Assembly: GCA_039683575.1 (NCBI GenBank) | Contig: JBDKRC010000137.1 | Span: 11,107 to 75,106, forward strand | Length of the DNA stretch: 64,000 bases | Reading direction: 5' to 3' | Source of the DNA: Armatimonadia bacterium | Lineage (GTDB): Bacteria; Armatimonadota; Zipacnadia; Zipacnadales; UBA11051 | Part shown: piece by piece, positions 1 through 64,000 of the stretch | Position numbering within the stretch: the stretch's first letter is position 1 | Layout: each line of letters begins with the position of its first letter | Translations under genes and position numbers: made by a program | The notes under the pieces: generated by a model | Seen by the model: only the letters and a program-made list of their open reading frames with translations | Database searches by the model: none | Told to the model about the DNA's origin: nothing

Positions 1-1343
1 TCCCAAATCAGGTCGCAGGCGAGGATTATGTTCTGGACGAGAAAGCGTTCGAAGGTGTTGCCGATGTAGCCGTCCTGGCGCTGCGAGGGACCTTCGAGTC
101 CGCCGTCATAGAAGCGGTACAACTCGGCCAGCCGGTTGAGCATCACGGCGCACTTGTGCGCATATTTCGCGTCGCCGGTGAAGGCGTACGCCTCCGCAAG
201 CATCATCACCGGCGTGCCGCCCTTGTACTTCGATCCTCCGTCGCCCTCATACGGGCCTGAGAAGAGCTTGCCGAGCAGGAAGTACCGGTATGCTGCCACA
301 AAGTAGTAGCGCCGGCCCGCCTTCGGGAAGCCCGCCGGGGCCAACCAGCCGCTGCCATCATCGTGGACGGTCACGTTCTCACCCGTGCCGGGGTTCTTCA
401 CGACTGCGCCGTCATACCACTCCTCGTCGCCCTGCTTGCACTTCCAGCGGTTGGGCTGCTCAAGGGTCGCGGTGTAGCTTCCGCGCGCACCGCCGTGGAT
501 CGGACAGCCGTGCTCAAACGAGGGGCAGAGAGCGCGGGGGTTACCCTCGGGGATCAGGCTGTAGATGTAGTCGTCCGCCTGCCCCACCCACCAGTCCGCG
601 TCCCTGATGATCATACCGGCATACGACTTGGCCCACTGCCGGGTCGCGAGGTTCTTGCGCCCGAGCGCGAGGTCCTGGCGGTCAATGATCCCCATGAAGC
701 CGCTCGTTTTGGGCTTGCTCATGACCACGGCAAGCTGTGGCGCCACGCGCTGCTCATCCTCCGCCAGCCGCAGCTTGCGCAGATCCTGCGCCAAGGTCTG
801 CTTCAGAGCCCCCGTATCCACAGCCGCACCGGTCGGCTCGCCGTTCACCTGCACCTCATTGACCTGCAGACGGTTACTGGTTGCCGTGTTGGCCGACCCC
901 GCCGGCTGCCTCACGCACAGCGCCGACACGGGCGTTGCCGGGAGATCAACCGTGGTCGTCGGCTCCAGCCCCGGCTCCGTTGCCTTAAGTTCGACCCACT
1001 TGCCCTCGCTCCAGCCCAGCACCACCAGCTTCTGCGGCGCCTGCGGCCCGCCCCAGCTGATCACGACCTGCGCCGGCTTGACCTGCTTGGGGAAGATGAG
1101 CACGAGGCTGTGAGTGACTTCCCAGTCATCGGAGAGCCACGCGGTATCGAGTCTGCCATCAAAGGCGAGCCAGGGGTGCCAGCCATCAAGGCCCCAGCGG
1201 TCACGATGCTGCGAATCAGCAATTGCGACCACGCCCGGAAGCTGCGCCAGATCGGCGGCTTGCGCGCCGAGGCACGCCAACAGCGTAACGCCGCAGGTGA
1301 AGATGATCACAAAGCGCCGCAAAGAGCCCAATAGTTGCTCCAT
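1..1343 (-). CDS. heparinase II/III-like family protein. Partial: the N-terminus with its signal peptide is at 1343 and the C-terminus lies beyond the window start.
   Basis: Manual reverse-complement translation from ATG at 1341-1343: MEQLLGSLRRFVIIFTCGVTLLACLGAQA..., with heparinase II/III-like motifs (YRYFLLGKLF, GGTPVMMLAEAY). It has no stop in the window, which is why the ORF track misses it. The plus-strand ORFs 290-1602 are antisense artefacts. Confidence 0.7.
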   Translation of the reverse strand, partial: MEQLLGSLRRFVIIFTCGVTLLACLGAQAADLAQLPGVVAIADSQHRDRWGLDGWHPWLAFDGRLDTAWLSDDWEVTHSLVLIFPKQVKPAQVVISWGGPQAPQKLVVLGWSEGKWVELKATEPGLEPTTTVDLPATPVSALCVRQPAGSANTATSNRLQVNEVQVNGEPTGAAVDTGALKQTLAQDLRKLRLAEDEQRVAPQLAVVMSKPKTSGFMGIIDRQDLALGRKNLATRQWAKSYAGMIIRDADWWVGQADDYIYSLIPEGNPRALCPSFEHGCPIHGGARGSYTATLEQPNRWKCKQGDEEWYDGAVVKNPGTGENVTVHDDGSGWLAPAGFPKAGRRYYFVAAYRYFLLGKLFSGPYEGDGGSKYKGGTPVMMLAEAYAFTGDAKYAHKCAVMLNRLAELYRFYDGGLEGPSQRQDGYIGNTFERFLVQNIILACDLIW

Positions 1344-1450
1344 AGTGAGAACTGAATTTCCCTTCAGGTGTCAATCATACCTGCTGCTGCAGGTCTGGCG
1401 CGGTGCGTGCGAGAAGTGGCAGGTAACCGCCTTGGAAGGATCTCTGTACC

Positions 1451-4400
1451 ATGCGATTCACGCTCTTGCTCCTGCCCCTCGTCATCGCCATCTCAGCCTT
1501 TGCTGCCGAGGACATCCCGCTCAAGAACGCCTCGTTCGACGCCGGCGTCGACGCCAAAGGCACTCCCGAGGGCTGGAGTCGCTATGGCGGCACCCTCGCT
1601 GAGCAGAAACTCAGTCTGGTGCCCGCCCCGCAAGGCAAGGCACTGCTTATTGACGACGGCAGCCCCACCGAGGAGATCGGCGTCACCCAGGCCGTGCCCA
1701 TCAAGGCCGGCGAGACCTACCGCGTCACTGTCATGGTCGCTGCGGTGCCCGGGGCCGAGGCTGCCGGAGCCTACCTGCAAATGCGCTTCCAGCCCACCGA
1801 CAAGTTCACCCAGGTAGCACTGACCCCGAAGGCCGAGGATGGTTTCACCGAGATTGCTGCGACCATGACGGCCCCCGAGGGTTCCGAACGGCTGACAATC
1901 TATCTCTACAGTCACAAGGAGACCACTCCGAAAGTCCTGGTGGATAACGTGAAAGTGCAAACCGCCGAACCCGTCGCCGCATCTGCCACGATTCCCGAAC
2001 CGAAGGTCCCGCAGTACGCCAAGCTCAAGGACCTGCACCTCGCCACGCCGCTGGTCCAGGGCGGTAAGCCCATGGTCACGATTGTTGCGCCCCCTCCATA
2101 TAAGCAGGTCGGCGAATCGCTAAAATCGGCCATAAAAGATTCCACCGGCGTCGAAGTTCCGGTGGTTAGCGACGACGCCCCCGCCGCTGCACTGCCCCTG
2201 CAGGGCCATCTGATCGTCCTGGGCAACCGCTCGACCAACAAGACAATCAGCGCCCTCTACGACCGCGCCTACACCTTCCTCGACCTCAAGTACCCCGGCC
2301 CCGGCGGCTATGTCCTGCGCAGCCTCCACAGCCCCTTCGGCGACGGGCGAAACGTGATCTTTGTCGGCGGCAGCGATGACGCCGGAGTAGCCACCGCCGC
2401 GCGAGCGCTCGTAAAGAAGCTCTCTGGCAAGCCCGGGGAGTTGGCGGTCGGCTGGCTCAGCGACCTCAAGCTCAGCCCCGACTACGCCCTGCCCGCGGAC
2501 CTCAAGCAGGCCGAAATCTGGGAAGCGTCCGAGATGTACGGCTCCTCTGGCTACTTCGGCTGGAACATGATCAGCAAGCTCATGGCGCTGTACTACATGT
2601 CGGGTGATGAGAAGTACCTCAAGGAATTCATGCGTCTCTCCTTCCCCGATGCTGCGGCCATCAAGGAGATCGAGGACGGAGACGGCGAGCGCATCGAAAA
2701 CAAAACTGACCCGCTGGCCGGGCCCTACCACTACTCGGCGCACATGATGATCGTGCTCTGGGACCTGATCGAGGAGAGCCCCTTCTTCACCGACGCGCAA
2801 CGCCTGACCATCACGAATGCCTTTGCCCGGCAGTTGACCCACCGCGTTGTCGAGGGCGTGTATGGCCGCACGGAGCCGCAGGCAGGCATCGGCGACCGCC
2901 ATGGCGACTGGGCAGCCTTCTCGCTCTACGTGCTGGGGCGCTACTTCAACAAGGACTACCCTGAGCCGGTCTGGCAGCGCTCCCTGCAGGCTGCCGATCA
3001 GTACTTCAACGTCCTCAAGCGCACCTACTGGATGGCCGGCAATAACGACCATCTCTTCTGGTTCACCTCGTACTACGACCCGATGCTGAACTACCTTCTC
3101 ATGACCGGCCGGCGTGACCCCGACATGCTGGCCAACCTCCGCCGCGCCTTCGAGACCCAGGAGATACTCTTCACCGGCAGAGAGCGCGACACGGGCCTCA
3201 AGGCCTCGGCTCTGAGCATGCTCAACAAGGCGGCCTACATCCTGGGCGATGGGCGCTGGCTGTGGTACAGAGGCCGTATCGGCGTCAACCAGGATTGCCT
3301 GCGTCTCGGGCAATCATTCTGGCCCGGTCCCGATCTCAAGCCTGTCGCCCCGACTGACCAGATCGGCAAGTGGAACCTCCACTGGATGTCCGAGGACATG
3401 TGGAAAAGCCGGGCCACAGGCTTCCCGATGGACCAGTCGTTCCGCTGGGGCGCCTACCGCAGCGAGCTTGGCCCCGGCGGCGACTACCTCATGATCGACG
3501 GCTACAACGGCGCTGGCCGCAATCCCTACCACACCTTCGACATCCTCGAACTCCGTCTGAATGGCGCGACGCTGCTCAGCGGCTACAACAACCAGGTGCT
3601 CTCCAGCGCCGACGGCATGGTTGAGCCGCAAGTCGCGATGGATGGCCGGCTGCTGCACCACGACGTTCTGGGCCAGACCGCCAGCTTCGTCGGCGAGGTG
3701 CCGAAGCTGGCCTTCGCCAACTGGCAGCGCTCGTTAGCCCAGCGCGTAGGCCGCTACGCCGTGGTCGTGGACGATCTGGCCTTCCGCACCGATAGCGAGA
3801 ACATCAAGGCGCAGACCACATGGCAGATGCCCTCGGCGACGTGGCTGCCGGCCCTGAACCTGGCGCGGGTGAAGGCCTATGGCGCCATCTCCATGCCTGA
3901 GGGCTGGCTCAACTTCCCTGCCATTGATGCCACCTGCGCCTGTGGCCCCGGCACTCCCGCCGATCTGCTGTCGCGGCTCGCCTCGATAGACATCATGCTC
4001 CTCAAAGCGCAGGGGCCGGGAACCTGGATCGAGATGCCCTTTGAGCTCAAGCAGAAGTTGACCGGCGAGGTCTTCGCGGACTTGCTCAACTACGAGGACC
4101 GTGGCATCGTGCGCCTCTACCTCGATGGCAAGCAAGTGGGGGACGATGTGAATCACTACGCGGGCGCGGTGGCCACTACCCGCGTTTCTCTCGGTATCCA
4201 TGACCTCGCCGCGGGCACGCACCGCCTGAAGGTCGAGGTCGTCGGCAAGCGCCCCGAGGCGAAGAAGTACTTCGTGGGGCTGACCGGCGTGAAGATCCGC
4301 CCCGAGGGAGCGGCGACCGCTGCCCCGCAGGTGACTTACGAGTTGCATAGTTCGGAGCTGATGGACGTCTCGGGCGGCGGCATCATCACGATGGAGTGGC

Positions 4401-6130
4401 GCGGCGCGGCCAGGAACGGCCAGCACCGCCGCTTCTTCCACCTGCTCGGGGCCAATCCCACCGGCAGTGACGATGGCCTCGCCTGCCTGCAGGTGGCCGA
4501 GAACGCCGCCGCACTCGCCGTGCCCGAGGCGGGCATCGTGTCGTGTGGCGACTACAAGTCAAACCGGGCGCAACTGGCCATATTGACCGAGAAGAGCGCC
4601 TACGCCCAGGCCGCGCGTACCCTTGGGTTGGAGGAGACGCTGCTAGACTCCGATGTGCCGGTTGACGTGGACTGGGACTTCGAGAAGGGCGTGCTCAACC
4701 TAAGCGGCGGCGGTGGCAAGCTCTGGCTCGCTCTTCAGAGCCCCGACGTCAAGATAGACGGCAACCCGGTGAAGCTCAAGCCGGAAGGCAAAATGACGCT
4801 CATCACGCTGGCAAATGGGCAACTGCTCCCGGCCGGCCGCCACGTCATCACGGGTGCCACGCCCTCTACCGCCGCCTGGAAACCCCTCACCGCCAGCCTC
4901 CCTGCCCTCCTGGCGCAAGCCCGCCAGAAGCGCTCCGAGCAGGTCGTGGCCCGCGCGGCGAAGACTGCCGACGTCGTGGCCGGAATGAAGCCCGCGAGCC
5001 AGGCGCAACTGGGCGGCAAGCCTCTCGAAACCATAGTGATCCCCTCCCCCGCAGGTGACCAACTCTGCACAGCGGTCGGCAAAGACGTCATTATCCTCGA
5101 CGCAACAGGCAAGGAGGTCCGGCGCCTGAGCGTTGCCGGCAACGTCATGGCCCTGCGCTGGTGGGCCGAGCCCAAGCTCCTGCTCGTAGGCTGCGCGGAT
5201 GAGAAGGTCGTGGCCTTCGACGAGCAGGGCGCCCGCAAGTGGGACTTCACCTCGGTCATGGACCACGCCGTCTACGAGGCCGGCAAGCAGTACTGGTTCA
5301 AGTCCGCCGACCCCGGCGTACATGGTCTGTACAGCGGCCCGTTTGACGAGGGGAAGAGCCGGGCCTTCGTCGGCAGCGCCTGCACGCTGGAGATCCTCGA
5401 CGAAACCGGACAGTTGGTCAAGCGCCTGCCGGTATTCTGGGGTCCCGGAACCAAGTTCATGCTCACCGACGCCGCCGACGGCAGCAAAAACCTGCTGGTC
5501 GCGCGCTGGCCCAACGACGGCCACAGCCTCGCCATCATCAACAGCAAGCAGATGGGCGAGACGGGGCGCGGGTTCGACGGCGTCCCCAGCGGCCATACCT
5601 ATGTCGGCGGCTGGGACTGCATGAACCGCGAGGACAACTACTATGTTGACCTCGACGGCGACGGCAAGCGCGAGGTAGTCTCGGCGATCAACGGGACTTG
5701 GAACCGCATCACGGTCTTCAGCGAGGCCGGGGCGCCACTCTACAACGCCCAGTTCGGCTCCGGCGTCCCCACAGCCCGCGAGAACCTGCGCATGATGGAC
5801 GTCGCAGACCTCAATGGCGACGGCAAGCAGGAGATCGTGGTGGGCATCTCGGCAGGATTGGTAGTCTGCCTGGACAGCCAGACGAAGAAGCTGTGGTCCC
5901 GCCAGTTGGCGAGCCCACCGACCGTGGTACGTCCGGTGCCGGGAGGGACGCCCTGGCTGCTGATAGGATGTCAGGACGGCACCACGTACGCACTCGATGG
6001 CAAGGGCCAGGTGCTGCGGCAGGGGAAGATGAGCGGGCGGGCGGTTGACGCACGGGTGCTGCAGACCCCGTCAGGCCCGCTGGGCGTCATTGTGACTGAC
6101 AGCGGAGCGATGGCGGGTTTCCGGCTCTAG
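1451..6130 (+). CDS. large secreted multidomain protein (1559 aa): signal peptide, N-terminal CBM-like beta-sandwich, central alpha/alpha-toroid-like region, C-terminal FG-GAP/beta-propeller-like repeats
   Basis: Longest ORF in the window. N-terminus MRFTLLLLPLVIAISAFAA is a signal peptide. The C-terminus has repeated DLDGDGK / DLNGDGKQEIVVG motifs typical of FG-GAP/VCBS propellers. Codon usage is coherent. Confidence 0.6.
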   Translation: MRFTLLLLPLVIAISAFAAEDIPLKNASFDAGVDAKGTPEGWSRYGGTLAEQKLSLVPAPQGKALLIDDGSPTEEIGVTQAVPIKAGETYRVTVMVAAVPGAEAAGAYLQMRFQPTDKFTQVALTPKAEDGFTEIAATMTAPEGSERLTIYLYSHKETTPKVLVDNVKVQTAEPVAASATIPEPKVPQYAKLKDLHLATPLVQGGKPMVTIVAPPPYKQVGESLKSAIKDSTGVEVPVVSDDAPAAALPLQGHLIVLGNRSTNKTISALYDRAYTFLDLKYPGPGGYVLRSLHSPFGDGRNVIFVGGSDDAGVATAARALVKKLSGKPGELAVGWLSDLKLSPDYALPADLKQAEIWEASEMYGSSGYFGWNMISKLMALYYMSGDEKYLKEFMRLSFPDAAAIKEIEDGDGERIENKTDPLAGPYHYSAHMMIVLWDLIEESPFFTDAQRLTITNAFARQLTHRVVEGVYGRTEPQAGIGDRHGDWAAFSLYVLGRYFNKDYPEPVWQRSLQAADQYFNVLKRTYWMAGNNDHLFWFTSYYDPMLNYLLMTGRRDPDMLANLRRAFETQEILFTGRERDTGLKASALSMLNKAAYILGDGRWLWYRGRIGVNQDCLRLGQSFWPGPDLKPVAPTDQIGKWNLHWMSEDMWKSRATGFPMDQSFRWGAYRSELGPGGDYLMIDGYNGAGRNPYHTFDILELRLNGATLLSGYNNQVLSSADGMVEPQVAMDGRLLHHDVLGQTASFVGEVPKLAFANWQRSLAQRVGRYAVVVDDLAFRTDSENIKAQTTWQMPSATWLPALNLARVKAYGAISMPEGWLNFPAIDATCACGPGTPADLLSRLASIDIMLLKAQGPGTWIEMPFELKQKLTGEVFADLLNYEDRGIVRLYLDGKQVGDDVNHYAGAVATTRVSLGIHDLAAGTHRLKVEVVGKRPEAKKYFVGLTGVKIRPEGAATAAPQVTYELHSSELMDVSGGGIITMEWRGAARNGQHRRFFHLLGANPTGSDDGLACLQVAENAAALAVPEAGIVSCGDYKSNRAQLAILTEKSAYAQAARTLGLEETLLDSDVPVDVDWDFEKGVLNLSGGGGKLWLALQSPDVKIDGNPVKLKPEGKMTLITLANGQLLPAGRHVITGATPSTAAWKPLTASLPALLAQARQKRSEQVVARAAKTADVVAGMKPASQAQLGGKPLETIVIPSPAGDQLCTAVGKDVIILDATGKEVRRLSVAGNVMALRWWAEPKLLLVGCADEKVVAFDEQGARKWDFTSVMDHAVYEAGKQYWFKSADPGVHGLYSGPFDEGKSRAFVGSACTLEILDETGQLVKRLPVFWGPGTKFMLTDAADGSKNLLVARWPNDGHSLAIINSKQMGETGRGFDGVPSGHTYVGGWDCMNREDNYYVDLDGDGKREVVSAINGTWNRITVFSEAGAPLYNAQFGSGVPTARENLRMMDVADLNGDGKQEIVVGISAGLVVCLDSQTKKLWSRQLASPPTVVRPVPGGTPWLLIGCQDGTTYALDGKGQVLRQGKMSGRAVDARVLQTPSGPLGVIVTDSGAMAGFRL

Positions 6131-6151
6131 ACTACCGAGGAGGCGCAGTGG

Positions 6152-7522
6152 ATGATCCAGGCGGCACGACTGCAGGCGCTCAACTCCCTGCCCGTGCGCA
6201 AGGGACGCTACGTGCTGTACTGGATGCAGGCCTCGCAGCGTGCCGAGTGCAACCACGCGCTCGAATACGCCGTCCGCGAGGCCAACCGCCTGCAACTGCC
6301 GGTCCTGGTGGTCTTCGGACTGACCCACGACTACCCCAGCGCCAACGAGCGTCACTACCGCTTCATGCTCGAGGGCCTGTGCGAGACGCAGCAGGCGCTC
6401 AGCAAGCGGGGGATGCGCCTGGTGGCACTGGATGCGGACCCACCACAGGCTGCTCTCCACCTGTCGCGCGACGCTGCGCTGCTGGTCTGCGACCGCGGCT
6501 ATACGCGGGTCCAGACACAGTGGCGAGAGCAAGTGGCGGCTGAGTCGCAATGCCCCGTCGTGCAGGTCGAGACGGACGTGGTCGTCCCGGTTGAAGCGGC
6601 GTCAGACAAAGAGGAATTCGCCGCCCGCACCATCCGTCCGAAGCTGCACCGTCTGCTGCCCGAGTACCTCGTTCCACTCAAGCAGCAGCGTCCGCACCTC
6701 CCGTCACTTGACCTGCCGCTGCCGGGGCGGCTGCGGGAGCTTGACCTATCTGATCCAGCCGCGCTGCTCAAGCGCCTCAAGCTCCCGCAACTACGAGGCT
6801 ACGGCGCTGCTTCACGCTTCACTGGCGGCACAGCCGCCGCCCGGAAGGCTCTCAGCGCATTCCTACAGAACCGGCTGGACCACTATGATGAGCTTCAGAG
6901 CGACCCCTCGCGCGATGCCACGTCACACGTCAGCCCGTTCCTGCACTTCGGCCAACTCTCGCCGCTGGAGGTGGCCTTGGCGGTGCAGGGTCATGGCGGA
7001 CCGGGCGTGGAGCCGTTCCTGGAGCAACTGATCGTCCGGCGTGAGTTGGCGATGAACTTCGTGCGCCACAACCCACAGTACGACCAATACGCCTCGATCC
7101 CACAGTGGGCCGCTGTCTCGCTGCGGGAGCACGCCGCCGACCCTCGCCCGGTACTGTACACACTCGAGCAACTCGAACAGGCCGCGACCGCCGACGAATA
7201 CTGGAACGCAGCCATGCAGGAGACGCTCCTGACGGGTTTCATGCACAACTACATGCGGATGTACTGGGGGAAGAAGGTGCTGGAGTGGAGCCGGACGCCG
7301 CAAGAGGCCTTCGAGCGGCTGGTGTACTTGAATGACAAGTACTTCGTGGATGGCCGCGATCCGGCCTCGTACATGAACATCGCCTGGTGCTTCGGTAAGC
7401 ACGACCGCCCCTTCGCCGAGCGTCCGATCTTCGGCAAGATCCGCTACATGAACGCGGCGGGCCTCAAGCGCAAGTTCAACATGAAGGCCTACCTCGAACG
7501 CGTCGCGACATACAAGCGATAG
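6152..7522 (+). CDS. phr: deoxyribodipyrimidine photolyase, class II CPD photolyase
   Basis: N-terminus RYVLYWMQASQRAECNHALEYA...LPVLVVFGLT and C-terminus LLTGFMHNYMRMYWGKKVLEWS match the class II photolyase signature (compare Methanosarcina/plant PHR: VYWM.RDQR..DNWAL, HGYMRMYWAKKILEW). Confidence 0.9.
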   Translation: MIQAARLQALNSLPVRKGRYVLYWMQASQRAECNHALEYAVREANRLQLPVLVVFGLTHDYPSANERHYRFMLEGLCETQQALSKRGMRLVALDADPPQAALHLSRDAALLVCDRGYTRVQTQWREQVAAESQCPVVQVETDVVVPVEAASDKEEFAARTIRPKLHRLLPEYLVPLKQQRPHLPSLDLPLPGRLRELDLSDPAALLKRLKLPQLRGYGAASRFTGGTAAARKALSAFLQNRLDHYDELQSDPSRDATSHVSPFLHFGQLSPLEVALAVQGHGGPGVEPFLEQLIVRRELAMNFVRHNPQYDQYASIPQWAAVSLREHAADPRPVLYTLEQLEQAATADEYWNAAMQETLLTGFMHNYMRMYWGKKVLEWSRTPQEAFERLVYLNDKYFVDGRDPASYMNIAWCFGKHDRPFAERPIFGKIRYMNAAGLKRKFNMKAYLERVATYKR

Positions 7523-7578
7523 CTCGCGGTGGGTTCGTCCCGAACCCACACGCCCCCCAATAACCACCGGAGACACAC

Positions 7579-8274
7579 ATGACAAACCCCAAGCTGTGGC
7601 TGTGTATTGCGCTGACACTCTCGTGCGCGGCTTTGGCGGTGGCGCAAGACCAGCCGGTCACGACTGCCGCTAGCGTTAAGGCGCTCGAGGCGGCGGTCGC
7701 GGCGAAGGACCTCGCCACCGTCTATCAGCAGGCGCACGTGATCGTGGACGCCTCTGCGGCGCGAACAACGCCGGCGACGCCAGCGGACGAATACGCGCTG
7801 GCCCTCGCCCAGTATTACCTCTCCGCCGAGCGCCTCCAGCAGGCCATGGCGAAGGGTCTCGACCCGGCGCAGATGCGGCGCGCCATCGCCACTCTGGCCA
7901 CCATGGGCATCACCGCTCCCCCACCTGGCGTGCCGGATGTCAAGCTCATCAGGACCGGCGGCCAGGAGTTGGACATCAAGGAGTTCCTGGTCCCGGGCAA
8001 AACCACGATCGTGGACCTGTTCAGCGTCTACTGCGGCTGGTGTGTCAAGTACGCGCCAAAGCTGGCCGCTCTCGCGACGACCCGCCCCGATCTCGCTATC
8101 GTCGCCTTCGACCTCAACCGCCCCGAGGTCAAGCGGATAGATACCGCCTCGCCGTTCGGGAAGCAGTACAAAGTCGTCGGCGTTCCCCTGCTGAAGGCCT
8201 TCGGACCGGACGGCAACCTGATCTGCGAGGGCTCGGCCGTCCCCAAGCTGATCGGTGTGCCGATCAAGCCCTAG
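7579..8274 (+). CDS. secreted thioredoxin-fold (TlpA/redoxin-like) protein
   Basis: Signal peptide MTNPKLWLCIALTLSCAALAVA. CGWC motif in TTIVDLFSVYCGWCVKYAPKLAAL, characteristic of thiol:disulfide oxidoreductases. Confidence 0.5.
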   Translation: MTNPKLWLCIALTLSCAALAVAQDQPVTTAASVKALEAAVAAKDLATVYQQAHVIVDASAARTTPATPADEYALALAQYYLSAERLQQAMAKGLDPAQMRRAIATLATMGITAPPPGVPDVKLIRTGGQELDIKEFLVPGKTTIVDLFSVYCGWCVKYAPKLAALATTRPDLAIVAFDLNRPEVKRIDTASPFGKQYKVVGVPLLKAFGPDGNLICEGSAVPKLIGVPIKP

Positions 8275-8329
8275 GCTTTCACGCGTATAAATCGGCTGGC
8301 GGCGAACTTGCCCCCTGTTAGTGTAGCCC

Positions 8330-9088
8330 ATGAAGATCGACAACGTCCTGCAATCACTACTCGACCTGATCTACCCTCCCCGCTGCGAGGTCTGCGGGGT
8401 GCTGGGGCCCTCGGCCCTGTGCGACACCTGCGCGAGCGACATGGTCTTGGTCGAAGCGCCGTACTGCCAGCGCTGTGGGTTGCTGCAGCCGGTCGGTACG
8501 CCCCAGTCCACCTGCCCGGACTGCCGTGACCATCGCCTGCACTACGACGCCGCACGCTGCGTCGGCCTGCATACCGGCAGCCTCCGCCGGGCTATCCTGA
8601 ACTTCAAGTTCGAGAACCGCCGACGGCTGCAGGAACCGCTGGGCGCGCTTCTGGCGCAGCGCATCGAAGAGGAGCCTGAGCTCCCGTTGCGGCAGGTTGA
8701 CTGCCTCGTGCCGGTGCCGCTGCACAGCAGCCGGCGGGATTGGCGCGGCTTCGATCAGGCGCTGTACCTGGCGCGGGGGGTCGAGAAGCGGCTGGGGCTG
8801 CCCGTGCTGTCCGACGGGTTGATACGAACGCGCCCCACGACTCCGCAAGTGCAACTGAGCCCCACCCAGCGCCACGAGAACATCAAGGGCGCCTTCGCCG
8901 GACGCCCGTCGCTTCAGGGAAAGAAGATACTGCTGCTGGACGACGTCTTCACGACCGGTGCCACGGTCAACGAGGCGGCCAAGGCCGCCCGCCAGAGCGG
9001 AGCTACGCGCGTCTACGTGCTGACGATCAGCCGCCCGGCCCCGCCATGGCATCCCGCCGCGCTCGTGGGCCAGGTAGGCGACCAATGA
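8330..9088 (+). CDS. comF: ComF family protein (N-terminal Cys4 zinc ribbon plus phosphoribosyltransferase domain)
   Basis: CEVCG...CDTC...CQRCG...CPDC, then the PRTase motif ILLLDDVFTTGATVNEAAKAARQSGATRVYVLTISR. Confidence 0.8.
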   Translation: MKIDNVLQSLLDLIYPPRCEVCGVLGPSALCDTCASDMVLVEAPYCQRCGLLQPVGTPQSTCPDCRDHRLHYDAARCVGLHTGSLRRAILNFKFENRRRLQEPLGALLAQRIEEEPELPLRQVDCLVPVPLHSSRRDWRGFDQALYLARGVEKRLGLPVLSDGLIRTRPTTPQVQLSPTQRHENIKGAFAGRPSLQGKKILLLDDVFTTGATVNEAAKAARQSGATRVYVLTISRPAPPWHPAALVGQVGDQ

Positions 9089-9089
9089 C

Positions 9090-10346
9090 ATGCGACACCT
9101 CTATGCCCTCATCATCCTGATGGTGCCCTCGGCGGTGTCCGCCCAGCACCTGCTCGTGCCCATGGACAAGGCGCAGACCGACCACCTGCGCGCCTATGGC
9201 CTCACCTACTGGTGCCTCCAGGCTCCGCGGGCGTACGAGTGCGAGTGGCTGCTGAACTACCGCGGCGGCAGCTTCCTCCTCCCTGACCTGCCCGATGTCA
9301 CCGCGAGGGCCCAGGTCCTCGGCGTGGCTGTGCAACCGCTCGATGCTGCCGCCCGCCACCGCCTCAACCAGACCATCGCCGATAACAACATGGAGCGGGT
9401 GCAACTCACCCGCGCACCCAAGATAGCGGTCTACGTCCCGCCCGACAACGAGCCGTGGGACGACGCGGTCCGCATGGCGCTCAACTACGCGCAGATCGAA
9501 TATCACACGCTGTGGGATCGCGAGGTATTATCGGGGAAGCTGTCCGACTATGAGTGGCTGCACCTGCACCACGAGGACTTCAGCGGGCAGTTCGGGCGCT
9601 TTCACACGAGCTTCAGCAATCAGCCGTGGTTCCGGCGGCAGGTGCAGAGTTCGACCGAGATGGCGAAGTCCTGCGGCTTCGCCTCGGTGGGCGCGCTCAA
9701 GCAAGCCGTCGCGGCGAAGATCGCCGACTGGACTCATCGCGGCGGCCTGCTCTTCGCCATGTGCAGCGCTCCCGACAGCCTCGACGTGGCGCTCGCAGCG
9801 CAGGGCCTGGACATTGTCCCCGCGGCCATTGATGGCACGCCGATGGACCCGAATGCCAACAGTAGGCTCAACTACGCGGTCACGATGGCCTTCCGCGACT
9901 TCAAGCTGGTCATGGACCCAAACGTGGTCGAGATCTCCGACATCGACGTCCAGCCGCCCGACACCAGCGTGGTGTCACAGGGCCAGACCTTTGAGCTCTT
10001 CGAGTTCTCAGCCAAACAGGACCCCATCGCGACGATGCTCACACAGGACCACGTCTCCCACGTGCCCGACTTCATGGGCCTGACCAGTGGCTTCCGCCGC
10101 AAGCTCCTCAAGGACAGCGCCATCGTGCTGGGGGACTTCCCGGGGACCGACCGCGTCAAGTACATCCACGGCGACTACGGGCAGGGGACGTACACTTTCC
10201 TGGGGGGACACGATCCCGAGGATTTCGCGCACTTCGTAGGGGAGCCAGCCACCGACCTGACCTTCCACCCGCACTCGCCGGGCTACCGGCTGATACTCAA
10301 CAACGTGCTCTTCCCGGCGGCAAAGACGAAACAGCGAAAGACGTGA
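9090..10346 (+). CDS. hypothetical secreted protein (signal peptide; family not recognised)
   Basis: ORF with N-terminal signal MRHLYALIILMVPSAVSAQH. It starts 1 nt after the comF stop, so translational coupling is likely. No confident family assignment. Confidence 0.4.
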   Translation: MRHLYALIILMVPSAVSAQHLLVPMDKAQTDHLRAYGLTYWCLQAPRAYECEWLLNYRGGSFLLPDLPDVTARAQVLGVAVQPLDAAARHRLNQTIADNNMERVQLTRAPKIAVYVPPDNEPWDDAVRMALNYAQIEYHTLWDREVLSGKLSDYEWLHLHHEDFSGQFGRFHTSFSNQPWFRRQVQSSTEMAKSCGFASVGALKQAVAAKIADWTHRGGLLFAMCSAPDSLDVALAAQGLDIVPAAIDGTPMDPNANSRLNYAVTMAFRDFKLVMDPNVVEISDIDVQPPDTSVVSQGQTFELFEFSAKQDPIATMLTQDHVSHVPDFMGLTSGFRRKLLKDSAIVLGDFPGTDRVKYIHGDYGQGTYTFLGGHDPEDFAHFVGEPATDLTFHPHSPGYRLILNNVLFPAAKTKQRKT

Positions 10347-10361
10347 GTGAGGCAGGGGTCA

Positions 10362-10425
10362 GGTTTCAGGTTTCAGGGATCAGGGACGGGGTCAGGGGTC
10401 AGGGGTCAGGGGTCAGGGACGGCCT
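10362..10425 (+). repeat. G-rich tandem heptamer repeat (GGGTCAG/GGGATCA/GGGACGG, about 9 units)
   Basis: Directly visible: ggggtcaggtttcagggatcagggacggggtcaggggtcaggggtcaggggtcagggacgg, immediately 3' of the 9090-10346 gene. Confidence 0.8.
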
Positions 10426-10528
10426 GCGTACAAGGTTGTCATCCTGAACGAAGTGAAGGATCTCGGGGCTGGGTGGGGGCCGGAGATTCTTCGTCGCAAA
10501 CGACGCTCATCAGAATGACACGCGTGTT

Positions 10529-10556
10529 GGGGGGGCGTCGGGGGCGGTGCCCCCCA
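10529..10556. terminator. GC-rich hairpin between convergent genes (GGGGGC-GGT-GCCCCC core)
   Basis: Inverted repeat in ttgggggggcgtcgggggcggtgccccccaa, between the 9090-10346 (+) gene and copA (-). Confidence 0.35.
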
Positions 10557-10567
10557 AATGGCAGGGA

Positions 10568-12982
10568 TCAGGTAGGGCGGCGCTTGCCGGCCGTGCGCTT
10601 CAGTCGCAACGAATTGCTCACCACCGAAACGCTGCTCGCAGCCATGGCCCCCGCGGCGATCATGGGATTGAGCACACCGGCAATCGCCAGCGGTATCGCC
10701 GCCACGTTGTAGAAGAACGCGAAGAACAGGTTCTGCTTGATGTGCCGCAAGGTCGCGCGACTGATCTGGATCGCCCGCACGACCGCCAGCGGATCGCCGC
10801 TCACCAGCGTGATGTCCCCCGCCTCAATCGCCACATCCGTACCCGTTCCGAGCGCGATCCCCACATCCGACTGCGCCAGCGCCGGGGCGTCGTTGATGCC
10901 ATCCCCCACCATCGCCACCCGTAGCCCCTGCGCCTGCAGCGCCTTCACCCGCTCCGCCTTCTGGTCGGGCAGCACCTGCGCCAGCACCTCGTCGATCCCC
11001 ACCTGCGCCGCGATAGCCCGCGCCGTCTGCTCGTTATCGCCGGTCAGCAGGTACAGCCGCAGCCCCATGCGACGCAATCGCCCCACGGCCTCGGCCGCTG
11101 TCGGCTTGATCGTGTCCGCCAGGGCAAGCATCCCCGCCGGCCTGCCCTCCACGGCCACCAGCAGCACAGTTTTCCCCTGCTGCTGAAGCGCCGCGTAGTC
11201 CAGCCCCTGCACCGCAACGCCCGTCTCCTCCAGGTAGCCGGCCGTGCCAACCAGCACCTGTTGCCCCTCGACCTGCGCCTGCACGCCCTTCCCCGTCACC
11301 GCCGCGAACCCCACCGCCTCCGGCAACTCAAGCCCCCTCTCCCCCGCCCGCTTGACCACTGCCTGCCCCAGCGGGTGCTCCGACCCCTGCTCCACCGCCG
11401 CCACCAGTCGCAGCAGCGCGCTCTCATCACCGTCCACGGCCACAACATCCGTCACCTCGGGCTCACCCTTGGTCAACGTCCCTGTCTTGTCGAAGATGAT
11501 CGCCTGCAGCGCCCCCACGGCCTCCAACGCCGCCGCTTCACGGATCAGCACGCCCTGCTCAGCGCCCAGCCCGGTGCCGACCATCACCGCGGTCGGCGTG
11601 GCCAGACCCAGCGCACACGGGCACGCGATGACCAGCACCGAAACGGCATTCACGAGCGCACGACTGTACTCCACGTGTCCCACGAACAACCAGCCGAGGA
11701 AGGTCAGCAGCGCAATCCCGATGATGACCGGCACAAAGATGCCCGCGATCACATCCGCCAGCCGCTGGATCGGTGGCTTGGTCGCCTGCGCCTGCTGCAC
11801 CAGCCGCACGATCTCCTGCAGCACCGTATCGCGTCCCACCCGCGTCGCCCGGAACTGAAAGCTCCCGCTGCGGTTGATCGTCCCACCGATGACCTCACTC
11901 TCCGGCCGCTTCTCCACCGGCAGGCTCTCACCGGTCAGCATCGACTCATCAACGACAGACTCGCCCTGCGTCACGGTACCGTCCACCGGCAGCTTCTCCC
12001 CCGGCCGGATGATGACGATGTCATCCACCACGATCTGCTCGATCGGCAGGGACACTTCCTGCCCGTCGCGCAGCACCGCCGCCTCGCGTGGAGCCAGTTC
12101 CAGCAGCCGCCGTACCGCCTCCGACGTTCGGCCCCGCGCCCGCGCCTCCAAATACCGCCCCAGCGTGATCAGCGTGAGAATCATTGCCGCCGAATCATAG
12201 TAGAGCCCGTATTCATGGGGACCGACCATGTGCGTGTGCAGCCCAGGCAACGGCTTGAGGGTATGATACAGGCTGAGCAGGTATGCCGCCGTCGAACCCA
12301 TCGCGATCAGCACGTCCATGTTCGCCGAACCATGCCGCAGCGCGTTCCACGAATTACGGTAGTACTGCCAGCCGAGCAGCAACTGCACCGGCGTCGCGAG
12401 CACCGGCAGCAGAATCCACCAGTACCACATCGGCCACATGCTGAAGATCATCAGCGGGACAGACACGATGGCGCCAAACAAAAAGAGCCGCCACTGGTGG
12501 CGACTCTCTGCTTCACGCTCCCGTTGGCGCTCATCGGGCTCGACCTCCCCCGCGACTTCCGCCTCATATCCCGCCGACTGCACGGCCACAAGCAGTTCAG
12601 GCACACTCACTCGGGCCGGATCGAAGCTCACCTCAGCGCGCTCGCTCGCGAGGTTCACCGTGACATCATTTACCCCGTCCACTTTCTGCAGCGCCTGCTC
12701 GACGCGGTTCACGCAGGCGGCGCAGTGCAGGCCCTTGACCGCCAGCGAGATCCTGCGCCCCAGGGCTACAGCCACGGACGCCTCATAGCCCGAAGCCTCG
12801 ACTGCGCTGATCAGCCTCTCCGTCGGCAGTTCGTCCACCAGCCGCACCGTGGCGGTCTCGTCCCCGAGGTTCACAACCGCCTCAGTAACCCCGTCCACGC
12901 CCCGCAGTGCTTTCTCCACCCGCGCCACGCACGCGGCACAATGCATGCCCTTGATGTCCAGGCGGGTCGTTTTCTCTGCCAT
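10568..12982 (-). CDS. copA: copper-translocating P1B-type ATPase with two N-terminal HMA domains
   Basis: Two [16 protein letters not shown] metal-binding motifs, the CPC motif ([11 protein letters not shown]), DKTGTLT phosphorylation site, GDGINDAP. Confidence 0.9.
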
Positions 12983-13003
12983 TCAGGGCCTCACAAGGTG
13001 GCA

Positions 13004-13234
13004 CTATTTCGCATGCTGGGCGATCCGCGCCTCGTAGCCGGCCTTCTCTACCGCTCTGGTCAGGTCTTCCTCGATCACCCACTTCTCCGCCGTCACCATT
13101 GCCCACTGCGAATCCAGGTCCACTGTCGCCTTCCTGACCCCGGAGACGCTCTTCAAGGCCTGTTCCACGGTGTTGGCGCAGTGCGTGCACGACATGCCGT
13201 GGATCTCTATCTCAATTGTCACCAGATTCTCCAT
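13004..13234 (-). CDS. copZ: copper chaperone CopZ (HMA domain)
   Basis: MENLVTIEIEIHGMSCTHCANTVEQALKSV. Start ATG at 13234 with a GGAGGA RBS; the longer ORF start at 13300 lacks an RBS. Confidence 0.8.
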   Translation of the reverse strand: MENLVTIEIEIHGMSCTHCANTVEQALKSVSGVRKATVDLDSQWAMVTAEKWVIEEDLTRAVEKAGYEARIAQHAK

Positions 13235-13553
13235 CTGTATCCTCCACATGCTCTGGTTCCGCCGCTGGTTTGCCTTTGACGGTCTGGCGGCATTCCTCAT
13301 AGACGTCTTTCGGCACCAGTTTGAGCGATAGATAGACCAGCAGCGGGAGGATTATGACATCATCGAGCAGGCCAAGCACCGGAATCCAGTCTGGTATCAG
13401 GTCAAAGGGCATCATGGCATAGCCAATCGCCAGTAGCAGCAGCCACCTCGCGATCCGCGGCGTGCGCGGATGGCAGGCCACGAGCCGGTACAGTTGCACC
13501 TGCCGCTTGAACCCGCGTCCCAACTCTCGCAGTCGCTGCGTCACGCGTGCCAT
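13212..13553 (-). CDS. DUF1232 (YkvA-like) membrane protein
   Basis: Motif MMPFDLIPDWIPVLGLLDDVIILPLLVYL matches DUF1232 (DLIPDFIPV.G.LDD). Start taken at MARVTQ (aa 21 of the ORF). Overlaps the copZ start by about 23 nt. Confidence 0.65.
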   Translation of the reverse strand: MARVTQRLRELGRGFKRQVQLYRLVACHPRTPRIARWLLLLAIGYAMMPFDLIPDWIPVLGLLDDVIILPLLVYLSLKLVPKDVYEECRQTVKGKPAAEPEHVEDTDGESGDN

Positions 13554-13634
13554 GGTTTCTGCCTTCGCCGTTGTCCGTCTGAACCCTCCGCGCCCGTAGC
13601 GCGTATGAACCACTGGACAACCTGGCGAGGAGGA

Positions 13635-14105
13635 ATGAGGATGTTACCCAAGACCACAACTCGGGTGCAGGAGAACACCGCGCCCGAGATCAACGAGCGC
13701 ATCCAGCAGGAGATCCGAGATAACGTGCGCATGTACTCGTGCGCTTGCCCGGAGTTGATCGAGAGGCGGCTGCAGGAACTGGACGCCGAGTGGGATATCG
13801 AGCGAACACTGGAAGCCGGCGCCGGAGCCGTTGGCTTCACCAGCCTTTTGCTCGGCCTGACCGGGAAGCGTGCCTTCCTGGCTCTGCCGGTGCTCATCAC
13901 CGGGTTCCTACTGGTGCATGCCGTGCAGGGCTGGTGCCCGCCGCTGCTATTCCTCCGCCATCTGGGTGTTCGCACCCCCGGCGAGATTGAGCAGGAGCGT
14001 CAGGCGCTCAAGGCCTTGCGCGGGGACTACAAGGGCTTGAAGCCTGTCGGCGAGTGCCACTGCATGGAGGACGTCTCCGCCTATGTTGAGGCCGCCCAAC
14101 GCTAG
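13635..14105 (+). CDS. DUF2892 (YgaP-like) small membrane protein
   Basis: Start ATG 13635 preceded by GGAGGA. The longer ORF start at 13470 would overlap the divergent DUF1232 gene. Two TM helices (LLLGLTGKRAFLALPVLITGFLLVHAVQGWC). Confidence 0.6.
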   Translation: MRMLPKTTTRVQENTAPEINERIQQEIRDNVRMYSCACPELIERRLQELDAEWDIERTLEAGAGAVGFTSLLLGLTGKRAFLALPVLITGFLLVHAVQGWCPPLLFLRHLGVRTPGEIEQERQALKALRGDYKGLKPVGECHCMEDVSAYVEAAQR

Positions 14106-14118
14106 TGTCAGAACCATA

Positions 14119-14146
14119 CATGGGAGGGGCAGCCGCCCCTCCCATG
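14119..14146. terminator. bidirectional hairpin terminator between convergent DUF2892 and clpC
   Basis: Perfect inverted repeat catgggaggggc-agcc-gcccctcccatg. Confidence 0.6.
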
Positions 14147-14170
14147 GTGTTGTCCGTTGATTGTCCGTCG

Positions 14171-16675
<2,505 letters not shown>

Positions 16676-16685
16676 ATGTCATCAC

Positions 16686-17390
16686 TCAGTTGATTATTCT
16701 CGGTCTCCTCCCGCCAAAGCCACCGCGCGACTGGAGCAGGACCATACGTGCCACCATCACGGCCATGGCAAAGACCAGGAGGTTGATAACTACTTGGTGC
16801 TTTTCCTGAAGCCACGGCAACGGCCACAGGATCAGGCTCAGCGCGATCCAGACCAGGGCTGCTACTGCCAGTACCTGTCGTCGGGGGAAACACACCCTCG
16901 TCCGATGCAACCACTGCGCAAGCTCAACGCCACGCCATAGCAGGCCGATGCTTATACCGATACCTATAGCTCCAGTCAGGCGTGCTGAGTGCTCGCTGGC
17001 GCCCATCAGGTACGTAAACGCGCCCCCGATGAGCATCACGCTCGCCTTCAGAAGCCAATACCACTGAGCCACGGCCCGCACCGGCTGGGGGACCTCGATG
17101 TGCTCCTGTGCGCGCAAGATCTCCGCTGCCTCGTCCGCGCCGTCCGGGGAGGTCCAGACCACTATCGGCAGCACCCCGGGCACGCCCACCTTCAACACCG
17201 CCGTCTGCGGCTCAAGAGGGACCCGCATTGCCGGCAATCCCGCACCTTTCAAAGTACACACCGCCAGATCGGCCTCAAGCTCCTGAAACAGCCCGTGGTA
17301 GCTGGCTACTGGAACCCACTGGCTGGGTAGACCGGGCGTCATGGCTTGCTCGGCGCTCATCGGAGCACCCCCTGCGCGACAGATGCACAC
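16686..17390 (-). CDS. DUF2007-like domain fused to a C-terminal 4-5 TM membrane domain
   Basis: N-terminal part (WVPVASYHGLFQELEADLAVCTLKGAGLPAMRV...WTSPDGADEAAEILR) resembles the two upstream DUF2007 ORFs. C-terminal half is hydrophobic. Stop is 10 nt before clpC. Confidence 0.55.
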   Translation of the reverse strand: MCICRAGGAPMSAEQAMTPGLPSQWVPVASYHGLFQELEADLAVCTLKGAGLPAMRVPLEPQTAVLKVGVPGVLPIVVWTSPDGADEAAEILRAQEHIEVPQPVRAVAQWYWLLKASVMLIGGAFTYLMGASEHSARLTGAIGIGISIGLLWRGVELAQWLHRTRVCFPRRQVLAVAALVWIALSLILWPLPWLQEKHQVVINLLVFAMAVMVARMVLLQSRGGFGGRRPRIIN

Positions 17391-17618
17391 CTACTCCTTT
17401 AGCAACTCCGCCGCCTCTTCCGCCCGGTCCGGCGGCACCAGCACCCTGATCGTCTCAGGGAATTGGGCGAAAGTGGACTGCATCACCGGGAACCGCACCA
17501 CTGGAATCCCTGCCCCCTCAAGGAAGCTGACGCATGCGTTCGCGGCGCCGTCCGTCCCGAAGTCCGCCACCACCACCCAATCGTCATTCCTGGTGCGCGG
17601 TGATGTCGATTTCGGCAT
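17391..17618 (-). CDS. DUF2007 (putative signal-transducing protein) paralog
   Basis: DDWVVVADFGTDGAANACVSFLEGAGIPVVRFP...IRVLVPPDRAEEAAELLKE. The 5' end overlaps the upstream paralog, so the start is uncertain. Confidence 0.5.
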   Translation of the reverse strand: MPKSTSPRTRNDDWVVVADFGTDGAANACVSFLEGAGIPVVRFPVMQSTFAQFPETIRVLVPPDRAEEAAELLKE

Positions 17619-17853
17619 CGCTCAGCAGCTCCTTGGCGTCGGCTTCCCGGTCCGGCGGCACGAGCACCTTCACCGGCATCATCGGCCCGCCGAACCCGTC
17701 GAACACCACGGGCGCCCCAGACGGTGGGATGCGAACCACCGGAATGGCACTGCCCTCAAGCAGCGATACAACCAGGTCGGCCTCAATATCAGCCTCATGC
17801 CCCGCGCGGTGCCACACCACGACCCAATCCTCAGTCCGAGCTTCATCCGCCAT
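17584..17853 (-). CDS. DUF2007 (putative signal-transducing protein) paralog
   Basis: EDWVVVWHRAGHEADIEADLVVSLLEGSAIPVVRIP...VKVLVPPDREADAKELLSDAE. Starts 18 nt after hspR. Confidence 0.5.
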   Translation of the reverse strand: MADEARTEDWVVVWHRAGHEADIEADLVVSLLEGSAIPVVRIPPSGAPVVFDGFGGPMMPVKVLVPPDREADAKELLSDAEIDITAHQE

Positions 17854-17871
17854 GTCGGGCCTCCTCTGCGC

Positions 17872-18237
17872 TTACTCGTCCTCCGCCTGGATTCTGATCT
17901 CCACCCGTTGCCGCTCAGGTGCTGCCTTGAGCCGCAGGGGACCATGGTCCCTCTCATATTTCAGACGCTCGATCTGCCCCTGCAGGTCTGCGATCTGGTC
18001 CAGCAGCTTCAGCACCACATCCACGCCTGCTAGATTGACGCCCAGCTCCTGCGTCAGCCGCTGAATCTGTCGCAGCCGCTCGATGTCGCGCTCCGAGTAC
18101 AGCCGCAAGCCCTGAGGCGTCCTCCGTGGCTGCACGAGCCCCGCGCGCTCATACATCCGCAAGGTCTGCGGGTGCGCCGAAATCAGCCGCGCCGCAATGC
18201 TTATGTAGTAGACCGGTTCGTCTTGAGTATGCTTCAT
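17872..18237 (-). CDS. hspR: MerR-family heat-shock repressor HspR
   Basis: N-terminal MerR HTH (VYYISIAARLISAHPQTLRMYERAGLVQPRRTPQGLRLYSERDIERLRQI) plus C-terminal coiled coil, located immediately downstream of dnaJ as in HspR regulons. Confidence 0.8.
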   Translation of the reverse strand: MKHTQDEPVYYISIAARLISAHPQTLRMYERAGLVQPRRTPQGLRLYSERDIERLRQIQRLTQELGVNLAGVDVVLKLLDQIADLQGQIERLKYERDHGPLRLKAAPERQRVEIRIQAEDE

Positions 18238-18285
18238 CTATGTCATCCTCCGCCAAGTGACGGAACAATCAACTCTCGAACTCAT

Positions 18286-18371
18286 CTGTACGAGCGATCA
18301 CTGATCGCGACGCCTGCCGCTATCCGTCGCTGGCCCCACCCACTGATCGCGACCGGTGATCGCTCGTACAG
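18286..18371. promoter_or_regulatory. composite palindromic element between dnaJ and hspR: 15-bp perfect outer inverted repeat plus four TGATCGC/GCGATCA half-sites
   Basis: ctgtacgagcgatca (18286-18300) pairs with tgatcgctcgtacag (18357-18371). The inner direct repeat cactgatcgcgac occurs twice. gcgatcaCtgatcgc is a 7-1-7 palindrome. Confidence 0.5.
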
Positions 18372-18386
18372 GGAGGGGCAAGTGGG

Positions 18387-19502
18387 CTACTCCAATCCCT
18401 CCCGCACGTCCTCCTCCCAGGTCTGCCCAAACTCTTCCAGCAGTTCCTTCTGCCGCTTGTTCAGCTTCTTGGGCGCCACCAGGTACACCTCGACGTACTG
18501 GTCTCCCCTGTCCTGGCCGCCCAGTTTCGGCGCGCCCTGCCCGCGCAGGCGGAACCGTTGCCCGCTCTGCGTCCCGGCCGGGATGCTCAGCGACACCTTG
18601 CCATGCACCGTCGGCACGCTAATCTTCGCCCCCAGCGCCGCTTCCACGAAGCTGACCGGAATCTTCACATGGATGTCGTCGCCCTCGCGCTCAAACAACT
18701 TGTGTGGGTGAACGCGAATTGACATGATCAGATCACCATCCGGTCCTCCGCGCGCGCCTTTGCCGCCCTCTCCTGCCAGCCTGATCTTGCTGCCCGTGGT
18801 CACCCCCGGCGGGATCTTCACATTGATCCGCCGGTTGCGCACCACTTCCCCACCTCCGGCGCACTTCGCGCAGCGGCTCTTGATCTGCTGACCTGTCCCC
18901 TGGCACGACGGGCAAGCCTGCCCCATGCCAAAGAACCCGCCCTCGGTCACGCCCTGGCCCCGGCACGCGGTGCAAGTCGCCACCTGCCCGCCGACGCCGC
19001 CACAATCCGGACAGCGGTCGGCAATACTCAGCGACAGGCCCTTCTGCGCCCCGGTGATCGCTTCCATGAAATCTACAGCGATCTCATGAGTGATATCCTG
19101 ACCACGCTCCGGCCCCGTGCGCGTCCCGGCCCGTGCGCGTCCCACGCCACCGCCTTGCCCGGTGCGCATCTGCCCGAACAGGTCCCCAAACAGGTCTGCA
19201 AAGCTCCCCGCGCCATGCTGCTGGTAGACGAAGTTGCCAAAGTCCCCGCCCTGCCACTGCCCGGTCTGCTGGGCCTGCTGCCACTCCTGACCATACTGGT
19301 CATACTTCGCGCGCTTCTCAGAGTCGCTCAGCACCTCATAGGCCTGGCTGATACGCTTGAACCGCTCCTCGGCCTCAGCATTACCAGGATTCACGTCCGG
19401 GTGATGCTTCCGCGCCAGCTTGCGGTAAGCACTCTTAATCTCTTTATCCGAGGCCCCCCGGCTAACGCCGAGCACCTCGTAAAAATCTGGTTCTTTGGCC
19501 AT
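18387..19502 (-). CDS. dnaJ: molecular chaperone DnaJ (J domain, G/F region, four CxxCxGxG zinc repeats, C-terminal domain)
   Basis: [31 protein letters not shown]; CPDCGG...CTACRGQG...CPSCQGTG...CAKCAGGG. Confidence 0.92.
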
Positions 19503-19510
19503 GTCTGCCT

Positions 19511-20020
19511 TCAGTAAAGTGTCATCCCGCCGGCTACTCCGAGGTGCTTGCGCAGTGATTTGTAGTGCTGCGAATCCGCTGTCCTAAGAACCTCTTTCAG
19601 GGCGTCTTCACTACCACTCAGGAATGTGTTGACTTCCTGCTCCACCTTGTCGCGGTCAAACGTGGGACGGGCTAGAGCATCATCGATTGCAGCACACATC
19701 TGGGCAATTGTAGCGTCGGTAATGCCTGCTTGCTTCGCCGTGCTGCGGTAGGCCGGCCACTCAAAATCGGGTATTTGTGACTTGTGGCGAAGGTAATCCC
19801 GCAGTGTCGCGTGTGTCTGAAGAGTTGCCCGCAGTGTATTCGCCTGGTGCACCGACTGTGCAGTCTCTTCAAGGTCAATCTGCTGCTTAACGAGGCGATT
19901 CTGCTCCCGCATCTCTTCCACTTGCTCCGCAGAGTGCCGAGCCTGTTTTGATGTGGCCAGCCATGAAAGAAGTGCGAAGCCAGCGCTGAATATGCTGATA
20001 ACCAAGGCAGCGGTAGCCAT
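19511..20020 (-). CDS. hypothetical membrane-anchored protein, noticeably lower GC than its neighbours, embedded in the dnaK operon
   Basis: N-terminal [24 protein letters not shown] followed by a coiled-coil-like region. Tightly spaced: 9 nt from dnaJ and 20 nt from hsp20. The DNA is visibly A/T-richer than flanking genes. Confidence 0.5.
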
Positions 20021-20040
20021 GTTCCCCTCCTAAGTTGTCG

Positions 20041-20478
20041 CTACTCCACCACAACCTCAACCTTCCGCGGTGCCGCCTCTGCCAACCTCGGTATCCGCAC
20101 CTCAAGCTCCCCCTGACGCAGCTTCGCCGACACTTGCGACAGATCCGCCTCGTCCGGCAGTGGGATCGTGCGGCTGAACGTCCCGTAGGTCCGTTCCCGC
20201 CGCAATACCACCGGGTTCTCGTCCCCCTCTTCCATCTGCTTCGTGCCGCTGATGACCAGCGCCCCGCGCTCCACCTGCACCTCCACGTCGTCCTTCGCCA
20301 CCCCCGGCAGGTCCACCAGGACCACCAGCCCCCGCTCGTCGCTCATCAAATCAACCACCGGCGCCAGCATCCCCGCCGGCCTGCACACCCGCTCCTGCTG
20401 CTGCGCCGCGCGGAAGGCCTGCTCCACCCTCGCCCGAAGCTCCCTGATCTCACGCCTCGTGTCCCAGTAGTAGGTCAT
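20041..20478 (-). CDS. Hsp20/alpha-crystallin family small heat-shock protein
   Basis: Alpha-crystallin domain: PVVDLMSDERGLVVLVDLPGVAKDDVEVQVERGALVISGTK...GTFSRTIPLPDEADLSQVSAKLRQGELEVRIP. Confidence 0.85.
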   Translation of the reverse strand: MTYYWDTRREIRELRARVEQAFRAAQQQERVCRPAGMLAPVVDLMSDERGLVVLVDLPGVAKDDVEVQVERGALVISGTKQMEEGDENPVVLRRERTYGTFSRTIPLPDEADLSQVSAKLRQGELEVRIPRLAEAAPRKVEVVVE

Positions 20479-20870
20479 CGCTGCTCCTCCCCCGCCTGCG
20501 CCTTCTTCACCCGCACAGTCAGCACCCCGTCACGCAAACTCGCCGACAGGACCCAGTTCCCCTCTGGCAGCGCCAGCGACCGCTGGAAGCGCCCTGCGAG
20601 CCTCTCGCGCCGGTGATACCGCCCCTCGCGCACCTTCCGTTCGCCGCTGATGCTGAGCGTGCTGCCCTCAAGCTCCACATTCACATCATCCCGCGCCACG
20701 CCCGGCAGTTCCACCGTCACCACCATGCCCTCCCCCAGCGCGACGATGTCCAGCGCCGGCATGAAGCCCATCCCTGCCTGCCCAGCCCCCGCCGCCTCGC
20801 TCTCCAGCGCGCGATAGAGCCGCCGCCGCAGGTCCAGCAGCGCGTCAAGTTGTTCGGTCATCCCCAGCAT
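20475..20870 (-). CDS. Hsp20/alpha-crystallin family small heat-shock protein (paralog; 4-nt overlap with the downstream hsp20)
   Basis: PALDIVALGEGMVVTVELPGVARDDVNVELEGSTLSISGERK...GRFQRSLALPEGNWVLSASLRDGVLTVRV. Confidence 0.85.
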   Translation of the reverse strand: MLGMTEQLDALLDLRRRLYRALESEAAGAGQAGMGFMPALDIVALGEGMVVTVELPGVARDDVNVELEGSTLSISGERKVREGRYHRRERLAGRFQRSLALPEGNWVLSASLRDGVLTVRVKKAQAGEEQR

Positions 20871-20912
20871 GGCCTGCTCCTTCAGCTAACTCTTCATCCG
20901 ACCCGCGGGTGG

Positions 20913-20947
20913 GCCGGATACCGGCGATGAGACTGCCGGTATTCGGC
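20913..20947 (-). terminator. imperfect hairpin between dnaK and hsp20 (possible partial terminator/attenuator)
   Basis: gccggataccggcg-atgagact-gccggtattcggc in the 93-nt dnaK-hsp20 spacer, followed on the coding strand by a GAAGGAG RBS for hsp20. Confidence 0.4.
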
Positions 20948-20963
20948 CCCTCCGTTCGTTCGC

Positions 20964-22925
<1,962 letters not shown>

Positions 22926-22941
22926 TCATTTACTGAAACCG

Positions 22942-22971
22942 AGTATAAGACTTGAGTGTATTACTGTCAAG
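22942..22971 (-). promoter_or_regulatory. sigma70-type promoter (TTGACA-N17-TATACT) for dnaK with an overlapping HAIR-like HspR operator (CTTGACA-N7-ACTCAAG)
   Basis: The minus strand reads cTTGACAgtaatacACTCAAGtcTTATACT about 75-100 nt upstream of the dnaK start. HAIR consensus is CTTGAGT-N7-ACTCAAG. Confidence 0.6.
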
Positions 22972-23125
22972 TGTCTGAACGAAATAATGTAGCGCTCTCC
23001 AGTCCCTTCCCTGCTTCTTTGTGACGAATACTTCCCCCCCGGGTTCTAACACTCGGGCAAGGATGCCCGCGCTCCACACGGCAATAAGGCAGGTCCCACC
23101 CCCTCACACGCCGAACCCACACCCC

Positions 23126-25219
23126 ATGAACAACCTCCTGTGTCTTCTCGCCGCCGCGGTAGTCATCAGCCTGGCCGCGCCTGCCCGCGCCGCCACCATT
23201 CGCGTGGACGTCAACTCCATGCCGCGCATCGTCTTCACCGGCGACTCCCAGACCTGCGGCCGCGTCGGCGCCCTCGACTATCCCCAGATGCTCTCGTGGG
23301 AAGTCCCCCTGAGGGTCTTCAACACTGGCGTCGGCGGCACCAGCATCACCCACCTGATCAGGGAGAAGAGCGGCGGCACAGCCACCCTCAAAGCCGGCGA
23401 GAAGGTTGCCCATGGCGAGAAGGTCGGCTGGGGCAGCGGCCCCTATCCCGGTCAGAAGATCCGCTTTGGGACGCAAAACTACGTCGTAGACCGCATCGAG
23501 ATGGTCGACTACAAGGCCGCGCTCTACAACGTCTACCTCACCGAGCCGGCCCGCGAGGACTTCACCGGCACCGACTTCTCCGTCGAAGAGGGCTGGCGCG
23601 TCCGCATTGCCGAGATCAAGCCCCAGTACGCCGTCTTCATGTACTCGGTGAACGATCCGAGCTGGACTTCCGAGCAGTTCAAGGGCTACCTCGCCGAGAT
23701 CACCCGCCGCTGCCGCGAAAGCAACATCACCCCCATCTTCCTGAGCGGCTTCCCGCTCATGGAAGCCCCCAGCGGGGGCTCCCACCCCGGCACGAACGAC
23801 AATGTGCTCAAGCGCCCCCAGGACATGCTCGAATTCTGCCAGGCCGAGAAGCTCGCCTTCGGCGACGTCTTCCGCACCCTCATGCTCCTCGACGAGCAGC
23901 GCACCTCGGTCTGGGTAGACACCGTCCACCCGACCACCGACGGCTCGCTGCCTGCCATCCAGGCGATGCGATACCTTCTCAAGCAACTGGGCGCGGTCAG
24001 CGGCCCGTTCGTCCGAGGCTACCGCGTGCCCGGTTCCGAACTGCCCTGCACCTTCGACAATCTCTCCCCCATCACGCCCAGCCAGCCCGACTACAACGCC
24101 AGGAACGAGCCGAGGGACAACGAGTTCGATCTCGAGTCCATCCGCGTCCGCGACGAGTACGGGTTGCTGGCAACGGCTGACGGGCAATGCCTGAAGAGCG
24201 AGCAGCCGCTGGTGCTCGAATTCGGACAGCTTCCGGCGGGAATGCTCGACCAGGCCGCGGTCGAACTGGTGTCGCCGGAGCAAGTACTCGTCTCCTATTT
24301 CGATCCTGAGAAGAACCAGTGGGTGAAGCTCTGTGAGGGTAGTGGGAAGCTTCGCGGCGAGGTGCCTGCGAAGCTGGCGCAGACAGGGCTTTTGCGCGTA
24401 GCAGTGCAGGGCAAGCCCGTCCTGCTGGACTATGCAGGGCTTGAGTTGAAGGGTGATTTCCCCCCTCCGCCGCCCGCAGCCGCCACGCCGCAACCCCTCA
24501 TCTGGCCTGAGCCGGGCCGGTACGCATGGCCCGCGAGCGGCAACCTGATCGCCAACGGCGACCTGACCAGGGCCGCCAGTGGCACTCCCGACTGCTGGGT
24601 GAGGCGCGGAAACGCCGCCTACCAGCCAGCGGGCACGATTGCGAAGGGGACAGGGGATTTCAGAGAGGAGCGTCTCGACCAGTTCCAGGCCGCAGGGCAG
24701 GCCTTCAACAGTTCCGTTCGCCCCTTGGACATGGTAGTCATTGAGAAGGGCCCGGAGGGCGTCACCGGCAACTTTCTCATTCAGAGTATCATAGATGACG
24801 AAACGCTGGACTTCCGCCGGTTTGCCAAGGCGCCAACCAATGGACTGGCCTTCACGGTCCAGCGCAAGTCAGGCCTTCCGGCGGTGCCAGGGGGTTGTCT
24901 GATTGAGACTGCATCGGGTGGCGAGTGGGAAACGCGGCTGGAACTTGCTCCCGGAACGTATGATCTGACCTTCTACCACCGTGTGTTTGACCCGACCTCC
25001 ATGACCGCCAGAAGCCGCCCAGACCGTGTGGCTAAGGTAGAGGTCCTCGACGCCAAGGGCAAAGTTCTGCACACTGCCGTCCCCCGGGAGTGCAGCTACT
25101 CCTGGCAGCGAGACAGCCTGAGCTTCGATCTGCCGAAGGCTCAGGCTGTCGTAATTCAGGCCACAACGGCTAGTCTCGTGAAGGTTCAGTACACGGGCTT
25201 CGCCCTGCTCAAGCGGTAG
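23126..25219 (+). CDS. secreted SGNH/GDSL-family hydrolase with a large C-terminal beta-rich extension
   Basis: Start at MNNLLCLLAAAVVISLAAPARA (signal peptide). The longer ORF from 23021 lacks a signal. GDS block IVFTGDSQTCG and C-terminal catalytic block VDTVHPTTDG. Confidence 0.7.
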   Translation: MNNLLCLLAAAVVISLAAPARAATIRVDVNSMPRIVFTGDSQTCGRVGALDYPQMLSWEVPLRVFNTGVGGTSITHLIREKSGGTATLKAGEKVAHGEKVGWGSGPYPGQKIRFGTQNYVVDRIEMVDYKAALYNVYLTEPAREDFTGTDFSVEEGWRVRIAEIKPQYAVFMYSVNDPSWTSEQFKGYLAEITRRCRESNITPIFLSGFPLMEAPSGGSHPGTNDNVLKRPQDMLEFCQAEKLAFGDVFRTLMLLDEQRTSVWVDTVHPTTDGSLPAIQAMRYLLKQLGAVSGPFVRGYRVPGSELPCTFDNLSPITPSQPDYNARNEPRDNEFDLESIRVRDEYGLLATADGQCLKSEQPLVLEFGQLPAGMLDQAAVELVSPEQVLVSYFDPEKNQWVKLCEGSGKLRGEVPAKLAQTGLLRVAVQGKPVLLDYAGLELKGDFPPPPPAAATPQPLIWPEPGRYAWPASGNLIANGDLTRAASGTPDCWVRRGNAAYQPAGTIAKGTGDFREERLDQFQAAGQAFNSSVRPLDMVVIEKGPEGVTGNFLIQSIIDDETLDFRRFAKAPTNGLAFTVQRKSGLPAVPGGCLIETASGGEWETRLELAPGTYDLTFYHRVFDPTSMTARSRPDRVAKVEVLDAKGKVLHTAVPRECSYSWQRDSLSFDLPKAQAVVIQATTASLVKVQYTGFALLKR

Positions 25220-25222
25220 GGG

Positions 25223-28200
25223 TCACAGGCCCTTTGCGAAACTCTCGCAGATCGGCGCCGCGTGTGGCTCGGGAAACAGCAACTGCGGCGCCGGTTTGCC
25301 GTCTGCCAGTAGCTGCATCGTTCCGACGTTGCCCGCCAGGATGATCTCCCAGCACTGTCCCGCCTGCCCCACGGGAGCCAGCGTCAGGACCTGCTGCTGC
25401 TTCTCGGGCACAGCGACCGACACCAGGCGCTGCTTCCTGTCGGGCGAGGTCGCCTGCGCCGAAGGAATGTCTCCGTTGACGCCGCCGAACTCGATCTTCA
25501 TCTCGCGCGTGCCGGCAGGGATGTAGACGTAGTACTTCGCCCCATTCGCCGGCACCAGCCGTCCCGCCAGGGGGAACGCTGACGGCAGCTTCGGCGTCAC
25601 GGTCACCGGATCGCAAACCCGCCCCATACTGCCCTCAGCGGCCACTGTGAAGCGGTAGAGGCCCGTCTGACCGTCCGCGGGCACCTTCAGCGATAGCACC
25701 TTCTCGCCTTTCGGGTACGTCTCATCGTGTTGCGCCACCTGCTTGCCATCCGGCGCCACGGCCGTCAGCGAATAGGTGCGGGTCTCGTAGGTATGCGTGG
25801 TCGGGAAGCTGACGCTGAACTCCTGGTCCTTGTCTTCGAGGACCCAGAAGTCCACCGTCTCAATCTTCCTGGTCTTACCATCCACCTCCGGGCGAGTCCG
25901 AGTGAAGAGTAGCTGATAACCCGGCACTCCCACCATCAGCGGGTCTGGGGCCACCGGCTTGCCATACTCCGCCAGCGCTTTCATGAAAGCCGGGAGCCGC
26001 TGGATGATGTAGCCTCCCAACGACACCTGCCCCGACTGCATGAACCCCGCCAGCAGCGGGTCATCCCCGGCATAGACCGACGCGACCGCCTTGTCACACT
26101 CCCACACGCCGCGCCCCAGATACTTCGGGTCCTTCGTCACGAGGTAGGCATAGGCGAGGATGTTCATGTACTCCCGCGTCCCCCACAGCGACGACATGTC
26201 GCCATAGCCTTCCATATAAGAGTCCGTCCACGCCACCAGCGCCTTCTTCGCCGCCTCGCTGTGGGTCAGGTCCCAGTACCGCTCGATCCACGGCGCATAG
26301 TTCTCCCATTCGGGGAACGAGCCCAGCGGCGTGACCTTGTCCTTGTAGTGCGGCCAGTATGACAGTACATGGGCGGAGTACTTGACCGTCCCGTCCACAT
26401 TCTGCACCTTGGTCGTCAGGTGGGTGAAGAACGCCTCGATGATCGGCCGGTAGCTCTCATCCCAGGTGTCGGTGTACAGGTCAATGAGCGCTGACATCGT
26501 CCCCGTGCCGGAGCGGCTCCCGAAGGGCGCGGTGTACTTCGCCTTCACCGCCTCGCCCCAGTCCTTGGCGACCTCAAGCCCCACCTGTCCCCTGTCATGT
26601 GCCAGTACCACAGCGCGAAGTCCGTCATAGAGTTGTAGTCGGTCAGCCGATTGCCCGAATGCCAGTGCACGATGCCCTTGTAGTCGTTCAAGGCGCCCTT
26701 CAGCTTGCCCTGGGGGTACTCCAGCGCCTCGAACTCGGGCGTGCTGTAGTGGCAGAAGTCCACATCGAGCACGTGCCGGGTGTTGCGGATGGCATAGTCC
26801 AGGTACTTTGTATCTCCTGAGCGCAGGTACAGCAGCCACGGCACCCGCGGCGCCCCGTGGTGGGTGTTGCGCCAGCAGCGGTAGGCATCGCTCCACCGGC
26901 GCTTGCCCATGTCCCACGAGGTGTGGCTGTCTCCATAGTTCCACAGGCCATAGTCGCGCGTGAAAGCCTGCATGCGTCGCTCAGCATCGAAGTTGTCTGA
27001 GATCAGCTTCTCATACTTCGGAAACAGATCGGGGCTATAGGGCTGCATGGCCCCAAAGACGCCGGAGTCGCACATCCACTTCACATCGGCGAGCGCCGCA
27101 GGCGGATTCTGCCGTACGCGAGCCGTAATGAGGTCCACCTGCGTGCCGGGAGCGCTGAAGGTGAGCCAGAATTCGTGGGTCTTGGCGACGCCCATCCCAT
27201 TGGCGTTTTTGGAGGACCGCAGGTAGCGGTAGTCGTTGTCGCTCAAGCCCTCCTGGTGGCTGTAGAAGGCCTCTGGAGCCTGGAAATCGAGCACCTCACC
27301 CTCATGGGCATACCAGGCATATTGCAGATTCGCGTCCTCGATCTTCCGGTCGGGGTTCTTGACGCCATGGGCCGGCCAGACGTGGAAATTCAGGCTCGTA
27401 GGGGTGACAGTGAACTCCTTGGGAAAGAGTTGGCGGAAGTCGCGCACCTGCAGCGTGCAGTTGGCCCTGGGGCCCGTAGTCGTCACCAGACCCAGTGGCT
27501 GTGCGGACGGGCCACACGGGCCGGAGAGCAGTTTGAACTTGTCGAAGTCATACTGCACGAGCCCCACGGGATTGTCGCCCACCGCTGCCTCAAGCGCTTT
27601 GCCATCCTCCATCACAAATCCCGCCCGCGTGCTCTCTACGGGCACTGAGAAGCCGATATCGCGGAATCGCAGCTTCCGGGAGTCCTCGGTCATGAGCCAC
27701 GTATACATGACCCGCACGGTGGGCTGCCCGGCATAGAAATGGTACCGGATGATGAACTGGCACTTGCGGTCACCAGTGTCGCTGACATACCAGCCGCGGG
27801 TGGCAACAACCGTCCGCAGCGGCCCCTCTTCCTCGACTTGGACGGACGGCTTGTCGTCCCTTGAGGCACGGAAGATCTGTCCGCCATCGGTGACGAAATA
27901 CGCTCCAGAAGTGGGGTCAATTGCACAAACGGAGTTAACCGATGTAACGATTTGGCCGATTCCTGAGCACCTCGTTCTGCTCATTGAAACCTGCATCGGC
28001 CCGGTATCAATGTCAACCAAATCCGCCGTCTGCTTCACCCGTAAAGCCTTCGCCACCGGCGCCCGTCTGACACCCTCGCCGAACTCCAACCCCAGCTTCC
28101 TCCCGGTCGCCGAGAGGTCGCTCTGGAAGTCGAGCAGCAGCCATCTGACGGACCCATCCCGGTGCTTGCCGGTACAGAGGGCCTGCAGCGGCAGTTCCCG

Positions 28201-28389
28201 CCCCTGCTCGTCCAGCAGACGCACGTTGTCCGCGGATTTGAGGGCACCCTCGGGAAAGGGCACCCCGGTGGTCACCGGCCACGCGGTGACAGCTTGCCCG
28301 GCGGGGTTGCTGACGTTGAGGTCTATTCTCGCCGCAAACGTGCCAGCAGCCAGCAGGAGCGCGCTCAGGAAGCAGGTCAGGCGGATCAT
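25223..28389 (-). pseudogene. large secreted protein (about 1055 aa if contiguous) split into two overlapping ORFs (26545-28389 and 25223-26944) by a 1-nt frameshift in a C4 run at 26579-26582. Either an authentic pseudogene or a homopolymer indel error.
   Basis: The upstream ORF ends ...WYWHMTGDRWGL-RSPRTGARR*. The +1 frame continues ...GLEVAKDWGEAVKAKYTAPFGS.... Inserting one G gives the uninterrupted ...HMTGDRWGLEVAKDWGEAV.... Signal peptide MIRLTCFLSALLLAAGTFAA at 28389. Confidence 0.55.
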
Positions 28390-28414
28390 CCGGATACTAC
28401 CTCGCGACGTGGTA

Positions 28415-30941
28415 TTACAGCGTTGGCATCTCGGCTGGGGCCAGGGGCGCGGTCTTGAGCGCCTCGGCCATCTCCCGCCGCCAGCGGTATACATCCGCCG
28501 GATCGCTGGTGTATTCGGTCATACTCCTGCAGAGCGAGGAGGGCACGCTGAGGGCCGCTTTGGCCCTCTCAAGCCATTTTGCGTCCGCGGCGGGGCCGGC
28601 TTCGACGCTGGCAATGGCCTTCTCAAGCAGCCGCGCGTAGGCGTAATCTTCCAGCCCGTCGCGGAAGTTCTCGAGGCGGATGGTGGGCAGCGGCGTGCCG
28701 TCGGGCCCGGCGCAGAGCCATGAGCCATCGCCGTGGTAGGTGGTCCAACTCCGCGGGTCCCAGTCGGTGAAGGGCCCGCCGGTGATGGGCTTTTGGGAGT
28801 TCCAGATGCTGGTCTGGTAGTAGAGGAAGCCGTCGGGCCGGTACTTGGCCGTCTGCGCCCCCATCAGCACCCGGCCCTCGATGGCGGGGTACTCAACGAA
28901 CATATTAGCGAAGGGGTGGTGCGGACCGCAGCAGATGTACCACCAGACCTGCTGGCCCTTGGCCCGCACCTGGTCGGCCAGCGCCCGATCATACTTGGGC
29001 GTCAGCGGGCAGAAGGCGTCCATGGACTTGATGACCGAGTTGGTGCCGAAGCTGTGGTCATACGTCGTGGTCATCACCGCCACACCGGGGCATTCCTGCT
29101 TGAAGACCTCCGCCGCGCGCTGGACACCCGGGAAGAGCTCGGCAGGGTTCTCGTCGCAACCATAGATATAGGCATGGTCGAGGAGGCCGAGAGCCTTGGT
29201 CTGCTCGTAGGCCGCCTTGATGCGGGCGAGGGTCTTCTCGCGCCAGACTTCCTGCTCGGCTGGCTTGTCGCCGAGAATGGCGTAGTAGCCCAGGTTGAAG
29301 CGCCCAAGCTGCCCGCGCTCGTGCAGGCGCTTCAGAATCTCGAAGTCGGGACTGCCGCTGTGGTAGAGGCTGTCGTAGGTCAGGTAGTAATCGGCCAGGA
29401 AGTCGCCCCACTGCAGGCGGTGCTTCTTCCAGGCGTTCATCGGGTAGTCTTCGGACTTGCGCCATTCGGCCTGCTGAGCCTTCGTCAGTTCGGTCGGATG
29501 GTCGTGAGGCGAGAAGGTAACCGCCAGGTCCAGCGGGGAGCGATCGGGCAAGGTGAAGGGATATACCTCAACGCGCAGGTTAAAGGCGTAGAGGGGGTTT
29601 GCCGGCGGCAAGGACCTCCAGCTTGCCGCGGTAGACGCCGGGCTGCTGGTCTTTCGGGGCGCGGAAGCGAACCCAGAAGGCCTGTGCGTCGCCGGGTTGC
29701 ACGTCAGCGGCATCCATGAAGTCGAGTATCGGGTCGGGCCACCAGCCGATGTGAGAGGTACCGTAGGGCGGCCGGGCCTTGGTCTCGACGTAGCCCACTG
29801 GTACAGGCTCGATGTAGCGGTCCGCAAAGGCGGCACCCCCGGGAATCTGCAGGTCGCGCACCCGCACCTGAACCCGCTTGAGTGGTTGCTCGCAGGGCAG
29901 CACAACGACCTGGAGCGATTCCTTCTCGTTGCGTGCGAGCGCCAAAGAGGCATCGGGAGCGAGGCGGAAGGTCGGCGGAACCCCGCGCGGCAGGACCTTC
30001 TCCATTGAGGTGGCAAAGCCGACGACAACATCGCTGGGACCGGCCTGCGTGGTCTGTGTCTGCAGGCGCACCGGCTCGAATTCGGCGCGCAAGGCGCTGC
30101 GGGCTTTGACGGTGGCAATCTCGGACTGCAGGTTCAGGCTGAGTTCATCGCCTTTGAGCATGGCAGGATCTCCCTGCGCGACGAGTTTGGCAAACTGCTC
30201 GACCTGCCGCTCGCAGTCGGCCAGGCGGGCGTTGGCCCAGGCGGCTACGCGGGGCAGCCGGGAAACGGTGTCGCGCACGCTATCACGAGCTTCCTGCAGC
30301 ATCTGCCGGAGCAGCGGAAGGTGGCGCTCCTGCAGAGCTGCGAACTGCCTGATGTAGTCGGCAGACACTTCGGGAGCTTTCTCACCTGGCTTGAGAAGCT
30401 GCAGCGCGTCCAGGCAGATCTCCATGTCGCCGACGGGGCGCTGAGTGAAGAAGTGCAGGATGGAGATGTCCTTCGCATCGACGTTCTGCGTCGCCAAGCC
30501 CGCCAGAGGCACCTGCACTGGCACGTAACTGTTGGCCGGAATGGTTACGTTGAAGCTCAAGCCCTTACGGACGGGCAGCTTCGAGTCGGAGATGAAGAGA
30601 CTCAGGCCGTGGTTGTAGGGGGTGGGGTTGGTGACCGCAAAGAAGAGGCGGTCATAGCCCGTCCAGTCTTTGAGGGCGGGGTTAGCCTCGACTGCCGGCC
30701 ATTCGCCCATGCCCTGTTTCCACTGCGGCGTCCGCAGGCATAGCGCGTGCGTCCCCGAGGTCGCGAAGCGGGCCTCGCACGCGACGGGGAAGCTGCGGTT
30801 GGTCGTGCGGCCCTCATCATGCCACGCTTTGACGTCGGCCTCATTCTCGAAGTCAAAGAGCATGGTGCCCGCCTGACCCGGCAGGGCCGAGAGCAGGCAC
30901 AATGCGGCCAGCCATAGGACGATGTGTTTCACGGTGATCAC
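28415..30941 (-). pseudogene. large secreted DUF4091-like putative glycoside hydrolase (about 840 aa if contiguous) split into ORFs 29580-30941 and 28415-30118 by a 1-nt frameshift in a G5 run at 29593-29597
   Basis: ORF A ends ...RGKLEVLAAGKPPLRL*. The other frame reads ...PPANPLYAFNLRVEVYPFTLPDRSPL.... Deleting one C on the coding strand gives ...LAAGKPLYAFNLRVEVYPF.... Signal peptide MITVKHIVLWLAALCLLSALPGQA. The C-terminal region is similar to that of the 30960-33959 paralog. Confidence 0.55.
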
Positions 30942-30959
30942 CTCGAAGGATAGTTCGCG

Positions 30960-33959
30960 CTAGCGCGGAGCGGCTTCAAGCAGACTCTCGGCTTGCGTGA
31001 TGATACGCTCAAGTTCCTCTGCATTGGTGTTGAATTCGCTATAGCTTGTCACGACCGCGTCGGCGGCGGTGAGCACGGCCTGCGCTTGACGCCGCCACTC
31101 GCCCCCTTGTTGGTTGCCCTGTGAGGCGGCGAGTTCCTCAGTTAGGAGGGCCAAGGTATCGTAGTCGTTGAGCCCCTCACGGAATAGCTCCCAGCGGATC
31201 GAGTTCAGGATGCCATCCCTGTTCGGAGTGGGATACAGCATCCAGCCATCCCCGTGGCGGCGAGGCTTGCCGTCAAGGCCCTCGGTCCAGGGGTCGAGTT
31301 CGTTGACTCCCCCGGTGCCGCCCCAGTAATTGATAGACCACCAGATCAGACCGTCGAGACCGACTTTGCGCGCCACCCATGGAAGGATGCGAGCATTGAT
31401 AGCCGGGAGGTCTATGAGAGCGAGCTCATTGTGGTAGGCCCAGAGCTTGCCGCCTGCGGCGTGTATGGCCTGCACCGCACCGGGGCTGAGGTCGGGGGCA
31501 CCGAAGTACAGGGCGGGACACCAGAGGTCCACGAGGCCCTGAAGCTCCGGCAGGGGGGAGTTGGAGATGAAGATGGGCAGGTCGGGGGCGGCCTGCCGGA
31601 CTAGGCGCGCGAGTTTGGGGAGTTTGTCGCGCAGGACGGCGTCTTTGGCCCAGAACGGCTCGTCCCACAGCCAGAGGGCCGTGCGGTCCATCCAGCCCTC
31701 GCGGCGGAAGACCTCGGCTATCTCCCGGATCCTCGCCTGGAAGCTGGCGGCAAAGGCGGGGTCGTCGGGGTCAAGGTCGAGGTCGCCCCACTTGCGACGG
31801 CCGTCCCAGCCGCCCGCGCCGAGGAACTGCACGGGAAACCACGCGAAGCGCAGGCCGGTGGCGAAGTAGCGCTTACCGGCGGCGGCGATGTCGCCATCTT
31901 CGCCGATCCGGAAGCGCCCGGTGCTGGCGCAGCGGTGGGCGGCAGCGTTTTGGGCGAACTGCTCCCAGGGAATGTTGCCGTACTTGGTCTGATATATGCC
32001 CCAGCCGTACCAGACATCGGCGGCGACGCGGAGGCGGCTAAGGTCAGGAAGCTCGTACTTGAGCACCCGCAGGCGCAAATCGAAGTCTTCACTGACGCCC
32101 TCGCCGAGAAGATGGGCTTTGCTCTGATAGACGCCGGGCTTTGCATCGCGTGGGACTGCGACCGTCAGCCAGAAGACAACGTGCGCGGGGCCTGTGGCGT
32201 CCACGGGCGTCGGGGGCAGCAGCGGGTCGGGCCAGTCCCCCGCAAAGGTGGTCTGGTCGGAAGGGGTCTTGATGGTGACGTAGCCGACGTTATTGAGGCG
32301 CAGGCACTGGGCGGACAGCTTGCCCTGTGCCGAGGTGAGCTCGTCGAATTGCAGCCGCAGGCCGCGCAGGGGCATCTGGCGGGGCGTCAGGCCGATCTGC
32401 AAGGCGCGGGTCTGGTTGCGAGCGGCCTGCAGCTCAAGGACAGGGCGCGGCGCGGTGGGCTCGATGCGATCCGAGGGCAGGACCTTGTAGGTGGGGCTGA
32501 GCGACCAGAGCAGGAAGCGGGGCGTGGCGGCGAGGACCTGGGGGCGCAGCACCTGCACGTCGGCAGTCTGCGGGAGGGCGTAACGGCACTGTGAGACGGG
32601 GCTGCCGGCGGCGAGCAGCTTGACGTAGAGGTCCTGCTTGCCGGTTTCGGCCAGCTTGAGGGGCATCACGAAGGGGGCAGTGCTGACGGACTGTTCGGTG
32701 GTAGTTGTCTCGCCGCTACGCTTGACGGCGCTGCAACGGAGAGTCGTCTGGGCAGCGCCGGTGACGGTACCGCGAAGCTCCTGGCCTTGCAGAGAGGCGA
32801 TGGTTAGGCCCGGCGGCTGCTCGCCGAAGATCAGCAGGCCCCATTCGGCGGGATTGCACCAGTCCTTCTGGCGCGCGAAGAGCGAGCAACTGGTCCCGTG
32901 CGGTCGATTCCGACCGACTTGCAGGGCCCATGCGCCGCTCGGGCCGCGGCCGAGGTCGGCGAAGGGAACGGCCATCTCGGCGCTCCAGCCGGTGGACGTG
33001 CGCACGGCGCGCACCTGCCACTTGGGCTCCCACGACAGGTCGAGCTTAGCGGTCCCGTTCTTGTCCCGCGTACCGCGCTGGCTGTACGGCGTCCCGAGGG
33101 GATTGGCGGCGAGTTGGAGGTAGCCGGTCCCGGAACGGTCGGGGTCGAGGAAGACTTCGAAGGAATCGTCGCCCCATACCGGGCCGTCGGGCTGGGTCTC
33201 GCGGGCGATGAGCTTGGCGGGATCGTCGGTGCTCTGCATGGCGAGGTAGAGGCGGGTTGCATCATAGCCTACGCGGAGGGCCACGGGCTGGGCGCATGGC
33301 CGGGCGTCGAAGTCGGCGAAACTGCCGAGGGGCGCAACGGATTTCCAGGCGGGGTCATCGAGTTGGCCGTCAATCGTGGGCGCGGCGGGGAGGCGGCTGG
33401 CGGTGATGAACAGGTCGCGTTCCTGGACCTGTGGCACGTTGTCGGTGAGGGTCACGTTGTCGAGCAGTAGTGCGTGGGCGCGCCCTTCGGAACCCTCGGC
33501 GCGCTTCTGGCCGATCCACAGTCGCGTGATCTGGGCACCGCTGACGGCCTGGCGGAAGCTGCGGGCCAACGGGAGGTCCACGTGGACCCACTGGTTGAGC
33601 TTGGGGCGCAGGGAGGGCATCGCGCCATACTCTTTGCCGTCGGCGGTCGTGACGAGTACCTGGATATAGTACGGCTCGGCGGGGCCGAGGGAGCAGAAGT
33701 CGAAGCTGAGGCAGGAGTCGCGGTCAGTGAACTGCCAGCCTGGGCTGACATAGAGGACGCCTGAGGTGGACTCTGCCTGAAGAGCGGCGCCGGTCGGACC
33801 TGCGGCGAGGCGGTGGGTGAGTTTGACGGCGGCGGGCGAGGAGGTGACCCAACCATCGAGGCCAGTCTCGAAGTCGCAGGTTTTTGCAGGGGCTGCAAGG
33901 GCCGCCACACACGGCAAGATTGCGAGCAGGCTGAACCAGTAGCGGAAGGCTGAGGGCAT
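30960..33959 (-). CDS. large secreted protein with N-terminal CBM-like domain, CBM9-like domain and DUF4091-like C-terminal putative glycoside hydrolase domain
   Basis: Signal peptide MPSAFRYWFSLLAILPCVAALAAPA. CBM9-like block DGQLDDPAWK...DDSFEVFLDPD. C-terminal LWLWDEPFWAKD...LWCPALYF is similar to the 28415-30941 paralog. Confidence 0.6.
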   Translation of the reverse strand: MPSAFRYWFSLLAILPCVAALAAPAKTCDFETGLDGWVTSSPAAVKLTHRLAAGPTGAALQAESTSGVLYVSPGWQFTDRDSCLSFDFCSLGPAEPYYIQVLVTTADGKEYGAMPSLRPKLNQWVHVDLPLARSFRQAVSGAQITRLWIGQKRAEGSEGRAHALLLDNVTLTDNVPQVQERDLFITASRLPAAPTIDGQLDDPAWKSVAPLGSFADFDARPCAQPVALRVGYDATRLYLAMQSTDDPAKLIARETQPDGPVWGDDSFEVFLDPDRSGTGYLQLAANPLGTPYSQRGTRDKNGTAKLDLSWEPKWQVRAVRTSTGWSAEMAVPFADLGRGPSGAWALQVGRNRPHGTSCSLFARQKDWCNPAEWGLLIFGEQPPGLTIASLQGQELRGTVTGAAQTTLRCSAVKRSGETTTTEQSVSTAPFVMPLKLAETGKQDLYVKLLAAGSPVSQCRYALPQTADVQVLRPQVLAATPRFLLWSLSPTYKVLPSDRIEPTAPRPVLELQAARNQTRALQIGLTPRQMPLRGLRLQFDELTSAQGKLSAQCLRLNNVGYVTIKTPSDQTTFAGDWPDPLLPPTPVDATGPAHVVFWLTVAVPRDAKPGVYQSKAHLLGEGVSEDFDLRLRVLKYELPDLSRLRVAADVWYGWGIYQTKYGNIPWEQFAQNAAAHRCASTGRFRIGEDGDIAAAGKRYFATGLRFAWFPVQFLGAGGWDGRRKWGDLDLDPDDPAFAASFQARIREIAEVFRREGWMDRTALWLWDEPFWAKDAVLRDKLPKLARLVRQAAPDLPIFISNSPLPELQGLVDLWCPALYFGAPDLSPGAVQAIHAAGGKLWAYHNELALIDLPAINARILPWVARKVGLDGLIWWSINYWGGTGGVNELDPWTEGLDGKPRRHGDGWMLYPTPNRDGILNSIRWELFREGLNDYDTLALLTEELAASQGNQQGGEWRRQAQAVLTAADAVVTSYSEFNTNAEELERIITQAESLLEAAPR

Positions 33960-33982
33960 CAGGACGTGGCTCCAGTGAGTCT

Positions 33983-34942
33983 TCAGTTGCAGAGTTCCAG
34001 CAGTGTCAGGATGTTCTCGTGCGGTGTCTCGTACGGGATCGCGCCGGTGCCGAGCAGCAGGTTGGGGCGGGTTGAGGCAAGGTGTATGACTTCATCTACA
34101 GCCTCGCGCATCTGCTCGCGGGTACCGGTGGTGTACAGGCGCGGGTCGAGATTGATGCGAACGCGGACTTCGGGATGTGACTGCATTGCCGCGAGGAACT
34201 GCGCGCGGTTCGTTTCGGCGGGGCAGATGAGGAAGTCAGTGCCAGTCTGCAGCAGGTCCTCGACGATCGGCGCGGTGTCGCCGCCGATGATGCACGGGAT
34301 GGGTACCCCGGCGATGGAGGAGACCTGCTGGATGAGCTGCTTGAGCACCGGAAGCTCTATCTCGCGGAACTGTGACGGCGACAGCAGAGGCGGGGCGGCG
34401 GCGGATTCGAAGAAGGCGACCTGCAGGCCTGCTTCGAGGATTGCTTCACAGTAGCGTATCTGGGCGGGAACGAGGGCCTGAAGGAAACTGGCAACCGCTG
34501 CCGGTTCGAGAGCGGCGCCCATGACAAGCGTCTCGAGCCCGAGCAGGCTCTGGGCGATGGAGAAGGGGCCACTGACAGGCAGGCGGACGTCAGCGTCGGG
34601 GAACTCGTCCTGCAGCCTACGAGCCACCTTGAGCATCATGGGGACGCGTCCGGCGGTCTGGGGATCGAAGGGGCTCAGGGCGGAGGCGTCGGCAAGGGAC
34701 ATGATTGGCCGGGTGACGGCAGGGATGCCCGTGCCGGCGGGGCGAGGGATCTCGGCCCCGTAGGCCTCGGCCTCGAGGTTGTAGATGTCTATGCCGACGA
34801 CGAGGGGGAAGTGATGGTAGGCGAGGTAGGCAGCGCGATGGGCCCGGTAGATGAGGTCACCGTCCCGGCAGACCTCCCAGGGGGTCAGGCCCAGGAAGCT
34901 GGCGGCATGCTCATAGACTGATAGGGACAGAGGAATTCGCAT
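33983..34942 (-). CDS. uroporphyrinogen decarboxylase (URO-D) family protein (MtaA/CmuA-like methyltransferase fold)
   Basis: Start taken at MRIPLSLSVYEHAASFLGL. Overall URO-D family architecture. The ORF start at 34996 is probably too long. Confidence 0.6.
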   Translation of the reverse strand: MRIPLSLSVYEHAASFLGLTPWEVCRDGDLIYRAHRAAYLAYHHFPLVVGIDIYNLEAEAYGAEIPRPAGTGIPAVTRPIMSLADASALSPFDPQTAGRVPMMLKVARRLQDEFPDADVRLPVSGPFSIAQSLLGLETLVMGAALEPAAVASFLQALVPAQIRYCEAILEAGLQVAFFESAAAPPLLSPSQFREIELPVLKQLIQQVSSIAGVPIPCIIGGDTAPIVEDLLQTGTDFLICPAETNRAQFLAAMQSHPEVRVRINLDPRLYTTGTREQMREAVDEVIHLASTRPNLLLGTGAIPYETPHENILTLLELCN

Positions 34943-35050
34943 GCTGGGCAATGGTCCGCCAATAATCTGAATCAGCCTGCAAATGCAGCAGGACACTACC
35001 TTACTCTAGGCGAAGCAGTTTAGTAACAAGTGTACCAGGAGGGAGATCAG

Positions 35051-35653
35051 ATGAGACGCGGCTTCACGTTGATAGAGTTGCTGGTTGTGATTGCCATTAT
35101 CGCCATCCTCGCAGCGATCCTGTTCCCGGTATTCGCCAAGGCGCGAGAGAAGGCGCGGCAGGCATCGTGTCTATCGAACGTTCGCCAACTGCTGACCGCA
35201 ATCCTGTCTTACTCGCAGGACTATGACGAGCGCCTGCCACTCACCCCCGATCCGGGAGCACTCTCCTACCTGTGGTGGGACATCACGCTTCAGCCGTATA
35301 TCAAGAACACGCAGATTCTCAAATGCCCAAGCGCGGTAGACCGCCCGGTGGGGTATGGCTTCAACTACCGGCATACACGCGTTGATGGCTGGGGTGGCGG
35401 AATTTCGCTGGGAGAATGCAAGGAGCCTGCGAGCCAGTATATGCTCATGGATGGCTACACACACTGTGTGTACTGCGTCTATTGCTGGCCGACGGTTGCC
35501 AGTGAAGGGCCGTACGGCAACAACTGGTATATCGGCAAGCGCCACAATGACGGGTCAAATGTGGGCTTCATAGATGGTCATGCCAAGTGGCTTAGCAACA
35601 ACACCCTGGTCAGTTGGACCTCGGCCAGCCAGGTGGCGTGGATGCATCCGTAG
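35051..35653 (+). CDS. prepilin-type N-terminal cleavage/methylation domain protein with DUF1559 (H-X9-DG) domain (type II secretion pseudopilin-like)
   Basis: [44 protein letters not shown]; C-terminal [12 protein letters not shown] (H-X9-DG). Confidence 0.8.
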
Positions 35654-35659
35654 GGGCAA

Positions 35660-36448
35660 TCAGCCCTTGCGGCGGGCGATGAGGAGGCAGTTGTAGGCCC
35701 AGCGGGCGGCGCCGGGGAGGCGGGTGAAGAGGTGGCTGAGGGCGATGGTGAGGGCTGGGGGCAGTACGCGCCCGAGCGGCAGGCGATCAGACATCACCGC
35801 GCTGCCCTCGTAGCGCGCGTGGAGGGGCTGAAAGCCGGCGCCGGCGACGAGTTCACGTAGTCCTCGCAGAGTGAATGCGAACAGGTGCCCGGCGGCATCG
35901 GCCTCCGGGCGCGCTTGTTTCTGGGTGTCATGCGCCGAGTAGCAGGGGAGGGTCTCGCCGCTGCGGGTGGCGTTGGGAGTGGTGACTATCAGGAGGCCGT
36001 TGGGTTTGAGCACCCGGCGGGCCTCGGCGAGGGCCTGCAATGGCTCCGGCAAGTGCTCGAGGAGTTCGAGGAGCAGGACCGCGTCCATCGTCTCTGAAGC
36101 GAAGGGTAGAGCCACAGCGTCACCACAGACAGCGGCGAATGAGCCGGTGGTGTGCTTTTTGAGAGCATAGCCGAGGGCTCTCGGCTCACGGTCGAGGGCA
36201 ATCGCTTGCAGGCCGCGCTCGGCAGCGTGGAGGCCGGCATTGGCCTGGGAGGAGCCGACCTCCAACACCCGCGCGCCGGTGGGCAGATGGCGAAGTGGCT
36301 CAAGGGCGGAGTGCAGGCGGCTGCGGTACTTCAGCGCCCACATCGTCCGTGGGTCAGCCGCGTCCAGGTCGCGCAGGTCAAACTCCCTGAGCCAGGCTTC
36401 ATAGTCGCTGGCGGGGGTGAGGTCGCGGCTGCTCTTCATGTGACGCAT
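35660..36448 (-). CDS. class I SAM-dependent methyltransferase
   Basis: Motif I VLEVGSSQANAGLHAAERG, post-I ALDREP, LLIVTTPN. Start taken at MRHMKSS (36448). Confidence 0.7.
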   Translation of the reverse strand: MRHMKSSRDLTPASDYEAWLREFDLRDLDAADPRTMWALKYRSRLHSALEPLRHLPTGARVLEVGSSQANAGLHAAERGLQAIALDREPRALGYALKKHTTGSFAAVCGDAVALPFASETMDAVLLLELLEHLPEPLQALAEARRVLKPNGLLIVTTPNATRSGETLPCYSAHDTQKQARPEADAAGHLFAFTLRGLRELVAGAGFQPLHARYEGSAVMSDRLPLGRVLPPALTIALSHLFTRLPGAARWAYNCLLIARRKG

Positions 36449-36644
36449 CTTCGCCGCAGGCCGGCGCGCTCCTGCCGCTCTTGTAGTAATTGGCCAAGTG
36501 AAATATACTGTGACACCGTAGTTTTCGCAGAGAGGTTTCGCCGTGGCCCCGGCGAAGATGTCATTCTCCGGGCGCCCGCGCCGGGACCAGCCGCGGTGGT
36601 AACTCTCTTGCGGTGGATTTTTCGTACCTAGGAGACTGGCTTCC

Positions 36645-37643
36645 ATGGAGATACGCAGTTACCGTCAGGCTGTAGTCAACGGCCTGAAGTGGATTTTGAC
36701 TCAGCAGGATCCCGATGGGTCATTCAAGCCGATCGAGCATGGCATCAACACCTTCCACAAGGTCCCGTACGCTCTGGCTCTGACCGGACAGATGGAGAGG
36801 GGCTCGCGGCTGTGTGCCTGGATTCAGCAGCAGGTCATGGACGAGGAGGGGGACTTCACCCGGCGCTTTGACCGGGAGGGCCCGCTCGCTTCCTTCTACC
36901 ATTACGGCAATTCCTGGCTGGTCATGGGCGCGCATCGGCTGGGTCAGTACGGCATGTCCATGCGGGCGGCGGACTTTCTGTCCACCATGCAGCACCCGCA
37001 GACCGGGGGCTTTCTGACGCTTGGGCCGGAGTCTTCGCTCGACGGCATGCAGGACATGATGAGCAGCGCGCTGGCCGGGCTGGCCATGCTGACCACCGGC
37101 CGGCTGGCCGAGGCCGAGGCCACGGGCGGGTTCCTGGTGTCAATGTATGACCGGCAGCCGAAGCTGGGCAGCCAGCTGCTGTTTGTGCAGCAGAAGGGTG
37201 ACCGGCTGGTGAATGAGTGGCCGGAGGATCAGGCGCAGGCGTTCTCGCTGACGCTTCGCGGCCCGGATCAGTGGTATTTCGTGCCGGGCCTGGCGGCCGG
37301 CTTCCTGGCCAAGCTTTACGATGTAACCGGCAATGAAGACTACCTGCGCGCGGCCCAGGGCTACGTGCAGTTCGCCGACTCGTCGGGTGCCGACCGGTAT
37401 TCCAGCCCCAACTCCTGGTGGCTGGGCTGGGGAGCCGCGATGCTCTATGCGACCACCGGCGTAGCGGCCCACCGCGCAATAGCAGAAGCTGTGTGTGACC
37501 AGATCGTGGAGAGCCAGATGTCGAGTGGCTCGTGGGCAGCAGGCAGCATGGGCTATGAGCCCCCGGCACCGATCATCGACGCTACGGCGGAGGCGATGGT
37601 GGCGCTGGCCGAGATCCTGCAGGCCCTGGTAGTCGGCGAGTAA
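36645..37643 (+). CDS. prenyltransferase/squalene-oxidase-repeat (alpha/alpha-toroid) protein
   Basis: Repeated QxxDGSF/QHPQTGGF motifs (QQDPDGSFKP, QHPQTGGFL, SGSWAAGS). Confidence 0.45.
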   Translation: MEIRSYRQAVVNGLKWILTQQDPDGSFKPIEHGINTFHKVPYALALTGQMERGSRLCAWIQQQVMDEEGDFTRRFDREGPLASFYHYGNSWLVMGAHRLGQYGMSMRAADFLSTMQHPQTGGFLTLGPESSLDGMQDMMSSALAGLAMLTTGRLAEAEATGGFLVSMYDRQPKLGSQLLFVQQKGDRLVNEWPEDQAQAFSLTLRGPDQWYFVPGLAAGFLAKLYDVTGNEDYLRAAQGYVQFADSSGADRYSSPNSWWLGWGAAMLYATTGVAAHRAIAEAVCDQIVESQMSSGSWAAGSMGYEPPAPIIDATAEAMVALAEILQALVVGE

Positions 37644-37771
37644 ACCCATACGGCGGATACTGGCGCTTTTCACGCGCTTGATCACAATGGCGAACGGGCG
37701 GCCACCACGGCCGCCCCAATGCCGTGCCGGGCGAGAGTCCCGGTCTGCGAAGATTACGGAGGAATAGTCTC

Positions 37772-38875
37772 ATGCCACCCAAGAAGACCGCTGCCAAGAA
37801 GTCCGGCGCCAAGAGCGACCGCCTCGGCTGGGGCATCATCGGCTGCGGAGTGATCGCGCCGACTCACGCCAACGCCGTCCGCGACTCCGGAACTGCCAAC
37901 GTCGTCGCCTGCTGTGACGTAGTCCCGGGGCTGGCCAAGCAGTTTGCCGAGAAGTATGCGCCAGGCGCTCGCACCTACACGTCGATGGACGAGATGCTGA
38001 ACGACCCGGAGATCCAGGCCGTGTCCATCTGCACGCCGAGCGGCATGCACTCTCAGTGCTGCATCGCCGCCGCGCAGGCCGGCAAGCACATCCTGTGCGA
38101 AAAGCCGTTGGACATCTCCTTGCAGGCCATTGACGCTGCCATCGCCGCGTGCAAGGAGTATGACGTCAAGCTCTCCGGCGTCTTCCAGCGCCGCACGTAC
38201 GCGTCATCGAAGAAGGTCCGAGAGGCCGTAAAGAGCGGCAAGCTTGGCAAGCTCGTCATCGGCGACGCGTATCAGAAGTACTTCCGCTCACATGCGTACT
38301 ACGCGAGCGGTTCGTGGCGCGCCACATGGGAACTGGACGGCGGCGGCGCACTGATGAACCAGGGCGTGCACGGCATTGACCTGTTGCTCTACCTGATGGG
38401 CGACGTCAAGCGCCTGAGCGCATACGCCCGCCGGCTGGTGCGCAATATCGAAGTGGAAGACACCGCAGTGGCGATCGTCGAGTTTGTGAATGGCGCGGTA
38501 GGCGTCATCGAGGGCACGACCTCCGTCACCCCTGGCTATGGCTGCCGCATCGAGATCAGCGGCGACAACGGCACGATCGTCCTGAACGAGGACAAGATCA
38601 CGACCTGGGATATCCCGGGCGAGGACAGCGAGGCCGAAGGTGGCGCTGCGAGCAAGAGCACAGCGGCCGACCCGACTGCCCTGACCGCGAGCGGCCACAC
38701 CGCGCATGTTATTGACTTGTGTGGCGCGATCCGCGACAACCGTGAGCCGGAGATCCCCGGCAGCGAGGCCCGGCGGGCCGTACAGGTCATCAAGGCCATC
38801 TATAAGTCATCCCGTGAGGGTGGCGCGACGGTTGAGTTCCCGCTGTCGTACTGCGACGATGGTCCTGGGATCTAG
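37772..38875 (+). CDS. Gfo/Idh/MocA family NAD(P)-dependent oxidoreductase
   Basis: Rossmann N-terminus LGWGIIGCGVIAPTHANAV; EKPL motif HILCEKPLD. GGAGG RBS precedes ATG 37772. Confidence 0.85.
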   Translation: MPPKKTAAKKSGAKSDRLGWGIIGCGVIAPTHANAVRDSGTANVVACCDVVPGLAKQFAEKYAPGARTYTSMDEMLNDPEIQAVSICTPSGMHSQCCIAAAQAGKHILCEKPLDISLQAIDAAIAACKEYDVKLSGVFQRRTYASSKKVREAVKSGKLGKLVIGDAYQKYFRSHAYYASGSWRATWELDGGGALMNQGVHGIDLLLYLMGDVKRLSAYARRLVRNIEVEDTAVAIVEFVNGAVGVIEGTTSVTPGYGCRIEISGDNGTIVLNEDKITTWDIPGEDSEAEGGAASKSTAADPTALTASGHTAHVIDLCGAIRDNREPEIPGSEARRAVQVIKAIYKSSREGGATVEFPLSYCDDGPGI

Positions 38876-38898
38876 CTGCGTAGGCAAGTCTACAGACA

Positions 38899-38933
38899 GG
38901 GCCGGCACCAGAAGGTGCCGGCCCTGTTGCTTT
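38899..38933 (+). terminator. rho-independent terminator for the oxidoreductase gene
   Basis: gggccggcacc-agaa-ggtgccggccc followed by tgttgcttt. Confidence 0.7.
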
Positions 38934-38954
38934 CCCCGACCAGGCTGGACGGGC

Positions 38955-38990
38955 AAAAAAAAAGGCTCCGGCGGATGCCGGAGCCTTTTC
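38955..38990. terminator. bidirectional rho-independent terminator (A9-hairpin-T4) serving the minus-strand SLH gene
   Basis: aaaaaaaaa-ggctccggc-ggat-gccggagcc-ttttc. Confidence 0.75.
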
Positions 38991-39013
38991 GTTACGTCAG
39001 GTCTTCGAAGTGC

Positions 39014-40765
39014 CTAGAAGCCAACGGTGACGCTGGCCTGCAGCAGCTTCTGGTCCTCGGGGCGGGCGACGCTGATCGCGTCAGCGGCGTCCTCGATCTC
39101 GCTGCTCACGTTCTGCTGAGCATAAACGAGGTTGGCGGTGATGCCGTCAGCCAGCTGCTTGCTGGTGCCGATGGCCCACAGCTTGTCGTAGAAGACCGGG
39201 CCTTCCTTGGCGTCGACGTCAAAGTAGGCGACGGTGAAGGGCATTGAGCCCATCCGGAAGTCCAAGTGACCACCGAGTACGCGATGGTTCGTCATGGCCA
39301 GCGGGTTGCGCAGCCACTGCTCGAAAGCGGTGGCGGTGACGCCGAGGGCGTTCGCAGCCGCGACGATCTCGCGCTCGTTAGCACCGCGGAACTCGTAGTA
39401 CGGGTGCAGGATCGAGTAGACAGCGTCATAGTTTGCATCAACGCTGCTGTAGAAGCCGGTCAGGCGCCAGTCGGTGCCGCGCCAGATGTCGGCCGAGCCC
39501 ATGAAGGCGTTGGCACTATCGGGATCGTCACCGAAGATGCCATTGGTCAGCTTCGCGTACTCCATGCGGATGTCGCGACCCCAGATCTGAGCGGACAGGT
39601 CAGCGCTCCACGCCTCTTCCCTACCCACGCCGTCGGCGAGCCAGTTGACGCCGACATTCCAGGTCGGGCGGGCATAGGCGAGACGAACGCTGCCATAGCC
39701 ATCGTTGTCGCCGTAGAACGAGTTGAAGTTCTCGTCCACGTTGAAGCTAAAGTCGTCGCTCGCCATAGGGGTGAAGACCCCGTCGACGCCGCCAGCGAAC
39801 AGATCGAGATCGAAGTTGCTGCCGAAGATGTCGTTGACCTGCATGCGGACGCCCTGCTGGGACTTCCGCTCATTGTCAACGAGCAGGCCCATGCCGTAGC
39901 TCTGGAACTGGCGGCCGATGGTCCACGTCGCGGGCAGCAGGAACTTGCTGTTGACCACTACGTTGGCTTCGTCGATCCACAGGGTCTCGGCGAGGTTGCC
40001 ATCAACTGCGGGCATCGAGGTGTCGAACGTACCGGTCTGGGTGGTGTCGATACCGTCGAAGCCGCCCAGCCACTGGTCATCGGTGTCGCGCATCTTGATC
40101 GCGATCCGGCCGGAGACGGAGTCGCTGATCTTGCCCTGCACGCCAACCATCGCGGTGAGGTTGTCGAACTCGTTGTCGAAGTCGACCTTCTCACCAGCGG
40201 TGCCGATGCGGTAGTCGAGCCAACCAAAGACCTTCGGGCCCTTGGCCTGCTCTTCGAGGTACGCTACGCGCTCGCCGAGCTCAGCAACATCGTCGCCGAG
40301 CAGGTCGAGGTCGCCGCGCAGGTCCTTGAGCTCGTTCTTGAATTCGTCACAGAGCTTGTTGACCAGAGCAGCGATCTTGGCTTCGTCAACGACCCCTGCG
40401 GGTCCCTGATCGCCCTTGTCACCCTTAGCGCCAGGAGCGCCGGGGGCGCCAGGAGCGCCGGGGGCGCCGGGGGCGCCGGGAGCGCCAGCAGCGCCGATAG
40501 CGCCAGTGTCGCCCTTCTCGCCCTTGGCCTGCTGCACGACGTCGAGCAGCCGGCTGATGGCCATCGCGAACTCGTAGCGAGTCATCGCGCGGTCACCCTT
40601 GAAGGTGCCATCGGGATACCCGATGATGATGCCCCGCTCGACCAGCTGGTTGACGGCGTCATACGCCCAGTGGTCGAAGGGCACGGTCTGCGCCGGATTG
40701 GCCTGCGCGAAGCAGGGGGCCACGGCGATTACGGCCAGGATTGCAACCAGAATCAGTTTACGCAT
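39014..40765 (-). CDS. SLH-domain outer-membrane porin-like protein with a collagen-like (GAP)n repeat and coiled coil (SomA/Slp-type)
   Basis: Signal peptide; SLH domain VPFDHWAYDAVNQLVERGIIIGYPDGTFKGDRAMTRYEFAMAISRL; GAPGAPGAPGAPGAPGAPGAKGDKGDQGPAG; C-terminal beta-rich domain ending in F. Confidence 0.8.
   Translation of the reverse strand: MRKLILVAILAVIAVAPCFAQANPAQTVPFDHWAYDAVNQLVERGIIIGYPDGTFKGDRAMTRYEFAMAISRLLDVVQQAKGEKGDTGAIGAAGAPGAPGAPGAPGAPGAPGAKGDKGDQGPAGVVDEAKIAALVNKLCDEFKNELKDLRGDLDLLGDDVAELGERVAYLEEQAKGPKVFGWLDYRIGTAGEKVDFDNEFDNLTAMVGVQGKISDSVSGRIAIKMRDTDDQWLGGFDGIDTTQTGTFDTSMPAVDGNLAETLWIDEANVVVNSKFLLPATWTIGRQFQSYGMGLLVDNERKSQQGVRMQVNDIFGSNFDLDLFAGGVDGVFTPMASDDFSFNVDENFNSFYGDNDGYGSVRLAYARPTWNVGVNWLADGVGREEAWSADLSAQIWGRDIRMEYAKLTNGIFGDDPDSANAFMGSADIWRGTDWRLTGFYSSVDANYDAVYSILHPYYEFRGANEREIVAAANALGVTATAFEQWLRNPLAMTNHRVLGGHLDFRMGSMPFTVAYFDVDAKEGPVFYDKLWAIGTSKQLADGITANLVYAQQNVSSEIEDAADAISVARPEDQKLLQASVTVGF
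40428..40497. repeat. tandem 9-bp GC-rich repeat (gcgccgggg/gcgccagga) encoding the collagen-like GAPGAP tract
   Basis: agcgccaggagcgccgggggcgccaggagcgccgggggcgccgggggcgccgggagcgccagcagcgcc. Confidence 0.8.
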
Positions 40766-41124
40766 TTGCTTTCTCCTCCATATTATTCCCTTCGGAACTG
40801 GCCATGGTGAGATACCTCATCACATGGCTGTCCCGCGGGAGCCGCGCCCTGGGGAGAAGCTCGCTGAAGTATCCATGTTCCCTTCAGGCTGTTCTCGATT
40901 CGGGCCGTGCTTCCGCTCTCCAAGCGTTGGGACCTGACGATCTGGCAGGAGTCCCTCCCTTCGTTGCCGATTTGGACCGTCAGAACGCGAGAATACTGAT
41001 CTGTTTGCGACTGCGGAAGGGAAGGCTCCCTTCCGGTACGGCCTTGCGAATAGACGCAGCCTGAACTCCTCTGCGCCATGAAATAGACTAACACCGCGCT
41101 ATGGGCGAGTCAATAAGCATCGTC

Positions 41125-41697
41125 TTAATCTTCTACTCCGCCTTTGGGCGACGCAGTTGACTTACCCGTATGATACGTGGCTGACTTGCCGTCGGTTGTT
41201 CCCTTAGACAGGTCTGTGGGCCTGTCGTTGCAGACTTTGGGTGGCTGATCTAATGGTCGAAGTTTGAAGAAACACAGCAGCACCTCACCCAGGCAATGCA
41301 GGTTGCGTGCGCTGGAGACGCGCTGCTGGTTGATCCAGTTCCGGAAGCGATGGGGTTGGTCGGGGGGGGTAACAGGCGGCGCCGGCTCCACAACCACTTG
41401 CCCCACGCTCTGGCCAGGCTTGACCATGCCGGTGTACTTATAGACGGCCCACTCAGTGCCTTGTGCGGTCTTGAGATACGCGACTTCGGCCGCAAGCGCC
41501 TCATTGTTATTGATCCGGCGCTGATACTCACAGGAATCAGCGACGATGCTCCGGGAAACCTGTATCCCGTGAGCCACCGGGCGGAAGAAACGCGTGCCCA
41601 GGCTGAGCCCCAGGCCGATCACGCCAACCAAGGCCCAGGTCAAGGCGGTTCTGCCCAGCGGAGGGGTTCGACCCTCTACGGCCGCCGGTGCAACCAT
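41125..41697 (-). CDS. septum formation initiator (FtsB/DivIC-like) family protein
   Basis: TM helix LTWALVGVIGLGLSLG, then coiled coil EYQRRINNNEALAAEVAYLKTAQGTEWAVYKYTGMVKPGQ (compare E. coli FtsB ...LSMTRPGE). The C-terminal roughly 60 aa is low-complexity. Confidence 0.5.
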   Translation of the reverse strand: MVAPAAVEGRTPPLGRTALTWALVGVIGLGLSLGTRFFRPVAHGIQVSRSIVADSCEYQRRINNNEALAAEVAYLKTAQGTEWAVYKYTGMVKPGQSVGQVVVEPAPPVTPPDQPHRFRNWINQQRVSSARNLHCLGEVLLCFFKLRPLDQPPKVCNDRPTDLSKGTTDGKSATYHTGKSTASPKGGVED

Positions 41698-41837
41698 CCA
41701 CTACTCCTCTATGTCATCAACTGGGCTGCAACAGAGAAGCGCCTGCGTCGTGACGAGATTATATCCTGTTGAAGAACAGGAAGCAACCCATCAAGGGTGC
41801 TTTCTTCCAGAAACACCTGAAATTGCGGATAGACAAA

Positions 41838-41869
41838 CGCAAAAGCGGGAGGGGCCAAGCCCCTCCCGC
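41838..41869 (-). terminator. rho-independent terminator of eno
   Basis: gcgggaggggc-caa-gcccctcccgc preceded on the plus strand by aaaa, which is a U-tract after the hairpin on the minus strand. Confidence 0.7.
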
Positions 41870-41891
41870 GGGTGTGACTCAGGGGTCGAGA

Positions 41892-43250
<1,359 letters not shown>

Positions 43251-44324
43251 TTAGCGCCTGCACTCGCTGATGGCGTCGGTAAAGACCATTACCAGGTCCT
43301 CCGCGGCGCCCTGCGGGCTGAAATCTCTCTCAATCAGCGGCGGGGCCCACTGGCACGTTGGCTCCTGCTTCCAGGCGTCATAGGCTTCGAGCAGATTGCC
43401 CGTGTAGTCTTCCGCCGTTCCCTGGCCCGGCGCCGCATGGTCGCCGAAGTTGGCGTCACGGGCTGCGATGAAGTTGCTCTCGCGCAGATAGCCGATCAGA
43501 CCCATGCTACCCGCGGCGATCACGTGCCGCCCGCAGGCCAGTGCCTCCAGGGCCACGTAGCCTGTTCCGACCACGACCGCCGCATTGTGGTAGACGTCCT
43601 CGACATCGAAGCGCGGCCCAGTGACCTCGACGGCCTGCCGACCCAGCATTGAGTTGATCTCAGCCGCTCTCTGCCGGACTTTGCCAACCTGTGAACGTCC
43701 CCCGACAATCTGAAGCTTCAGACCCGGGATCTGCTCATTCAGCGCCAACACCGCTTCCATGAGCGCGTAGGCGGGGCGGGACTTCACTTTCGAGAGCCGC
43801 GCCACGTAGGCCACCGTGAAGCCTTCACCCGGTGCCGCGTCGCGCTGCTGAAAGCGCGTGACATCGACGGGCAGGTACGATACTACAGTCTTCTCGGCCA
43901 CACCGGGGACCTGTGACACCCAGCGGCCGGTCGTGACATTGAGCGCCACCACGCGCGTAGCCGCCTCCAGGCCCGGCGTCGCCTCCTGCAGGTTTATGAG
44001 GCCATGGACGTGTGACACCAGAGGTATGCCAAGGCGCTGGCACACTGTCGCCGCCGCGTTTGTGGCGCTGATCCCGTGGGCATTGACTACATCGATACCA
44101 AGCGCGCGCACCAGACCCGGCAACTGGCTGCGCACGAGTACCGAACCTGGGAGGTTGAGGAACACTTTTCCCGCGCAGGCTTGCCTCATGGCCTTGCGAT
44201 ATGGCCCCAGGCCTACCATCAGATGCACGCGGTGCCCGAGTGCTTCCAGGGCAGGCATCACGGTGCACTTGTAGGTGTTGCCGCCGCCAATCTGGGCGTT
44301 GCGGCCAAGCATGAGGACATTCAT
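43251..44324 (-). CDS. glycosyltransferase family 4 (GT-B fold)
   Basis: Start MNVLMLGRNAQIGGGNTYKCTV; C-terminal EALACGRHVIAAGSMG motif region. Confidence 0.7.
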   Translation of the reverse strand: MNVLMLGRNAQIGGGNTYKCTVMPALEALGHRVHLMVGLGPYRKAMRQACAGKVFLNLPGSVLVRSQLPGLVRALGIDVVNAHGISATNAAATVCQRLGIPLVSHVHGLINLQEATPGLEAATRVVALNVTTGRWVSQVPGVAEKTVVSYLPVDVTRFQQRDAAPGEGFTVAYVARLSKVKSRPAYALMEAVLALNEQIPGLKLQIVGGRSQVGKVRQRAAEINSMLGRQAVEVTGPRFDVEDVYHNAAVVVGTGYVALEALACGRHVIAAGSMGLIGYLRESNFIAARDANFGDHAAPGQGTAEDYTGNLLEAYDAWKQEPTCQWAPPLIERDFSPQGAAEDLVMVFTDAISECRR

Positions 44325-44446
44325 CAGCCGGTTTTCCTTCGTCAGCACATGGGCCGGGAGGGACACAGGCGTCACCACCTGGCGCCTTCCCGGCCCTGTG
44401 TGCGAGCCGAACGTTACGTCGCGTTCAGCGCTTGTGCTTATTCAGG

Positions 44447-47167
44447 CTACTCGCCGAGGCTGCCGGCGCCGCCGATGTTGGCCTGAGCGGCCGCGAGGCG
44501 TGCGATGGGCACACGCAGCGGGCTGCAGCTCACGTAGTTCAGGCCGACCTTGTGGCAGAACTCGACGGACTTGGGGTCGCCGCCGTGCTCGCCGCAGATG
44601 CCGAGCTCGAGCTTCGCGTTCGAAGCGCGGCCCTTCTTGCAGGCCATGTCCACGAGACCGCCAACGCCACGGGTGTCCAGGGTCTCGAAGGGGCTGACCT
44701 GGAAGATCCGCTGCGTGACGTAGGAGGGGAAGAACTTGCCCTCGACGTCGTCGCGGGAGAACCCGAACGCGGTCTGCGTGAGGTCGTTGGTGCCGAAGGA
44801 CACGAACTGCGCGATCTGAGCGATCTCGTCAGCGATGACGCACGCGCGCGGCAGCTCGATCATCGTGCCGATCATGTACTCGACTTCGACCTTCTTGGCA
44901 GCCATGACTTCCTTGGCCACGCGGTTGGTGTACTCGAAGCAGATCTCGAGCTCGCCCAGGAGGCTGACCAGCGGGATCATGACTTCGGGGATGGGGTTGA
45001 GGCCCTTCTTCTTCAGGTCGCAAGCGGCCTCGAAGATCGCGCGGACCTGCATCTCGTAGATCTCGGGGAAGGTGACGCCGAGGCGGCAGCCGCGGTGGCC
45101 GAGCATCGGGTTGAGCTCGTGCAGGCTGGCGGCCTTGTCCTGGATCTCCTTGACCGTCTTGCCAGTGGCAGCGGCACACTCCTTGAGCGTGTCAGGGGTG
45201 TTGGGCAGGAACTCATGCAGCGGCGGGTCCAGCAGGCGGATGATGACGGGCTTGCCGTCCATGGCCTTGAGGATGCCCAGGAAGTCCTTCTTCTGGAAGG
45301 GCAGGAGCTCCTTGGCCGCGGCGGTCCGCTCTTCGACGGTGTCGGACAGGATCATCTTGCGGAACGTGAGGATCCGGTCTTCGCCAAAGAACATGTGCTC
45401 GGTGCGGGTCAGGCCGATGCCCTCAGCGCCCAGAGCGATTGCCAGCGCGCTGTCTTCGGGGGTGTCAGCGTTGGTGCGCACGCCCAGCCTGCGGTTCTCG
45501 TCGGCCCACTGCATCAGACGCGAGAAGTAGCCATACAGCGGGTCCTTCTGCGCCTTCTTGTTGCCCTTGAGGGCGAGGATGACGGGGCTGTCGCCGGTCG
45601 GTACGTCGCCCGCCATGACTTCGCCGGTGGCGCCGTCAATGGAGATGTACTCGCCCTGCTTGACGACTTTGCCGCCGACGGTGAACTGCTTCTTCTTGTA
45701 GTCGATCTCGATCGCGCTGCAGCCGACGACGCACGGCTTGCCCATCTGGCGGCCCACAACGGCGGCGTGGGAGGTCTTGCCACCGAACTGGGTCAGAATG
45801 CCCTGCGCGGCCGCCATGCCACGGATGTCCTCGGGGGAGGTCTCCGTGCGGACCAGCACTACGCGGTTGCCCTTCTCGGCTTCCTTGACGGCGTCGGCGG
45901 CGAGGAATACGACTTCGCCAGCGGCAGCGCCGGGAGAGGCCGGAACGCCCTTGCCCATGGCCTTCGGCTTGGCCTTGGAGTCAAACTGCGGGTGCAGGAC
46001 CTGGTCGAGCTGGTCCGGCGGTACGAGCATGACAGCGTCCTGCGGGGTGATTGCGCCCTCGTCAACGAGGTCCACAGCGATCTTCAACGCGGCCTGCGCG
46101 GTGCGCTTGCCGTTGCGGGTCTGCAGCATGTAGAGCGTGCCCTTTTCGACCGTGAACTCTACGTCCTGCATGTTCTTGTAGTGCTTCTCGAGCTTCTGGG
46201 TGATGGCGATGAACTGGTCGTAGACCTTCTTGTTCAGCTTCGCCAGCTCGGAGATGGGCATGGGGGTGCGGATGCCGGCCACGACGTCCTCGCCCTGCGC
46301 ATTCTGCAGGTACTCGCCGTACATGACCTTCTCGCCGGTTGCGGGGTCGCGGGTGAACGCAACGCCGGTGCCGGAGTCGTCGCCCATGTTGCCAAAGACC
46401 ATCGTCTGCACGTTGACCGCGGTGCCCCAGTCGTGCGGGATCTTGTTCATGTTGCGGTACGCGATGGCGCGGTCATTGTTCCACGAGCCAAAAACGGCGC
46501 TGACGCCGGCCATGAGCTGCGTGCGGGCATCCTGCGGGAAGTCCTTGCCGAGGGCCTTCTTGTAGGTGGCCTTCTCGAGTTCGACAACCTTGCGCAGGCC
46601 GGCGGCGGAGACTTCGGTGTCTTCCTTGACGCCCTCTTCCTTCTTGACCTGATCCAGGCAGGCCTCGAAGTCGTGGCGCTTGACGCCCATGACAACGTCA
46701 CCGAACATCATGATCAGGCGGCGATAGGCGTCGAAGACGAACCGCTCGTTGCCGGTGGCCTTAACCATGGCCTCGGCGACGACGTCATTCATGCCAACGT
46801 TGAGCACGGTGTCCATCATGCCGGGCATGGACTCGCGGGCGCCGGAGCGAACCGAGACCAGCAGCGGGTTCTTGGGGTCGCCAAACTTCTTGCCCGTCTG
46901 CTTCTCGAGCTCAGCGGTGCACTTGTCGATCTCTTTCTCGAGGCCGGCGGGAAACTGGTTGCCGTTCTTGGTGTAGGCGATGCACTCGGCAGTGGTCACG
47001 GTGAACCCGGGCGGCACGGGCACGCCAAGGGTCATCATGATGTTCAGGTTGGCACCCTTGCCGCCAAGCAGGTCCTTGAGCGCCTGACCGTCTTTCTTCA
47101 GCTCAGCGGCCAATGCATTGGCATCGTCTGTAAACATGTAAACCGGCTTATACTTGCCCATCGACAC
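44447..47167 (-). CDS. ppdK: pyruvate, phosphate dikinase
   Basis: GGKGANLNIMMTLGVPVPPGF; catalytic His region GGKTSHAAVVGRQMGKPCVVG; C-terminal PEP-utilising domain NDLTQTAFGFSRDD. Confidence 0.95.
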   Translation of the reverse strand: MSMGKYKPVYMFTDDANALAAELKKDGQALKDLLGGKGANLNIMMTLGVPVPPGFTVTTAECIAYTKNGNQFPAGLEKEIDKCTAELEKQTGKKFGDPKNPLLVSVRSGARESMPGMMDTVLNVGMNDVVAEAMVKATGNERFVFDAYRRLIMMFGDVVMGVKRHDFEACLDQVKKEEGVKEDTEVSAAGLRKVVELEKATYKKALGKDFPQDARTQLMAGVSAVFGSWNNDRAIAYRNMNKIPHDWGTAVNVQTMVFGNMGDDSGTGVAFTRDPATGEKVMYGEYLQNAQGEDVVAGIRTPMPISELAKLNKKVYDQFIAITQKLEKHYKNMQDVEFTVEKGTLYMLQTRNGKRTAQAALKIAVDLVDEGAITPQDAVMLVPPDQLDQVLHPQFDSKAKPKAMGKGVPASPGAAAGEVVFLAADAVKEAEKGNRVVLVRTETSPEDIRGMAAAQGILTQFGGKTSHAAVVGRQMGKPCVVGCSAIEIDYKKKQFTVGGKVVKQGEYISIDGATGEVMAGDVPTGDSPVILALKGNKKAQKDPLYGYFSRLMQWADENRRLGVRTNADTPEDSALAIALGAEGIGLTRTEHMFFGEDRILTFRKMILSDTVEERTAAAKELLPFQKKDFLGILKAMDGKPVIIRLLDPPLHEFLPNTPDTLKECAAATGKTVKEIQDKAASLHELNPMLGHRGCRLGVTFPEIYEMQVRAIFEAACDLKKKGLNPIPEVMIPLVSLLGELEICFEYTNRVAKEVMAAKKVEVEYMIGTMIELPRACVIADEIAQIAQFVSFGTNDLTQTAFGFSRDDVEGKFFPSYVTQRIFQVSPFETLDTRGVGGLVDMACKKGRASNAKLELGICGEHGGDPKSVEFCHKVGLNYVSCSPLRVPIARLAAAQANIGGAGSLGE

Positions 47168-47237
47168 AAACCTCCCAAGTTATCTCTAACACTGCGCGGC
47201 TATGGCGCTTGTGTTGGTTCCGACCAAGACTCTCTGT

Positions 47238-47513
47238 CTACAACTCCACCTCGACCCGCTCTTCCCTTAGCAGCCGCCGGTAGTCATCGCGCTTGTCTCG
47301 CGCCACCGGCCGCTCTGGGAGCCCCAGCACCTCCCACTCGGCCACCTTCAGTCCCAGCTTCAGCGTGATCTTCTGCCCCACTCGCACCTCAGCGCTGGGC
47401 TTGGCCCGCTTGCCATCAATCTCCACGAGCCCCGCGTCGGATGCTTGCTTGGCCCGCTCGCGACGAGGTACGAGGCCCGTGTTCTGAAGGAACTTATCAA
47501 GTCTCATGTGCAT
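47238..47513 (-). CDS. RNA-binding S4 domain protein (Hsp15/YlmH-like)
   Basis: MRLDKFLQNTGLVPRRERAKQASDAGLVEIDGKRAKPSAEVRVGQKITL. Confidence 0.65.
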   Translation of the reverse strand: MHMRLDKFLQNTGLVPRRERAKQASDAGLVEIDGKRAKPSAEVRVGQKITLKLGLKVAEWEVLGLPERPVARDKRDDYRRLLREERVEVEL

Positions 47514-48282
47514 TCCGCCGCTCGTCGGCCTTTGCCTGCTCCCAAAGCACGTCCATCTCTGGCAGAGTCATCTGCGCGAGCTTTCGGCCCTGTGCTTTGG
47601 CCTGCGCCTCGACGTTGCGGAAGCGCCGCGAGAAACGCGCATTGGCCTGGCGCAGCGCGCTCTCGGGGTCCACTTTCAGGAAGCGGGCATAGTTGCAGAC
47701 GGCGAAGAGCAGGTCGCCAATCTCATGTATGGCTTCGGCGGGGGATGCGGCTGCTTGCGCCTCTTGAAGCTCTTCCTCAATCTTGGCCAGGGGGCCCTGA
47801 TAGTCTTCCCAGTCGAAGCCTACCTTAGCCGCCTTCTTCTGCAACTTATCCGCCTGCTGCAACGCCGGCAGGTTGTGCGGCACGCCATCGAGTGCCGACT
47901 CCCGATCCTGATGCTCGTCTTCAGCCCGCTTAAGTCGCTCCCAGTTCGTCAGCACCTCGTCAGCGCCGCTCACCGTCACCTCGCCAAAGACGTGCGGGTG
48001 GCGGTATTCAAGCTTGTCACTGATCTTGCGGCACACATCCTGAATATCAAAGAGACCGGTCTCGGCAGCCAGTTGGGCATGGAAGACCACCTGCAGAAGC
48101 AGGTCACCAAGCTCGCCCGGAAGCCGCTCCAGGTCGCCTTCATCTATTGCTTCGAGGACTTCGTACGCTTCTTCGAGCAGATACGGCCGTAGCGATTCGT
48201 GGGTCTGCTGCGCATCCCAGGGGCACCCATCCGGGCCCCGCAGACGCGCCATGATGTCTATCAGGCGGTCAAATTCGCTCAT
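47497..48282 (-). CDS. mazG: nucleoside triphosphate pyrophosphohydrolase MazG
   Basis: MSEFDRLIDIMARLRGPDGCPWDAQQTHESLRPYLLEEAYEVLEAID plus a second EEL.E motif. Confidence 0.85.
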   Translation of the reverse strand: MSEFDRLIDIMARLRGPDGCPWDAQQTHESLRPYLLEEAYEVLEAIDEGDLERLPGELGDLLLQVVFHAQLAAETGLFDIQDVCRKISDKLEYRHPHVFGEVTVSGADEVLTNWERLKRAEDEHQDRESALDGVPHNLPALQQADKLQKKAAKVGFDWEDYQGPLAKIEEELQEAQAAASPAEAIHEIGDLLFAVCNYARFLKVDPESALRQANARFSRRFRNVEAQAKAQGRKLAQMTLPEMDVLWEQAKADERRNAHET

Positions 48283-48470
48283 TTTACTGCCAGCACGCAA
48301 CGACCGCCGGGGGTCCGGCGGATCGGGCGGTTATCATACCACATCAGAGACAGCGAAGGCTACACCCTATGCCGCTGCGGGCTCAGGAGCCCTGCGCAGA
48401 CACCCCAATAGGGCAGGCGTATGGTGCCTGCCCTACTGGTTCGGTGCAGAGTTTGCGGGTTGTGATGAGC

Positions 48471-49517
48471 CTAGCTCGCCGGAACGGCGGGCGCAGCGGG
48501 CTGCTGGCCGGCCGGCGGGGCTGGGGCAGCGGGCTGCCCGGCCGGGGCCGGAGCAGCCGCGGGAGCCTTTGCACCCTCAGGCCGCTGCTCGCCAAAGGAC
48601 GGCAGCGCCTGCTGCGGCTTGCCAAACATCTTCTCCATGTCCTTGTACTTCGGATCCAGGATCTGAACGCGAGCCGTATTGCGGGCTTCCTCGATGATAT
48701 CCTGAACCTGGCGCGCGTTCTGCAGCACATACTGCTCCTTCACGCGCTCCTTGATCTTCGGGTTGCTGAAGTCGGCCTTCTCCGCCGGGTTCTTGGCATC
48801 CAGCTTGACGATATACCATTGGCTGTCAGCCTTGATCGGCTGGCTGATCTGCCCGACTGTCATGTTGGCAACGATGCCGCGCAGTCCCTCAGGCATGACC
48901 TGCGTGATCGGCTCTTCAGGGCGAACGCCGCCGCGCTCACGGGTGTAGCCGGAAAGGGAATTCTGCCGGGCCAGTGTCGCAAAGGAGGCCTTCGGATCGT
49001 TGAGTTGCTGCCTGATCTGGTCGGCCTTGGCCTTGTCAGCTACCACGATCTCGGAGAGAGTGACCGTCGCCGGGCGACCGAACTGCATTCGGTACTTCTC
49101 AAAGAACTTCTGCAGGTCCTGATCGGTGTACTTGACGTCCTTCTCAGCCAGCTTTTTGACCTTGAGTTGGAACGTCACGAAATCCTTGAACTGGACTTCA
49201 GTCATGCCCTGCTGCTTGAGAAAGCCCTGCCACGCCGCATCGTCCGGGGCGCGCTCACGCAGCTTCTGAATCTCGCCATTGATCTCGGCATCCGTAACCT
49301 GCAGCTTGGCCGCGTCGAACTGTGACTGCAGCATACGCCGTGCGATCAGGTCCGCCAGCACCTGCTGGCCGCCCGTCTGCTCCAGCCGATCGTAGAATTC
49401 CTTCTTGCTGATCCGGCTGCCATTGACGATGGCAACAGGCTGATTGCTGCAGCCGATGACCGTCAAGGTCGCCACCGCTGCCAAGAGCACCGACAACGAC
49501 CGGCATAGCTTGCGCAA
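48471..49517 (-). CDS. peptidyl-prolyl cis-trans isomerase, parvulin (PpiC) type lipoprotein (PrsA/SurA-like) with Pro/Ala-rich C-terminal tail
   Basis: Lipobox LTVIGCS; PpiC domain region; tail AAPAPAGQPAAPAPPAGQQPAAPAVPAS. Confidence 0.75.
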   Translation of the reverse strand: MRKLCRSLSVLLAAVATLTVIGCSNQPVAIVNGSRISKKEFYDRLEQTGGQQVLADLIARRMLQSQFDAAKLQVTDAEINGEIQKLRERAPDDAAWQGFLKQQGMTEVQFKDFVTFQLKVKKLAEKDVKYTDQDLQKFFEKYRMQFGRPATVTLSEIVVADKAKADQIRQQLNDPKASFATLARQNSLSGYTRERGGVRPEEPITQVMPEGLRGIVANMTVGQISQPIKADSQWYIVKLDAKNPAEKADFSNPKIKERVKEQYVLQNARQVQDIIEEARNTARVQILDPKYKDMEKMFGKPQQALPSFGEQRPEGAKAPAAAPAPAGQPAAPAPPAGQQPAAPAVPAS

Positions 49518-49557
49518 AAGAATCGCCTCTTTCCTGTGAATGGGCCGTCCACCATGC

Positions 49558-49588
49558 AGGCCATTGATGGCCTACAGGCCATTGATGG
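49558..49588. repeat. tandem direct repeat of a 15-mer (caggccattgatggc x2, 3-bp spacer), each with an internal near-palindrome GCCAT-tg-ATGGC
   Basis: catgcaggccattgatggcctacaggccattgatggctcaag, lying between the fliA 3' end and the PPIase start. Confidence 0.7.
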
Positions 49589-49727
49589 CTCAAGCGCGCC
49601 CAGAACGCACGACAGCAGCGCGAGGACAGGCAACAACGTGCCTGCTCGCCCTGCACGTTCGCCGCATTATAGCAGAAGACTCTGGAAAACTAAACAAGCA
49701 AATAGTGGGAAGAAGTGCCCGGCCGGG

Positions 49728-50426
49728 CTAATCAAGCCGCAATTCCCGCTGCACCGAGGCTCGCAGCCGGGCCGTGGCCTGAGTGTGGATCTGGCAGATC
49801 CGGGACTCGGTGACGCCCATGATCTCGCCAATCTCCTTGAGGGTCAGTTCCTGCTCATAGTAGAGGCTTATTACCGTCCGTTCACGGTCTGGCAGAGCCA
49901 GGACCGCCGCTGCCACGAGCCGCCGCAACTCCACCTTCTCCATCACCGCCAGTGGGTCTGCGAACTCTTCGGAGACCTCGATACCGGCATAGTCAGCGAT
50001 CTCATGCGGCTCATCCCCCAGCAGCAACTCCTCGATCGAGCCGATGGTAGCGATGCTTGCCGCGGACAGGAAACGATGATACTCCGGCAATTCCATCCCC
50101 ATTGCCTCGGCGACTTCCTCCTCCTCCGGAGCACGCAGTAGCCGCCCTTCCAACTCGTTGATGACTTCCGCCAGTTGCCGCAGCTTGCGGCGCATGCTCC
50201 GCGGGGCCCAATCCTTGGCTCTCAGCGACTCCATGACCTCGCCCCGCACTACCGTGGTGGCATAGGTCTCAAACTTCACTCCGCGGTCCGGGTCGAAGCG
50301 ATCCACGGCCTTGATCAGGCCGAGAATGCCCGCTGACACCAGGTCCTCGCGGTCCACGTTGTTCGGCAGATGGGTGGTGATGCGGCCGACAACATACTTC
50401 ACAATCCTGACGTGGTCACGGATCAC
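49728..50426 (-). CDS. fliA: RNA polymerase sigma-28 factor (FliA/SigD/WhiG). The true N-terminus probably extends about 20 codons upstream of the GTG at 50426.
   Basis: Regions 2-4: DLVSAGILGLIKAVDRFDPDRGVKFETYATTVVRGEV..., VISLYYEQELTLKEIGEIMGVTESRICQIHTQA. Upstream in-frame ...VAEWCQTPAEREQVIRDHV resembles the SigD N-terminal region (W..W...ARE.L) but has no ATG/GTG/TTG. Confidence 0.8.
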   Translation of the reverse strand: MIRDHVRIVKYVVGRITTHLPNNVDREDLVSAGILGLIKAVDRFDPDRGVKFETYATTVVRGEVMESLRAKDWAPRSMRRKLRQLAEVINELEGRLLRAPEEEEVAEAMGMELPEYHRFLSAASIATIGSIEELLLGDEPHEIADYAGIEVSEEFADPLAVMEKVELRRLVAAAVLALPDRERTVISLYYEQELTLKEIGEIMGVTESRICQIHTQATARLRASVQRELRLD

Positions 50427-50485
50427 CTGCTCGCGCTCTGCAGGCGTCTGGCACCACTCAGCAACTATCTGCCGAACCGTAGCGC

Positions 50486-52489
50486 TCAGATTGCTCCCTC
50501 CTTTATCACGGTCGCGACCGGGTCGGCCATGGGCACCTGGGCGGTGTGGATCGTGTGAACTTCAGTCAGCGGCAGCAGTTCCGCGGCCTGCACGGCGCGA
50601 AGGGCCGCGCCTGACTCTGCGATGAGTTGTGCCACCGCTCCGCGAGTCCGGGCGGTGCATAGTACGGTCGCCGGGTGCCCCGGGGCGCCGAGACGCTCTG
50701 CCAACTGCCTCAACATCGCGAACCATAGCGCTGCACGCTGAGGAGCCAAGGCCAGCGGCAGCCCCGAACGGTCCACGGCCGTTGCCAGTTCCTGCTCCAG
50801 TTCGCGCGCGAGTTCAACCACTTCGACGAAGCCACCGGGCGCCACCAGCCGCGTAATCGTCTGCGCCAGCGCGGGTCGCGCTGCCTCTGCCAGGTCGGCC
50901 GCTGTTCGGCCCTGCGCGGTTGCCAGCGCCTCCAGGAGCGATATCCGTTCAGTCAGGGGCACGCCCTCCGCCAACAGGCATCTGCCCACCTCACGCACGT
51001 CGCTCAGCGTTACCCCTGCCTGCCTGACCGCCGCCACTGTCGCCGGATGCGTTACCTCCGCCATCTGCAGCAGTTCGGTCGCCCGCTGCAGGTCAAACAG
51101 CTCGGCGGCATGGCTGGTCACTGACGCCCGCACGTGCAACACCAACACCGCCAGCGGGTCCAGGACATGGTAGCTCGCTGCGTCCAAAGGCTGGGCATCG
51201 GTGTCTCGCAGCCAAGTCGCCTGCGCCCCATCCGGAAGGGCGGTTTCCAGCCCACCGCCCGGTAGCACCGCCTCCGCTACCGGAGCCACGAGCAAGCGCC
51301 CCGGGCGCAGTGTCGCCTCGGTGACCGTGCTGCCGCCCAACACGATGCGAAAACTGTTGCCCTGCAGGCCCTGCTCATCAGTCACGGCAAAAGGTGGCAC
51401 CGCGAAGCCCAATTCGTCCGATAGCGCCCCGCGTGTCTTCGCCAGCAGCCCTGGCAAGTCGTGTCCGGCCACCAGGCCGATCAAGCCGAGGCCCAGCCGC
51501 AGTTCCAGTTGTCCTGCAGGCTGCTCCTCAGGCGGAGGGGGTTGCGACCACTGTGCACGGTGCAAGTACAAGCCGCAGGCGCCCACAAGCGCCGCCGACA
51601 GCAGCAGTGGAGCCTTCGCTATCCCCGGAGCCAGTCCCACCAACAACAGGGCCATCGCCACTGCCCCGATCAGCGCGGGACGCGCCACCAGTTCGCGCAG
51701 GAACGGTCCGCCTTCCGGCTGCTCCGCTGTCCGCGCCAGCAGCAGCGCCGCCGCGGCCCCCATCAGGATCGCCGAGATCATCAGGATCGTCGCCTGTCCC
51801 AGGGCGGGAATGGCCTGATCGGCCACCGGCATCCCGTTTGCCATGCCGGCCAGCGGAATGGCAACGGTGATCACCACTATGGCGATGGCGTCCCCCTTAA
51901 GAAACCGGGCCACCCCATCCATCGCGCCAAAGAAGCTCTGCTGGGCCTCCATCCGCCGCGCCTCGGCCGCTCCGGCTTCAGGAGTGAGACGTCCCGCCGA
52001 GAGCGCCGCCTCAAGTGCCATCTGCTTGCCTGGCATGGCGTCGAGCGCAAAGCGCGCAGCAACTTCGGCAAGGCGCATGACACCGAGGTTGATCACTATG
52101 AAGGTGACAATTACCAGCAAGGCCAGCAGCACCACGGCGCTGAGAATCTGGCTCCCGCCGCCGGTCATCTGCATCCCGAGACTCTGTGCCAGCGAGCCCG
52201 CAGCGCCTCCGGTCGTGACTGCCCGCAGCGCCCCGAGGCACAGCCCCACCCGGAGCAGGCTCGCCGTCACCATCACCACGGGCAGCGAAGCAAACCGCTC
52301 GACGCTTGCGGCCGAGGCCGCCAGAATCAGTACGGCCACCGCCAGCGCCAGATTAGCCGCGAATAGCGCGTCGAGCACCACGCCCGGCAGCGGCATCACC
52401 AGCAACGCGAGCGCGACCAGCACGGCCAGCATTACCACGTGTTCACGTGTCAGCTTGAGCCTGGTTATTGGGCCGAGCAACTCAGCCAC
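50486..52489 (-). CDS. flhA: flagellar-type III export gate protein FlhA (FHIPEP family)
   Basis: Start GTG 52489 with a GGAGGGG RBS; the ORF-track extension to 52657 is not supported. LVMPLPGVVLDALFAANLALAVAVLILA; cytoplasmic domain conserved. 667 aa. Confidence 0.9.
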   Translation of the reverse strand: MAELLGPITRLKLTREHVVMLAVLVALALLVMPLPGVVLDALFAANLALAVAVLILAASAASVERFASLPVVMVTASLLRVGLCLGALRAVTTGGAAGSLAQSLGMQMTGGGSQILSAVVLLALLVIVTFIVINLGVMRLAEVAARFALDAMPGKQMALEAALSAGRLTPEAGAAEARRMEAQQSFFGAMDGVARFLKGDAIAIVVITVAIPLAGMANGMPVADQAIPALGQATILMISAILMGAAAALLLARTAEQPEGGPFLRELVARPALIGAVAMALLLVGLAPGIAKAPLLLSAALVGACGLYLHRAQWSQPPPPEEQPAGQLELRLGLGLIGLVAGHDLPGLLAKTRGALSDELGFAVPPFAVTDEQGLQGNSFRIVLGGSTVTEATLRPGRLLVAPVAEAVLPGGGLETALPDGAQATWLRDTDAQPLDAASYHVLDPLAVLVLHVRASVTSHAAELFDLQRATELLQMAEVTHPATVAAVRQAGVTLSDVREVGRCLLAEGVPLTERISLLEALATAQGRTAADLAEAARPALAQTITRLVAPGGFVEVVELARELEQELATAVDRSGLPLALAPQRAALWFAMLRQLAERLGAPGHPATVLCTARTRGAVAQLIAESGAALRAVQAAELLPLTEVHTIHTAQVPMADPVATVIKEGAI

Positions 52490-52508
52490 GTAGCCCCTCC
52501 GTAATCGA

Positions 52509-53210
52509 TCATGAGCTTCTGCCCTTCCTTGCCCGCCGCTTCGCGAGCCCCGGCCCCTCCGTCTCCTTCTGCTCATCAAGAAGCTCCCGGTGTGACAGAC
52601 GCGCCTGTTGCATGTATGCCGCCCGCGTCCACAGCAGGTGTAGCAGCGCCATGCCAACGAGCACCGCGAGCCATCTCCCCCACGCCTGCGCCAGCGCCGG
52701 CCGCGCCCAGAGTTCCTGCCAACTCTCCGCCCGGCCCCACGCTCCCAACAGCCCCGCCAGCACTACTCCTCCACCAGCAAGTGCCACCGTCCCCAGCATC
52801 AGCCCCGGCCACTGCACTCCTCCACGCTTGGCCCGCCGCAAGCTTTTTCGCATCAGCCCCACGCTCTCTCCACTCCCTGCCTCACCCGTCTGCAGTCCCC
52901 GTGCGAGTGCTGCCACTATCGCAGCCGCGCCGCCCAGCGCTGTGATGACAAGCGCGCCCAGACCCAGGTGCCATGCCAGCAGGCTCCGAAGGCGCGCTGG
53001 CTCGTGCGCCACCAGTGCTTCATGCTGCAAGTCACGTGCCAGAACCAGCCGCGCGAGGTGCAGAAGCTGTGGGCCGAGGAATATCAGCCCCAGCGTCGCC
53101 CCAACCAGCACTGCCGCGCCAGTTAGCGCGGTCGTATCCGGTATCACCCCCGCTTGCCGCAACCGCGCCAGCCGTCGTGCTGTTGGTGGATAGCGCTTCA
53201 GCTCATCCAT
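52509..53210 (-). CDS. flhB: FlhB export switch protein, transmembrane domain only (234 aa). The C-terminal autocleaving NPTH domain is absent.
   Basis: MDELKRYPPTARRLARLRQAGVIPDTTAL...four TM helices...LSHRELLDEQKETEGPGLAKRRARKGRSS*. The stop falls where FlhB_C normally begins. flhA starts 20 nt downstream. Confidence 0.75.
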   Translation of the reverse strand: MDELKRYPPTARRLARLRQAGVIPDTTALTGAAVLVGATLGLIFLGPQLLHLARLVLARDLQHEALVAHEPARLRSLLAWHLGLGALVITALGGAAAIVAALARGLQTGEAGSGESVGLMRKSLRRAKRGGVQWPGLMLGTVALAGGGVVLAGLLGAWGRAESWQELWARPALAQAWGRWLAVLVGMALLHLLWTRAAYMQQARLSHRELLDEQKETEGPGLAKRRARKGRSS

Positions 53211-53934
53211 GCTGCGCCAGCCAGCGGACAAGCTCCCGCGCCGTCTCGTTCATCTGCCCGAGCATGAAGCCGCCAAGCAGTGGGGCGACGACCACCAGCG
53301 CCACGAGTGTCACGAGGTATCGCAGCCCGACCGCTACCTCCAGCGCCTGCAACCCCACCAGACATCGCTGTGCCGAGGCCGCGATCAGCGAGGCGAGCAC
53401 CACCGCCAGCACCATCGGGGCTGCCGCGGCCAGGGCGACGGCGAGGAGCCTTGCCGGCCAGTAGAGCCACAGCGGGTGCGCCAGTAGTGGCGTCGTGCCG
53501 AGTAGCGGCAGAGCTTGATATGAGTCGCGAAGCAGCGCGATGAGCCAGTGAGGACCGTTCAGCACCACAAACAGTACTATGGCCAGCAAATACATCAGGT
53601 TGGCGACAGGGCCCTCTTCCCCATCCCCCACCAGGCCCTGCTCCGCCAGGTGGCCGGCGGCTTGCATGCCCCACACGGTAAGCCACAACCCGAAACCGAG
53701 AATCAGCCCAATCGCCACTTCGCGCACCAGCGCCGCGACATATAGCCCCACTGGCAGCAGCCTCACTCCGCCATCAAGCGACAACCCCAGGGGCAGCGCT
53801 ACTACGGCAGCCACACCCAACCGCAGCGGCAACGGAAACTGCCGCGCGCCCGTCGGCGGCGCCAGCGACAGCGCGCCGGCGCACCGCCCGAAGACGAGCC
53901 CCCACAGTGGTAGATAGGCCGCCCAGTCTCCCAT
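53203..53934 (-). CDS. fliR: flagellar biosynthetic protein FliR
   Basis: Polytopic membrane protein in canonical position between fliQ and flhB; FliR-like N-terminus. Confidence 0.8.
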   Translation of the reverse strand: MGDWAAYLPLWGLVFGRCAGALSLAPPTGARQFPLPLRLGVAAVVALPLGLSLDGGVRLLPVGLYVAALVREVAIGLILGFGLWLTVWGMQAAGHLAEQGLVGDGEEGPVANLMYLLAIVLFVVLNGPHWLIALLRDSYQALPLLGTTPLLAHPLWLYWPARLLAVALAAAAPMVLAVVLASLIAASAQRCLVGLQALEVAVGLRYLVTLVALVVVAPLLGGFMLGQMNETARELVRWLAQHG

Positions 53935-53942
53935 CGAGGCCC

Positions 53943-62243: not shown

Positions 62244-62624
62244 CTACCCCACCGCATCCAATGCCGCCAGCAGTTCCCCCGGGTTCGGCGGCTTGTTCAA
62301 GATGCCCTGAACATACTCGCGCAGCGGTCCGAGCACCTCGTTGCCGGGCAGTACTCCCGTAAGCACATACAGCGGCGTTTCCGCCAGCTTGGGCACCGCC
62401 CTGAGCCTCCGGCATAGCTCCAGCGCCTCCATACCGGGCATGTTCACATCAATGATGATCACATCGGGCTGACTGATCTCCGCCAGCGGCAGCGCTTCCT
62501 CGCCATTACCTGCGGCAAGAACCCGCGCCTGCCGAGCCTGCTCCAGGATGCAACCCACCGCGCGCGCTATGAAAGCATCATCATCAACCACGAGAACCGT
62601 GCGTGACGCCCCTTCTGCTTGCAT
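62244..62624 (-). CDS. single-domain response regulator (CheY-like receiver)
   Basis: TVLVVDDDAFIARAV...DVIIIDVNMPGMEALELCRRLRA...LYVLTG. Confidence 0.8.
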   Translation of the reverse strand: MQAEGASRTVLVVDDDAFIARAVGCILEQARQARVLAAGNGEEALPLAEISQPDVIIIDVNMPGMEALELCRRLRAVPKLAETPLYVLTGVLPGNEVLGPLREYVQGILNKPPNPGELLAALDAVG

Positions 62625-62632
62625 GGCAGCCC

Positions 62633-63328
62633 TCACGCGCTTCCTTCCAGGAGATCCTCAGAGGAAGCGAGCCGCATCCTTCCGATGTATGGCACCTGCA
62701 GGCAGAGCAGTCCCTCCTCCGCTACGAGCGTCATCTTCCCACCATGTGACTGCAACAGCGCCCGGGCTGAACGGTAGCCGAAACGGGTTGTATCGAAACT
62801 CGCCGGGCGTTCGGAGGCGGCAACAACATTCAGGAGCACGCTCTCGCCTTCCACTGCTGTCGAGAGACTCAACCGGGCCTTTGGCCCTGCCCATTCCGTC
62901 TGCGTCTCGATGGCGGCCAGCATTATCTGCCGCAGCACCGGACGCGACCAGATCAGTGGCAGCGGCGCCTCATCTGCCTCACGCACCACCGCGACTTCGT
63001 GCAACTCCAGGAGGTCCCGCAACTCTTCCAGCGCTTCGTCCACCACTTCGCCCAGCACGATCTCCTCCAACTCGCCGTCTGGTGGCGGGGCCGCCAGCGA
63101 GGCGAAATAGCTCCCCATACGGCCGAGGCGCCGGGCCTCGGCGATGATTGCCTTCGCATACTTCTCCCGCGTCTCCATATCCAGCGTCGTCAGCCACGCG
63201 AGGCACTCGGCATATGTGCAGATGGCGGTCAGTGGTGACCGCATGTCATGATTCACCTGCCGCGCCAGCTCCGCGAACGTTTCCTGGTCTGGGAAGTACT
63301 GCCCGTGTGCATCAATGATCATCCGCAT
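62633..63328 (-). CDS. cytoplasmic histidine kinase (HisKA plus divergent HATPase domain, no sensor/TM)
   Basis: H-box HDMRSPLTAICTYAECL. Start MRMIIDAHG at 63328. Confidence 0.7.
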   Translation of the reverse strand: MRMIIDAHGQYFPDQETFAELARQVNHDMRSPLTAICTYAECLAWLTTLDMETREKYAKAIIAEARRLGRMGSYFASLAAPPPDGELEEIVLGEVVDEALEELRDLLELHEVAVVREADEAPLPLIWSRPVLRQIMLAAIETQTEWAGPKARLSLSTAVEGESVLLNVVAASERPASFDTTRFGYRSARALLQSHGGKMTLVAEEGLLCLQVPYIGRMRLASSEDLLEGSA

Positions 63329-63349
63329 AGTTCGATCCCTCAAAATGAC

Positions 63350-63393
63350 GAAGACCCGGCTTGCCGTTAACATCATCGGCAGTCCGGGTCTTC
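63350..63393 (-). promoter_or_regulatory. perfect 10-bp stem / 24-nt loop hairpin 22 nt upstream of the HK start codon
   Basis: gaagacccgg-cttgccgttaacatcatcggcagt-ccgggtcttc. The loop contains the inner palindrome gccg...cggc. Confidence 0.6.
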
Positions 63394-63430
63394 ACTTAAG
63401 AGACCTGAGCGTATTTTGAGTATTGAGGCA

Positions 63431-63455
63431 GCGGGCGGGACGCCCGCACTACGCG
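63431..63455. repeat. REP-like palindromic element copy 2 (gcgggcgGgacgcccgcactacgcg), with a partial third copy at 63488-63498
   Basis: Direct sequence identity with 62198-62222. Confidence 0.7.
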
Positions 63456-63519
63456 TGATCGGTGACAAGGGTCGGCGGGGTACGAGCCCCCGCACTACAG
63501 CCCGAGGGTCGCGGCGCGG

Positions 63520-64000
63520 CTACTTCACGCCGAGTTCGAAACCCCGAGGCTCCGCCAAATCCTTCATCACGATCGCTCCGGTTGGGCATAGCTGCTGGCA
63601 GAGCCCGCATCCGTCGCAGGCCTGCTCCGGGATCTCATAGGCCTTGGTGCCCTCGACCGGCGCGTCGTAGATACACACGCGCGCGCAGAGACCGCACTTG
63701 ATGCACTTGCTGCTCTCGATGTCGGCAACCTGCCGCTTGATCCGGTCTATCTCGTCGTTGCCTTTGACCCGTCCGCAGACGTTGCCGCGGAAGTCTTCGA
63801 GCCGTTCGTAACCCTTGCGGTCCATGAACTCAGCCAGCCCGGAGAGCAGCTTACCCACCACCGAGTAGCCCTGCATCACGATGGCGGTGCAGGTCTGCAC
63901 GAGTGTCGAGCCCGCCAGGATCAGCTTCGCCACGTCTGCGCCGTCGCTCACGCCGCCACTGGCTAGAATCGGCACCGGCAGCGTCGGCGATACGTCCGAA
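63520..64000 (-). CDS. dihydroorotate/dihydropyrimidine dehydrogenase (PreA)-like protein with C-terminal 2x[4Fe-4S] ferredoxin domain. Partial: the N-terminus lies beyond the window end.
   Basis: TIM-barrel C-terminal segment MPILASGGVSDGADVAKLILAGSTLVQ, then CIKCGLCARVC...CDGCGLCQQLCP cluster motifs. Confidence 0.6.
   Translation of the reverse strand, partial: SDVSPTLPVPILASGGVSDGADVAKLILAGSTLVQTCTAIVMQGYSVVGKLLSGLAEFMDRKGYERLEDFRGNVCGRVKGNDEIDRIKRQVADIESSKCIKCGLCARVCIYDAPVEGTKAYEIPEQACDGCGLCQQLCPTGAIVMKDLAEPRGFELGVK

Follow-up and report, generated by a model that had tools for sequence, protein, structure and literature searches.

A tandem array of DUF2007-like genes occupies a conserved hspR-clpC slot in Armatimonadota and may encode ClpC accessory proteins

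The window, by which we mean the whole 64,000-nucleotide stretch of Armatimonadia DNA that was analysed, carries on its minus strand a heat-shock gene cluster that begins with dnaK and ends with a ClpC-type gene. Between hspR and that gene lie three small genes, here called D1, D2 and D3. The genes of the cluster are as follows.

22859-20964, minus strand: dnaK, in the upstream part of the cluster (ORF list)
20870-20475 and 20478-20041, minus strand: two hsp20 genes (ORF list)
20020-19511, minus strand: orf169, an inserted gene of no assigned family (ORF list)
19502-18387, minus strand: dnaJ (ORF list)
18237-17872, minus strand: hspR, a MerR-family heat-shock repressor (NCBIfam NF047375, 115.6 bits against a cutoff of 105; Pfam MerR_1)
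17853-17584, minus strand: D1, 89 aa, a stand-alone DUF2007-like protein (ORF list)
17618-17391, minus strand: D2, 75 aa, a stand-alone DUF2007-like paralog with a basic N-terminal tail (ORF list)
17360-16686, minus strand: D3, 224 aa, an N-terminal DUF2007-like domain (residues ~14-85) followed by a four-helix membrane anchor
16675-14171, minus strand: clpC, an 834-aa double-ring AAA+ unfoldase (Pfam Clp_N, AAA, AAA_lid_9, AAA_2 and ClpB_D2-small)

The first-pass annotation had described three tandem paralogs between hspR and clpC, and all of these elements were found in place on the minus strand. A gap of 18 nt separates hspR from D1, the end of D1 overlaps the start of D2 by 35 nt, and exactly 10 nt lie between the D3 stop and the clpC start, as had been noted earlier. 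D3 was listed as a 234-aa ORF beginning at GTG 17390. We consider ATG 17360 its most likely start, because this codon is preceded by a GGGGGT ribosome-binding site and homologs P0002 and P0003 begin in the same way (MSAEQA).

Pairwise BLASTP comparisons gave E values of 4e-15 for D1-D2, 4e-8 for D1-D3 and 8e-7 for D2-D3, well beyond chance. A sequence motif previously proposed for all three copies does recur, but D3 keeps it only loosely (WVPV..., LKGAGLPAMR, VVWTSPDG..EAAEIL). A lack of coding periodicity had been named as a sign against these ORFs; in fact the periodicity of D1-D3 is like that of the neighbouring genes (GC1/GC2/GC3 ~0.7/0.45/0.75). Comparison with a close relative yielded dN/dS ratios of 0.14, 0.12 and 0.30 for D1, D2 and D3, respectively, indicating purifying selection. 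D1, a very acidic protein (pI 4.3, net charge -12), is the core and most conserved member of the array. No Rfam family was found in 13000-24000, and D1-D3 had zero PADLOC or PHROG matches, so that nothing points to a role in defence or in phages, although HEPN/MNT genes neighbour the array in relatives.

Assignment of these proteins to DUF2007 required more than the Pfam model. Against a PF09413 gathering threshold of 25.7 bits, D1 scored 19.1 bits (E 0.0015), D2 scored 19.2 bits and D3 had no match. Scores of this kind are what the first-pass annotation itself had named as grounds for giving up the DUF2007 label, and the label was rescued by other evidence. At E<=0.01, PF09413 was matched by 34 of the 37 family members, with a best E of 1.4e-6. 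When the families were aligned by hhalign with six bona fide DUF2007 proteins, which pass the Pfam threshold (28.5-42.2 bits) and were picked among the profile's own matches, a choice that favours similarity, the D1 family gave a probability of 98% (E 1.5e-13) and the D3 family 96.9% (E 1.6e-10). The AlphaFold2 (AF2) model of D1, of moderate confidence (pLDDT 73), has a beta-alpha-beta-beta-alpha order; that of D3 (pLDDT 81) has the same order followed by helices at 92-119, 123-154, 161-184 and 189-212. In Foldseek searches, the best PDB match of the D1 model was the NMR structure 2hfv, with a probability of 0.99 and modest further values (TM 0.51, E 0.018), and the same structure was at or near the top for D3 (probability 0.98). 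We take 2HFV to be the founding DUF2007 structure. A profile search of PDB sequences returned no meaningful relative, so 2HFV is detectable by fold only. Profile-profile comparison and predicted fold thus support the view that, despite sub-threshold Pfam scores, D1-D3 represent a divergent subfamily of this small alpha/beta domain.

The D proteins share with PF09413 a domain size of ~65-75 residues and the beta-alpha-beta-beta-alpha core, as well as an EA that opens helix 1, a GIP before strand 2, and a V.V.VP...EA..LL pattern at strand 3/helix 2. Hallmarks of their own are a Trp that opens strand 1 and an R-x-P after strand 2, and D1 differs further from DUF2007 in a long invariant loop, PPSxAPVVFDGFGGP. 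This loop (residues 43-60, 18 residues between strands 2 and 3) has a conservation of 0.88, equal to that of the fold core, and the lowest confidence in the AF2 model; the combination is as expected for a binding loop. The Pfam description line of DUF2007 reads 'putative prokaryotic signal transducing protein'. A literature search for DUF2007/PF09413 and PII-like ClpC adaptors found no functional study and a few passing mentions of DUF2007.

Hydropathy, charge distribution and the AF2 helices together placed the membrane segment of D3 as follows.

17087-16725, minus strand: four transmembrane helices of D3

The polytopic membrane fusion reported earlier therefore stands, but with four helices rather than five. 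Both the loop and the helices of D3 are conserved in a 21-sequence alignment (A5). The outside loops are only ~6-8 residues long and the cytoplasmic loops are Arg-rich; by the positive-inside rule, D3 is predicted to be N-in/C-in with its DUF2007-like domain in the cytoplasm. Because of the tiny outside loops and this cytoplasmic placement, the membrane part resembles an anchor more than a sensor, and the membrane stress-sensing role offered previously is not favoured. The predicted side of the D3 domain is also the compartment of ClpC. Across the 21 members, no consistent Pfam family was found for the transmembrane region; DUF1275 reached E 0.01 in just 1 of them and was rejected.

The D subfamily was found almost only in Armatimonadota. 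A homolog search with D3 alone returned only 4 proteins, a scan of a genome collection with D1 orthologs only two species, both uncultured Armatimonadia, and a metagenome scan only six further loci. At every locus with flanking sequence, hspR is followed by one to at least four D genes and then by clpC, all on one strand. This slot is conserved in roughly a dozen lineages of two divergent clades, the second of which has a ClpC only 69-70% identical and an HspR only 53-59% identical. Co-occurrence of DUF2007 with clp and hspR, raised by the first-pass annotation, thus holds at each such locus, but only for the Armatimonadota subfamily; the gene neighbourhood of a more distant DUF2007-like protein is unrelated.

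Within the slot, the composition of the array varies. D2-type orthologs follow D1 in loci L001, L003, L012/L016, L014, L015, L017 and L018, tandem two-domain fusions (P0057, P0067 and P0086) occupy the slot elsewhere, and some D copies carry a membrane anchor. The remainder of the operon varies as well, with hsp20 genes present or absent while the slot is unchanged. In several lineages HEPN/MNT gene pairs are inserted between hspR and D1, with the array retained, and in L015 an unrelated ORF is inserted between D2 and clpC. Neither junction of the array, on the hspR side or the clpC side, is inviolable. The hspR-side insertions had raised the idea of a closer bond of the array with clpC than with hspR, an idea dropped in view of the L015 insertion. 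Taking coding signals, paralogy and synteny together, we regard it as very likely that D1-D3 are genuine genes and DUF2007-like paralogs, and that the hspR-clpC slot they fill is conserved.

The ATPase downstream of D3 is, by its sequence features, of the ClpC type, which we recognised by an M-domain of half the ClpB length and an (I/V)GF loop, as in the class I Hsp100 proteins that partner ClpP. It has an N-domain, two AAA+ modules, a short M-domain and the IGF/VGF loop. The protein gave one continuous alignment with B. subtilis ClpC (residues 2-821 against 2-802, 865 bits). Its M-domain, which is of ClpC length, aligned with B. subtilis ClpC 396-498 with only one gap, of one residue, and its 'TIGFRLED' aligned with the 'YVGFNVQD' of the ClpP-docking loop. 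The NCBIfam ClpB model, on the other hand, matched in two pieces only, below the cutoff. A crude motif scan of the 64-kb window did not find clpP.

Upstream of dnaK we found a candidate control region.

22942-22971, minus strand: sigma-70-like promoter, TTGACA-17-TATACT, ~90-110 nt upstream of dnaK
22951-22971, minus strand: HAIR-like inverted repeat CTTGAGTGTATTACTGTCAAG, overlapping the dnaK promoter, with 2 mismatches to HAIR

The HAIR operator consensus is CTTGAGT-N7-ACTCAAG (PMC6102357). L007 and L009 each have an equivalent repeat, ~110-115 nt upstream of dnaK and the sole match in the locus, and the gene order of the upstream cluster (18387-22859) recurs in relatives. The region at 22942-22971 is the probable HspR-controlled promoter of the whole dnaK-to-clpC cluster.

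These observations suggest the following model. The slot is old and fixed, at the end of a heat-shock operon of dnaK, (two hsp20 genes), dnaJ, hspR, the D array and clpC. A single promoter with an HspR operator-like site would drive the entire operon, so that release from HspR repression would induce the D genes along with those for the chaperones and ClpC. The D proteins would then act as adaptors, activators or localisation factors of the ClpC unfoldase. Their domains probably associate as homo- or hetero-oligomers, and the tandem two-domain fusions in the same slot suggest that D domains work together. Contact with the partner would probably be made by the loop that joins strands 2 and 3, which is invariant and flexible, and the four-helix anchor of D3 would keep part of the complex on the cytoplasmic side of the membrane. 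From gene context and analogy we thus propose, with a probability of about 0.42, that the D proteins are heat-shock co-expressed, adaptor-like accessory subunits of ClpC, with D3 as a membrane tether. The adaptor role suggested in the first-pass annotation, from gene context alone, was plausible in the same sense. Gene context cannot separate ClpC from HspR as the partner, because both genes flank the array at every locus.

The analogy comes from known Clp systems. The clpS gene is found directly upstream of clpA, and in B. subtilis the interval from ctsR to clpC holds mcsA and mcsB. B. subtilis ClpC requires the adaptors MecA, YpbH and McsB, which also activate the hexamer (PMC5506225), and the B. 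subtilis clpC operon starts with ctsR according to a title cited in the same paper. The ctsR-mcsA-mcsB-clpC operon of Bacillus and other Firmicutes resembles the locus described here in having a repressor gene, small accessory genes, clpC and control by the operon's own repressor. The Bacillus accessory proteins serve as ClpC adaptor and control the stability of the repressor (PMC5506225). However, ClpC is the sole homologous component, with HspR, of the MerR family, in the place of CtsR, and the D proteins resemble neither McsA nor McsB and lack a kinase domain. We treat the parallel as a lead, not as a test. By the same analogy, a D-ClpC system might also influence the stability of HspR, in a feedback like the one that McsB-ClpC exerts on CtsR in Bacillus.

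ClpS and MecA/YpbH offer a second comparison: they too are small, and they bind a Clp ATPase at its N-domain or M-domain. Activation of ClpC-type ATPases is known to rely on adaptors of this sort (PMC5506225). ClpS and MecA were absent among the fold matches of the D1 and D3 models, and searches of D1-D3 against the Pfam and NCBIfam families for ClpS, MecA/YpbH and McsA/McsB gave no match even at E<=1. We know of no described ClpS or MecA that is membrane-anchored or that occurs in tandem arrays of variable size. A stronger version of our proposal is that the D proteins are ClpC adaptors or regulators of a kind not recognised before, with the DUF2007 fold as their basis. Soluble D1 and D2 and anchored D3 would assemble into mixed oligomers, which would activate ClpC(P) during heat shock and keep some of it at the membrane for membrane-protein quality control; this full scheme we consider somewhat unlikely.

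A different partner was also considered. The D proteins could modulate HspR, as co-repressors, anti-repressors or feedback sensors that tune its binding to the operator, and acidic D1 might compete with DNA. HspR is modulated by DnaK in Streptomyces and by CbpA in Helicobacter pylori, so chaperone partners of this repressor exist elsewhere. The cbpA and hspR genes of H. pylori lie in one operon (PMC6102357). The position of the array just after hspR, the net charge of -12 on D1 against a pI of 9.1 for HspR, and a rate of D1 evolution close to that of HspR are all consistent with such a role. However, several lineages keep the array although HEPN/MNT pairs separate hspR from D1, the D fold gives no hint of DNA mimicry, and a membrane-anchored copy fits poorly with control of a DNA-bound repressor, unless it acts by sequestration. 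Modulation of HspR appears unlikely, although it is the chief rival of the ClpC model.

Sharing of the operon could instead reflect co-expression only, with the D proteins acting as stand-alone heat-shock proteins such as small holdases or membrane protectors. The operon does hold two hsp20 genes and other chaperone genes, and a copy number that is free to vary from one to at least four would suit dosage-driven protection. Yet the position between hspR and clpC is strict in two divergent clades while the remainder of the operon varies, and the high conservation of D1 and its loop argues for a specific partner; we find this explanation distinctly unlikely.

Small-molecule sensing of the PII/ACT kind, in which a nucleotide or metabolite bound at subunit interfaces would be signalled through the loop to ClpC or HspR, would refine either model rather than replace it. 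PII/GlnB-like and ACT domains are likewise small alpha/beta sandwiches, the T-loop of PII lies between strands 2 and 3, where the D proteins have their long, exposed and conserved loop, and the Pfam description speaks of signal transduction. Weak fold matches included aspartate kinase (ACT) and the PII-like GlnZ, SbtB and PstA. These matches, however, had E values of ~0.4-3 and probabilities mostly of 0.1-0.4 (for PII proteins with the D1 model, E 0.9-3.5 and probability ~0.1). PII/GlnB has a four-stranded double beta-alpha-beta fold, forms a trimer and binds nucleotide and 2-oxoglutarate with its T-loop. The D1 and D3 models are three-stranded, without the fourth strand, and no ligand-binding motif could be identified. 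We judge a sensor of this kind to be improbable.

A further structural likeness concerns the ring-building motif of PrgK/EscJ, the inner-ring proteins of type III secretion, which is an oligomerisation module attached to a membrane anchor. The N-domain of the D3 model superimposed on PrgK 19-92 with a TM-score of 0.81 (on the target) and an rmsd of 2.6 A. Identity is ~9% and the Foldseek E is ~0.2, however, and the PrgK domain is periplasmic whereas that of D3 is predicted to be cytoplasmic, so the match probably reflects a generic likeness of small alpha/beta domains.

Finally, the idea that D1-D3 are chance open frames, or that their resemblance to DUF2007 is spurious, is effectively refuted: Pfam scores under the gathering threshold, the missing D3 match and the many long spurious ORFs that GC-rich DNA yields, some of them on the plus strand overlapping the D1-D3 region, could be read in its favour, but purifying selection, codon periodicity and dozens of homologs with conserved synteny speak against chance, as the profile-profile matches and the fold match to 2hfv do against a spurious resemblance.

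DUF2007 is a widespread small domain whose structure has been solved and whose function is not established, and a subfamily of it is now tied to the hspR-clpC slot across a poorly studied phylum. The fixed slot turns 'function unknown' into a specific hypothesis, that D1 binds or regulates ClpC, or HspR, so that a role of this uncharacterised domain in protein quality control under heat shock can be put to the test. As a rule, unfoldases of the ClpC type depend on adaptors; outside a few model groups, to our knowledge, no such adaptors are known. If the D proteins are merely co-expressed stress proteins, the finding amounts to a modest note in comparative genomics. If they are indeed ClpC accessory proteins, this would be the first function for DUF2007, and a new family of adaptors, especially one with a membrane-anchored member, would broaden the view of how regulated proteolysis is organised.

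The first-pass annotation had placed three DUF2007-like paralogs (D1, D2 and D3) between hspR, which encodes a MerR-family heat-shock repressor, and the gene for an AAA+ unfoldase, and an ORF map of the minus strand bore out their coordinates, sizes and order. All genes of interest from dnaK to clpC lie on the minus strand.

Genes of the heat-shock cluster
22859-20964, minus: dnaK, 631 aa
20870-20475, minus: hsp20, first copy, 131 aa
20478-20041, minus: hsp20, second copy, 145 aa
20020-19511, minus: orf169, 169 aa
19502-18387, minus: dnaJ, 371 aa
18237-17872, minus: hspR, 121 aa
17853-17584, minus: D1, 89 aa
17618-17391, minus: D2, 75 aa
17360-16686, minus: D3, 224 aa
16675-14171, minus: Clp ATPase (clpC), 834 aa

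The spacing between D3 and the ATPase gene is exactly 10 nt. A GTG at 17390 would give D3 a longer ORF; homologs begin at the ATG (17360). The last 35 nt of D1 are also the first of D2, read in a different frame (17584-17618), and an overlap of 29-35 nt is kept across relatives (4333-4367 in locus L003; 1442-1470 in locus L001). It encodes the acidic C-terminal tail seen in D1-type proteins and the conserved basic N-terminal tail of D2-type proteins, in many of which the pattern is MP.L.SPRR..S[DE]EW.

orf169, which separates the second hsp20 gene from dnaJ, encodes an N-terminal hydrophobic helix, has a lower GC3 than its neighbours (0.59 vs 0.74-0.88) and gave no Pfam, NCBIfam, PADLOC or PHROG match. 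Because it is missing at the equivalent spot in the close relative L003, where neighbouring proteins are 83-99% identical, it appears to have been inserted recently. The dnaK-dnaJ interval lacks grpE in the window operon and in the relatives examined, and a crude motif search of the whole 64-kb window found neither grpE nor clpP. Downstream of clpC, a convergent 211-aa ORF (13470-14105, plus; no Pfam match at E<=1e-5) and a copper/heavy-metal P-type ATPase gene with two HMA domains (10568-12982, minus) appear unrelated to the heat-shock cluster.

The three D genes are clear paralogs (BLASTP E 4e-15 for D1-D2, 4e-8 for D1-D3 and 8e-7 for D2-D3), protein-coding and under purifying selection. Their codon-position GC pattern is like that of the neighbouring chaperone genes, and dN/dS against L003 was 0.14 for D1 and 0.12 for D2, within the range of the flanking genes (0.03-0.25), and slightly higher, 0.30, for D3.

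Their DUF2007 label does not stand by the Pfam rule, since PF09413 scores reach 19.1 bits for D1 and 19.2 for D2 (threshold 25.7) and D3 gave no match to it in the Pfam search, but it holds at the level of the superfamily. PF09413 was matched at E<=0.01 by 34 of 37 family members, and an exhaustive profile search returned 127 cluster representatives forming a continuum with ordinary DUF2007 proteins; of ten tested from the far end, six passed the Pfam threshold. Compared with these six, the D1 and D3 families gave profile-profile probabilities of 98% and 96.9%. AF2 models D1 (pLDDT 73) as a beta-alpha-beta-beta-alpha fold in which a long loop joins strands 2 and 3; the best PDB match of this model is 2HFV (prob 0.99, TM 0.51), which we take to be the founding DUF2007 structure. 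In the D3 model (pLDDT 81) this fold recurs at the N-terminus and leads into four long helices; the model matches PrgK-type ring-building domains as well as 2HFV. We conclude that the D proteins are a divergent subfamily within the DUF2007 superfamily. In three proteins from the exhaustive profile search, P0084 (1957 aa), P0118 (583 aa) and P0156 (1013 aa), the D-domain profile matched 6-8 separate stretches each; these may be repeat/low-complexity artefacts or multi-domain proteins.

Proteins of the D1 type are scarce: 5.8 billion sequences yielded 34 clusters at 90% identity, and in GTDB they occur in two species, both uncultured Armatimonadia; the window is ~98% identical to a protein from an Armatimonadia MAG. 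We mapped 19 loci, later four more, and used gene lists from two further contigs. Every subfamily locus with flanks reads hspR, D genes, clpC, in constant place and orientation, with a copy number that differs between lineages.

D genes between hspR and clpC
One: L007/L008, L009-L011
Two: L012/L016, L015, L017; at least two in L014
One plus a tandem two-domain fusion: L024
Three: window, L003-L006; at least three in L018
Two plus a tandem two-domain fusion: L020 (contig ends there)
Four (two soluble, two membrane): L001
Four (all soluble): L023
Five unassigned ORFs, among them one called DUF2007 and one D-type: JGI contig

The arrangement is shared with a divergent second clade (L020, L023 and L024), whose ClpC is ~69-70% identical to that of the window over its full length (L023) and whose HspR is only 53-59% identical, so the slot is old. 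For one more distantly related DUF2007-like representative (E 3e-5) the gene context is unrelated; the hspR/clpC linkage is a property of this subfamily, not of DUF2007 generally.

In relatives, one or two HEPN plus nucleotidyltransferase (toxin-antitoxin-like) gene pairs lie between hspR and D1 (L001 436-1150; L003 3360-4077; also the JGI contig); the window has no such pair, and its hspR-D1 gap is merely 18 nt. In the metagenomic relative L015, an unrelated ~300-aa ORF (858-1871) separates a D2-type gene from clpC, so this junction is interruptible as well.

HspR passed its NCBIfam model (115.6 bits vs a cutoff of 105). The best NCBIfam match of the Clp ATPase was ClpB, yet in two pieces and below cutoff. 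Since an alignment with B. subtilis ClpC runs from one end of the protein to the other, its M-domain has ClpC length (one single-residue gap across ClpC residues 396-498) and its TIGF aligns to the ClpC YVGF loop, presumably the ClpP-docking loop, clpC is the better name.

Upstream of dnaK, at a distance of ~85-110 nt, there is a sigma-70 promoter close to consensus (TTGACA-17-TATACT). It is overlapped by an inverted repeat, CTTGAGTGTATTACTGTCAAG, which differs at two positions from the consensus HspR operator, CTTGAGT-N7-ACTCAAG (PMC6102357). Two relatives carry similar repeats at the same distance from dnaK, with no other matches within those 12-16 kb loci. Because of this operator-like repeat, and because we found no further promoter-like site or Rfam element in the cluster, dnaK to clpC is probably one HspR-controlled operon.

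Hydropathy and AF2 agree on four transmembrane helices in D3 (~residues 97-119, 128-150, 162-182 and 189-210). Loops on one side are tiny; the opposite side has an Arg-rich loop (HRTRVCFPRR) and, at the C-terminus, the tail RRPR, so the positive-inside rule predicts a cytoplasmic DUF2007-like domain. The membrane part gave no consistent family match and looks like an anchor rather than a sensor. D1, the constant member of the array, evolves at a slow pace similar to that of HspR and DnaJ (64-78% identity, against 70-83% for those two), and D2 and D3 evolve faster. D1 is strongly acidic (pI 4.3, net charge -12). Its loop at residues 43-60 (PPSGAPVVFDGFGGPMMP) has a top-residue frequency of 0.88, matching the conservation of the fold core, and is the lowest-confidence portion of the AF2 model, a combination typical of a flexible binding loop. 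Tandem-fused D-D proteins occupy the same slot, suggesting that D domains act together.

The first-pass annotation had proposed a stress-sensing or adaptor role. The reading we favour, with a probability of roughly 0.4, is that the D proteins serve as ClpC accessories. Adaptor genes elsewhere adjoin their ATPase gene, as in clpS-clpA and in the ctsR-clpC operon, which contains mcsA-mcsB and reportedly has ctsR as its first gene. The D genes are likewise co-located, and probably co-transcribed, with clpC, and ClpC-type unfoldases characteristically need adaptors, which also activate the hexamer (PMC5506225). The predicted cytoplasmic domain of D3 would suit a tether, holding the cytosolic ClpC machine at the membrane. 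However, hspR flanks the array everywhere just as clpC does, so position makes no decisive choice of partner, and foreign genes are inserted at both array junctions in some lineages; modulation of HspR is thus a serious rival, about half as probable in our estimate. The rest of the probability falls to others, such as a ligand-sensing PII-like role or a partner-independent stress-protein role.

In the searchable literature we found neither functional work on DUF2007 nor any account of the hspR-D-clpC operon arrangement. The array adds a lineage-specific variant to a domain family already known but uncharacterised, and its genomic association is unusually clean. It provides, in uncultured organisms, a specific and cheaply testable hypothesis, drawn so far from gene context.

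Follow-up and report, generated by a model that had tools for sequence, protein, structure and literature searches.

FlhB/SctU counts as a "switch" protein of two domains that is universally conserved, and in textbooks FlhB's C-terminal domain is where early substrates dock and where autocleavage takes place. The two halves of FlhB can be separately encoded, as is seen for the stand-alone FlhB_C homologues FlhX of H. pylori and YlqH of B. subtilis; FlhX reportedly substitutes for a deleted FlhB_CC. The membrane portion, FlhB_TM, is an integral subunit of the export gate, and the motif of the FlhB_L loop has been reported to be both the most conserved part of FlhB and essential (PMC7064499). 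In the intact Salmonella export apparatus, FlhB residues 1-249 have been modelled as gate plus a linker passing through the FlhA cup (bioRxiv 10.64898/2026.06.13.732081).

Truncated forms of FlhB have been studied in Salmonella, where the flhB(258 stop) and delta-270-383 alleles, with Fluke absent, allow late export without FliK or a hook-basal body (Chevance et al., mBio 2026, PMC13344023). The hook protein, FlgE, is not exported by these strains, and the latter allele, also called delta-CCD, was active only when basal bodies were overexpressed (PMC13344023), a hint that assembly is poor once the domain is gone. Reduced systems are also found in nature. The reduced non-flagellar T3SS of the Myxococcales (the "Myxo" group of Abby & Rocha 2012, PMC3459982; the "needleless T3SS*" of M. 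xanthus, PMC12075869) comprises, like the cluster described here, a conserved core without motility parts, secretin or needle, and has been argued to be functional from the conservation of its sequence and gene order over long times (PMC3459982). Lysobacter enzymogenes OH11 keeps flagellar gate genes without a flagellum and is reported to export non-flagellar proteins; its leftover flagellar T3SS genes were proposed to control twitching (PMC7688988). In the Armatimonadota, genes are known to be scattered in the genomes, and full flagella are present in a number of deep-sea classes (PMC10290634). The literature that we searched contained no description of an FlhB without the C domain, or of an Armatimonadota cluster of the kind reported below.

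A short flhB without the C-terminal domain

The DNA analyzed here, referred to as the window, is a stretch of 64,000 nt from Armatimonadia bacterium GCA_039683575.1 (contig JBDKRC010000137.1, positions 11,107-75,106 of the forward strand). On its minus strand lies an ORF for an FlhB/SctU homologue of only 233 aa (52509..53210), with neither FlhB_C nor NPTH; an exact-sequence look-up of this protein found no record. The ORF starts with ATG (MDELKRY), and the alternative upstream TTG at 53231 would give a 240-aa FlhB. The C-terminus reads ...LSHRELLDEQKETEGPGLAKRRARKGRSS and is followed by TGA at 52511-52509; upon readthrough, the next TGA is encountered 9 codons on. Both the extent of the ORF and its terminal sequence agree with a first-pass annotation of the window. 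The fliR stop codon falls within the first codons of flhB (ATGGATGA), and a spacer on the same strand (52490..52508), containing the ribosome-binding site GGAGGGG at 52500-52494, separates flhB from the flhA GTG at 52489-52487. This spacer is 19 nt rather than the 20 nt given in the annotation. The corresponding spacer is 18 nt at locus L001, and stop and start overlap at L002 and L088.

The short FlhB matches Pfam Bac_export_2 (PF01312) with 57.8 bits against a gathering cut-off of 24.4, its best stretch covering only positions 3-108 of the 335-position profile. With the NCBIfam flhB model it scores 41 bits, compared to an equivalog cut-off of 349, and its residues 181-229 align to profile positions 192-240 of 348. 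A profile built from the short family matched solved FlhB chains with E values of 2e-41, 3e-37 and 4e-36, and SpaS with 5e-12. In the best of these matches, to the 383-aa chain 36hu_K1, profile positions 2-239 correspond to residues 5-251. By this alignment, the end of the short FlhB lies near residue 250 of the Salmonella-type protein of 383 aa, within FlhB_CN and some 18 residues short of the NPTH site (N269/P270). The annotation had the protein end exactly where FlhB_C begins; the domain is indeed missing, but the end point is not exact, as FlhB_CN still contributes its initial ~40 residues, the part that makes up the linker.

Retained in the short FlhB are the N-terminal peptide, four membrane helices, the juxtamembrane motif and an Arg/Lys-rich tail. 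An AF2 model (pLDDT 88) predicts helices at residues 27-66, 71-112, 134-159, 170-202, 207-218 and 221-232, and this model together with the alignment to FlhB 5-251 places the N-terminal peptide and the four helices, arranged as two hairpins, in the short protein. The canonical juxtamembrane linker motif that begins FlhB_CN, MS.QE.KDE.K..EGDP, is present as MSxRELxxExKETEG, and the segment MQQARLSHRELLDEQKETEGPG aligns to Salmonella-type residues 218-238. Two glutamates, E209 and E213, are nearly invariant across the short family, and E213 aligns with Salmonella E230. The short FlhB resembles canonical FlhB/SctU (PF01312; structures 6S3L and 36hu) in the N-terminal peptide, in the two hairpins formed by four helices, in the juxtamembrane motif and in its place between fliR and flhA, but it has no autocleaving NPTH domain, and its loop is short and without the L.P...NP..G.KR.FS motif. 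This loop, FlhB_L, lies between helices 2 and 3 and in canonical FlhB wraps FliQ; in the Armatimonadota-type clade it is ~21 residues long and lacks NP..G.KR.FS, whereas short FlhBs from L085, L087 and L081, like the full-length controls, keep the motif.

We searched for the missing domain with an FlhB_C HMM built from 20 full-length, NPTH-containing FlhBs. No match at E<=10 was obtained in any frame of the six-frame translations of the 64-kb window or of loci L001-L004 and L085-L093. Of 63 control FlhA loci having an FlhB N-domain, 62 did give a match to the same HMM, and it also picked up two stand-alone genes of ~100 aa (control loci L054 and L061). The controls are distant FlhA loci (<=32% identity) among the matches listed in a contig search with an FlhA alignment; those matches included no genome of the short-FlhB clade. 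Given this power, the absence of the domain in cis in the window counts as evidence. The short FlhB contains no NP[TE]H autocleavage motif, and flhA matches the FHIPEP profile over positions 2-652 of 657, so that no FlhB_C is hidden in its 5' end. The annotation's statement that there is no room for FlhB_C in any frame before flhA is therefore borne out, and no separate FlhB_C gene, for which it proposed a search, was found in the 64-kb window or in 11 related short-flhB loci.

The truncated form makes up a large conserved family, a fact that the annotation did not notice, just as it overlooked the loss of the canonical FlhB_L motif. We collected 93 FlhB proteins, 91 of them from an exhaustive profile search; the short-FlhB profile recovered 12 proteins in a word-indexed protein search. 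Complete forms with only the N-terminal domain account for 54 of the 93 (209-275 aa), and C-domain-bearing FlhBs for 29 (286-385 aa). The 54 short forms end in tails of 6-27 aa that are 32% Arg. In a rough NJ tree of representatives at 50% identity, ~47 short representatives fall in one clade without any full-length member. One member of the family, P0047 from an NCBI Armatimonadota MAG, is only 25% identical and lies in the same cluster; its locus also shares a PrsA-MazG-S4-PPDK-enolase flank with the window cluster. At L001, L088, L092 and L093 the cluster is visible from fliN or further upstream through short flhB, and at the shorter loci L090 and L091 only fliR-flhB(short)-flhA-sigma is visible. 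Inheritance of the short-flhB cluster looks deep and vertical, judging from these sequence comparisons. A Fimbriimonadales MAG (L025) carries a solitary FlhA amid unrelated genes. The short flhB is under purifying selection, with a dN/dS, measured between window genes and their counterparts in L001, of 0.25 for the whole gene and 0.23 for its last 38 codons; values for flhA, fliR and fliP are 0.14, 0.16 and 0.07.

Content of the gene cluster

The short flhB belongs to a cluster with the order fliF(short)-H-I-J-M(like)-N-O-P-Q-R-flhB-flhA-fliA, transcribed from the minus strand throughout. Its first gene (59779..60594) encodes a short FliF/SctJ-like ring protein of 271 aa (PF01514, 2.2e-7, profile 92-178 of 179) that has a single YscJ_FliF ring-building motif, a single membrane helix and ~85 aa of cytoplasmic tail. 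A resemblance of this tail to FliG_N received no Pfam support, even at E<=5. The gene is followed by fliH (59200..59757; PF02108, 1.3e-23) and by the ATPase gene fliI (57836..59203; ATP-synt_ab, 3e-82, and T3SS_ATPase_C; TIGR01026, 544 bits). The fliI ORF reaches 59344, and a start near 59203 fits the 455-aa gene of L001. A fliJ-like coiled-coil gene (57401..57832) encodes 143 aa of R/E/A-rich sequence; the genes in this position in L092 and L093 match PF02050 FliJ. The next gene (56586..57401) is fliM-like or SctQ-like, encoding the C-terminal FliMN_C domain only; the FliM middle domain (PF02154), which Bacillus FliM matches at 3e-75, is missing. Downstream of it are fliN (56320..56592; FliMN_C, 8e-21; TIGR02480, 80 bits), fliO (55964..56323; PF04347, 1.3e-8) and fliP (55233..55949; FliP, 9e-61).

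Between fliP and fliQ, on the plus strand, is a conserved lipoprotein gene (54325..55167; lipobox LITGCGGG) that occupies the same position in L001, L002, L003 and L088 and is absent in L092 and L093. Its product had no Pfam match, and an AF2 model made without an alignment was unusable (pLDDT 41). The fliQ gene (53943..54281) is highly diverged, scoring 24.1 bits with Bac_export_3, just below the cut-off of 25; its true start is probably an internal ATG, giving ~89 aa like the 89-aa gene called in L001. The fliR gene (53203..53934; Bac_export_1, 2.3e-26) has a stop that overlaps the flhB start, and flhA (50486..52489; FHIPEP, E=1.8e-104) is full length at 667 aa. A sigma-28 factor gene of the fliA/whiG family (49728..50426; TIGR02479, 250 bits against a cut-off of 189.6) lies directly 3' of flhA, as it also does in L001, L002, L088, L090, L091 and L092. 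Upstream of the cluster, again on the minus strand, are genes for a GAF-HD-GYP protein (60750..62216), a response regulator (62244..62636) and a histidine kinase (62633..63376), and the same trio is found upstream of the cluster in L001. The one match in a scan with the sigma-28 consensus is a weak site upstream of the kinase gene that has 2 mismatches; it is a hint only.

The cluster is collinear with a fla/che locus of Bacillus used as a control, in which the order is fliK-flgD-x-flgE-swrD-fliL-fliM-fliY-cheY-fliO-P-Q-R-flhB-flhA, and it has gaps exactly where fliK-flgD-flgE-fliL and cheY sit in Bacillus. At 57401 the end of the fliJ-like gene coincides with the start of the fliM-like one, and the position of fliK-flgD-flgE-fliL is thus empty; no fliG lies between fliF and fliH in the window cluster. 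These empty positions strengthen the view, taken in the annotation, that the missing fliK and hook genes fit the loss of FlhB_C, and fliG can be added to the list. No FliE/FlgB/C, FlgD/E, FliK or flagellin was found in a survey of the 64-kb window, nor any FliG, full FliM or MotA/B in the cluster or among the window ORFs surveyed. Similarly, the called genes of L001, L002, L088, L092 and L093 gave no matches to rod, hook, FliK, FliG or flagellin Pfam families. What is present is a flagellar-type export apparatus with FliO, FliH/I/J and FliA. FlhA, FliP, FliR and FliN all score higher on flagellar than on Sct models, FlhA with 311 bits on the FlhA model versus 242 on SctV. No secretin SctC, needle SctF or SctD family was found among the window ORFs scanned, in which needle-size ORFs were not systematically included.

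These features separate the cluster from the reduced systems described previously. It shares FliO with the Myxo T3SS (PMC3459982) but belongs to another lineage, its components score higher on flagellar than on Sct models, and it includes fliA. For Lysobacter OH11 no truncation of FlhB is reported, and canonical Xanthomonas genes complement its mutants (PMC7688988). BLASTP comparison to a flagellated close relative (>40% similarity) served to identify the OH11 gate proteins; the window cluster, by contrast, is highly diverged.

A proposed streamlined export machine and its alternatives

We favor, with modest confidence, the reading that the short FlhB is a functional membrane-domain-plus-linker protein within a streamlined, flagellum-derived export machine that has no substrate switch or hook. 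Because removal of FlhB_CCD in Salmonella, with Fluke absent as well, gives late-locked export and no hook export, a hook-less and switch-less machine of flagellar derivation is the best reading of the cluster. The gate would consist of FliPQR and the FlhB membrane domain, with FlhA as the ring and FliH/I/J as the ATPase complex; other parts that are kept are a FliN/SctQ-like platform, a small FliF/SctJ-like ring, FliO and the late-gene sigma factor FliA. Compared to an ancestral fla/che-type order, the fliG rotor gene, the ruler, the hook cap, the hook, fliL, cheY and the cytoplasmic domain of FlhB are missing from the cluster. FlhB_C docks early (rod/hook-type) substrates and, while attached, inhibits late export, and so in its absence the gate should have neither an early/late hierarchy nor a FliK-operated switch. 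The gate may then export one substrate class constitutively, in a condition comparable to the "late" state that follows the switch; with the rod absent, this cargo would pass into the periplasm or onto some conduit. FliA probably controls expression and cargo. A gate for a single substrate class had already been suggested in the annotation, and the Salmonella flhB(258 stop) and delta-270-383 alleles do export late and not early substrates, as this predicts (PMC13344023). What remains of FlhB matches residues 1-249, the part covered by the Salmonella model, and would supply the helices that bind the gate, the N-terminal peptide wrapped about the juxtamembrane stretch and the linker helix that runs through the FlhA cup. 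The short FlhB would accordingly act both as a structural subunit of the gate and as the element coupling FlhA to it. As FlhB_L is degenerate and shorter and FliQ is very diverged, the gate may not work like the canonical one. Thr-490 of FlhA_C, which binds filament-type chaperone complexes, aligns to Leu in the window FlhA in a pairwise alignment, and "late-type" recognition is thus only an analogy here.

The short FlhB looks like nature's counterpart to a laboratory mutant that is fixed in a single mode of export. The cut is at almost the same place (natural end ~250, laboratory stop 258), and both proteins retain the membrane domain and linker but lack FlhB_CC. However, the Salmonella mutants were engineered in a complete flagellum and needed the loss of Fluke and overexpressed basal bodies as well, while the truncation described here is natural, ancient and conserved, and the hook module, fliG and the FlhB_L motif have been lost along with it. 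We propose more tentatively that the cluster encodes a dedicated secretion system without hook, rotor or switch, independently derived from the flagellar export apparatus in a deep, vertical Armatimonadota-labelled clade and permanently "post-switch" under sigma-28.

It is unlikely that FlhB is simply split in an ordinary flagellum, with an FlhX/YlqH-like domain acting in trans and the rod, hook, FliK, FliG and Mot genes located elsewhere. Stand-alone FlhB_C genes do exist, as the control loci indicate, and some Armatimonadota have flagella (PMC10290634). A short FlhB that recurs in 8 contigs is also encoded in a flhB-flhA-flhF-x-fliA island of a Thiobacillus MAG, so a missing FlhB_C does not in every case imply a missing flagellum. 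Genes for hook, rod, FliG, Mot or flagellin, or a stand-alone FlhB_C gene, may be located in other parts of the genome studied here. However, FlhX and YlqH represent the opposite half of FlhB, and none was found near any short flhB examined. The short FlhB ends before the FlhB_CN beta-strand and NPTH segment that hold FlhB_CC, which would leave an FlhX-type partner without a docking site. Moreover, fliG and the hook module are gone from their syntenic positions in an otherwise collinear operon, FliF is reduced, and the FliM-like protein has no FliM domain.

We attach a similarly low probability to a non-secreting membrane complex with another role, for example in regulation of other envelope machines or in c-di-GMP/sigma-28 signalling. 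Such a role would be in keeping with the HK-RR-HD-GYP module and fliA that flank the cluster here and in L001, with the strong divergence of FlhB_L and FliQ, and with the failure to find a substrate candidate; flagellar T3SS genes of Lysobacter enzymogenes affect type IV pilus motility (PMC7688988). Yet the Lysobacter system is itself reported to secrete proteins (PMC7688988), and the complete FliH/I/J complex and well conserved FliP (205 bits, dN/dS 0.07) point to active translocation. Far less probable still is a decaying relic, in which a flagellar operon is being lost and flhB is a truncated pseudogene. Many flagellar genes are missing and the cluster components score far below NCBIfam equivalog cut-offs, but this explanation is effectively refuted by dN/dS values of 0.07-0.25 across the cluster, by translationally coupled gene boundaries, and by an architecture and FlhB length that persist down to 25% identity and in ~47 representatives of one clade. 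A false stop created by an indel, with the C domain in another frame, has in its favor only the prior that MAG assemblies contain errors and is refuted: no downstream frame encodes FlhB_C or continues the ORF, a complete flhA begins 19 nt after the stop, homologues at 96, 75 and 73% identity (233-235 aa) end at the same point, and the FlhB length and stop position recur in independent assemblies from NCBI, ENA, Logan and JGI, so that the stop is genuine.

Read as a streamlined export machine, the cluster points to an undescribed flagellum-derived secretion system in a phylum that has been little studied. The short FlhB, as a large natural family reduced to the gate part (~residues 1-250), would amount to a minimal export gate made by nature. 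It would offer an independent evolutionary test of the 2026 model in which the switch is the physical removal of FlhB_CC, and a way to separate the features of FlhB that serve translocation from those that serve substrate ordering. If the cluster is indeed a dedicated secretion system, the flagellum would have undergone natural exaptation a second time, in parallel to the event that gave rise to the injectisome, and it would follow that only hierarchical assembly, not type III export as such, depends on FlhB_C and even on the FlhB_L motif.

Extent of the short FlhB and search for a C-terminal domain

The flhB ORF (52509-53210, minus strand) runs, as the first-pass annotation had quoted it, from an ATG (MDELKRY) to ...KETEGPGLAKRRARKGRSS, with its TGA at 52511-52509. 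Its start is overlapped by the stop codon of fliR (ATGGATGA), and only 19 nt, bearing the ribosome binding site GGAGGGG, separate its stop from the flhA GTG at 52489-52487. The FHIPEP model aligned to FlhA from profile position 2, indicating that no coding capacity is hidden at the 5' end of flhA.

The short FlhB passes the Pfam Bac_export_2 threshold, although the best-scoring stretch is confined to roughly the initial third of the 335 profile positions. Its residues 181-229 correspond to positions 192-240 of the 348-position NCBIfam flhB model. When a profile of the short family was compared with solved FlhB chains (E=2e-41), positions 2-239 aligned with residues 5-251 of the 383-aa protein. 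This alignment places the natural end near residue 250, inside FlhB_CN (the N-side part of the C-terminal domain, including the linker), with the N269/P270 cleavage site lying about 18 residues further on. The short FlhB keeps the juxtamembrane motif and lacks the globular autocleaving domain. The initial proposal that FlhB ends exactly where FlhB_C begins was correct as to the loss of the domain, and the point of truncation has to be moved to within FlhB_CN.

We trained an HMM for FlhB_C on 20 full-length FlhBs that contain NPTH, taken from an exhaustive search, and ran it on six-frame translations. Among the 80 control FlhA loci L005-L084, 63 had an FlhB N-domain, and in 62 of these the C domain was detected in frame with it; two stand-alone FlhB_C genes of about 100 aa were also matched, in control loci L054 and L061. 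With the cut-off relaxed to E<=10, the HMM still matched nothing in the 64-kb window, nor in loci L001-L004 and L085-L093, and translation continued past the flhB TGA runs into another stop 9 codons on, in agreement with the earlier statement that no frame near flhB encodes FlhB_C. It is possible that an FlhB_C acting in trans, or hook genes, are encoded elsewhere in the genome, beyond the 64-kb window, and flagella are present in some Armatimonadota classes (PMC10290634).

Short FlhB proteins in the window's relatives and elsewhere

An error in the window's flhB is ruled out by close homologues of 96, 75 and 73% identity, which are 233-235 aa long and have the same end. An exhaustive profile search against 1.84 billion representatives yielded 91 proteins. 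Except for three partial sequences, the top 42 matches are all short; the first full-length FlhBs come in at about E=1e-7. Of 93 proteins classified by N- and C-domain HMMs, 54 are complete and N-only (209-275 aa), 29 have a C domain and span 286-385 aa, and 10 are fragments. In the N-only FlhBs, the tail comprises 6-27 residues, 32% of them arginine. A rough neighbor-joining tree grouped the window's FlhB with other short representatives, about 47 in all, in one clade without a full-length member, and the remaining short FlhBs were dispersed among full-length ones. In the comparison with the 73%-identical relative, flhB has a dN/dS of 0.25 (0.23 over its last 38 codons), and flhA, fliR and fliP have values of 0.14, 0.16 and 0.07, respectively.

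The FlhB_L loop has been reported to be the most conserved part of FlhB and an essential one (PMC7064499). In the Armatimonadota-type short FlhBs this loop is short and lacks the canonical motif L.P...NP..G.KR.FS, through which FliQ is contacted (window 52800-52880, residues ~110-135). The window's FliQ is barely recognizable, scoring under the Pfam cut-off. FlhB_L and FliQ may have co-diverged, and their divergence suggests that the gate may differ from the canonical one.

Outside this clade, the short FlhBs of L081, L085/L086 and L087 look like independent truncations, since they keep the FlhB_L motif. L087 (3006-10702) encodes a 588-aa FliF-FliG fusion, FliH, FliI, a 71-aa FliN, FliO/P/Q/R and a 256-aa short FlhB with the motif. 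L085/L086 (698-11302) is an SctJ-type cluster with an SctJ-like ring protein, ATPase, FliP, FliR and, last, a 251-aa short FlhB; a 742-aa FlhA is placed between fliP and fliQ, no secretin was found in the locus, and its neighbors (a LysR-type regulator, TctC) are proteobacterial-looking. In L081 (9186-9941), from the Thiobacillus sp. UBA6205 MAG, a 251-aa FlhB has a canonical N-domain and FlhB_L motif and no C domain; it is overlapped at its stop by the start of flhA, in a five-gene island, flhB-flhA-flhF-x-fliA, with unrelated flanks. Counted together with another 251-aa variant from the same 90%-identity cluster, this FlhB is found on 7 contigs from NCBI, JGI, Logan and ENA. The flhF/fliA island of Thiobacillus indicates that a short FlhB alone need not prove that a flagellum is absent.

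Organization of the export gene cluster

The window's cluster, on the minus strand, encodes in order a histidine kinase, response regulator, GAF-HD-GYP protein, short FliF/SctJ-like protein, FliH, FliI, FliJ-like coiled coil, FliM-like protein (FliMN_C domain only), FliN, FliO, FliP, FliQ, FliR, short FlhB and FlhA, followed by a FliA/WhiG sigma factor and then PrsA, MazG and housekeeping genes. The FliF/SctJ-like protein (59779-60594, minus strand), only 271 aa long, contains a single ring-building motif and a single membrane helix, together with ~85 aa of cytoplasmic tail; a guessed likeness of this tail to FliG_N had no Pfam support and was discarded. Between fliP and fliQ, on the plus strand (54325-55167), lies a gene for a ~280-aa lipoprotein (lipobox LITGCGGG, no Pfam match), found at the same spot in L001, L002/L003 and L088 (25-77% identity) and missing in L092 and L093.

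The gene order recurs in the short-flhB relatives L001, L002 (from a MAG that NCBI labels Armatimonadota; its FlhB shares only 25% identity with the window's) and L088. These share the downstream PrsA-MazG flank, which extends through PPDK to enolase in L001 and L002. The cluster core is also present in L090-L093, where the FliJ family is recognized, and fliA adjoins flhA in all six related loci that reach past flhA. No match to rod, hook, FliK, FlgD, FliG, Mot, flagellin or secretin families was found in these relatives' loci or in the window ORFs surveyed. Every core protein scored higher with flagellar than with injectisome models, and all fell far under equivalog cut-offs, indicating a flagellum-derived, highly diverged system.

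The gene order is collinear with that of Bacillus control locus L041 (fliK-flgD-x-flgE-swrD-fliL-fliM-fliY-cheY-fliO-fliP-fliQ-fliR-flhB-flhA), in which flhB encodes 364 aa matching profile positions 1-335. In the window, however, the end of the fliJ-like gene meets the fliM-like start at 57401 with nothing between, fliG is absent between fliF and fliH, cheY is absent before fliO, and the 3' third of flhB is gone. The absent parts correspond precisely to the rotor and ruler, the hook module and the FlhB domain on which the ruler acts. For the operon at least, these syntenic gaps support the suggested association of FlhB_C loss with the missing fliK and hook genes.

The kinase, response regulator and GAF-HD-GYP protein (c-di-GMP phosphodiesterase-type) lie directly upstream of the cluster in the window (60750-63376, minus strand) and in L001 (1-2452), which suggests a dedicated regulatory module. 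Only one stretch of the window, TTAAG-N-GCCGATGA (63373-63399, minus strand), resembles a sigma-28 promoter, and the match is weak, with 2 mismatches; it sits just upstream of the kinase gene heading the cluster, and the L001 sequence ends short of it.

Several other genes were observed. A Fimbriimonadales MAG (L025, 9983-12073) carries a lone full-length flhA, 30% identical to the window's, among unrelated neighbors (aldo-keto reductase, transposase, type II/IV secretion ATPase), with no further flagellar gene within 10 kb. The window also encodes a 583-aa protein in which collagen-like repeats come after an SLH domain (39014-40765, minus strand), a type IV pilin-like protein with an N-terminal methylation motif and DUF1559 (35030-35653, plus strand), and a row of large glycoside hydrolases (26545-33959, minus strand), including a PcRGLX-like protein and two of GH123 type, one of which has a CBM9 domain. 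ORFs 28415-30118 and 29580-30941 overlap, and the pair resembles a single GH123 gene broken in two, either by a frameshift or by wrongly called starts.

Implications for export

Full-text literature searches turned up no account of a naturally occurring FlhB that lacks the C domain, nor of the Armatimonadota cluster described here; NCBI labels the short proteins merely as EscU/YscU/HrcU-family switch proteins. The closest known cases are Salmonella mutants lacking FlhB_CCD, the reduced Myxococcales T3SS (PMC3459982) and the leftover Lysobacter flagellar T3SS (PMC7688988).

The membrane part of FlhB is an integral subunit of the FliPQR gate, at whose entrance the N-terminus and the start of FlhB_CN gather (Kuhlen et al., PMC7064499). 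In the intact Salmonella export apparatus (2026 preprint, bioRxiv 10.64898/2026.06.13.732081), the model of FlhB 1-249 comprises the gate helices, a linker helix that runs down through the FlhA cup and an N-terminus that wraps the juxtamembrane stretch, with FlhB_C resting on the FlhA_C ring; the authors proposed the linker as the element coupling FlhA to the gate. The modelled residues are the portion kept by the natural short FlhB. Chevance et al. (mBio 2026, PMC13344023) isolated an FlhB stop codon at residue 258 and built a deletion of 270-383. Without Fluke, both alleles exported late FlgM-Bla without a hook-basal body or FliK, and FlgE-Bla export was lost; a caveat is that the delta-CCD allele required overexpressed basal bodies. 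A further caveat concerns FlhA, in which Thr-490 binds filament-type chaperone complexes: in a pairwise alignment the window's FlhA has Leu at this position.

We infer by analogy that the Armatimonadota gate would export a single class of cargo, with no early/late ordering, and that the system may be controlled by the late-gene sigma factor FliA, a reading that the retention of fliA beside flhA in the six relatives would fit.
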